Origin: a virus
UHGV virus genome: UHGV-0367476
Length of the DNA: 18,890 nt
Strand: one strand, 5' to 3'
Shown: positions 1-18,890 of the stretch, piece by piece
How the letters are laid out: every line of letters begins with the position of its first letter
How positions within the stretch are numbered: the first letter of the stretch is position 1
Notes under the pieces: model-generated
Seen by the model: the letters and a program-made list of their open reading frames with translations, nothing else
What the model was told of the DNA's origin: nothing
Database searches by the model: none
Translations under genes and position numbers: made by a program

Positions 1-40
1 TAAACCCTGTTTTCCTTGCCATAGACACCATCCCTGTCTT

Positions 41-69
41 CCCCCACATGATGTGGGGGTCTTTTTTTT
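41..69 (+). terminator. Rho-independent terminator-like hairpin: 8-bp stem CCCCCACA/TGTGGGGG, 3-nt loop, then T8
   Basis: Perfect inverted repeat 41-48/52-59 followed by tttttttt at 62-69; oriented to stop a rightward transcript entering from the left flank. Confidence 0.6.
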
Positions 70-110
70 CAACGACTTACAAACTTTTCAGGCCAATTTT
101 ACCGTCCACA

Positions 111-128
111 CTGTCCACACTTCCGTTT
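111..128. repeat. Tandem direct repeat GTCCACACT x2; candidate integrase arm-type sites
   Basis: Exact 9-mer repeated head-to-tail at 111-119 and 120-128, between the window edge and the 3' end of int. Confidence 0.5.
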
Positions 129-158
129 CAGGCGGTTTCAGGCAGTCCCGAAACGGAA

Positions 159-181
159 AAATGCGTCCACATGTGGACGGA
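159..181 (-). terminator. Perfect 16-bp palindrome CGTCCACA/TGTGGACG with A5 on + strand (T5 on - strand) just after the int stop: int terminator and/or protein-binding site
   Basis: Palindrome at 166-181; int stop codon at 186-188; T-tract follows the stem on the minus strand. Confidence 0.45.
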
Positions 182-185
182 ATTA

Positions 186-1169
186 TCAGACTCCCAGCCC
201 CCCTTTCAGCGGATTCAGTGCGATAGCGTTCTGGAGATAATCCGGTGCCAGATGCGCATACGCCATCGTCTGCTGAATGCTGGCATGGCCAAGTATCTGC
301 TGAAGCGCAATGATATTCCCGCCGTTCATCATAAAGTGGCTGGCGAACGTGTGTCGCAGAATGTGGGTGGCCTGACCGCGTGGCAGGTCTGGCTTGACCT
401 TCCGCAGCTTCCGGCAGAAGTTTTCATAGTCCACCCGGAACAGCCCCGCGCTGGCGTTGGCCATAATTTCGTCTTCCAGTTCGGAAGAGATGGGAACCAC
501 GCGCTTTTTGCCGTTCTTCGTTTCCAGGAATACGACACGGCCGTGCATAATCTGCGATTCCGTCAGCGTACTGACCTCTCCCCAGCGTCCGCCTGTGCTG
601 AGGCACAGCAGGGCAACCAGTCGGTAATCGCCCGTCAGCGTGTCCAGCAGGCGGCTAATTTCCGGTTTTGTGAGAAAGGTCATGCCGGGATTTTTCTCTT
701 TCAGGGGAGGCAGACCACGCAGCGGGTTTTCCCCCTCAAACTCATCCAGCTTGATCAGTGCGCTGAACATGCCGGACAGCCGGTAAATATCGCGGTTGAC
801 CGTGGATGCGCTTATTCCCTGCGCCAGCCTGCGGCTGCGGTGGACTATCAGCATTCGTTTGTTAACCTCGCCTACCTGCGGATTATCCAGCGCGGTAATG
901 GTTTTGATGAGATGCCTGTTTTCAATCTCGCCATTCTTCTGCGTCTGGCCGTGGTAGAGCCACCACAATTCTCTGATATCGTCCAGCGTGCGCCTGTCAA
1001 TCTGTGCTGCCGGATCCCATTCCTTGCGCTGAAACTTACCCAGCATGTAGCGTTCATACGCAACAGCATCAGCCCTTCTGTTAAATATTTTGCGGATCCG
1101 CTTACTGGTGCGTCCGCCCGCTCTTGTGTCCAGTTCATAACGTCCATCATCGAGCTTCTTAATCGCCAT
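186..1169 (-). CDS. int: Tyrosine recombinase, P2-type phage integrase (327 aa from ATG at 1167-1169)
   Basis: N-terminus MAIKKLDDGRYELD and C-terminal HxLRHTFASHF...GHASIQQTMAYAHLAPDYL catalytic-Tyr region closely resemble P2 Int as recalled; GGAGGG Shine-Dalgarno 7 nt upstream of this ATG; the track's TTG start at 1226 adds 19 unsupported residues. Confidence 0.95.
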   Translation of the reverse strand: MAIKKLDDGRYELDTRAGGRTSKRIRKIFNRRADAVAYERYMLGKFQRKEWDPAAQIDRRTLDDIRELWWLYHGQTQKNGEIENRHLIKTITALDNPQVGEVNKRMLIVHRSRRLAQGISASTVNRDIYRLSGMFSALIKLDEFEGENPLRGLPPLKEKNPGMTFLTKPEISRLLDTLTGDYRLVALLCLSTGGRWGEVSTLTESQIMHGRVVFLETKNGKKRVVPISSELEDEIMANASAGLFRVDYENFCRKLRKVKPDLPRGQATHILRHTFASHFMMNGGNIIALQQILGHASIQQTMAYAHLAPDYLQNAIALNPLKGGLGV

Positions 1170-1253
1170 AGCGAAGCCCTCCGATGTAGCTTCCGGCCTG
1201 CGACCACAGGCAGTCAGCAAATTCAAAATACAGGTCTAACCAATTTTCAGCTT

Positions 1254-1574
1254 TTAACGGTGTGATTTTGCTGTTTTGGGGGTTAAATCCGGAATATCCT
1301 CCGGTTGCTCTGACCCATCAAGAGAGAGAGCCGGGGATATTTGACCTACCTCCGGCATGGTTTCGTCCGTTGAAAGCCAGTAAGCGTATTTTTTGAATCT
1401 TGGGTTTTTGGTTATCTTCATAAGAGCGCCTTCTGTTACTTGGAAACCCTTTGTTTCGTAGTTCGTTAGCGTTCCATAAGGTAAGCCAACTGCATCAGCA
1501 AACTCTTGGCGGGTCATTCCCTCAGCCTTGCGGATTAAACGAAACTTCTCACCCATACTTGACATATGTGCCAT
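1254..1574 (-). CDS. C: P2 C-type immunity repressor (106 aa from ATG at 1572-1574)
   Basis: MSSMGEKFRLIRKAEGMTRQEFADAVGLPYGTLTNYE... resembles P2 C (HTH ...GVPYGTLSYYE...); GGAGGA 10 nt upstream of the chosen ATG; tandem with int and divergent from cox as in P2; the upstream 105 codons of the track ORF are antisense to cox and the switch. Confidence 0.85.
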   Translation of the reverse strand: MAHMSSMGEKFRLIRKAEGMTRQEFADAVGLPYGTLTNYETKGFQVTEGALMKITKNPRFKKYAYWLSTDETMPEVGQISPALSLDGSEQPEDIPDLTPKTAKSHR

Positions 1575-1670
1575 GTAAGGAATATCCTCCATTTTGTAAT
1601 GTGTCACATGTGGAATGTTCCAGAGTGTTCTAGAACGGTCTGCAAAGGTTTGCAAAACGGAGGATAACAC
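1575..1670. promoter_or_regulatory. Lysogeny/lysis switch region between divergent C and cox (expected face-to-face promoters and operators)
   Basis: Divergent C/cox arrangement; contains palindrome CACATGTG (1605-1612), 10-bp palindrome GTTCTAGAAC (1627-1636) and direct repeat TGCAAA at 1641-1646 and 1651-1656 spaced one helical turn; exact -10/-35 not assigned. Confidence 0.6.
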
Positions 1671-1940
1671 ATGAACCTTGATGATTTGCTTATCAAGTAC
1701 CCGCTCGAAGGGGTGACAACTGAGAAGTTCGCGGAGCTGTTGGGTAAGTCTAAAAATGCCGTGGATATGATGGTTAAAGCGGACAAAATTCCTTTTATTG
1801 AAATTCAGGATCCGGAGAAGCCTGGAGCGCGTACGGAGAAACTGATTTGTATTGAGGAATTTAATAAAGGCATCCGGCTTGCATTTGCAAAAAAACCAAA
1901 AGCACAACGCGATGCGTGGCTAATGTGGTTAGGGCTTTAA
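1671..1940 (+). CDS. cox: Cox-type excisionase/early-promoter repressor (89 aa)
   Basis: C-terminus ...RDAWLMWLGL and overall size match P2 Cox (ending ...DGWLMWLGL as recalled); GGAGGA upstream of ATG; divergent from C. Confidence 0.9.
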   Translation: MNLDDLLIKYPLEGVTTEKFAELLGKSKNAVDMMVKADKIPFIEIQDPEKPGARTEKLICIEEFNKGIRLAFAKKPKAQRDAWLMWLGL

Positions 1941-1942
1941 TT

Positions 1943-2278
1943 ATGAAGACTAAATACGCGACCCTGATTCGTAGCCTTTTGCAGAATTACCACGCACAGG
2001 CAAACGCGATTGAAAAAGAAACGTTCTCTGTCCATAGCGATGGTATCCAGTTAATGGAATTGAATATCCAGCTTGCGAAATGTCTTGAGGGAATTACTTC
2101 TACTGCCCGTTTTAATAACGACAGTGATGATTTTGAAGAGTTGCACAAGATTACGCTTATGGTGTTTGGTGGAAATATACCAACTGAAAATAACATTTCC
2201 GGCCTTATGTCGCTTGCTACCACAGCGTTAAAAAGTAATAACTCGCATCTAAAATCTGTTGCAGCTTCCCAACGTTAA
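1943..2278 (+). CDS. Hypothetical protein (111 aa from ATG 1943; GTG at 1916 possible)
   Basis: Open frame directly after cox stop; AT-rich relative to flanking phage genes; no motif recognised. Confidence 0.5.
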   Translation: MKTKYATLIRSLLQNYHAQANAIEKETFSVHSDGIQLMELNIQLAKCLEGITSTARFNNDSDDFEELHKITLMVFGGNIPTENNISGLMSLATTALKSNNSHLKSVAASQR

Positions 2279-2287
2279 GGAGCCGAT

Positions 2288-2857
2288 ATGAAACATTTAA
2301 TGATTGACCTTGAAACAATGGATAATAAACCGACTTCTGCGATTGCTTCTATCGGTGCTGTGTTCTTTGACCCTGAAACTGGCGAAATGGGTGAGCAGTT
2401 TTATCAGCGCGTTAGCCTGGGCAGCTGTGTAGGCCACGATCTCTCTATGGGTTCAGAAACCGTATCATGGTGGATGCGTCAGGATGCCGAAGCGCGTAGC
2501 GAGCTGCTTAATGATGATTGCCTGGACTTGCCTCTGGCTTTAGCGAATCTGGAATCCTTTATTACTGAGCATTCTGACCCATCTAAAGTGCAGGTGTGGG
2601 GGAATGGTGCGGCGTTCGACAATGTTATTTTACGTAATGCATCAGATAAATGCGGGTTTGCCGATCCACTTTGGTACTACTGGAATGACCGTGATGTAAG
2701 AACGGTTGTTGAACTGTCAAAAACACTTGGGCTGAATGTTCGTAATATTATTAAGTTTGATGGTGTTAAACATCACGCTTTATATGATGCCATTCATCAG
2801 GCTAAAGTTGTTTCTTATGTCTGGATGTATCTTGTAAAAATAGCCAGTGTGAAATGA
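2288..2857 (+). CDS. DEDDh-family 3'-5' exonuclease (DnaQ/Orn-like fold), 189 aa
   Basis: Exo I motif MIDLETM (D-x-E), Exo II WGNGAAFDNVIL, Exo III HHALYDA; AAGGAG Shine-Dalgarno before ATG. Confidence 0.85.
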   Translation: MKHLMIDLETMDNKPTSAIASIGAVFFDPETGEMGEQFYQRVSLGSCVGHDLSMGSETVSWWMRQDAEARSELLNDDCLDLPLALANLESFITEHSDPSKVQVWGNGAAFDNVILRNASDKCGFADPLWYYWNDRDVRTVVELSKTLGLNVRNIIKFDGVKHHALYDAIHQAKVVSYVWMYLVKIASVK

Positions 2858-3078
2858 CGATGCTTACAGTGACCTCTCATGCAAGTGAAAGTGTCATAGT
2901 AAAGGCATTTTCTGTGCTGACGGAATATTACAGCGGCAAAAAAGTATATCAGGTTATAAAACCGCATCATTATTTCTCTGTTCATGTTTCTTATCGCTGG
3001 CGATTACTGAGTAAGGATAAGGGCAGAAGCTGGGAACTAATGACACATGAGCGATATAACAAGCAGTACAGAATATAG
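2854..3078 (+). CDS. Small hypothetical ORF (74 aa), uncertain whether expressed
   Basis: ATG overlaps exonuclease stop (ATGA); AT-rich; weak ribosome-binding context; could instead be non-coding regulatory/origin DNA upstream of the replication gene. Confidence 0.35.
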   Translation: MTMLTVTSHASESVIVKAFSVLTEYYSGKKVYQVIKPHHYFSVHVSYRWRLLSKDKGRSWELMTHERYNKQYRI

Positions 3079-3117
3079 TTTTTGCCTTTTACCCATTATT
3101 TCACATCTGGATTATTT

Positions 3118-5775
3118 ATGAACGAAACGATACAACAGGACGTTGTGCGCCGTCTTGTTCGGGATTTTGAATTTAAAGAGCGGGATAAGTATTTGCAGCA
3201 GGGCGTTTGCCCTGCCTGTCGTAAGCGCGAATTATTTACCAGCATAGAAAAGCCCTGGATTCTGAAATGTGGCCGTGAAAATAACTGCGCACATCAGATC
3301 GTCGTCAAAGAGCTGTATCCGGATATCTTTGAAGACTGGTCAAAACGGTACCAGGCCACAGAAGATAACCCTCATGCGGTAGCTGAGGCATATCTGCGCG
3401 AGGCAAGAGGGCTGGAGACTGATCCATTAAAAGGCTGTTTTACCCAGGGCACATTCGTGAAGGATGGCATGGGCTCGGCAACGGTCAGATTTTCGCTGTC
3501 ATGCGGTGCAACATGGGAGCGCATCATTGACCAGCCGCAGCGCTTTGGTAAGCAGAAAGCGAACATCAGAGGCAGCTATGTTGGTCACTGGTGGGTTCCG
3601 CCTTCTGTGAACCTGCTGGAAGTGAATGAAATCTGGATCACTGAGGGAATCTTCAACGCACTGAGTCTGTGCCAGGCAGGGTTACCTGCAGTTGCCACAC
3701 TGAGCAGTAATAACTATCCGCTGGCCGCACTGGATACGCTGGCCAAAGAACTGGGCGAAAAACCACGTCCACGTCTTGTATGGGCGTTTGACGGCGATAA
3801 AGCCGGCACAAAGCACACGCTGGCGTTCGCTGCCCGTAGTGATGCTGCAGGATGGAAAACCCGTGCCGCGCAGCCGGTGAAATCATCGGCATCGCTGGAC
3901 TGGAATGACCTGTTGTTACGTAACCGGTTCAGTAAGTCGGACATTAAAAATTATCGCTACTATGGCGATCTCCTTCTGGCAAAAAGCCCGACTGAGAAAG
4001 CCCTTCTTATGCATCAGCACAATGAATGGCACTCGTTTTATTTCGAACATGGTTCCCGCATGTACTGGTTTGAGCTGGATCTGGACAGGTACATGCGAGC
4101 CTATGAGCGCATCACCAATACCGGTACCGAAGTGGTGATGGAGTGGGAGGCAAAAGAACGGGCGGTTAAAGAGTCAGGCGGTGTGACCGAAATTGCCAAC
4201 TGCTGGCTGACGCCGCTTTATTTCCAGCGGTCTGAACCTACAGACGAGTCCTGGTATTACGTGAAGGTCAGTATGCCGAACCGGCCAGCCGTGAAAGATA
4301 CTTTTACGGCTAATCAGCTCACCAGTTCCGCCGAGTTCAAAAAGCGTCTTCTGCATATCGCCAAGGGGGCGGTGTATACCGGCAGTACCAAACAGCTGGA
4401 TAAGTTCATCCAGATGCGTCTGCCTGAAATCAAAGAAGTTAAGACGCAGAATTTCATTGGTTACAACAAAGATTATGCCGCCTGGCTGTTTAACCGTGTG
4501 GCCGTGTGTGATGGCCGGCTGTATGAGATGAACGACGAGGATTATTTCGAAATCAACAGCGCCAGCGTTAAGAGCCTGAGCCTCACGCCGGCGCTGGATC
4601 TGAATCCGAAGCTGAACGAATTCACCACGGGCTGGGTTGACGATATCTGGACAGCGTTTGGTGAAAAAGGGTATGTGGCGCTGGCGTTCTGGCTGGGGTC
4701 GCTGTTCGCTGAGCAAATCCGGGAGCGTGACAAGTCATTTCCGTTTCTGGAAATCGTGGGCGAGCCGGGGACAGGTAAATCCACGCTGATAGAATTTCTC
4801 TGGAAGCTCGCCGGCCGTGAGGAATACGAAGGGTTTGATCCTTCTAAATCAACAGCCGCAGCGCGTGGACGCAACTTTGCCCAGGTTGGCAACCTTCCGG
4901 TTGTGCTGATTGAGGGCGACCGCACCACGGATAACGCTAAACAACGCGCTTTTGACTGGGACGAGCTGAAATCACTGTATAACGGTCGTGCCTCCCGTGC
5001 CGTGGGTATCAAATCGAACAATAACGAGACGTATGAGCCGCCATTCAGGGGAAGCATTGTGATAGCGCAAAATGCCGACACAGACGGCAGCAAGGCGTTT
5101 CTGGAGCGTATCATACACATCTATACCGACAAGCGCGGCCAGTCCATTCAGACCCGCTACGCCGCCGAACGGCTTGAACAGATACCCGTTAGTCAGGTAT
5201 CCGGGTTCACACTGCTGGCCACCATGCGTGAAAAAGAAATCATGAAGGTGTTCGGTCAGGGCTACGAACGCGCCCGTAGTGAGCTGGAGTCCAATACCAA
5301 CATTCGTCATATTCGTATCGCCAAAAATCACGCGCAACTGGTTGGTTTGCTGGAAGCGCTGGCGCTGGTTGTGCCGGTACCGGTGGAACGTATTGAGAAG
5401 ACCCGCGAGGCCATCACCGCGCTGGCTGTGGAACGTTGCCAGGCACTTAAAAAGGATCACCCTCTGGTACAGGAGTTCTGGGAGCTGTTTGATTATCTTG
5501 ACGAGCTGGCACCGCACGGCATTAACCATTCATCGGATGAAGGGGAAATTGCGGTCAACTTTAACCATCTGGAGGAAGTCGCCGCCGCCCACCGGCAGCG
5601 TATTCCGTTTACGCTAACCGAGATTAAAAAGCTGCTTAAAAACGGCAATGAGCGCCGTTTTATCGACACAAAAACCACGCGCAGTGCGGTGAGTGAACGT
5701 CATAACCGTGGCAAAGGTGAAATGCAAAGAATGCCGGACACTTTCCGGTGCTGGATTTTCCGCAGGGGGAATTAA
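3118..5775 (+). CDS. Replicative primase-helicase: N-terminal Zn-ribbon, Toprim primase core, C-terminal P-loop NTPase (885 aa from ATG 3118; TTG at 3082 possible)
   Basis: CPACRKRE...KCGRENNCAH zinc ribbon; Toprim-like ITEGIFNALSL and WAFDGDKAG; Walker A GEPGTGKST; occupies the slot of P2 replication genes B/A but is not an A-type rolling-circle initiator. Confidence 0.85.
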   Translation: MNETIQQDVVRRLVRDFEFKERDKYLQQGVCPACRKRELFTSIEKPWILKCGRENNCAHQIVVKELYPDIFEDWSKRYQATEDNPHAVAEAYLREARGLETDPLKGCFTQGTFVKDGMGSATVRFSLSCGATWERIIDQPQRFGKQKANIRGSYVGHWWVPPSVNLLEVNEIWITEGIFNALSLCQAGLPAVATLSSNNYPLAALDTLAKELGEKPRPRLVWAFDGDKAGTKHTLAFAARSDAAGWKTRAAQPVKSSASLDWNDLLLRNRFSKSDIKNYRYYGDLLLAKSPTEKALLMHQHNEWHSFYFEHGSRMYWFELDLDRYMRAYERITNTGTEVVMEWEAKERAVKESGGVTEIANCWLTPLYFQRSEPTDESWYYVKVSMPNRPAVKDTFTANQLTSSAEFKKRLLHIAKGAVYTGSTKQLDKFIQMRLPEIKEVKTQNFIGYNKDYAAWLFNRVAVCDGRLYEMNDEDYFEINSASVKSLSLTPALDLNPKLNEFTTGWVDDIWTAFGEKGYVALAFWLGSLFAEQIRERDKSFPFLEIVGEPGTGKSTLIEFLWKLAGREEYEGFDPSKSTAAARGRNFAQVGNLPVVLIEGDRTTDNAKQRAFDWDELKSLYNGRASRAVGIKSNNNETYEPPFRGSIVIAQNADTDGSKAFLERIIHIYTDKRGQSIQTRYAAERLEQIPVSQVSGFTLLATMREKEIMKVFGQGYERARSELESNTNIRHIRIAKNHAQLVGLLEALALVVPVPVERIEKTREAITALAVERCQALKKDHPLVQEFWELFDYLDELAPHGINHSSDEGEIAVNFNHLEEVAAAHRQRIPFTLTEIKKLLKNGNERRFIDTKTTRSAVSERHNRGKGEMQRMPDTFRCWIFRRGN

Positions 5776-5777
5776 TT

Positions 5778-6095
5778 ATGTCAGAGCAAAATTACGAACA
5801 AAGGTCATTAAAACTGCTGGGGGTAACTGCCAGAATGCAAACACTGATGATTAACCAGAACATTACTCCGCTTGAACTGGTTAACTGCGCCAACGCAGCC
5901 CGCGCAATGTATCTGACGGCTACCAGCAACAAAAAGTATGAGTTAACAGGTTTGTTTTATTGTGATTTTTGCAACCGGGATAGTAGTGAAAAAGGAATGC
6001 TGCTTGTTGCGGGACTGCGTAATACTCACATTTGCTCTGAATGTGTTGATATTTGCCGTGAAACTCTCGATAAAAAAAGGCCATGCGGGGAATGA
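5778..6095 (+). CDS. Small protein with C-terminal ClpX-type C4 zinc-binding domain (105 aa)
   Basis: YCDFCNRDSSEKGMLLVAGLRNTHICSECVDIC compares closely with ClpX N-domain [33 protein letters not shown]; AT-rich; ATG 5778 immediately after primase stop. Confidence 0.75.
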   Translation: MSEQNYEQRSLKLLGVTARMQTLMINQNITPLELVNCANAARAMYLTATSNKKYELTGLFYCDFCNRDSSEKGMLLVAGLRNTHICSECVDICRETLDKKRPCGE

Positions 6096-6103
6096 ATCCC
6101 CGC
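6085..6103. terminator. Bidirectional hairpin between convergent genes (stem GCGGGGA/TCCCCGC, 5-nt loop), flanked by A8 upstream and T-rich downstream; overlaps a cos-like sequence
   Basis: Inverted repeat 6085-6091/6097-6103; aaaaaaaa at 6071-6078; loop covers the stop codon of the 5778-6095 CDS. Confidence 0.5.
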
Positions 6104-6111
6104 AAGTTTAT

Positions 6112-6381
6112 TCAGGCCGCAAGACCAGCTTTAAGCAGATCCAGCGTCATTTGCTTCTGTTCAGGCGAGAAGGAATTGAGGATCGTCTGCACCATTAAGT
6201 CCCCGGTCTTAGCGCTGGGGCTTAACGTGTGCGAGAACGTCAGGTTAAGCACGAAGGTGTGACCACACTCCACGTCAGAACAGGCGCAGTAAATATCTGA
6301 AATATGCGGGTGCTTGGGATTCGTCTTTTTGATGATCGCCTTCGCCCCACACTCCGGACATTTAACTTTTAGTACCCGCAT
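6112..6381 (-). CDS. ogr: Ogr/Delta-family zinc-finger late-gene transcription activator (89 aa from ATG 6379-6381; track start 6435 would add 18 residues)
   Basis: C-x2-C-x22-C-x4-C spacing (CPEC ... CSDVECGHTF) identical to P2 Ogr CPLC ... CQNVNCSATF; GGAG 8 nt upstream of the internal ATG. Confidence 0.8.
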   Translation of the reverse strand: MRVLKVKCPECGAKAIIKKTNPKHPHISDIYCACSDVECGHTFVLNLTFSHTLSPSAKTGDLMVQTILNSFSPEQKQMTLDLLKAGLAA

Positions 6382-6434
6382 ATTCCGCGCTCCATGACCC
6401 TGAGAACGCCTATATTTTAGCCTTTTTGACGGCA

Positions 6435-7454
6435 TTAATCACCTTCCAGCTCACTGTCTTTCAGGAAATTAAGGTACAGGTGCGGCGGTACATCACTTTC
6501 CTGTCCCACTGCGGCGGTAAACATGCGCTGAATGGGTAAAATCTCTGCTTTGCGGTAGGTTTTGGCCGCTTTCTCAACATCTCCCATTACTGCGCCGTTC
6601 GTCGGGATAATCCCCGCCAGTCCTGCCGGGAAGCGATGCGCGGTCAGCACGTCCTGGGCGCTGATGCTCTTGATGTTCTGAAACTCATCTTTGGCGCTGA
6701 TATCGCCAATCGGGATAAATTTGATACCATCCGGATCGCCTTTGGGAATGTTCACGAACATGGTGCTGAAGTTTCCGATCCCCTTCGACTGTTCCAGCTT
6801 GCTGATAATCTCTTCTTCCACCTCGTCGGTCATGTTCGGATCATTAGAATAGATAATGCCCCCGGTGTGAGCGCCGTTGTGGTAGTAACGGCGGCGGAAG
6901 ATTGTTGCCTCACCGTTCAGCAGTGCGGAGTGAATGCCGCTGATGTAATCCGGCAGGCCATAGATCGCCTGCTGTGGGTCATACTGCTTCAGAAAAATGA
7001 TATCTTCAGGTGGGTAAATCATCGGTTCAGCCTGTTGCAGCACGACGAACTCTCCCGTTTTACGCTGGCGGGTATACAGCGCCGGCAGCGGGTACAGCGC
7101 CACCACATCCCCCCATCCGTTACGCACTTTCAGAATGGCCACATCACCGAACGTCAGCCAGTCGAATACCGCCGCACCCAGCTGTTCATGCGTCAGCCCG
7201 CCATTTTCGTAGTTGGCCGTCACCATATTGCGGCGGGCATACAGTACACCGCCATGCTGTGCATTGAGGTTAACCAGCTGCGCCAGTGCCAGCCGGTCAA
7301 TCGGCAGCGTCCAGTGCTCCGCCTCGTTGTCGTACCACACATCGGTATAGTTGGTACCAGTGGTCAGAATGGGTTCCGGTTTACCCAGGCTGATAAGGCT
7401 CATATGGCGCGGTTTTGGGGCGCTGCGGCGTTCCCTGAATTTGCGTTTCTTCAT
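6435..7454 (-). CDS. Q: Portal protein (P2 gpQ-like), 339 aa
   Basis: Size and position downstream of the large terminase on the leftward strand as in P2; start ATG overlaps terminase stop (ATGA). Confidence 0.85.
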   Translation of the reverse strand: MKKRKFRERRSAPKPRHMSLISLGKPEPILTTGTNYTDVWYDNEAEHWTLPIDRLALAQLVNLNAQHGGVLYARRNMVTANYENGGLTHEQLGAAVFDWLTFGDVAILKVRNGWGDVVALYPLPALYTRQRKTGEFVVLQQAEPMIYPPEDIIFLKQYDPQQAIYGLPDYISGIHSALLNGEATIFRRRYYHNGAHTGGIIYSNDPNMTDEVEEEIISKLEQSKGIGNFSTMFVNIPKGDPDGIKFIPIGDISAKDEFQNIKSISAQDVLTAHRFPAGLAGIIPTNGAVMGDVEKAAKTYRKAEILPIQRMFTAAVGQESDVPPHLYLNFLKDSELEGD

Positions 7455-9253
7455 GCTGCTTTCCCTAAGTTTCCCCAGCGGGATTTGCGCTGGTTTCCGT
7501 AATTGAGTGGTTCATTGTCGATGGCGTGGGCGATAGCCCAGAAACTGTCTGCGTGTCCTGTTTCTGCTGTGCGATCGGCGACGAATGTCATCGCGTTGCC
7601 GCTGGCCGTGGACGTGCGGCGGATGGTCATAAAGCTGGCGGCGATTTCGGTCTTCTCCTTATCCCATTCCACGCGGCCGTCTTCGATTACGTCAATCATC
7701 TTCATCACCAGACGATTTTTGGTCTCGACGCCGTAGCGGATCGCGACCGCCTGACGCATGGCAAAGTGCTGAACATCTTCAAAGACACCGCTTCCAAGCC
7801 CGGTGATATCAATGCCGATGTAGGTCATGTTGTACTGGCCAAACAGCTTTTTGATTTGTGCCGCCTGCCACTTCCAGTTCATCCCCTGCCAGTGGAAGAC
7901 ACGCAGCACGCGAAATTTTTCGCCGGCCAGTACGGGAGGCGCGACTATCACAAAGGTGGACGTGTCGCCGCTGCGTGCCGGGTCATAGCCCGCCCACACT
8001 TCGCGGTTGCCGAACGGTCGGGGCAAGTTTTCGTCATGGTCTTCCCATGTGGCAGGATCCACACAGCAGCGTTCAACATGGGAAAACGAAAATACGCTGT
8101 CTTTACTGTCCACAAACACGCACATATAGAGCATGTTGAACGTGTCGCGGTTGTAGCGGTTGCGTAGCTTCTCGATGCTGGCCAGGTTGTAGCCACCCGC
8201 GATAGCGTCTTCCATCGTAATGATGTAACGCCACTGGCCGTCAGGACAAAGCCGCCCACCGTCGCGCAGCTCTTTATCGGTCGGGAATACTGTTCGTGCG
8301 CGCTTTTTGTCGCCGCGCTTCCATTCCTCGCCTGTCCAGAACGGGTACGCCTGGTGGGTCTTGCTGCTTGGCGTGGAAAAGTAGGTGGTGCGCCATTTAT
8401 CAATCGTGGCCATTGCGCTGGCCACTTCATTCAGTTTGGCGAAGTTCGGAACCCAGAAATATTCATCACAGTACAGATGGCCGTTATAGGACTGTGCGGT
8501 ATTTTTGTTGGTGGACAGGAAGCGCAGCTCCGCGCCGTTGGACAGACGGATGGGGTTGCCGGTGAGTTCCACGCCAAAATACTGCTCTGCGATGTTGACG
8601 ATGTAGCTGCGAAAGACTTCCGCCTGGGCTTTGGATGCAGAGAGAAAAATTTGCGGATCGCCTGTCATAACCGCACTTTCAAAGGCTTCTATCGAAAAAT
8701 ACCAGGTAGCGCCAATCTGGCGGCTTTTGAGTATATTTCTGACCTGCTGGCCAAGATTGGCTCGCAGATGTTTTTGATAGCCGAAGAAATGCTCTGCGGC
8801 GAATGCGTCAAAATCCTCCTGAGTAAGTTTGCTGATATCGTTCTTTTTGTATTTTCCGCGTTTACCCGATTTATCCCCATCACCAGACTGGCGCGGTGCA
8901 GCTCCATCTTCGCCGCCACGGTGTTTAATTTCGGCCAGCTTTTCCTGATGCTTATTATGCTGCGCACGGAGTTTCACCAGATGGGCTACGAGGCTGTCCA
9001 GCTCGCGTAGCTCCAGCTCTGATTTTCCCTCTCGCAGCGTCAGCGACTGCACGCGGCGATTCAGCGCGTCTTCCGTGGATTCATGACTGAGCAGTTCCGC
9101 CCAGCAATATTTCTCCGCCCAGTAATAAACAATTCGCCGGTTGGGTAAGTTAAGTTCGCTGGCAATTTCCTGCGGTGTATAGCGCTTCAGGTATAGCGCC
9201 CTTGCCACTCCTTTTAGTTCTTCACTGTATTTTGCCATTGGCTTCCTTGCCAT
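7451..9253 (-). CDS. P: Terminase large (ATPase) subunit (P2 gpP-like), 600 aa; alternative start at 9238 has the better AAGGAAG ribosome-binding site
   Basis: Size matches P2 gpP (~590 aa); divergent from scaffold/capsid genes; long uninterrupted frame. Confidence 0.88.
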   Translation of the reverse strand: MARKPMAKYSEELKGVARALYLKRYTPQEIASELNLPNRRIVYYWAEKYCWAELLSHESTEDALNRRVQSLTLREGKSELELRELDSLVAHLVKLRAQHNKHQEKLAEIKHRGGEDGAAPRQSGDGDKSGKRGKYKKNDISKLTQEDFDAFAAEHFFGYQKHLRANLGQQVRNILKSRQIGATWYFSIEAFESAVMTGDPQIFLSASKAQAEVFRSYIVNIAEQYFGVELTGNPIRLSNGAELRFLSTNKNTAQSYNGHLYCDEYFWVPNFAKLNEVASAMATIDKWRTTYFSTPSSKTHQAYPFWTGEEWKRGDKKRARTVFPTDKELRDGGRLCPDGQWRYIITMEDAIAGGYNLASIEKLRNRYNRDTFNMLYMCVFVDSKDSVFSFSHVERCCVDPATWEDHDENLPRPFGNREVWAGYDPARSGDTSTFVIVAPPVLAGEKFRVLRVFHWQGMNWKWQAAQIKKLFGQYNMTYIGIDITGLGSGVFEDVQHFAMRQAVAIRYGVETKNRLVMKMIDVIEDGRVEWDKEKTEIAASFMTIRRTSTASGNAMTFVADRTAETGHADSFWAIAHAIDNEPLNYGNQRKSRWGNLGKAA

Positions 9254-9423
9254 AATTCATCTGTTTATTAATAAGCGAATTATTCAGCAATTCAGCCGCG
9301 ATTTTTGAAAATTAATTCTGCTGAGTTCGGTTATTGCTTATATCCGAATTTCACCGAAATAATTGGAATGCGTGGGTGTATTTTATTGGTGATACTGAGC
9401 CTCGCAGAATGAACGGAGGCAAT
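9254..9423. promoter_or_regulatory. Divergent late-promoter region between terminase P (leftward) and scaffold O (rightward)
   Basis: 170-bp AT-rich intergenic region at the P/O divergence, as for P2 late promoters; contains tandem AATTCAGC repeat (about 9291-9306) and CCGAA repeats; no TGT-N12-ACA dyad found. Confidence 0.55.
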
Positions 9424-10263
9424 ATGTCAGGTTCACAACTGGCAACAAACTGGATTTGTATCGCCACTGCGGGTGAAACGGTCGATAAAAGAACCATTGA
9501 AGAACAATGGTTACTTGATGCCGCTGAATTATATGACCCCAATTTATATACCGCGCTGTTATGGCCGGAACATACCCGCAATTTCGGGAATATGGGGGAA
9601 GTGCTGGAAGTAAAAGCCGAGCGGGATGATGAAGGTATTCTTCGTTTATACGCCCGACTCTGTCCGGCTATAGCGTTGCTTCAGGCGAATGCGAAGGGGC
9701 AGCTTTTATTTTTATCACCGGAGTTTACACCGGACGGGAATTTCAGAAATACCGGGAAAACCTATCTTGAGGGGCTGGCCATTACTGACAGTCCGGCCGG
9801 GGTAAGCACCACACGGCTACGTTTCAGCCGCACCAGGGGAAAACGCATCGGACCATACAAGCCGCTGGCGTTTGATGAAGTCAGGGAATTTAAAAAGGAA
9901 AAGGGAATGTCAAAGACAGCGAAAAAGGGCTGGCGCCATTTTTTCAGTATCGAAGAACCGGAGCAGACCCCGGAGCAGGAACCTTCACAGTCTGATGCCT
10001 TACAGGCGCTGGCTGAAGCGCTGGATGCCATTGATAAGCGCGTATCTGCTATTGAAACCCGTCTGGGTGAGGCGGAAGAAGCGGTATCTGATGTGCAGGA
10101 CGATGTGGACACCGTGAAGGAAGTGGTGGACACCGAAGATTTTGCGCGTCTGGTGGGGAACCTGCCGGAGCTGGTGAAAAACTTCAGCAAGCTGAATAAC
10201 AAAGTTACTCAACTGCCGGACAAGAAATTCAGCAAGGGCAAAAAAGGCTTCAATTTCCTGTAA
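9424..10263 (+). CDS. O: Capsid scaffolding protein (P2 gpO-like), 279 aa from ATG 9424
   Basis: GGAGG 4 nt upstream of ATG; position and size match gpO; acidic coiled-coil-like C-terminal half; track start 9334 is an upstream extension. Confidence 0.85.
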   Translation: MSGSQLATNWICIATAGETVDKRTIEEQWLLDAAELYDPNLYTALLWPEHTRNFGNMGEVLEVKAERDDEGILRLYARLCPAIALLQANAKGQLLFLSPEFTPDGNFRNTGKTYLEGLAITDSPAGVSTTRLRFSRTRGKRIGPYKPLAFDEVREFKKEKGMSKTAKKGWRHFFSIEEPEQTPEQEPSQSDALQALAEALDAIDKRVSAIETRLGEAEEAVSDVQDDVDTVKEVVDTEDFARLVGNLPELVKNFSKLNNKVTQLPDKKFSKGKKGFNFL

Positions 10264-10297
10264 GGGATAACACTACTTTTCTTTAAGGAAAAAGAAT

Positions 10298-11326
10298 ATG
10301 CAATTAAATGCGAAAGCCCGTGAGTTTCTGCTTCAGTATCACACCGGGCTGCGTGAATCCTACGGGGCGACCGACAGCGAACGCTGGTTTGCACTCACCG
10401 ACCCCAAAGAAACCCAGCTGCGCAATGCGCTGATGGAGCAGTCTGATTTCCTGAATCTGATCACCGTTGCCGATGTCGATCAGCTGCAGGGGCAGGTGGT
10501 TCCGGTTGGCAGCTCTGGCCTGTATACCGGGCGTGTACTGGATGGCCGCTTCCGTAAGAAAGTGGGCGTGAGTGGTAATGATTACAGTCTGGTCGAGACC
10601 GACTCATGCGCCGCACTCACCTGGCAGTTGCTTTCTGTCTGGGCGAACGCCGGCGATGAAAACGAGTTTTTCCAGCGTGTTCAGGAGTTCACTAATCAGG
10701 CGTTTGCGCTGGATATGCTGCGTATCGGCTTTAACGGTACCAAAGTGGCCGAAACCACGAACGCGGAAACCAACCCGAACGGCGAGGATGTGAACAAGGG
10801 CTGGCATCAGATCGTCAAAGAGTGGAAGGACGGCCAGCAGATCATCACTGATGCGGTGGTGCTTGACGGTGACGGGAAAGGCGATTACGTGTCGCTGGAT
10901 GCAATGGCCTCCGACCTTATCAACGCCAAAATCCCGGCACAGTACCGTAATGATCCACGCCTGGTGGTTCTTGTCGGCGCTGATCTGGTCGCGGCGGAGT
11001 CGTTCCGTCTGTATCAGAAAGCAGACAAACCCACGGAGAAGATCGCTGCGCAACTGCTGTCTGACAGCATCGCTGGCCGCACGGCCTACGTACCGCCGTT
11101 TATGCCAGGCAAACGCATGATTGTTACGACACTGCCAAACCTGCACATCTATACCCAGCGCGGCACGCGTCAGCGTAAAGCGGAGTTTGTGGAAGACCGT
11201 AAACAGTACGAAAACAAATACCTGCGTAACGAAGGTTATGCGGTTGAGTATCCGGAACTGTACGCCGCGTTTGATGAAAGTGCGGTAGCTATCGGGGCAC
11301 CTGTCGCGCCTCCGGCAGGCGAGTAA
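10298..11326 (+). CDS. N: Major capsid protein (P2 gpN-like), 342 aa
   Basis: Shared blocks with P2 N as recalled (GFNGTK..., GDYVSLDA...); AAGGA Shine-Dalgarno; position after scaffold. Confidence 0.9.
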   Translation: MQLNAKAREFLLQYHTGLRESYGATDSERWFALTDPKETQLRNALMEQSDFLNLITVADVDQLQGQVVPVGSSGLYTGRVLDGRFRKKVGVSGNDYSLVETDSCAALTWQLLSVWANAGDENEFFQRVQEFTNQAFALDMLRIGFNGTKVAETTNAETNPNGEDVNKGWHQIVKEWKDGQQIITDAVVLDGDGKGDYVSLDAMASDLINAKIPAQYRNDPRLVVLVGADLVAAESFRLYQKADKPTEKIAAQLLSDSIAGRTAYVPPFMPGKRMIVTTLPNLHIYTQRGTRQRKAEFVEDRKQYENKYLRNEGYAVEYPELYAAFDESAVAIGAPVAPPAGE

Positions 11327-11336
11327 GGGGGATTTA

Positions 11337-12050
11337 ATGCAACTGTCACCGGCACAGCGCCACAGCGCACGAATTGAAGCGGAGCGGTTACTGCGACAGC
11401 AGCAGTCTCTGGACACGGAAACCAGCCTGCATATTCAGATTGTCGCGCTGGAGAAAGATGTCGCCGCAGCTGCAGCGATTGAAAGCCGCGCTGAGCGAAT
11501 GGAATTTAAGCGTGATGTGCTGTTACCGCGCTGGATGCCAACCGCGCAATCCTGGCTGGAAGGTGACAGTGTGCAACAGAATCCTGTTTTTGCCTGGTGT
11601 GTCGTCTGGCTGTTTGATACAGGCCAGTTTGACCAGGCGCTGGACTGGGCGGATGTGGCAATCCAGCGGGGGCAGGAAACCCCGGCCGCGTTCGGCAGCG
11701 CGTTCCCGGTGTTTGTGGCGGATACGGTGTTGTCCTGGGCGGAAGCGGAAGCCGTACAGGGGCATGATGTGGAGCCGTATTTTGGCCGTACGCTGGAAAA
11801 CGTGACGCAGCACTGGAATGTGTATGAGGTCATTAAGGCCAAATACCTGAAGTTTGCCGGTCTGCACCTGCTACGCGATGAAAACGGAGAGCCACGCGCA
11901 GCGGCAACGGAAGACAGGGAAGTATTGCTCCGGGCTAAGGAACTGCTGGAGCAGGCGAAGGGATTCGACCCTAAATGTGGTGTCGGCACGATGTTGCAGC
12001 GTATTGCTGCGCGTCTGCGGGCGCTGAAAAAAGAGTCTACGGGAGTTTGA
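11337..12050 (+). CDS. M: Terminase small subunit (P2 gpM-like), 237 aa
   Basis: Position after capsid gene, size close to gpM (247 aa), GGGGG ribosome-binding site. Confidence 0.85.
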   Translation: MQLSPAQRHSARIEAERLLRQQQSLDTETSLHIQIVALEKDVAAAAAIESRAERMEFKRDVLLPRWMPTAQSWLEGDSVQQNPVFAWCVVWLFDTGQFDQALDWADVAIQRGQETPAAFGSAFPVFVADTVLSWAEAEAVQGHDVEPYFGRTLENVTQHWNVYEVIKAKYLKFAGLHLLRDENGEPRAAATEDREVLLRAKELLEQAKGFDPKCGVGTMLQRIAARLRALKKESTGV

Positions 12051-12051
12051 T

Positions 12052-12243
12052 ATGTCGTTTAAGCATGAGTTAGGCCAGGTTGTTGAAGTTTCCATTAGCG
12101 GCGAAGAGGGGCATATCAAAGCCCGTGCGGAGTACACCAACAGCTGCAATCAGTATCTGATCCACTATCAGACTGCTGACGGCCGCGCATCTGATGCGTG
12201 GTTTGAAGAAGGTGAGATTCAGGCCGCAAAACGCGGCGAGTAA
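12052..12243 (+). CDS. Small hypothetical protein (63 aa) inserted between M and L
   Basis: ATG overlaps M stop region with GGGAG ribosome-binding site; no P2 counterpart at this position; followed by a structured hairpin and T-tract. Confidence 0.55.
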   Translation: MSFKHELGQVVEVSISGEEGHIKARAEYTNSCNQYLIHYQTADGRASDAWFEEGEIQAAKRGE

Positions 12244-12252
12244 GACTACCGA

Positions 12253-12323
12253 CCCGAAAGCGGGCGCGGTGGAGGGGATCGCATAAGCGTATCGCCCGTG
12301 GAAACCGGCCAGCCCGCTTTTTT
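12253..12323 (+). terminator. Structured region with hairpins (CCCG-AAAG-CGGG at 12253-12264; GCGGGC...GCCCGC pairing) ending in T6 (12318-12323): possible partial terminator/attenuator
   Basis: Inverted repeats followed by tttttt directly upstream of the L ribosome-binding site. Confidence 0.35.
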
Positions 12324-12336
12324 CCGGAGAAACAGG

Positions 12337-12789
12337 ATGTTCAGCGGAACTTCAATTGATTTTGACGATGCCACTCTGACGAATGATGGCTTCTGGCCTG
12401 ACCTGAGCGTGAAGGATTTTCAGTCCCAGCGCACCATTCCGGCCGATATTGATGCGGCCACCATCCGCCAGGCACTGCTGACTGCAGCCGGCGAAATCAA
12501 TGATGATCTGGTCAGTGTGGCGGCAAGGTATCGCAATGCTGGCCATGAGCGCGCGGCGGACGTTCCGGGCGTGGAAATTGACGGCGAAAATCTGTTGTGC
12601 GCCCGTTATCGCAAAGCGGTATATGCACGTGCCAAAGCTGATTTGATGGGCGAATTTGCGTCTGTTGGTCGCCGTGAGAGCCATCCGGGGCAGGAAAGTG
12701 ACGAAACCCGCTCCAGCCTGATTGCAGAGTCCACACTGGCAGTACGCCGCATCAAAGGGCTGAAACGCATTACGGTGGCCATGATATGA
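12337..12789 (+). CDS. L: Head completion/stabilisation protein (P2 gpL-like), 150 aa from ATG 12337
   Basis: N-terminal GFWPDLSVKDF...RIP motif resembles gpL as recalled; position after M; GGAG ribosome-binding site; the track GTG start at 12298 lacks support. Confidence 0.8.
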   Translation: MFSGTSIDFDDATLTNDGFWPDLSVKDFQSQRTIPADIDAATIRQALLTAAGEINDDLVSVAARYRNAGHERAADVPGVEIDGENLLCARYRKAVYARAKADLMGEFASVGRRESHPGQESDETRSSLIAESTLAVRRIKGLKRITVAMI

Positions 12790-13268
12790 GCCAGTTAACG
12801 GCATTAACCGATTTTCTCATTGCGAACATGCCCAGACGGGCAATGCAGGGATTTGACAGTCAGATGGACGAGATCGCGTTCATCCCGGCACAGCGGGACA
12901 CCGGGCTGGGGCAGTACCGTATTGCCATCATCCGTTATAACGCCGTGCTGACGTGGGAGCGTTATCCTTACCGCGAGTACGATCCCAAAATCCTGATGGC
13001 TTTGTTTATGTCGTGGCTTTGCCAGGATGAGCGCACGCTCTTTGAGGAAACCGGCATTGACGCCGAGCTGCCGGAATTTGATATCGAAACCATCGACCAG
13101 GAAACCGCCATCATGGTGGTGACGCTGCCAATGGTGGAGGAACTTAATCTGGTTCCCGATCCCAAAGGCCAGATCCCGTTTGATGGCCAGCGCTGGAAGC
13201 TGGCAAACCCCGAAGTCTGGACGGCTGATGAGGTGACGGTGATCCCGGTCAGTGAGGGGCAGGAATGA
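12786..13268 (+). CDS. Phage structural protein, putative tail completion/neck protein (R-like by position only), 160 aa
   Basis: Translationally coupled to L (ATATGA overlap) and to the following gene; no motif recognised. Confidence 0.5.
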   Translation: MSQLTALTDFLIANMPRRAMQGFDSQMDEIAFIPAQRDTGLGQYRIAIIRYNAVLTWERYPYREYDPKILMALFMSWLCQDERTLFEETGIDAELPEFDIETIDQETAIMVVTLPMVEELNLVPDPKGQIPFDGQRWKLANPEVWTADEVTVIPVSEGQE

Positions 13269-13969
13269 TAAATGGCGAGCTGAACAAGGAACAGTTCCGC
13301 CAGCTCCAGGAGGCGCTGAAAAAACTGGATTTACCTTCTGCGAAACGTCGCCGGCTGTTGTGGCGTATGGCGAAATACGGCGTGGAAGCCGCAGCAAAGC
13401 GTAATGTGCGCAATCAGCAGTCGCCGGAGGGTGATAAGTGGCAGGCGCGACAGACCCGGCGTAAAGGCAAAATGTTGCGCAATATGCCGAAACTGATCCG
13501 CATCCGGGAAATGCCTGAAACAGAGTCGGTCAGGCTGTATCTGGCCGGTGGTCATTACCGGAATGCGAAGGGAAATCTGCCTGCCGGCGTGGTGGGGTAT
13601 GTCCAGCAGAACGGCATGAGCGTGACCGTCAACCGTAAGCAGGTGGAAGGCCGTGAGCAGGGGGACAAGCCTGCATCACTGCGACAGGCGAAACGTCTGC
13701 GCAAGGCCGGGTATAAAGTCAGGCGCGGTAAGCGCTGGCGTAAGCCCGGTTATAAGGAAATACAGGAAAGGATGACCGCCAGACAGGCAGGTTTGCTTAT
13801 CCGGATACTGGAGGACAAACCGGTCAAAACGTCCTGGCAGATTGATTTACCTGCCAGGGCGTTTCTGGGGATAGGTCAGGATGATTTTAACAAAGCGCTG
13901 GCGCGACAGCTGCAGGCTATCGGGTTCGGCTGGGATGTTAACGCGCAGGATATCAGGGGGAGAGCATGA
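13265..13969 (+). CDS. Virion morphogenesis / tail completion protein (P2 gpS family-like) with a long Lys/Arg-rich insertion, 234 aa
   Basis: N-terminal ...KRRRLLWRMAKYGVEAAAKRNVRNQQSPEGDKW... pattern resembles the P2 S family as recalled; position before the sheath gene. Confidence 0.65.
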   Translation: MINGELNKEQFRQLQEALKKLDLPSAKRRRLLWRMAKYGVEAAAKRNVRNQQSPEGDKWQARQTRRKGKMLRNMPKLIRIREMPETESVRLYLAGGHYRNAKGNLPAGVVGYVQQNGMSVTVNRKQVEGREQGDKPASLRQAKRLRKAGYKVRRGKRWRKPGYKEIQERMTARQAGLLIRILEDKPVKTSWQIDLPARAFLGIGQDDFNKALARQLQAIGFGWDVNAQDIRGRA

Positions 13970-15093
13970 CCTGGCCAATTGTGACCGTAAACCAGGTAAA
14001 TCAGCTGCTGGGTGAAACCACGGAAGTGGAGCGCACGCTGCTGTTTATCGGCACGGGAACCAAAAATGTAGGTAAGACGCTGGCAGTTAACGCACAGAGT
14101 GATTTTGATGCGCTGCTGGGCGAGGGTGACAGCCCGTTAAAAAGTGATGTGCTGGCCGCACTGGCGAACGCCGGCCAGAACTGGTGGGGATTTGTTCATG
14201 TGCTGGCCGCAGACAGTGAGCCGGGGGCATGGGTGGAGGCCGTTAAGGCCGCACAGGTCTCCTGTTCGGTGGAAGGTGTGGTGCTGTCTGATGATGTGGC
14301 CGCGAAAGCGCAGATTAATCAGGCGGCAACGCTGCGATCTGAACTGATTGCTAAATACGGGCGCTGGGTGTGGTTCATTCTGGCGGTTCAGGGGATGCAG
14401 CAGGATGAAGCCCAGGCGGATTATCTGGTGCGTCTGTCCACCCTTCAGGAAGGTATCGCGGAAAAAGCGGTACAACTGGTACCCCGTCTCTGGGGGAATG
14501 AACCGGGCGTGCTGGCTGGTCGTCTCTGCAACCGTGCTGTCACTATTGCCGACAGTCCGGCGCGGGTGAAAACAGGCGCGTTGCTGAGTCCAGGAAGCGA
14601 TGAACTGCCGAAAGACGGTACCGGCGAAACGCTGGAACTGGCGACCCTTCAGGCGCTGGAAGCTCAGCGCTACAGCGTGCCGATGTGGTATCCGGACTAT
14701 GACGGCTTTTACTGGGCTGACGGGCGCACGCTGGACGTTGAGGGCGGTGATTACCAGTCCATCGAGACGCTGCGTATTGTGGATAAGGCAGCACGCCGCG
14801 TCCGTCTGCTGGCCATCGGTAAGATTGCCGATCGCTCACTTAACAGTACACCGGGCAGTATTGCCGCACACCAGACGCTGTTTGCCCGTCCGCTGCGGGA
14901 AATGTCCACTGCGGCCAGCATTAACGGCGTGTCATTTCCGGGCGAGGTGAAACCTCCACAGGACGGTGACGTGACCATTGTCTGGAAGAACAAAAAGGCG
15001 GTGGATATTTACATTGTGGTGCGTACGTATGAAGTACCGCTGCAGATCACCATCAGTCTGTTACTGGATGCAAGTCTGGAGGCCAGCGCATGA
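13966..15093 (+). CDS. Putative contractile tail sheath protein, 375 aa
   Basis: Assignment by order and size only: first of two genes preceding chaperone and tape measure (sheath-tube-chaperone-TMP pattern); AGGGGGAG ribosome-binding site. Confidence 0.55.
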   Translation: MTWPIVTVNQVNQLLGETTEVERTLLFIGTGTKNVGKTLAVNAQSDFDALLGEGDSPLKSDVLAALANAGQNWWGFVHVLAADSEPGAWVEAVKAAQVSCSVEGVVLSDDVAAKAQINQAATLRSELIAKYGRWVWFILAVQGMQQDEAQADYLVRLSTLQEGIAEKAVQLVPRLWGNEPGVLAGRLCNRAVTIADSPARVKTGALLSPGSDELPKDGTGETLELATLQALEAQRYSVPMWYPDYDGFYWADGRTLDVEGGDYQSIETLRIVDKAARRVRLLAIGKIADRSLNSTPGSIAAHQTLFARPLREMSTAASINGVSFPGEVKPPQDGDVTIVWKNKKAVDIYIVVRTYEVPLQITISLLLDASLEASA

Positions 15094-15545
15094 CCAAACG
15101 TATTTCAGGGATGTCCTTTGATATCTATCTGGACGGTGACCTGATCCACATTGAAAAAATTTCGCTGGATATTACCGATAACAGCGCCGCCGCACAGACG
15201 CGCGGTGTTCCTGACGGGTATGTGGACGGTGACGTTGCCGCCGAGGGTGAAATTGAAGTCAGCTCCAAAGTGCTGCAGGTTCTGACAGCCAAAGCCCGTT
15301 CAGCGGGGTCATGGCGTGGTATTCCCCCGGTTGACTTCCTTTTTTACGCCAAAGCCGGCAGCGAAGAAATGAAGGTGGAAACCTTTGGTAACAAGCTGCA
15401 GCTCAACAGCGTTCTGGATGGTGATCCGAAGGGTGGCAGTGTGTCCACGCATAAAATCAAATACTTCGTGACAAGTCCGAAGTTCGTCAACATCAACGGT
15501 GTGCCGTATCTGGAAGCGGAAGCCACGGAAAACCTGATTGGATAA
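15090..15545 (+). CDS. Putative tail tube protein, 151 aa
   Basis: Coupled to preceding gene (ATGA overlap), GGAGG ribosome-binding site, size typical of myophage tube proteins; assignment by synteny. Confidence 0.55.
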   Translation: MTKRISGMSFDIYLDGDLIHIEKISLDITDNSAAAQTRGVPDGYVDGDVAAEGEIEVSSKVLQVLTAKARSAGSWRGIPPVDFLFYAKAGSEEMKVETFGNKLQLNSVLDGDPKGGSVSTHKIKYFVTSPKFVNINGVPYLEAEATENLIG

Positions 15546-15557
15546 GAGGCAGCAGGG

Positions 15558-15854
15558 ATGCAGGAGTACGAAAAGGGGTTCATTGCACTGGCAGTCATGG
15601 GGGCGCTGATTGCGCTGGGTAAATTGCTCAACAGTGATGAACCGATCACCCTTCGTCTGGTGGCGGGGCGTGTCATTGTGGGCAGCGGGCTGTCACTGAT
15701 TGCCGGGGTGGCGCTGTACTTTGTCCCGGATATTCATCCGCTCGCGCTGGCCGGATTTGGCTCTGCGTTGGGTATTCTGGGACAGAACGTGGTGGAAGCC
15801 TGGCTGCGTAAGCGGGGGTTTACAGGGATTTTTGATAAAGGGACAGGGAAATGA
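15558..15854 (+). CDS. Holin (three predicted transmembrane segments), 98 aa
   Basis: Hydrophobic stretches GFIALAVMGALIALGKLL, VIVGSGLSLIAGVALYFV, LALAGFGSALGILGQNVV; charged C-terminus; immediately upstream of and overlapping the endolysin gene. Confidence 0.8.
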   Translation: MQEYEKGFIALAVMGALIALGKLLNSDEPITLRLVAGRVIVGSGLSLIAGVALYFVPDIHPLALAGFGSALGILGQNVVEAWLRKRGFTGIFDKGTGK

Positions 15855-16192
15855 CTCTGAGCGAAAAACAGCAACTCTTTACCGTTATGGTGGCAAATCT
15901 GATCCAGTGGGCTGAAGAACATGGCTACCGGCTGACGTTTGGTGAGGCTTACCGTACCCCGGAACAGGCTGCACTGAACGCGAAAAAAGGCAGCGGCATT
16001 TCCAGCAGTCTGCACACGCAGCGTCTGGCCGTGGACTTCAATCTGTTCATTAATGGCCAGTATCAGACCGACAGCGCGGCGTATCTGCCGCTGGGTGAAT
16101 ACTGGGAATCGCTGGGTGGTTCATGGGGCGGTCGCTTCAAATCCCGCCCTGATGGTAATCATTTCAGCCTGGAACATAACGGGGTGCGCTGA
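15851..16192 (+). CDS. Endolysin, peptidase M15 (L-alanyl-D-glutamate / VanY-like zinc peptidase), 113 aa
   Basis: Motifs AYRTPEQ, LAVDF and DGNHF consistent with the M15 zinc-binding H...D...H arrangement; sits between holin and spanins. Confidence 0.85.
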   Translation: MTLSEKQQLFTVMVANLIQWAEEHGYRLTFGEAYRTPEQAALNAKKGSGISSSLHTQRLAVDFNLFINGQYQTDSAAYLPLGEYWESLGGSWGGRFKSRPDGNHFSLEHNGVR

Positions 16193-16524
16193 TGGATCGC
16201 GTCGTGTCAGGCTGGTTATTCACCCTTGCTCTGGCATTTATAGCCGGCTGGAAAACGGCCGGCTGGCAGCGGGACAGTGTTGATCTGACTGTCTCAAAAG
16301 CGGTCACCGCGACCGGGGAACAACTGGCTGAAATTGCCGGTTCATCTGGTCGCCGGCTGGAAGACAAACTGGAGGCACTGAAAAATGCGCCACCGCGTGA
16401 AATCCGCACGGAAGTGGTTAAGCCGGTATTTACCAATAAGTGTCTGTCTGATGACTTTGTCCGCATGTACAACGACGCCGTCACCAGTACCGAACGTACG
16501 TTATCAGGAAAACCTGAAAACTAA
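16192..16524 (+). CDS. i-spanin (Rz-like), N-terminal transmembrane anchor, 110 aa
   Basis: N-terminal TMD WLFTLALAFIAGW followed by charged periplasmic domain; start overlaps endolysin stop (TGATG). Confidence 0.75.
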   Translation: MDRVVSGWLFTLALAFIAGWKTAGWQRDSVDLTVSKAVTATGEQLAEIAGSSGRRLEDKLEALKNAPPREIRTEVVKPVFTNKCLSDDFVRMYNDAVTSTERTLSGKPEN

Positions 16525-16684
16525 ATGCGCCACGCAGCTGCCGCGCCTGAGTGGAACGCAGGGAAAAAATGCGGCGGAATTACTGACACTTTATCTGGAG
16601 TTATACGGGCAGTGTGCTGCACGGCATAACGCGCTTGTTGATGAAATTAATTTAAGAGAGAACGTTATTTATGGAAAAAATTAA
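16385..16684 (+). CDS. o-spanin (Rz1-like lipoprotein), overlapped +1 frame with the i-spanin 3' end and extending beyond it, 99 aa
   Basis: Signal peptide with lipobox L-S-A-C, Pro/Thr-rich mature N-terminus (CTTTPSPVP), additional Cys residues; GGAGG ribosome-binding site. Confidence 0.75.
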   Translation: MRHRVKSARKWLSRYLPISVCLMTLSACTTTPSPVPNVRYQENLKTKCATQLPRLSGTQGKNAAELLTLYLELYGQCAARHNALVDEINLRENVIYGKN

Positions 16685-16928
16685 TCTGGTTGTATGCGAA
16701 AAAGAAATCACCTTTGAACCGAATCAGACCGCTTATAATAAGTTCATCAACGAAATGGCGATGGATAATAAAGTGGCACCTGCACACAATTATCTTGTGC
16801 GCATTGTGTCTGCTGAAAGTAAAGAGGCGCTGGATGATATTCTGAAACGTCCGGGCGCAGCGATCCAGTTGGCCGGGAAAGTGAATGAACTTTATGCGCC
16901 AGAACTGGAAATTGAAGTAAAAAACTGA
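16671..16928 (+). CDS. Tail assembly chaperone (P2 gpE / lambda gpG analogue), 85 aa
   Basis: Small acidic protein immediately upstream of the tape measure gene; ends in slippery sequence A_AAA_AAC. Confidence 0.7.
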   Translation: MEKINLVVCEKEITFEPNQTAYNKFINEMAMDNKVAPAHNYLVRIVSAESKEALDDILKRPGAAIQLAGKVNELYAPELEIEVKN

Positions 16929-17119
16929 CAAAACGAGTCCGGGCAATTGAACAGAACGGACTCGAACAGTATTTAATTTTGCGTCGCCATTATTTACCAC
17001 ACGGTCAGGATTCCGTGGATGATATTTCCGCTGCGATCTGGCTGGATAATCGCCACTGGGAAAATATGCGAATAGCGGTTGCTAACGGAATCAGCACTGC
17101 ATTTAAAGGCACGGAATGA
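16671..17119 (+). CDS. Tail assembly chaperone frameshift fusion (E+E' / G-T analogue), about 149 aa via -1 ribosomal frameshift at 16919-16925
   Basis: The -1 frame is open for 64 codons from 16925 to stop TGA at 17117-17119 with no start codon of its own; stop overlaps the tape measure ATG. Confidence 0.65.
16919..16964 (+). promoter_or_regulatory. Programmed -1 frameshift signal: slippery heptamer A_AAA_AAC (16919-16925) plus downstream hairpin CGAGTCCG-15nt-CGGACTCG (16934-16964)
   Basis: Heptamer is in the X_XXY_YYZ register of the chaperone frame; perfect 8-bp stem begins 8 nt after the heptamer. Confidence 0.65.
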
Positions 17120-18890
17120 AACAGTTAGATTTTACATTAAGCCTGATTGATAAGCTGACGCGCCCGTTAAAACAGGCGCAGGGCAGCGTCACCGGCTTTG
17201 CGGAAAAATCAAAAGCGGCCTTTTCGCAGATTGGTGGCGGCGTGCTGGGACTGGTTGGCACGGGAATGGCCATAAAAGGCGCGTTATCGCCGGCTATCGA
17301 AATGTACGACGCGCTGAATGATGCCGCTGCAAAAGGGATTGATAACCAGGCATTAAAGACCGTACAGCGTGACGCGCTCCGGTTCAGCATGACCTACGGT
17401 GCCAGCGCGGTGGAGTTCGTCAAATCCACAGAGAACATTAACGCGTCCATTGCCGGCCTTACCGCCAGCGAGTTGCCGAAAGTGACGAAGGTCGCTAATA
17501 CGCTGGCATTTGCCCTGAAATCCACATCCGCCGACACGGCGGAGTTCATGGGGCAGATGTACGGTAACTTTTCCGACGATGCGGCGCGGCTGGGTAAAGT
17601 CCAGTTCGCCGAGCAACTGGCGGGAAAAATGGTGTATATGCGCAAGGTCTTCGGTACCGAAATGGGGACCATCAAAGACCTGATGGAAGGGGCGCGGGGT
17701 GTCGGGACTAACTACGGCGTCGGGCTGGATGAACAGCTGGCGGTGCTGGGGCAGCTCAACCGTACGCTGGGAACAGAAGCCAGCAGCGCTTACGAAGGCT
17801 TCATGACCGGCGCGATGGAGGGCGCTAAAAAGCTGGGGCTGTCCTTTACGGACTCCACCGGCAAAATGCTGTCCATGCCTGAAATGCTGATCAAGCTGCA
17901 GGGCAAATACGGCAAAAGCCTGGAAGGGAACCTGAAAGCCCAGGCGGAGCTGGATGCGGCATTTGGTGACAGTTCAGCGGTGATAAAACATCTGTACGGC
18001 AATGTGGCGTTACTGCAGCGTAATATCACCGAACTGGGCGGCTCTGACGGGCTGAAGCGTACACAGGAGATGGCCGGGAAGCTGGTCAAGCCGTGGGATC
18101 GCTTTGTACAAATCCTCAAAGCCATTCAGACGGTGATCGGACTGACGTTGATCCCGGTTCTGTACCCGGTCCTGAACCGTCTGGCCGATATGGGGCAGAC
18201 GTTCGGCCGCTGGATGCAGATGTTTCCCAATATTGCGCGGGTGATTGGTTACGTGCAGCTTGCGCTGTTTGGTGTGGCGGCAGCGGGCGCGGTGACAAAT
18301 ATTGTCATGGGCGTCTCAAAATTTATCCTGGTGGGACTGAAGGGACTCTGGAGCGCCCTGACGCTGGTCACGAAGATTTACACGGCCACGGTCTGGGTTG
18401 CCTCCAAGGCTGTTGTGGTGTGGAACCTGACGCTGAAATTCCTGCGGGGTACGCTGCTGGCCGTGCGTATGGCGGCGATAATGGCCGGTATTGGCATCAA
18501 CCTGATGAGCTGGCCGGTTCTGCTGGTTATCGGGGCGATTGCTCTGCTGGCTGCCGGGTGTTATCTGCTGATTAAACACTGGGATGATGTGAAAGCGGCG
18601 GTGATGAATACGGCAGCGTTTACCGCCGTGGCTGGTGTGGTGGAATGGCTTGCCGGCGTGTTTTCCGCTGCGTGGCAATGGATCACGGACGGCTGGAACA
18701 GCTTTATTGCGCTGCTGACCGGGTTTTCACCGTCACAGGCGTTAAGCGGCATGGCCAGCGGGATTGTTTCCCTGTTTGATAACGTCTGGCAGACCATCAA
18801 AGGCGGGTTCCTGAAATCGTGGAACTGGATTGTCGGAAAACTCAATAAAATTCCGGGCGTCGATATTTCACTGGCGAACGAATCTCAACC
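17116..18890 (+). CDS. Tail tape measure protein, 5' portion (591 codons; continues past window end)
   Basis: Every codon from ATG 17116 to the window edge was checked by hand and no stop found; Ala/Gly-rich with long hydrophobic segments typical of tape measure proteins; absent from the ORF track, presumably because no stop lies in the window. Confidence 0.85.
   Translation, partial: MKQLDFTLSLIDKLTRPLKQAQGSVTGFAEKSKAAFSQIGGGVLGLVGTGMAIKGALSPAIEMYDALNDAAAKGIDNQALKTVQRDALRFSMTYGASAVEFVKSTENINASIAGLTASELPKVTKVANTLAFALKSTSADTAEFMGQMYGNFSDDAARLGKVQFAEQLAGKMVYMRKVFGTEMGTIKDLMEGARGVGTNYGVGLDEQLAVLGQLNRTLGTEASSAYEGFMTGAMEGAKKLGLSFTDSTGKMLSMPEMLIKLQGKYGKSLEGNLKAQAELDAAFGDSSAVIKHLYGNVALLQRNITELGGSDGLKRTQEMAGKLVKPWDRFVQILKAIQTVIGLTLIPVLYPVLNRLADMGQTFGRWMQMFPNIARVIGYVQLALFGVAAAGAVTNIVMGVSKFILVGLKGLWSALTLVTKIYTATVWVASKAVVVWNLTLKFLRGTLLAVRMAAIMAGIGINLMSWPVLLVIGAIALLAAGCYLLIKHWDDVKAAVMNTAAFTAVAGVVEWLAGVFSAAWQWITDGWNSFIALLTGFSPSQALSGMASGIVSLFDNVWQTIKGGFLKSWNWIVGKLNKIPGVDISLANESQ

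Follow-up and report, generated by a model that had tools for sequence, protein, structure and literature searches.

The integration locus and its host site

The window, by which the whole 18,890-nucleotide stretch of the virus genome UHGV-0367476 is meant, opens with a short segment of host and phage DNA, after which come the genes int, C and cox. The int gene lies on the minus strand (186..1169, stop codon 186-188) and encodes a tyrosine integrase of 327 residues with the Pfam domains Int_N and Phage_integrase. It is followed by the gene for the immunity repressor C, a helix-turn-helix protein (1254..1607, minus strand), which is identified by the annotation of phage ESSI2_ev239 and by Pfam HTH_3 and whose start codon is uncertain. 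The plus-strand gene cox (1671..1940) specifies the excisionase, which is also the Pc repressor, and matches Pfam Phage_Cox at 5.7e-21. ESSI2_ev239, an Escherichia phage of the genus Evevirus in the Peduoviridae, is 100% identical to the window over 25-1300 and is collinear with the whole of it (96% coverage, 96.3% identity).

Positions 1-185 are the attL (B-O-P') junction of a P2-like prophage of the Peduoviridae, close to ESSI2_ev239, inserted in the cpxP 3'UTR within the small RNA CpxQ. The best overall explanation of the locus, and a very probable one, is that it is attL at CpxQ with the GTCCACA/TGTGGAC words serving as arm-type sites of the integrase (Int).

Window positions 1-81 find a match in all 5426 complete E. 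coli genomes that were searched. In strains M217 and SCU-171, the cpxP stop codon ends one base before this match, and the K-12 ncRNA cpxQ (b4716, 4106330-4106387) aligns to window 10-67 on the plus strand. CpxQ is reportedly an sRNA derived from the cpxP 3'UTR that acts in the Cpx envelope stress response. Its predicted fold (-17.4 kcal/mol) consists of two hairpins, the first being an AGACA/UGUCU stem-loop and the second the hairpin at 41-59 with its U-run. The attB is the cpxP-fieF site that is also used by phage Wphi; for E. coli W, PMC3032704 records Wphi1 there. ARAGORN found no tRNA or tmRNA as the integration target, and the literature searched contained no report of phage integration at CpxQ. 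The targeted host element is an envelope-stress sRNA which, in lysogens, is mostly phage-encoded.

The Rfam family RF02628 (Hrs1, 'Hfq-regulated sRNA 1') gave a match to the minus strand of window 1-67 that is truncated by the window edge and scores 47.9 bits, short of the gathering score of 56.4. Hrs1 was not used as an identification, as the match is sub-threshold and lies on the strand opposite to the annotated CpxQ. In the consensus of the model, a hairpin comes after an initial run of A, which is how a terminator reads in reverse complement; the family may thus have been derived from the antisense strand of CpxQ homologues. On the plus strand of window 1-67, no CpxQ family was matched in Rfam. 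In ESSI2_ev239, an O-acetyltransferase gene (L002, 911-2014) adjoins the P arm of attP and may be a lysogenic-conversion moron. In the prophage, it would sit at the far end, beyond the window.

The att core and the crossover interval

The prophage-host junction, for which a comparison with attB had been proposed in the preliminary description, was placed to within about 20 bp by aligning the window with the empty K-12 site, the attP of ESSI2_ev239 and two other prophages at the CpxQ site. Positions 1-24 are the same as in the empty K-12 site and unlike the attP. This host-only DNA is the start of the cpxP 3'UTR, directly after the cpxP TAG stop, and it holds the 5' 15 nt of CpxQ. From position 25, attP and attB are identical, and the identity decays after about 70, right of which all of the sequence is of phage origin. 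The att core can thus be set at 25..70, its right end being approximate, as an attP/attB-identical block with the switch from host to phage inside it; in the other attPs, identity to the core begins at 24-26. A recombination core at or left of about position 100 had been anticipated, and this proved correct, with a crossover interval as narrow as 25-47.

That interval follows from the prophage of SCU-171. Its attL carries a terminator of the phage type (CACGTGACGTG; CCCCCACGTGACGTGGGGGTC) and its attR one of the host type (CACATGATGTG; CCCCCACATGATGTGGGGGTT), so that strand exchange is located, from these sequences, left of 47 and right of 25. Within the interval lies an inverted repeat with a 7-bp spacer, AGACA-CCATCCC-TGTCT (23..39), the sole part of the core that is conserved across all the host genera compared. 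The two half-sites are candidate core-type Int sites and would flank a 7-bp overlap region, CCATCCC at 28-34. The same repeat doubles as the first stem-loop of CpxQ. A direct repeat, CCCTGTTTTCC/CCCTGTCTTCC, was also observed nearby (5-15 and 32-42), inside CpxQ.

The right part of the core is occupied by a Rho-independent terminator (41..69, plus strand). Its hairpin, CCCCCACA-TGA-TGTGGGGG at 41-59, has a stem of 8 bp with 6 GC pairs, a 3-nt loop and, on the cpxP strand, a U-run within the tail TCTTTTTTTT. It was recovered by the terminator scan and by folding, it stands directly downstream of cpxP, and it coincides with the annotated 3' end of K-12 cpxQ; hence, the hairpin is the cpxP/CpxQ terminator, present here as a phage-borne replacement copy. 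The idea that this first hairpin is an intrinsic terminator ending the host unit into which the phage integrated is thereby confirmed, the unit being the cpxP 3'UTR/CpxQ. Relative to K-12 and M217, C61 in the U-tract is of the phage type, while A51, though found in attP, also occurs in other E. coli such as M217. In the lysogen, CpxQ consists of phage-derived DNA from about nucleotide 16-38 of the RNA onward.

To the right of the terminator, an IHF-like site TTTCAACGACTTA (67..79, plus strand) departs from WATCAANNNNTTR by one mismatch and is regarded as a candidate. Relatives of the Wphi type carry a perfect TATCAATNACTTA in its place.

The GTCCACA words of the P' arm

Between the core and the int stop codon at 186, four exact GTCCACA/TGTGGAC words are crowded into 75 bp. 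Two of them belong to a tandem GTCCACACT x2 at 104-121 (words at 104-110 and 113-119, 9-bp period; TGTGGAC on the minus strand) and two to a perfect 16-bp palindrome CGTCCACATGTGGACG at 164-179, written CGTCCACA/TGTGGACG by its halves, with words at 165-171 (+) and 172-178 (-). The preliminary description had named these two elements and the 41-59 hairpin. All three exist and the hairpin coordinates are right; the tandem, however, had been put at 111-128 and the palindrome at 166-181. Over the whole window and both strands, GTCCACA occurs 8 times against 2.19 expected, a count reached in 0 of 200 shuffles. Half of these occurrences (4/8) fall in 104-178, for which the Poisson probability of at least four in 104 bp, taking the rate in the rest of the window, is about 1e-8. 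Similarly, four words were never obtained in 20,000 first-order Markov simulations of the region.

In P2-type phages, direct repeats with the consensus tgTGGaCa are present on both sides of the core and are bound by the N-terminal domain of Int (PMC3448106). GTCCACA is the reverse complement of TGTGGAC and thus of this arm consensus, which is matched in 8 of 8 positions by window 112-119 and in 7 of 8 by each of 103-110, 164-171 and 172-179. The P2 reference record (NC_001895) annotates Int binding at TGTGGTCAatgTGTGGACG on the P arm and at TGTGGACActgTGTGGACA on the P' arm, with IHF and Cox sites between the Int arm sites and the core. The position also agrees, as sites 104-179 lie between core 25-70 and the int stop, that is, on the P' arm. 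The integrase itself has the corresponding domain by sequence: its residues 1-12 (MAIKKLDDGRYE) are identical to those of the P2 and Wphi integrases, and Y11, D14 and R16 occur at the spacing of the proposed P2-type discriminators (PMC3448106).

The motif recurs on the other arm, where its absence would have spoken against an att function. The attP of ESSI2_ev239 has TGTGGACGtttTGTGGACG (L002, 2239-2256) with an 11-bp period, ahead of a perfect IHF consensus (2282-2294) and, beyond this, the core. The attR of SCU-171 has TGTGGACGtttGGTGGACAG (L168, about 24640-24660), likewise with an 11-bp period and followed by the IHF consensus. The P-arm repeats are known from these two sequences, the far end of this prophage being outside the window; its attR is expected to read ...TGTGGACGTTTTGTGGACGG-N25-TATCAATGATTTA-N14-ACACCATCCCTGTCTTCCCCCAC... 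and then fieF. Taken together, the sequence comparisons support the view, already advanced in part from the letters alone, that the GTCCACA repeats are predicted arm-type Int sites of a P2-like att arm. The repeats are now assigned to a known protein.

Comparison with known attachment sites

The attP of P2 (NC_001895: P arm, IHF, core, Cox, P' arm) resembles the locus in many ways. As in the window, att is followed by int, C and cox; the arm motif TGTGGAC(A/G) is that of the window phage, and the first twelve residues of Int are shared. The P arm of P2 also shows the layout found here, with a terminator, GTCGATGTGGAC..., two copies at an 11-bp period, IHF and core. In both phages, the core overlaps the terminator of a host sRNA. 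P2 differs in that it integrates at another core, AAAAAATAAGCCCGTGTAAGGGAGATT, which we take to be the 3' end of cyaR. P2-type elements are listed at 'cyaR RNA' (PMC3032704). The P' arms differ too. That of P2 has two direct copies in the P-arm orientation, overlapping the 3' end of int, whereas that of the window has one such copy and three inverted ones, two of which are on the core side of the putative Cox region.

Wphi and Wphi-like prophages share the attB (the 3' part of CpxQ) and the core block from 24/25, and their sequence is conserved with the window up to 81, including the IHF-like CAAYNACTTAC. The Int of Wphi is about 66% identical to that of the window. The P' arm of Wphi, GAGTGTGGACACTATGTGGACACTC, carries its two copies as direct repeats in the + orientation, with an 11-bp period, and a local covarying hairpin encloses them. 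Compared with Wphi, the window lineage has a rearranged arm and different Cox and C proteins. The occurrence of P2-type arm sites at a Wphi-type attB is already known biology.

Prophages of the ECONIH4 type use the same CpxQ core and, at the int stop, have a pair of direct arm repeats spaced by 11 bp, with the arm word TGTAGACA as against TGTGGACA. In E. coli ECONIH4 itself (L176, 585-612), the arm repeats read TGTAGACAagaTGTAGACA in the same layout, and the change of one base in the arm word suggests a shifted arm specificity.

The attP of lambda has the arm-type sites P1, P2 and P'1-P'3, which a heterobivalent tyrosine integrase connects with the core sites. Those on one arm are oriented opposite to those on the other, and sites for the recombination directionality factor (RDF) and IHF are interspersed. 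Lambda differs from the window phage in its unrelated motif, its distantly related Int and the number and spacing of its sites, and no membership in that system is claimed.

Arm layout in relatives

Relatives of Int were retrieved from genomes and from IMG/VR, where most loci stop at the int stop codon and are uninformative for the arm. More than 20 relatives, from about 15 genera of the Enterobacterales, lie at the same CpxQ site (conserved GAAGACAGGGATGGTGTCTATGGCAAGG) and have two GTCCACA-type words in one orientation, 11 bp apart, immediately after the int stop. The expectation of P2-like direct repeats next to int is thus true of most relatives but not of the window lineage, which is rearranged. 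The P2 arrangement of two direct repeats, about 11 bp apart, in the P-arm orientation and at the int stop is absent from the window. Here, the tandem pair lies 65-80 bp from the int stop, near the core, and is inverted relative to the P arm and to P2 and Wphi; at the stop, there is one canonical copy (TGTGGACG, 172-179, +) and one abutting inverted copy (164-171).

Read in the sense of int, the variant layout places a canonical word at +8 from the stop, followed by a pair of inverted words at +67 and +76/+77, with a period of 9 or 10. It was found only in the window and ESSI2_ev239, in L008 (Pseudocitrobacter, Int 97%), in L090 (Int 81%) and in SCU-171, the int region of which is about 75% identical to that of the window. 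The three words common to these sequences are invariant while their flanks diverge. The tandem pair is kept in L008, L090 and SCU-171 (with a 10-bp period in SCU-171 and L090), and 172-179 is the sole half of the palindrome that is conserved in SCU-171 and L090. The extra inverted half, which abuts the canonical word in the window and L008 and makes the palindrome perfect, is unconserved outside the ESSI2_ev239/L008 lineage. Exact-pattern scans of IMG/VR and metagenome contigs added 7 further loci, each of which is nearly identical to either the window or L090. The variant is, therefore, known from only two sequence lineages, and comparisons within it have low power.

What is new here is the rearranged P' arm in a small lineage, along with the covarying hairpin around the P' sites of relatives. 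Otherwise, the finding confirms the textbook organisation of att sites and offers no new mechanism. The rearranged arm amounts to a natural experiment on how far the P2-type intasome tolerates changes in the orientation and spacing of arm sites, and such freedom is relevant to the use of P2-type integrases as tools.

The SCU-171 prophage (L004, L168; NZ_CP054363.1, about 3082191-3129750) is situated at cpxP-fieF and carries a related int/C/cox module. Its structural genes are lambda-like (gpFI, gpG, T, J, head decoration protein) and unlike those of P2. It appears that the P2-type integration and switch module has been exchanged between phage types.

A model of integration and excision

In the proposed model, the last two thirds of CpxQ, with the terminator (41-69), come with the phage DNA. 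As this 3' part is phage-borne, integration would rebuild the sRNA. Strand exchange would take place in 25-47, probably around AGACA-N7-TGTCT. The words at 104-110, 113-119, 165-171 and 172-178 would be arm-type sites for the N-terminal domain of Int, and Int, held at the arm sites and the core and aided by IHF bending, would build the intasome as in P2. For excision, a Cox filament on the TTTCAGGC boxes that lie between the arm sites would help to form the excisome, again as in P2.

The suggested half-site family and the Cox-box candidates

The preliminary description had seen the same half-site in all three elements. This holds for the repeats but not for the 41-59 hairpin, which shares just CCACA/TGTGG with them, and only in hosts with that terminator stem. 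A single protein half-site family covering the hairpin as well would account for this shared CCACA/TGTGG, and the hairpin does lie within the core block, where core-type sites for Int must exist. Such a family is, nevertheless, highly improbable. The 41-59 hairpin is the terminator of CpxQ and occurs in every one of the 5426 E. coli genomes searched, and the crossover maps to the left part of its stem or further left. In related prophages of other genera (Serratia, Yersinia, Morganella, Photorhabdus and others), the stem follows the host, as in GCCCCGCC...GGCGGGG or GCCCTCC...GGAGGGC, and loses CCACA, whereas the arm motif stays GTCCACA. As the stem varies with the host and the arm word is constant, the CCACA that both have in E. 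coli is incidental.

It had also been suggested that the words could be Cox sites. The P2 Cox protein does bind the int-proximal arm, and RDF sites are typically direct repeats. The P2 cox-box, however, is TTAAA(G/C)NC(A/C), which recurs every 10-11 bp and is found in both orientations in attP (PMC3936717), and GTCCACA does not match it, being equal to the Int arm consensus instead (PMC3448106). The word is found on the P arm too, where the P2 record annotates no Cox site. It is constant between phages with different Cox proteins, while other boxes in the arm, TTTCAGGC or TCTCAGG, change. Finally, the early switch, where Cox must bind to repress Pc, has no exact copy of the 7-mer; the sole near copy, TGTGGAA at 1610-1616, is within a shared 10-mer that looks coincidental. 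On this evidence, that GTCCACA repeats should be Cox boxes rather than Int sites is scarcely credible, and they are best read as Int arm-type sites.

The TTTCAGGC repeats are better candidates for a Cox role than GTCCACA. Box 1 (86..93, plus strand) belongs to the same direct repeat family as box 2, 40 bp or four helical turns away, and is unconserved in SCU-171 and L090. Boxes 2 and 3 (126-133 and 136-143, 10-bp period) are accompanied by an inverted copy GTCCCGAAAC (145-154), so that the group spans 126..154, between the core and the int-proximal arm site, which is the position of the footprinted Cox region of P2. The 10-bp period is retained, and the sequence is unlike that of the P2 box, which is to be expected if the Cox protein differs. 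In SCU-171 and L090, the Cox of which differs from that of the window, both boxes change together to TCTCAGG, and the arm holds two copies of CCTGAGAC, the early switch region one. The switch of L008, whose Cox is identical to that of the window, has GTTCAGGAC, which is similar to the box. The switch region of the window has weak matches only, TTTGCAAACC/TTTGCAGACC and GTTCTAGAAC. On balance, we lean slightly towards the TTTCAGGC boxes being the Cox boxes of the window phage.

Hairpins at the 3' end of int

The whole P' arm is an imperfect dyad of 80 bp (102..181), in which the outer stem is made up of the arm sites and the inner one of the boxes. The palindrome, read on the minus strand from 179 to 164, also scores in the terminator scan as a terminator-like hairpin on the int-sense strand, followed by CATTTTT (CATTTTTCCG). 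It was, therefore, considered that the palindrome 164-179 or the dyad 102-181 is selected mainly as the 3' hairpin of the C-int transcript, be it as a terminator, as a 3'-end stabiliser or in Int-mRNA autoregulation, the motif copies being partly a by-product of the stem. Such a role would be compatible with the arm-site explanation. The int-sense RNA of 95-190 folds strongly (-43.8 kcal/mol, z -5.8); the opposite strand folds at -32.9 kcal/mol (z -4.3). All four variant sequences keep the dyad, with 28 consensus pairs and with three compensatory pairs, despite a divergence of about 25%. P2 Int is reported to regulate its own expression post-transcriptionally, and this counts in favour of an RNA hairpin. 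PMC11789052 cites Yu et al. 1994 in the context of RNA-binding autoregulation.

Further evidence for a hairpin comes from 18 canonical relatives, in which both arm words lie within a 10-bp stem. Its outer, non-motif pairs covary, with 86% of cells paired; double changes are seen in 6 of the 10 pairs, the covariation score is reached in 0 of 500 shuffles, and slid controls show 18-51% pairing. Selection favours a hairpin at the int 3' end. In Wphi-like loci (L024, 3490-3535; L134, L137 and L139), the P' words come immediately after int inside a stem of 10-15 bp, the outer pairs of which covary (CTGAG/CTCAG, CCGGAG/CTCCGG, CTAGAG/CTCTAG), giving a conserved hairpin at the end of the gene.

As for an RNA reading, the folds revealed no strand bias that would decide between RNA and DNA. 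Over the 18 canonical hairpins, the mean stability of sense and antisense folds is the same, and L090 has the more stable fold on the antisense strand. The U-tracts are either offset or short, a local hairpin at the int stop is absent from SCU-171 and L090, and the same motif stands on the P arm, where no int transcript ends. A main role in the transcript is, thus, possible but rather doubtful. The symmetry of the arm could still reflect selection on an RNA or DNA hairpin and not on every individual site.

A bolder proposal, which we consider unlikely, combines both functions. The small lineage of ESSI2_ev239, L008, L090 and SCU-171 would have remodelled its arm into a dyad with outer inverted Int sites and inner inverted Cox-type boxes, serving a dual role. 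If this were true, one piece of DNA would act as a recombination arm with lambda-like opposite arm orientation and as the structured 3' end of the C-int mRNA. The dyad would couple the occupancy by Int or Cox to int expression, and the covarying P' hairpin of Wphi-like phages would be a simpler form of the same device.

The early switch region

A candidate Pc promoter, TTGCAA-17-TAGAAC (1626-1660, minus strand), is overlapped by the direct repeats TTTGCAAACC and TTTGCAGACC (10-bp period), and a candidate Pe, TTGACA-18-TATCCT, lies at 1559-1588. The arm palindrome (166-175) and the Pe/Pc switch (1606-1615) have the 10-mer TCCACATGTG in common, and they share 18 6-mers against 4.5 expected. The switch copy of TCCACATGTG adjoins the candidate C operators GGAATATCC (1577-1585) and GGAATGTTCC (1611-1620). 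A link between the palindrome and the immunity switch was rejected as a probable coincidence, for L008 keeps Int, Cox and the palindrome but has a different C and a switch without TCCACATGTG. When L008 1990-2420 is compared with window 1254-1670, the repressor N-terminus and the switch region are unrelated, while Cox is identical and Int 97% identical. The mosaic boundary of L008 falls right at the cox ribosome-binding site.

Follow-up and report, generated by a model that had tools for sequence, protein, structure and literature searches.

Natural mosaics point to a predicted operator map for a P2/WPhi-like lysis/lysogeny switch

Which of the short repeats between a phage repressor gene and an excisionase gene are read by the repressor, and which by the excisionase? 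We addressed this question in a stretch of 18,890 nucleotides from the virus genome UHGV-0367476, called the window here. A sequence-only reading of the region between C and cox (1575-1670) had singled out the 8-bp palindrome CACATGTG at 1605-1612, the 10-bp palindrome GTTCTAGAAC at 1627-1636 and direct TGCAAA repeats at 1641 and 1651. All of these elements are present at those positions. That reading took CACATGTG, which recurs in a palindrome beside int, as the site of a Cox-like protein acting at both places, and it took the TGCAAA repeats as candidate C operators. Our analysis points to the opposite allocation, and the two motif assignments were most likely swapped. We give a probability of about 70% to the reading that 1559-1670 is a P2/WPhi-like lysis/lysogeny switch in which C would act on two putative half-sites, O1 and O2, and Cox would act on an array at 1617-1656 and on a second array in the att arm.

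The left end of a P2-like prophage and its mosaic relatives

In the window we see the left end of a P2-like prophage in its integrated form, with the order attL, int, C, switch, cox. The bacterial flank of attL covers positions 1-24 and opens with a host gene's stop codon. L005 (Pseudocitrobacter), L034, L040, L041 and L043 have this flank ahead of their prophages too, and the sequences of Escherichia phage ESSI2_ev239 and WPhi diverge from the window to the left of position 25. The att core segment that follows (25-81) is common with WPhi-type attP. It is 93-95% identical to the att regions of WPhi, P2-like phages and SW5, and it includes a terminator-like hairpin (41-59) and then a T run.

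Three genes frame the switch. int (186-1169, minus strand) codes for a tyrosine integrase that matches the Pfam families Int_N (1.1e-29) and Phage_integrase (3.5e-19) and is annotated in ESSI2_ev239. The gene for the C immunity repressor, a member of the P2 C family, occupies 1254-1574 on the minus strand, with a predicted ATG start at 1574. Its product of 106 amino acids matches HTH_3 and, over residues 6-90, the 'C protein' structures PDB 2xcj/2l49 (E 3.6e-18), and it is 41-45% identical to the C proteins of P2, WPhi and L-413C. cox (1671-1940, plus strand) codes for a Cox-family excisionase and Pc repressor with matches to Pfam PF10743 (Phage_Cox, E 5.7e-21) and PDB 4lhf (P2 Cox, E 8.7e-16). 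These matches identify both proteins as homologues of their P2 namesakes, encoded in P2 gene order, and the P2-type C/Cox framework proposed in the sequence-only reading stands. The replication module in the window is not P2 A/B.

The closest phage is ESSI2_ev239 (Evevirus, NC_049392), which is 96.6% identical to the window over 25-2418 and 100% identical over the aligned stretches of the switch and the att P' arm. It has an O-acetyltransferase gene left of position 25, where the window has host flank, and its annotated C start reaches window position 1607, crossing the proposed O2. This switch type was seen in ESSI2_ev239, one Pseudocitrobacter prophage and several metagenome contigs. Scanning genomes with Cox returned one locus only, L005. 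A near-identity search of 1254-1940 gave no matches among 5,426 complete E. coli genomes, and there is therefore no E. coli comparison set. An Rfam scan of 1-2400 gave no match in the switch.

Scanning collections of phages, viruses, genomes and metagenomes gave us relatives with reshuffled modules. All identities are given relative to the window. Two groups of relatives form a double dissociation. L005 (C 61%, Cox 100%, Int 97%), L035 (C 47%, Cox 85%, Int 82%) and L036 and L043 (C 48%, Cox 89%, Int 98% in both) keep Cox at 85-100% identity while C has diverged to 47-61%. These four loci preserve the motif GAACGGTCTG and the 10-bp phasing of the array in front of cox, and their O1/O2 sequences are entirely different. 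The reverse holds for the PhiR44_2 type (L011 and others; C 84%, Cox 39%, Int 54%) and L028 (C 76%, Cox 38%, Int 54%), which keep C at 76-84% identity with a Cox that is only 38-39% identical. Both retain Pe and the layout of O1/O2, TGCCAY included, and their array is replaced by TAAGCC units. The remaining mosaics used were L034 (C 80%, Cox 90%, Int 96%), L042 (C 80%, Cox 88%, Int 92%, the last partial), L041 (C 96%, Cox 90%, Int 97%), L007 (C 89%, cox gene truncated, Int 82%) and L009 (C 81%, Cox 48%, Int 80%). Because natural mosaics of this kind retain one of the two proteins and exchange the other, they tell the two sets of sites apart and make operators assignable without experiments. 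Positions, repeat statistics, protein homology and co-variation across the mosaic relatives were established directly.

A phased candidate Cox array in front of cox

Four tandem 10-bp units, GTTCCAGAGT, GTTCTAGAAC, GGTCTGCAAA and GGTTTGCAAA, occupy 1617-1656 on the plus strand and form a candidate Cox-box array. The units start at 1617, 1627, 1637 and 1647. GTTCTAGAAC has a single occurrence and is unit 2 of this array, not a separate palindrome. Together with the two plus-strand TGCAAA copies it makes up units 2-4. Self-identity at a lag of 10 is 0.65 over 1617-1660, a value that none of 2000 shuffles reached. We also scored the window with a unit matrix built from the units of L005, L034, L035 and L036, with the window left out. 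The best four-unit phased array that this matrix found was 1617-1656, with a score of 25.6 vs 9.6 for the next independent site.

The array recurs across relatives in a form that corresponds to the type of Cox. Loci with a window-like Cox recognition helix carry 4-7 phased nGTCYnnAAn units between O2 and the cox ribosome-binding site, which in the window reads GGAGGA (1660-1665, plus strand). The most conserved stretch of the array, GAACGGTCTG(CAA), is present even in SW5, whose Cox is 57% identical. Unit 2 of L041 reads GTTCTTGAAC, with the 10-bp phasing unchanged. GTC-type units go with the Cox helix GKS.NA[VI][DE]MM, and TAAGCC units, spaced 10-11 bp apart in PhiR44_2, go with the helix GRKESTVRTM of the PhiR44_2 type. 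L009 has similar GTCT units even though its Cox is only 48% identical, and it is therefore the recognition helix, more than identity over the whole protein, that the array follows. The P2 cox-box TTAAAG/CNCA, for which membership needs at least six copies of the 9-bp consensus, was found neither in 1575-1670 nor in 82-185 when up to one mismatch was allowed. The specificity here therefore differs from that of P2 Cox.

The pattern of 1617-1656 is the one expected for Cox boxes and not for C operators. Cox, Apl and Xis bind head-to-tail on tandem repeats one turn apart, either over Pc or between start sites (PMC7498355). For C half-sites, which are placed around the Pe -10 or -35, the spacing is 22 bp in P2, 26 bp in P2 Hy dis and 34 bp in WPhi (PMC1904268). 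The TGCAAA repeats do not fit the second pattern: they are 10 bp apart, beside the cox ribosome-binding site and 15-30 bp from the cox ATG, whereas C operators are found 22-34 bp apart around Pe (PMC1904268). In the mosaics they follow the Cox type, and units bearing TGCAAA persist beside unrelated C proteins in L035 and L036. The TGCAAA repeats thus most likely belong to the Cox-type array.

A different account of 1617-1656 is that it is a conserved promoter and leader, made up of the Pc -35 and -10 and the signals for cox translation initiation, with no protein array and with Cox acting elsewhere or non-specifically. The best candidate for the lysogenic promoter Pc, a weak one, does lie inside the array (1627-1655, minus strand), with a -35 of TTGCAA at 1655-1650, a 17-bp spacer and a -10 of TAGAAC at 1632-1627. 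No other position for Pc is P2-like; here the distances to the cox ATG are 19 and 42 bp, in agreement with the Pc annotated in P2. CTGCAA is TTGCAG on the minus strand, and TTGCAA is a -35-like sequence at the P2 Pc distance. In addition, 1650-1666 is 88% complementary over 17 nt to the C leader at 1583-1599, which suggests constraints from translation signals. This candidate Pc is not established because its -10 is without the final T, and sigma-70 scoring found no convincing minus-strand promoter for Pc at any locus compared. What makes the promoter-and-leader account unlikely, however, is the behavior of the repeats themselves. The lag-10 periodicity is significant in seven relatives as well as in the window, and the unit sequences differ among them. 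The number of units varies while the phasing is kept (about seven in L007, five in L035), so that array length changes by whole units; the intergenic region of L007 is 29 bp longer than that of the window. PhiR44_2, with its different Cox, has a different phased unit, TAAGCC, and one further copy of that unit recurs in its P' arm. A promoter alone has no need of 4-7 phased repeats. We favor the reading of 1617-1656 as a Cox array, in which Cox would polymerise on the four head-to-tail units and thereby shut off a leftward Pc.

Putative C operators and the att P' arm

The predicted early lytic promoter Pe lies at 1559-1588 on the plus strand, with a -35 of TTGACA (1559-1564), an 18-bp spacer and a -10 of TATCCT (1583-1588). 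Its start is predicted near 1595. In each of the 12 loci compared, Pe scores highest among plus-strand promoters and its position is unchanged. These loci include SW5 as well as WPhi; the layout of the WPhi -35, -10 and operators has been published (PMC1904263). Its -35 adjoins the C start, as in the P2 annotation. The C ribosome-binding site is read from the sequence as GGAGGA on the minus strand (1585-1590), and its CTCC is kept in all relatives.

At the sequence level, two copies of an element of about 17 bp flank the Pe -10. The first, the putative C operator half-site O1 (TGCCATGTAAGGAATAT, 1569-1585, plus strand), falls between the -35 and the -10. The second, the putative half-site O2 (TGTCACATGTGGAATGT, 1602-1618, plus strand), is 33 bp from O1. 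Every locus has a repeated element directly after the Pe -35, in copies that are 31-35 bp apart and flank the -10. A matrix built from L007 and L009 only ranked 1569-1585 first and 1602-1618 second among about 37,700 window positions. The repeat between the window's own O1 and O2 is weak, with 11/17 matches at offset 33 and 12/17 at offset 35, and 33 of 500 shuffles reach it. The assignment of O1 and O2 in the window is thus putative and rests on positional homology. O1 is the positional homologue of strong repeats in L005, L011, L028 and L036 and of WPhi O1 (PMC1904263). In these relatives the strong operator repeats are 31-33 bp apart, at a position equivalent to that in the window. The two copies read GGTCTCACTTGTGA and GGTCTCACATGTGA in L005 and ATGCCATATCGGGCA and ATGCCACATCGGGCA in the PhiR44_2 type (L011), and in neither case did any of 500 shuffles reach the observed match. 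Three of 500 shuffles did so for L028 and 7 of 500 for L036.

The variable 3' part of O1/O2 tracks the recognition helix of C. GGAAT accompanies the helix ..NYETKG in the window, L007, L009 and L041, and GGCAT accompanies ..NYEVRG in PhiR44_2 and L028. L005, L034 and L036 have other O1/O2 sequences alongside other C helices. Given this tracking and the placement of O1 and O2, CACATGTG would be the dyad-like centre of O2.

This placement counts against the proposal that CACATGTG is a Cox site shared by the switch and the att arm, with the TGCAAA repeats serving as C half-sites. Several observations are in keeping with that proposal. CACATGTG is found only at 168-175 and 1605-1612 in the 18.9 kb (0.45 copies expected; two or more in 17 of 200 shuffles), and the word shared by the two places extends to 10 bases. 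CACATGTG likewise stands at O2 in L005, whose C differs from that of the window but whose Cox is identical and whose att arm is the same. The family facts that were invoked hold as well: P2-family Cox proteins act at Pc and attP (PMC3936717), and C binds repeated half-sites (PMC1904268). The mosaics nevertheless make the proposal very unlikely. In L034, L042 and L043, Cox is 88-90% and Int 92-98% identical, yet the switch is without CACATGTG in all three. In L034 and L043, where the att palindrome is identical and Cox and Int are nearly the same, the O2 position reads CTAATTAG or TACATGTA. In L042 (Cox 88%, Int 92% from a partial sequence), whose contig stops short of the att arm, it reads CTTATTAG. 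Conversely, L007, L009 and L028, with other Cox or Int types, keep CATATGTGG at O2. L007 and L009, which have a window-like C (and, in L009, a Cox of 48% identity), keep CATATGTGGAA there. Known sites for Cox, Apl and Xis consist of at least three phased direct repeats, not of one 8-bp palindrome per region (PMC7498355, PMC3936717), and the att copy is accounted for by two TGTGGAC arm-type sites (PMC3448106). We conclude that CACATGTG in the switch most likely follows C, and not Cox, Int or the att arm, and sits in a C operator. Long and perfect palindromes are common at the downstream operator within this branch of the C family, an observation relevant to the way in which a symmetric P2 C dimer recognises 'direct repeats' (PMC2995052). 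That this C clade binds palindromic sites would be a weaker variant of the one-protein reading taken up below.

The palindrome beside int does hold CACATGTG (168-175), but its span had been given as 166-181; the palindrome is the 16-bp CGTCCACATGTGGACG at 164-179. It is formed by two inverted integrase arm-type sites, at 165-171 (minus strand) and 172-178 (plus strand), and CACATGTG is their junction, where GTCCACA abuts TGTGGAC. It would thus serve as a pair of Int sites, and it is possible that it also acts as a terminator hairpin for the C-int transcript. Two direct arm-type sites, both exact matches to TGTGGAC, are found at 104-119 on the minus strand (104-110 and 113-119). TGTGGAC has 8 copies in the window vs 2.2 expected, a number that none of 200 shuffles reached, and 4 of the 8 copies are within 104-178. 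The arm consensus of P2-type integrases is tgTGGaCa (PMC3448106). The P2 RefSeq record annotates arm sites of the form TGTGGAC(A), and the arms of WPhi and SW5 carry the same motif. In the window one pair (104-119) is direct and the other (165-178) is inverted; P2, WPhi and SW5 have direct pairs only. The P' arm also contains an isolated copy of the repeat TTTCAGGC, of direct-repeat family D1, at 85-94 (plus strand).

A better candidate than the palindrome for Cox binding in the att arm is the array at 124-153 (plus strand), in which CGTTTCAGGC, GGTTTCAGGC and AGTCCCGAAA follow one another with a 10-bp period. The unit matrix from the relatives places 124-153, scored as an array of three units, 5th of 37,722 positions, and AGTCCCGAAA, scored alone, is also 5th. 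The array lies between the core and the int-proximal arm sites, matching the annotated P2 Cox site. This is the weakest of our assignments. The units in the att arm bear only a loose resemblance to those in the switch, neither their orientation nor their register is unambiguous, and a CGTTTCAGGC-like sequence is also present in the P' arm of PhiR44_2, where Cox differs. The P' arm is near-identical in every relative recovered from the genome, metagenome and viral scans, and co-variation on the att side could therefore not discriminate. As a separate candidate for a Cox motif we considered AAACGGA, which is common to the att arm (151) and the switch (1655). We rejected it because L005, with identical Cox and att, reads AAAGCGAGG there.

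The att arm and the switch have a longer word in common than CACATGTG, namely the 10-mer CACATGTGGA (168-177 and 1605-1614). When the two regions, each about 100 bp long, were shuffled, 21 of 2000 trials gave a common word of 10 bases or more, and the 10-mer is therefore nominally unusual. This identity of O2 with the arm palindrome is not conserved among relatives. We attribute it to coincidence between what appear to be two independent TGTGGA-based dyads. The notion that one protein, either the Int arm-binding domain or the C dimer, reads the TGTGGA dyad at both O2 and the P' palindrome, which would link prophage recombination to the lytic promoter and bypass Cox, can draw on the nominally non-random 10-mer, on the 6/7 bases of the arm-type core held by O2 (TGTCACA next to TGTGGAA, compared with GTCCACA next to TGTGGAC in the palindrome) and on the co-transcription of int with C in P2-type phages (PMC2995052), but it is very unlikely, as the att palindrome ranks only 411th by the operator matrix, L034, L043 and the PhiR44_2 type have TGTGGAC-type arms with no TGTGG at O2, and such activity is not reported for P2 or WPhi in the P2-family literature cited here. 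Binding of C to the att palindrome was rejected on this rank.

In the model that we favor, Pe would drive transcription rightward into cox, and a C dimer of the P2 C family would repress Pe from O1 and O2, three helical turns apart. Cox, in addition to its proposed action on the array in front of cox, would act on the related phased array at 124-153 and direct excision. Every contact between protein and DNA in this model is inferred, and so are the starts of transcription and Pc.

Comparison with 186, P2 and WPhi

Set beside 186, P2 and WPhi, the switch appears to represent an immunity type that is uncharacterised among P2-like phages; Karlsson et al. reportedly defined immunity classes I-VII in 2006. 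The result is a predicted operator map for this type. Its design is otherwise that of P2, WPhi and 186 and is unsurprising.

The candidate Cox arrays can be likened to the sites of 186 Apl. Apl is an excisionase and regulator that acts on 5-7 direct repeats with a spacing of 10-11 bp. Its sites lie between the convergent lytic and lysogenic promoters and at attP, and at least three adjacent sites are needed (PMC7498355). The resemblance to 186 does not extend to the repressor: 186 has a two-domain CI repressor with inverted-repeat operators, plus CII. The integrase in the window falls into the P2 group and not the 186 group on the evidence of its N-terminal domain and arm-type sites (PMC3448106).

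P2 has homologous C and Cox proteins and a similar arrangement of sites. Its RefSeq record annotates the Pe -35 beside the C start, O1 and O2 around the Pe -10, and Pc 18-43 bp upstream of cox. The window has the same placement of Pe and of its putative operators, and Pc, in the window a candidate only, falls about 20-45 bp upstream of cox in both. The record also places the attP Cox site between the core and the Int sites of the P' arm, where we propose the second array. P2 differs in its half-sites, which are 8 bp long and 22 bp apart (PMC1904268), and in having the cox-box TTAAAG/CNCA, which neither 1575-1670 nor 82-185 contains, and an A/B replication module, which is not that of the window.

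WPhi, of immunity class III, shares with the window the order int, C, then cox on the opposite strand. Both have a Pe of the form TTGACA + TATnnT with direct C half-sites around the -10, 34 bp apart in WPhi vs 33 here (PMC1904268, PMC1904263), and both have the att core segment (25-81) and TGTGGAC-type Int arm sites. WPhi Cox is 53% identical, and the WPhi switch repeats CCTAGAARGGAC resemble the TCTAGAAC units of the window. In contrast, C is only 42% identical, and the half-sites read TATTGGTGAC in WPhi vs TGYCAYRTnnGGAAT here. The intergenic region is about 150 bp in WPhi vs 96 bp in the window, and the WPhi transcripts overlap by 82 nt (PMC1904263) vs a predicted overlap of about 25 nt. 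Compared with WPhi, the window alone has a contiguous candidate Cox array of four units with a 10-bp period, and it alone has four P' arm-type sites that include an inverted pair.

Putative operator and motif repeats in related switches

The longest array of tandem candidate Cox sites, at approximately seven units, lies in the switch of L007, a metagenomic relative in which cox (2759-2875, - strand) reaches a stop after 39 codons. In another relative, PhiR44_2 (regions 1388-1470 and 2925-2960), three copies of a TAAGCC unit lie upstream of cox at a spacing of 10-11 bp. One further TAAGCC is present in its P' arm, the att arm beside int, immediately ahead of the Int arm sites. As judged from these repeats, motif sharing between the switch and the att arm is clearer in PhiR44_2 (TAAGCC) than in the window.

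Perfect palindromes of 20-22 bp occupy the position of O2, the putative downstream C operator, in the switches of a Pseudocitrobacter prophage locus (L005, approximately 2915-2936), L036/L043, and L034 (TTGGTCTCACATGTGAGACCAA, TTGGATTACATGTAATCCAA, and AGCATGTCTAATTAGACATGCT, respectively). O1 in these relatives is a copy of only the left half of the O2 palindrome. Repressors of the P2 C family are usually described as binders of non-palindromic direct repeats, and the palindromic O2 in these loci departs from that picture.

Mirrored leaders and the start of C

The C leader (1583-1599, TATCCTCCATTTTGTAA) mirrors the cox leader (1650-1666, TTGCAAAACGGAGGATA), with 88% complementarity over 17 nt. 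Both leaders contain the ribosome-binding site GGAGGATA, and their symmetry takes in the second TGCAAA. The RefSeq annotation of the relative ESSI2_ev239 begins C with a GTG that aligns with position 1607 of the window (window 1575-1607 corresponds to 3051-3083 in ESSI2_ev239). Extending C to this GTG would cross the proposed O2 and the -10 element of Pe, the predicted early lytic promoter. ATG 1574 is more likely to be the C start than the annotated GTG because it is favored by homology with the C proteins of P2 and WPhi and by the GGAGGA site.

The att site and its host flank

Window positions 1-67 (- strand) gave a sub-threshold Rfam match to the Hrs1 family of Hfq-regulated sRNAs (E 1.4e-7; 47.9 bits, where the gathering score is 56.4), which is incomplete because the window edge interrupts the sequence. 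This match takes in the host flank as well as the att core, suggesting that the WPhi-type att site may be within or beside a host sRNA gene. The P' arm (104-178) contains four Int arm-type sites, of which two form a direct pair on the - strand and the other two an inverted pair, whereas P2, WPhi, and SW5 each have one direct pair adjoining int.

Module distribution and the early region

A search of 5,426 complete E. coli genomes gave no near match to the C-cox module (1254-1940), even though the closest phage record bears an Escherichia phage name. A prophage of Pseudocitrobacter vendiensis encodes a Cox identical to that of the window, paired with a different C. Downstream of cox, the early region (2288-5775) is unlike that of P2. 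It codes for an Rv2179c-like 3'-5' exoribonuclease (2288-2857) and for a protein with a ParE-like toxin domain (2854-3078). A primase-like protein of 897 aa with Toprim and DUF5906 (3082-5775) holds the place of B and A in P2.

Follow-up and report, generated by a model that had tools for sequence, protein, structure and literature searches.

Phage P2 carries its lysis genes in the order L-X-Y-K-lysA-lysB-lysC-R-S, between L/X and R/S, as the sequence-only reading of the present locus had correctly described, and its tail genes FI-FII-E-E'-T lie in a separate operon. P2 Y is a class I holin, according to PMC5247547, which cites the work of To et al. 2013, and the P2 spanin genes lysB and lysC exemplify the overlapped architecture as defined in a 2018 spanin census (PMC6139136). 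Members of the HP1-like branch (K139, phiO18P, phi3, ESSI-2, and others) have a different common order, which runs gpL, gpR, gpS, DUF2586 sheath, Orf24 tube, lysis genes, frameshifting chaperone, and tape measure. In the GenBank annotation of HP1 itself (NC_001697/U24159), the genes hol and lys stand after orf24. For Smhb1, an HP1/K139-like phage, the presence of an M15 endolysin at this position is already on record (PMC8537503), and the ESSI-2 spanin pair was included in the census as an overlapped two-component system, in which the i-spanin is a singleton and the o-spanin is grouped with that of phage 9NA (PMC6139136).

The stretch of viral DNA analyzed here (the window; 18,890 nucleotides) is closest to Escherichia phage ESSI2_ev239 (NC_049392.1/LR597637.1; Peduoviridae, Evevirus), which comes from viromes of the infant gut (Mathieu et al. 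2020, PMC6969025) and is already in GenBank with annotation. DNA identity to this phage is 96.3% over the 96% of the window that is covered and 98.8% over positions 13900 to 17200, and the lysis proteins are 97 to 99% identical to their ESSI2_ev239 counterparts. The window contains P2-type head genes (Q, P, O, N, M, and L), for which Pfam matches were Phage_portal, Terminase_6N/6C plus Terminase_5, Phage_GPO, Phage_cap_P2, Phage_term_smal, and Phage_GPL, together with an Ogr/Delta late regulator. The prophage is present in 40 of 5,426 complete Escherichia coli genomes, where PGAP names its proteins “phage holin family protein” and “M15 family metallopeptidase.” In 13 complete E. coli genomes, the identity of the prophage is 96%.

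Four tightly packed lysis genes occupy positions 15558 to 16684 on the plus strand: a holin, an M15 endolysin, an i-spanin, and an o-spanin that overlaps the i-spanin gene. The open reading frames called for them in the sequence-only reading have exact coordinates, each has Pfam and/or PHROG family support, and the identities given to them, including an overlapped spanin pair with an LSAC lipobox, are borne out by Pfam, PHROG, and motifs. The cassette is also as compact as had been claimed, with overlapping or short junctions throughout. Between the tube stop codon and the holin ATG are 12 nt, the holin and endolysin genes overlap at ATGA, the i-spanin start lies on the endolysin stop in a TGATG overlap, and the 3' end of the o-spanin gene overlaps the chaperone gene by 14 nt. 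Translational coupling of the cassette genes is suggested by this arrangement. We conclude, with a probability of about 0.92, that an ESSI-2/HP1-type temperate myovirus, whose nearest relative is Evevirus ev239, here carries its standard lysis module in the usual slot, and that the slot is conserved in the lineage as its contents are exchanged between phages. The cassette is a canonical system of holin, endolysin, and spanins from a phage lineage already described and, as such, is itself already known.

The flanks proposed for the cassette, sheath and tube upstream and chaperone and tape measure downstream, were confirmed by Pfam and PHROG. Reassignment of the genes at 13966 to 15545 to other functions had been named beforehand as grounds for abandoning the proposal; both genes keep their tail function. 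The first (13966 to 15093, plus strand, 375 aa) encodes a DUF2586-type tail sheath (Pfam E value of 5.4e-137; PHROG 907, 1.9e-169) that is 84% identical to the ESSI-2 sheath, also of 375 aa and included in a study of sheath evolution (PMC9230969), and 56% identical to the HP1 sheath. The second (15090 to 15545, plus strand, 151 aa) encodes a tail tube of the HP1 Orf24/DUF2597 family (Phage_HP1_Orf24, 8.7e-63; PHROG 1182 tail protein) that is 61% identical to HP1 orf24. Downstream is a gpE-like tail assembly chaperone (16671 to 16928, plus strand, 85 aa; Phage_TAC_10, 8.7e-36), near the end of which we found a slippery heptamer, A_AAA_AAC, at 16919 to 16925. The heptamer is followed by a 64-codon extension in the -1 frame, which is open from 16925 to 17119, so that the feature as a whole spans 16919 to 17119 on the plus strand. 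A heptamer (AAAAAAC, AAAAAAA, or AAAAAAG) with an extension of 60 to 64 codons was kept in all 12 sequences compared, namely, the window and 11 relatives, HP1 included, and we predict from the sequence that the chaperone is also made as a gpE+E'-like frameshift product, a fusion of 149 aa. The 5' part of a tape measure gene (17116 to 18890, plus strand; PhageMin_Tail, 9.9e-22), whose ev239 counterpart is annotated as tape measure, then runs off the window.

The placement of the cassette had been presented as unusual, and that claim does not stand. The annotated order in the ESSI2_ev239 record is tail sheath, tail protein, holin, endolysin, Rz-like spanin, chaperone, and tape measure, and the order L-R-S-sheath-tube-[lysis]-chaperone-tape measure was found without exception in 12 of 12 Peduoviridae genera inspected. 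These were represented by ESSI2_ev239, ESSI-2, ev129, Yersinia phage vB_YenM_324, Salmonella phage SW3, HP1, K139, phiO18P, phi3, C5a, yong1, and SMHB1, a sample of 12 genera out of 76 phage records with a tube homologue. The hosts of phages sharing the order include Haemophilus, Vibrio, Aeromonas, Pseudomonas, Pseudoalteromonas, and Salinivibrio, among others, and in the vB_YenM_324 record an “O-spanin” is annotated in the same slot. Most of the phages compared have homologous L, R, S, sheath, tube, and chaperone proteins on the flanks; the cassette proteins have matches only in the enterobacterial subset of them. The sequence-only reading had itself said that a gene order standard for the phage genus would overturn its claim, and a standard order is what the synteny comparison returned. 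By gene order, placement of the lysis genes between tube and chaperone is the normal and long-known arrangement of HP1-like P2 relatives.

A lineage-specific insertion or relocation, splitting a once contiguous sheath-tube-chaperone-tape-measure block in this phage, is what a comparison with P2 alone would suggest, since P2 keeps FI-FII-E-E'-T contiguous and the order here appears rearranged against it; the gpY-like holin also implies some exchange with P2-type phages. We consider this explanation very unlikely. The lysis genes occupy the same slot in every genus inspected, and the sheath and tube come from families other than P2 FI/FII, with no match in P2 by tblastn. HP1 tail genes in general lack similarity to those of P2, according to PMC2771037. 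Because the slot is shared by 12 genera, from Haemophilus phage HP1 to Salinivibrio phages, the arrangement is ancestral to the HP1-like branch rather than specific to this phage.

The holin (15558 to 15854, plus strand, 98 aa) belongs to the P2 gpY family, with matches to Pfam Phage_holin_3_2 (E value of 7.6e-40; 135.7 bits; cutoff, 25) and PHROG 175. It is 43% identical to P2 gpY over 86 aa by BLASTP (E value of 2e-21), and its hydropathy peaks, at about residues 7 to 24, 34 to 57, and 61 to 80, are co-linear with the peaks in P2 Y; the third is weaker (Kyte-Doolittle score of ~1.6). The C-terminal tail, RKRGFTGIFDKGTGK, is basic, with a net charge of +4. Judged by its sequence, this protein is a true homologue of P2 gpY. 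We also considered a dual-start (antiholin) motif and rejected it: the open reading frame offers only one start, Met does not recur until codon 14, and a LysA-like gene is absent.

The second gene (15851 to 16192, plus strand) encodes a 113-aa M15 (putatively LAS-fold) zinc peptidase, assigned by Peptidase_M15_4 (43.7 bits; cutoff, 25) and by matches to four PHROG endolysin families. All of its homologues carry PF13539, and the family comprises 3,083 database clusters across Enterobacterales. Twenty-two homologues keep H55, D62, D101, and H104 unchanged, and these residues make up a zinc-site motif, H55-x6-D62 plus D101-G-N-H104 (H-x6-D ... D-x-x-H, the second part of which is the catalytic motif of such enzymes). 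In a profile alignment to Ply500 (2vo9), H55 and D62 fall on the SNHNYGVAVD segment and H104 falls on the DYPHF segment. In the structures of Ply500 and the T5 enzyme, the corresponding motif residues act as ligands. The AF2 model is of moderate confidence (pLDDT of 77.6), and its top four Foldseek matches in the PDB are all L-Ala-D-Glu peptidases (E values of 5e-3 to 4e-2; TM scores of ~0.5): the endolysins Ply500, LysECD7, and EndoT5 and the Serratia L-Ala-D-Glu endopeptidase ChiX (5opz). These are the nearest relatives of solved structure, and they make L-Ala-D-Glu the most likely bond to be cleaved. Sequence searches of the PDB gave marginal matches with the single sequence (2mxz, E value of 0.18; 2vo9, 0.48), which ranked below irrelevant ones, and a slight gain with a profile (2vo9, 0.0038), so the endolysin call is based on Pfam, motif conservation, and the fold search. 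No hydrophobic segment, and thus neither a signal nor a SAR anchor, was found in the 113 residues, which is what would be expected of a soluble, cytoplasmic, holin-dependent enzyme.

Such a short protein, which lacks a cell-wall-binding domain, has only marginal sequence matches to solved endolysins, and falls in a Pfam family named “D-alanyl-D-alanine carboxypeptidase,” might instead be a VanY-like protein for wall remodeling or immunity, or else a lysin associated with the virion; the true endolysin would then lie at another locus. Several observations make this highly improbable. The gene lies between the holin and the spanin genes, has start and stop codons that overlap those of its neighbors, and occupies a position that is taken by GH24 or other endolysins in HP1, K139, phi3, C5a, and SMHB1; the PHROG matches are to endolysin families, and the nearest folds are those listed above. 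Furthermore, no second muralytic gene was seen in the window, outside of which lie the last ~10 kb of the phage. An endolysin of the M15 class is the identity that we retain.

The i-spanin (16192 to 16524, plus strand, 110 aa) has one hydrophobic segment, at residues 3 to 20, that would serve as an N-terminal membrane anchor. It matches PHROG 1152 (Rz-like spanin; E value of 5.7e-35) and no Pfam family. The o-spanin gene (16385 to 16684, plus strand) lies in the +1 frame relative to the i-spanin gene, with which it shares 140 nt before continuing for 160 nt beyond, and this is the overlapped architecture. It encodes a 99-aa precursor of a predicted outer-membrane lipoprotein, in which Cys28 of the LSAC lipobox is followed by Thr at +2 and there is no inner-membrane retention residue. 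The full-length frame and the lipobox Cys are kept in ev239, ESSI-2, ev129, and Yen324; SW3 has the variant TSGC. Matches were to PHROG 2425 (1.9e-32) and, less strongly, to PHROG 456, Rz-like spanin (1.6e-5). Membership in the P2 LysB and LysC sequence families was considered and rejected, given single-pair BLASTP E values of 0.006 (LysB) and 4e-4 (LysC) over short segments and a Pfam LysC score of 20.4 bits, under the cutoff of 27; the proteins thus appear to be LysB/LysC-like in architecture only. That the frame at 16385 to 16684 is a chance overlap, in a phage with an Rz-like protein alone or a unimolecular spanin, is the least likely of the alternatives that we weighed: the ev239 record leaves it unannotated, and neither the Pfam LysC threshold nor significant similarity to P2 LysC is reached, but a GGAGG Shine-Dalgarno sequence lies 9 nt upstream of the ATG, the match to PHROG 2425 is strong, the frame, the signal peptide with its lipobox Cys, and a C-terminal CAARHN motif are kept in five relatives (47 to 97% identity) as the overlapping i-spanin frame diverges, and homologues are annotated in YenM_324 and listed for ESSI-2 in the spanin census (PMC6139136).

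On the minus strand, positions 6112 to 6435 encode an Ogr/Delta-type zinc-finger protein (Pfam Ogr_Delta, E value of 2.8e-17), which is likely to activate the late operon in which the cassette lies. A scan of positions 9000 to 18890 against promoter and terminator consensus sequences found no sigma-70-like promoter and no convincing terminator bordering the cassette; Ogr-dependent late promoters are outside the reach of such a scan. What the same crude scan did pick up was a single weak promoter-like site, well downstream, along with eight terminator-like sites, a number below that expected from shuffling. With no bordering sites, the scan gives no sign of the cassette being transcribed on its own. 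The four lysis genes would instead be transcribed late, as an internal part of a long head-tail operon that is probably activated by the phage's own zinc-finger protein. The gpY-type class I holin would build up in the inner membrane and then trigger, forming holes that let out the soluble M15 peptidase, which would cut the peptide stems of peptidoglycan, most likely at the L-Ala-D-Glu bond. The i-spanin in the inner membrane and the o-spanin lipoprotein in the outer membrane would associate in a complex that reaches across the periplasm and fuse the membranes after loss of the wall. We infer that the cassette is active in lysis. We speculate that its location amid the tail operon links the dosage of holin to the production of tails and in this way sets lysis timing.

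The contents of the slot vary among the phages compared. According to Pfam, the slot endolysin is a Phage_lysozyme in HP1, K139, and phi3, Pesticin-like in C5a, and M15_3 in SMHB1; an M15_4 endolysin was found in the slot of the present phage and of ESSI-2-type phages. Phages of Proteus, Pseudomonas, and Vibrio carry the next relatives of the M15_4 peptidase. With Salmonella phage SW3, the endolysin shares 89% identity, but the holin, spanins, and tube around it are only 43 to 52% identical, and DNA similarity to SW3 begins and ends at the boundaries of the endolysin gene (15850 to 16194). This jump in identity is a signal that supports the exchange of individual lysis genes. One may view the tube-chaperone junction of HP1-like peduoviruses as a fixed “lysis slot” where phage families have traded lysis genes one by one as well as in whole cassettes, making the cassette here a chimera; we find the evidence for this view evenly balanced. 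Its parts would then be a P2 gpY-type holin, an M15_4 peptidase, and an o-spanin of the group that includes that of Salmonella phage 9NA.

These results carry little weight beyond annotation hygiene. They show that P2 is an unsafe template for gene order across all Peduoviridae, given that lysis genes of the HP1 type come after the tail tube. They also point to two annotation gaps in deposited relatives, in which the overlapped o-spanin frame is absent or truncated and the frameshifted chaperone product is entered as a separate small open reading frame. An M15 endolysin of 113 aa with a large family in Enterobacterales prophages could interest those engaged in enzybiotic work, although similar enzymes, EndoT5 and LysECD7, have already been characterized. 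EndoT5 and LysECD7 are likewise small single-domain enzymes from phages of Gram-negative hosts. Along with ChiX, the best folds for the present endolysin are EndoT5 (2mxz), the catalytic domain of Ply500 from Listeria phage A500 (2vo9), and LysECD7 (8q2g), with which the zinc-site motif aligns; identity to these three is only ~21 to 24%, with marginal E values, and the Pfam subfamily here is M15_4 (VanY-like).

The cassette resembles that of P2 in lying inside a late morphogenetic operon, in the presence of an Ogr/Delta-type regulator, and in having a gpY-homologous holin and overlapped spanins; it differs in its position, after the tube rather than between L/X and R/S. The contrast with the P2 cassette that had been drawn from the sequence holds in part: the endolysin is of a different class and LysA is absent, but the holin is homologous and the spanin architecture is shared. 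No similarity was detectable between the endolysin and P2 gpK. The latter, called lysozyme-type in the sequence-only reading, is annotated as an endolysin and itself matched no Pfam family at an E value of ≤1e-3. In the corresponding slot of HP1 and K139, there is a Phage_holin_2_3 holin with a GH24 lysozyme, neither of which is homologous to the cassette here, and K139, phiO18P, phi3, C5a, and yong1 have an extra DksA-like zinc-finger gene after the tube, to which phiO18P adds a methyltransferase. ESSI2_ev239 is in essence the same phage, with an identical cassette order and a sequence divergence of a few percent from the window; its RefSeq record differs in leaving the o-spanin frame unannotated and in listing the frameshift extension of the chaperone as a separate hypothetical protein.

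The lysis genes at 15558-16684 (the cassette) lie between the tail tube and tail chaperone genes, an interval that we call the slot, and this placement is the known, standard organization of HP1-like Peduoviridae. The finding is not new, and the annotated genome of Escherichia phage ESSI2_ev239 (Peduoviridae, Evevirus) is nearly identical: it matches the whole window at 96.3% identity over 96% and positions 13900-17200 at 98.8%, and its RefSeq annotated order (tail sheath, tail protein, holin, endolysin, Rz-like spanin, tail assembly chaperone, tape measure) is that of the window. Related prophages were detected in 40 of 5426 complete E. coli genomes. A search with the tube protein returned 76 phage records, from which one record per genus was inspected for gene order in 12 genera: Evevirus (ESSI2_ev239), Seongnamvirus (ESSI-2), Hpunavirus (HP1), Longwoodvirus (K139), Bielevirus (phiO18P), Phitrevirus (phi3), Quadragintavirus (ev129), Tresduoquattuorvirus (YenM_324), Irrigatiovirus (SW3), Catalunyavirus (C5a), Yongunavirus (yong1), and Playavirus (SMHB1). 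All 12 have the order gpL, gpR, gpS, sheath, tube, lysis-gene block, chaperone, tape measure, with a lysis-gene block of 1.1-2.4 kb; in the HP1 record, orf24 is followed by hol and lys.

The sequence-only reading had called this placement unusual in comparison with P2, a claim that a gene order standard for the genus would refute by that reading's own terms, and such a standard order is what we found, in 12/12 genera. Its account of P2 was right: P2 encodes lysis between L/X and R/S and keeps FI-FII-E-E'-T contiguous. P2 is the wrong yardstick for the HP1-like branch.

The layout of the window is that of a temperate myovirus of the P2 family. A tyrosine integrase (Int_N and Phage_integrase) is encoded on the minus strand at 186-1226; on the plus strand, the left end has as its longest ORF 48-1265 (405 aa), which has no family match and is a shadow ORF antisense to the real integrase. 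The window also encodes an HTH repressor and Cox, a Toprim primase at 3082-5775, and an Ogr/Delta zinc finger at 6112-6435 (minus strand). Upstream of the primase, in the early region, we detected a protein with an Rv2179c-like 3'-5' exoribonuclease domain (2288-2857; E 1e-67); the ORF directly after it (74 aa; 2854-3078) has a ParE-like toxin domain (E 1.4e-16). Downstream of the primase is a 115-aa ORF with a ClpX-type C4 zinc finger (5748-6095; E 3e-10).

Portal and large terminase are on the minus strand, and the scaffold, P2-type capsid, small terminase, and gpL, gpR, and gpS homologues are on the plus strand. Small terminase and gpL are separated by a 63-aa ORF (12052-12243) that has no Pfam match; at the same place, ESSI2_ev239 encodes a hypothetical protein, and ev129 has a 78-aa ORF labelled “tail fiber protein,” a label that looks doubtful. 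Downstream of the gpS homologue come a DUF2586 tail sheath (375 aa; 13966-15093) and a tail tube of the “HP1 Orf24” family (151 aa; 15090-15545), and the cassette is followed by a Phage_TAC_10 tail chaperone (16671-16928) and the tape measure (from 17116). The chaperone gene ends in a slippery heptamer, A_AAA_AAC (16919-16925), at which a -1 shift would give a 64-codon extension to 17119 that overlaps the tape-measure start. Heptamer and extension (60-64 codons) are kept in 12/12 sequences, comprising the window and 11 relatives including HP1, and represent the gpE/E'-type programmed -1 frameshift signal, which confirms what the downstream flank is. The extension is given in some records as a separate ORF; in ESSI2_ev239, it is a “hypothetical protein” (gp10).

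The cassette genes are real and were identified correctly. The sequence-only reading had placed the four ORFs exactly, and their identities are backed by Pfam and PHROG: a holin at 15558-15854 (Phage_holin_3_2, 135.7 bits versus a cutoff of 25; PHROG 175), an M15 peptidase at 15851-16192 (Peptidase_M15_4, 43.7 bits versus a cutoff of 25; four PHROG endolysin families), an Rz-like i-spanin at 16192-16524 (PHROG 1152, E 5.7e-35), and an o-spanin ORF at 16385-16684 (PHROG 2425, E 1.9e-32, with weak matches to Rz-like and LysC profiles). The compact junctions it described are likewise borne out. Between the tube stop and the holin ATG are 12 nt; the holin gene overlaps the endolysin gene at ATGA, and the endolysin gene overlaps the i-spanin gene at TGATG. 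The o-spanin start, with GGAGG ahead of it, is in the +1 frame and 140 nt inside the i-spanin gene, and the o-spanin ORF has a 14-nt overlap with the gene that follows. We found no promoter or terminator at either border of the cassette.

The endolysin has no hydrophobic segment. It is matched by 3083 database clusters at E <= 1e-5, and the matches listed carry the name M15 family metallopeptidase, their sources being Salmonella, Klebsiella, Serratia, Citrobacter, Yersinia, and other Enterobacterales. H55, D62, D101, and H104 are invariant in an alignment of 22 sequences and, in a profile alignment to Ply500 (2vo9), fall on its H...D and D-x-x-H-F segments. The four best PDB matches of the AlphaFold model (pLDDT 77.6), all with modest scores, are Ply500, LysECD7, ChiX, and EndoT5, each an L-Ala-D-Glu M15 peptidase. 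Membership in M15 is supported, and we infer the bond cut.

The i-spanin has a single N-terminal anchor, and the o-spanin has the lipobox LSAC (Cys28, Thr at +2). ESSI2_ev239, ESSI-2, ev129, YenM_324, and SW3 all retain the o-spanin ORF, including the signal peptide with lipobox Cys and the C-terminal motif CAARHN, and ESSI-2 is among the overlapped two-component systems in a 2018 phage spanin census (PMC6139136). The YenM_324 record labels the homologue “O-spanin,” and that of ESSI-2 labels it “hypothetical protein.” The ORF is unannotated in ESSI2_ev239 (NC_049392.1, 11486-11785) and appears in the ESSI2_ev129 record (NC_049394.1, 4795-5094) only in a truncated form of 62 aa, although it is conserved there at its full 99 aa, signal peptide and lipobox included.

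The cassette would be transcribed late, within the head-tail operon; its borders lack a promoter or terminator, and an Ogr/Delta-type regulator is present. Family knowledge suggests that the holin would then trigger and let out the cytoplasmic M15 peptidase, peptidoglycan would be broken down, and the spanin complex would fuse the inner and outer membranes.

It is the content of the slot, not its position, that varies. In tblastn searches of window proteins against the fetched loci, the flanks were homologous in most HP1-like phages (window gpS had no match in HP1, nor the chaperone in K139), whereas the four lysis proteins matched only an enterobacterial subset (ESSI-2, ev129, YenM_324, and SW3). 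The slot endolysin is a GH24 Phage_lysozyme in HP1, K139, and phi3, a pesticin-like muramidase in C5a, and a Peptidase_M15_3 in SMHB1; the holins of HP1 and K139 are Phage_holin_2_3. An M15 endolysin with a three-TMD class I holin without a dual start was already reported for Smhb1 (PMC8537503). A DksA/TraR-like zinc-finger gene directly follows the tube at the head of the slot in K139 (4462-4671), phiO18P (4466-4675), and phi3 (4444-4653), and in the same position in C5a (3969-4169) and yong1 (3984-4202); the window and ESSI-2-type phages are without it. In phiO18P, a DNA methyltransferase lies between holin and endolysin.

The window endolysin shares 89% protein identity with its SW3 homologue, versus 43-52% for the tube, holin, and spanins. 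DNA similarity to SW3 is confined to the endolysin gene (15850-16194; SW3 4258-4599, 77% identity), with none in the holin and spanin genes (43-47% protein identity); this sharp boundary is ordinary phage mosaicism.

Similarity of the spanins to P2 LysB/LysC is not significant, and the Pfam LysC score is below threshold, so the pair shares the P2 architecture, not a demonstrated sequence family. The holin is 43% identical to P2 gpY (E 2e-21), the class I holin that To et al. 2013 analysed, as cited in PMC5247547. Its hydropathy peaks (~7-24, 34-57, and a weaker third at 61-80) and C-terminal tail (charge +4) are co-linear with those of gpY. The holin is a genuine homologue of gpY, which makes the cassette partly P2-type.

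Follow-up and report, generated by a model that had tools for sequence, protein, structure and literature searches.

Results

Genomic context of the tail chaperone gene

The stretch of DNA analysed here, called the window, is the whole 18,890-nt viral sequence UHGV-0367476. The window is an ESSI-2/Evevirus-like, HP1-type prophage of the Peduoviridae. The genome type is that of a P2/HP1-like temperate myovirus. Over region 16500-17400 the closest match is at 97% identity to Escherichia phage ESSI2_ev239 (Peduoviridae, Evevirus; ev239 below), and identity to the group of Cronobacter phage ESSI-2 is about 80%. The window carries an integrase, the real gene for which lies on the minus strand, and a primase-like replication protein. 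Further genes encode the portal, the large terminase, the GPO scaffold, the P2-type capsid protein and the small terminase, and gpL, gpR and gpS are also present. The sheath (Pfam DUF2586), a tube protein of the HP1 Orf24 type, the tail assembly chaperone and the tape-measure protein are encoded as well; holin, endolysin and spanin make up the lysis genes. The tube gene (15090-15545) lies upstream of the chaperone gene, and the holin-endolysin-spanin cassette sits between the two, as in HP1. The tape-measure gene begins at 17116. Its 5' part (17116-18890), which runs off the window, matches PF10145 PhageMin_Tail (E = 1e-21), and RefSeq names it 'tail tape measure protein'. This gene and all the features described below are on the plus strand.

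The chaperone ORF occupies positions 16671-16928 in the 0 frame and encodes a G/E-like product of 85 aa. It was assigned to PF10963 Phage_TAC_10 (HP1 orf26 type) with E = 9e-36 and 122.4 bits against a cut-off of 25.7, and the match covers model positions 1-82 of 82. The predicted structure has a fold in common with the HK97 homologue; the chaperone and the extension described below, which are the two halves of the putative fusion, were modelled separately. A sequence search of the PDB returned noise only. The chaperone ends with …LEIEVKN, and its last codons are GTA AAA AAC TGA. They contain the slippery heptamer A_AAA_AAC (16919-16925) in the X_XXY_YYZ register, GT[A AAA AAC], followed directly on its 3' side by the 0-frame stop TGA (16926-16928). 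This stop may serve as an auxiliary pause element. Translation of the -1 frame reveals a TGA at 16913-16915, the upstream limit of a shift window of 16916-16925. Because there are stops in both frames, entry into the open -1 frame is confined to this shift window, which is essentially the heptamer itself. The third frame of the region is full of stops. Of the 5,517 codon positions in the genes of the window, 17 (0.3%) hold an in-register X_XXY_YYZ heptamer. With 0.3% per codon and a shift window of three codons, the probability of such a heptamer by chance is therefore about 1%, before conservation is counted.

The -1 frame extension

In the -1 frame, 64 codons (16925-17116) lead to a TGA at 17117-17119 that overlaps the tape-measure ATG at 17116 (ATGA). 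This extension (16925-17119 with the stop) encodes a T/E'-like domain assigned to Pfam DUF6890. Its residues 19-62 match PF21830 from end to end (model 1-44 of 44), with E = 1e-25 and 89.4 bits at a cut-off of 23.6. It is predicted to fold as a two-helix hairpin (pLDDT 78.5). Chaperone and extension together (16671-17119) adjoin the tape-measure gene at 17116, which is the position of a G/GT-type pair. Conceptual translation of the predicted frameshift fusion, join(16671..16925, 16925..17119), gives a protein of 149 aa with TAC_10 at residues 4-85 and DUF6890 at residues 104-147. The initial annotation had proposed a chaperone ORF that ends in GTA AAA AAC TGA with an in-register heptamer, and a -1 frame that stays open for 64 codons up to a TGA overlapping the tape-measure start. 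Both were found exactly as described, and all the coordinates it gave proved right.

We determined the pN/pS ratio in all three frames for 91 distinct sequences. For codons 2-18 after the heptamer the ratio was 0.30 in the -1 frame and 1.3 and 1.6 in the others; for codons 19-60 it was 0.25, compared to 1.2 and 2.1. Judged from these substitution patterns, purifying selection acts on the whole extension, starting right at the heptamer. The proposal that the gap is non-coding in appearance only thus holds: it evolves as coding sequence in the -1 frame.

The extension was also said to lack a start codon. It turned out that none of the positions in the -1 frame carries a conserved start codon in the 91 distinct relatives. 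The first ATG, GTG or TTG lies anywhere from codon 3 to codon 56, with 30 sequences having it at codon 48 and 21 at codon 19. In the window itself, a TTG at 16979 opens a 46-aa ORF (16979-17119) annotated separately as 'DUF6890 family protein', so that the claim stands for a conserved start and not for the sequence as such. The equivalent TTG at codon 19 is present in 22 of the 91 distinct relatives, about a quarter, and no Shine-Dalgarno sequence precedes TTG 16979. We judge the 46-aa ORF to be an annotation artefact. The gap was also considered as a regulatory intergenic spacer. This reading was rejected because a promoter scan of the gap found no promoter-like site, and the one terminator-like site was merely at chance level. 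An Rfam scan of 16600-17200 gave sub-threshold noise only.

Conservation of the slippery site

The locus was compared in 113 loci: 31 GTDB species representatives, 80 IMG/VR contigs, the window and ev239. The GTDB loci come from Enterobacter, Salmonella, Kluyvera, Siccibacter, Rahnella, Ewingella, Morganella, Providencia, Pragia and Aeromonas. Since the 113 loci are phylogenetically related, the counts given here are not counts of independent events. The heptamer is NNA_AAA_AAC in 110 of the 113 loci and A_AAA_AAA in 2, which makes 112 in total. The last three chaperone codons are GTAAAAAAC in 104 loci, CTAAAAAAC in 5, ATAAAAAAC in 1, GTAAAAAAA in 2 and ATAAAGGAA in 1. The exception, L030 (a Providencia MAG), has ATA AAG and no heptamer, and it keeps an in-register A_AAG tetramer. 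A_AAG is the most shift-prone tetramer in E. coli (PMC4066793). A stop directly follows the heptamer position in all 113 loci (TGA 76, TAA 32, TAG 5), and the shift window is 10 nt long in 93 of the 113. The length of the -1 frame is 64 codons in 98 loci, 63 in 12, 62 in 2 and 60 in 1. In 97 of 113 loci the tape-measure start precedes the -1 stop by 1 nt, and in the others where a start was found the two are within 9 nt of each other.

The third-position entropy of the three heptamer codons is 0.0, 0.1 and 0.23 bits, compared to 0.8-1.9 bits at most other codons. At the -3 position the residue varies (Val, Leu or Ile) and the codon is always NTA; at a control Val column, position -15, we counted GTA 28, GTT 18 and GTG 12. 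The Lys of the heptamer is encoded by AAA in 79 of 80 distinct sequences. The synonymous sites within the heptamer are frozen.

The downstream hairpin

A putative stimulatory hairpin (16934-16964) follows the heptamer after a spacer of 8 nt. It consists of an 8-bp stem and a 15-nt loop, with the arm CGAGTCCG (16934-16941) paired to CGGACTCG (16957-16964). The perfect 8-bp helix at this spacing had been noted in the initial annotation and was recovered in our folding. In a 71-nt context the fold has an energy of -17.9 kcal/mol (z = -3.5), and none of 200 shuffled sequences was as stable. We also examined the 8-bp helix in 59 distinct sequences of a gap-free alignment. Paired cells make up 91.3% of the helix, compared to 8-42% after displacement of the 3' arm by 1-3 columns. 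Double-sided changes were found in 6 of the 8 stem pairs, and none of 500 shuffles reached the covariation score. In 28 sequences the helix is closed by G-C and in 21 by A-U, with G-U as an intermediate in 5. Judged from the flanking sequence, this closing pair probably switched independently at least two or three times. The arms at this position read CTAACCCG…CGGGTTAG in Pragia fontium (L029), where three pairs are compensatory.

The arms of the hairpin also encode conserved residues (RVR…NGLE), so that its conservation is partly driven by the protein. At the closing pair the change on the 5' side replaces Arg by Gln or His, and that on the 3' side is a synonymous switch between AAC and AAT; protein constraint alone is therefore not enough to account for its pattern. 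By-eye inspection for a pseudoknot showed a variable loop sequence with no conserved partner evident.

Relatives outside the clade of the window, in Rahnella/Ewingella, Morganella, Aeromonas and Providencia, do not share the stem. In Rahnella and Ewingella another hairpin, GGCGCG…CGCGCC, lies closer to the heptamer. Other GC-rich structures were found in Aeromonas, in phage SI7 and in the locus L032, and the Providencia relatives have a weak fold of -6 kcal/mol. The elements of a canonical -1 PRF signal, i.e. a heptamer, a spacer of 5-9 nt and a covarying structure, are found together within the clade of the window only.

Distant HP1-like phages

In a tblastn search with the fusion, both halves were found, in two frames, in 65 phage records. 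These include phages of Vibrio, Pseudomonas, Pseudoalteromonas, Pasteurella, Haemophilus, Aeromonas, Yersinia and Salmonella. We inspected ten distant phages: HP1, K139, phiO18P, F108, SI7, YenM_324, PV94, 1.202.O, phi3 and ACA1. All ten have an in-register GTA_AAA_AAN (CTA_AAA_AAC in K139), and in all ten a DUF6890-like -1 ORF follows the heptamer and reaches the tape-measure gene. Heptamer and extension are thus still present in distant phages at 37-45% identity. The list of phages that retain the heptamer names an HP2-type phage besides these ten. In phi3 (A_AAA_AAG) and ACA1 (A_AAA_AAA) the 0 frame goes on for 7 codons beyond the heptamer. Because the stop of these two phages lies 7 codons downstream, it is the heptamer, and not the stop, that is the universal element.

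HP1 orf26 and K139 orf30 match PF10963, the same model as the chaperone of the window. Together with phiO18P gp36-37 and ACA1 gp36-gp36a they are true homologues of the window pair, with a PF10963 chaperone, GTA_AAA_AAN, a DUF6890-like extension and then the tape-measure gene. The gene order is also shared, the lysis cassette coming before the chaperone. The homologues differ from the window in that identity is 33-58% and the downstream hairpins are different or absent. The record of the Pseudoalteromonas phage ACA1 contains a joined CDS for the PF10963 gene with the remark 'projected programmed frameshift analogous to that in phage P2'. Among the records checked, the frameshift is annotated in ACA1 only. 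Our literature search found no paper on frameshifting in this lineage.

Discussion

Proposed mechanism

We have found that the chaperone is the upstream ORF, that the -1 ORF is conserved and has no initiation signals, and that a conserved in-register slippery site lies in the 10-nt overlap. All predictions of a G/GT-type programmed -1 frameshift that could be tested were borne out, and this interpretation is supported. We put the probability that the tail assembly chaperone of this ESSI-2/Evevirus-like prophage is subject to programmed -1 ribosomal frameshifting at about 90%.

Under such frameshifting, most ribosomes would translate 16671-16928 and terminate, giving the 85-aa Phage_TAC_10 chaperone. 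Once tRNA-Lys has paired with AAA and tRNA-Asn with AAC, translocation would meet resistance from the hairpin, which then lies at the mRNA entrance. A minority of ribosomes, paused by this hairpin 8 nt downstream, would slip one base back on A_AAA_AAC, and the adjacent stop codon possibly adds to the pause. Both tRNAs would re-pair one base back (AAA, AAA), and decoding would resume at CTG ACA AAA…. The shifted ribosomes would read 64 further codons and terminate at the TGA 17117-17119, giving the 149-aa fusion. The junction would be …EVKN-LTK… (VKNLTKRVRAIE after Glu-C) in the case of tandem slippage and …EVKK-LTK… (VKKLTKRVRAIE after Glu-C) in the case of single-tRNA slippage. If lambda gpG/gpGT and P2 gpE/gpE+E' are taken as a guide, the N-terminal part that both products have in common would serve to coat the tape-measure protein, and the extension would recruit the tube protein (15090-15545). 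The signal would set a low and fixed ratio of fusion to chaperone. We infer that the slippage is ribosomal, and likewise its efficiency and the binding partners of the two products.

The motif A_AAA_AAC is a low-efficiency heptamer in E. coli, yet it is used by IS elements (PMC4066793). Its poor shifting in E. coli assays is a point against the reading. In lambda the ratio of G to GT is about 30:1, and P2 and phages related to it shift 2- to 3-fold more efficiently (PMC5009743). By analogy, a weak heptamer would fit the need for a small fixed fraction of fusion protein.

Comparison with known frameshift systems

The -1 frameshift of phage P2 gpE/gpE+E', reportedly described by Christie et al. 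in 2002, is a close parallel; the facts on P2 used here come in part from the annotation of NC_001895. P2, like the window, belongs to the Peduoviridae, has a contractile tail and encodes a small chaperone directly upstream of the tape measure (91 aa in P2, 85 aa in the window). In both, the -1 extension has about 50-64 codons, lacks a start of its own and ends in an overlap with the tape-measure start, and the fusions have about 142-149 aa. The protein families are different: gpE is PF10109 Phage_TAC_7 and E' is PF06528 Phage_P2_GpE, whereas the window has Phage_TAC_10 and DUF6890. Neither half from the window matched PF10109 or PF06528 in Pfam at E <= 1. BLASTP comparison with P2 gave E = 1.0, and the hhalign probability was 0.1-0.3% for both halves. 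Sequence homology to P2 E/E' was rejected, since it has no support from BLASTP, hhalign or Pfam. The heptamers also differ: that of P2 is T_TTT_TTG, 6 codons before the stop, whereas A_AAA_AAC in the window abuts the stop. The lysis cassette between the tube gene and the chaperone is a further feature that sets the window apart from P2. The locus works like P2 E/E+E' yet lies outside those protein families.

The lambda pair gpG/gpGT is said to have been characterised by Levin et al. in 1993 and by Xu et al. in 2004, 2013 and 2014. The heptamer of lambda is G_GGA_AAG, and no downstream structure is known to be required. The window shares the logic of lambda G/GT, in which a chaperone and its -1 extended form are made from one mRNA at a fixed low ratio just before the tape measure; for the window such a ratio would hold by analogy. 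Lambda is a siphovirus, and its proteins are unrelated in sequence to the window pair. In lambda the tape measure is bound by the G part and the tube protein by the T part, and both parts are absent from the virion (PMC5009743). The transposase frameshifts of IS1 and the IS3 family use the same class of heptamer (A_AAA_AAC/A_AAA_AAG) in enterobacterial hosts (PMC4066793). In IS elements the low-efficiency motif sets a low level of fusion protein, often together with a downstream hairpin (PMC4066793). Their genes and biology are unrelated to the window, and they are a precedent only for A_AAA_AAC as a programmed site in E. coli. The initial annotation had referred the locus to the conserved G/GT (E/E') frameshift of tailed phages. 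Its position, heptamer, extension and covariation bear this out, and kinship does not: as far as sequence comparison goes, the window pair are analogues of P2 E/E' and lambda G/T, not sequence homologues.

Alternative explanations

The same fusion protein could arise without ribosomal slippage, if RNA polymerase added one A in the A6 run at 16919-16924; the junction would then be …VKK-LTK…, the peptide VKKLTKRVRAIE. Efficient slippage of bacterial RNA polymerase needs roughly 9 or more A/T, and the run here has merely 6 A. The site is a homopolymeric A run, extended to A7 in two relatives and several Vibrio phages, and A7/U7 runs may yield mRNA indels (PMC4066793). However, it is the in-register heptamer that is kept, with C as the last base in 110 of 113 loci, and not the length of the run. 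The L030 variant ATA AAG has just A3, and a hairpin that covaries and lies at the canonical distance of 8 nt is a stimulator of ribosomes. We consider transcriptional slippage very improbable. A further alternative is translation of the -1 ORF on its own, from TTG 16979 or from the non-canonical CTG 16925, including reinitiation at the overlapping stop. RefSeq/PGAP annotates an independent gene in ev239 and 38 E. coli genomes, the TTG does open a 46-aa ORF, and the 64-aa NCBI models start at the CTG. These annotated starts are, however, mutually inconsistent. No start-type codon is conserved, TTG being present at codon 19 in 22 of 91 sequences, and the region has neither a Shine-Dalgarno sequence before 16979 nor a promoter-like site. 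The 18 codons ahead of the TTG are equally constrained (pN/pS 0.30). Termination-reinitiation at the CTG that overlaps TGA was rejected, as relatives with TAA or TAG carry CTA or ATA there: 37 of 113 loci have such stops, and a first -1 codon CTA or ATA cannot initiate, which excludes reinitiation. An independent gene is likewise very improbable in our estimation.

It might also be supposed that the two frames are an artefact or a sign of decay, and that one gene of 149 aa is split by a sequencing error or by a recent frameshift mutation in the A run. The gap could also be taken for a plain non-coding spacer. Homopolymer runs are prone to errors and mutation, and an in-frame fused homologue is a priori not needed to explain the data. 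However, the identical two-frame layout is found in 113 independent assemblies from six bacterial orders, including complete genomes and cultured phages. None of the 117 chaperone homologues is a fused protein of about 150 aa, and the gap evolves as coding sequence. The probability of this explanation is close to nil. A sequencing error at the A run, which the initial annotation had named as a possible refutation, is effectively refuted already by these observations, and so is the artefact or decay reading as a whole.

Programmed frameshifting could also be read more broadly, for all HP1-type phages at once. DUF6890 would then, in all genomes that have it, be the 'T domain' of an HP1-type chaperone, made by frameshifting only and nowhere a gene of its own, and the HP1-type signal would be a distinct architecture in which a deliberately weak heptamer is set against a stop. 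Slow termination, with the stop in the A site, would cooperate with the downstream structure in driving the -1 slip. In clades without the hairpin, such as Providencia, the stop would replace the downstream structure. We regard this joint reading as speculative and rather unlikely to hold in full.

Database treatment and significance

In the RefSeq record of ev239 the chaperone is followed by a 46-aa 'hypothetical protein' as a gene of its own, with the counterpart of TTG 16979 as its start, and then by the tape-measure gene. In 38 E. coli chromosomes PGAP names the small ORF 'DUF6890 family protein'. In a collection of 5.8 billion proteins the DUF6890 entries have lengths of 64, 62, 60, 57, 55, 47, 46 and 45 aa. 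The 64-aa models open with 'MTKRVR…', so that the CTG overlapping the end of the heptamer was taken as the initiator. The 117 chaperone homologues in the same collection are all 82-112 aa long, and no natural in-frame TAC_10-DUF6890 fusion is among them.

The device is ordinary and well known in phages, and annotation of this lineage lacks it. The finding leaves our view of tail assembly and of frameshifting as it was; its value is largely practical, in that annotation can be corrected and DUF6890 assigned. What it shows is that RefSeq/PGAP lacks a tail gene product, predicted to be essential, for Evevirus/ESSI-2-like phages and for most HP1-like Peduoviridae, and has instead a 'DUF6890 family protein' whose starts are arbitrary and sometimes non-canonical. 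The annotation rule would be GTA_AAA_AAN at the end of a PF10963 ORF. If DUF6890 is the -1 extension of Phage_TAC_10, there is one domain of unknown function fewer. The loci also offer a well-sampled natural data set on weak heptamers in bacteria, with an invariant heptamer, variable stimulators and a covarying hairpin.

Gene calls in the window and in its relatives

The integrase ORF lies on the minus strand of the window (186-1226) and carries the Int_N and Phage_integrase domains. Therefore, the 405-aa ORF on the plus strand (48-1265), which has no Pfam match, is a shadow ORF opposite the integrase gene. In the early region, the plus strand encodes a protein with an Rv2179c-like 3'-5' exoribonuclease domain (2288-2857, E = 1e-67), an unusual accessory for a P2/HP1-like prophage. 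The scaffold (GPO) gene (9334-10263, plus strand) contains four in-register X_XXY_YYZ heptamers, GGGAAAA, AAAGGGA, AAAGGGC and TTTTTTC, inside about 100 nt; elsewhere in the window there are at most three per gene.

A 99-aa plus-strand ORF (16385-16684) overlaps the Rz-like i-spanin gene (16192-16524) at the gene's 3' end, in a different frame. We found that it has a weak match to the Rz1-like LysC family (E = 5e-4, under the Pfam cut-off), and it is probably the overlapped o-spanin. The RefSeq record of the Evevirus relative ESSI2_ev239 carries no annotation for its counterpart. In Vibrio phage K139 (NC_003313), orf30 as annotated (332-910, 192 aa) combines LysC (Rz1-like) and Phage_TAC_10 in one ORF. 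Probably orf30 is a run-on annotation and the tail chaperone has its true start inside it. The -1 extension 3' of orf30 is also left without annotation.

In the lineage of the window, NCBI annotates the -1 extension as a "DUF6890 family protein", and the PGAP models of this family (proteins P0118-P0159) use at least eight distinct start positions. One of them is a CTG read as Met, which overlaps the slippery heptamer. This variation is a systematic annotation artefact, because the frameshift model is missing.

Conservation of the slippery site and the hairpin

The only relative without the slippery heptamer is L030, a Providencia sp. MAG (2741-2752). Its chaperone ends in ATA AAG GAA TAG, where an in-register A_AAG tetramer is all that remains of the heptamer, and a -1 extension of normal size (63 codons) follows. 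L030 may be a natural case of a heptamer swapped for a tetramer. In Enterobacter sp. EA-1 (L031, CP025776, 2501-2756) the chaperone gene is apparently frame-disrupted, and the downstream region with GTAAAAAAC TGA and the hairpin is intact. It is possible that this is a pseudogene of a decaying prophage, or else an assembly error.

In the Rahnella/Ewingella loci (L017-L021, about 2760-2776) and in L024, L025, L032, L117 and L118, another GC-rich hairpin, for example GGCGCG GGTG CGCGCC, stands in place of the 8-bp hairpin of the window (16934-16964). The replacement begins only 4 nt past the heptamer. It seems that the heptamer is fixed while the stimulatory element turns over among clades.
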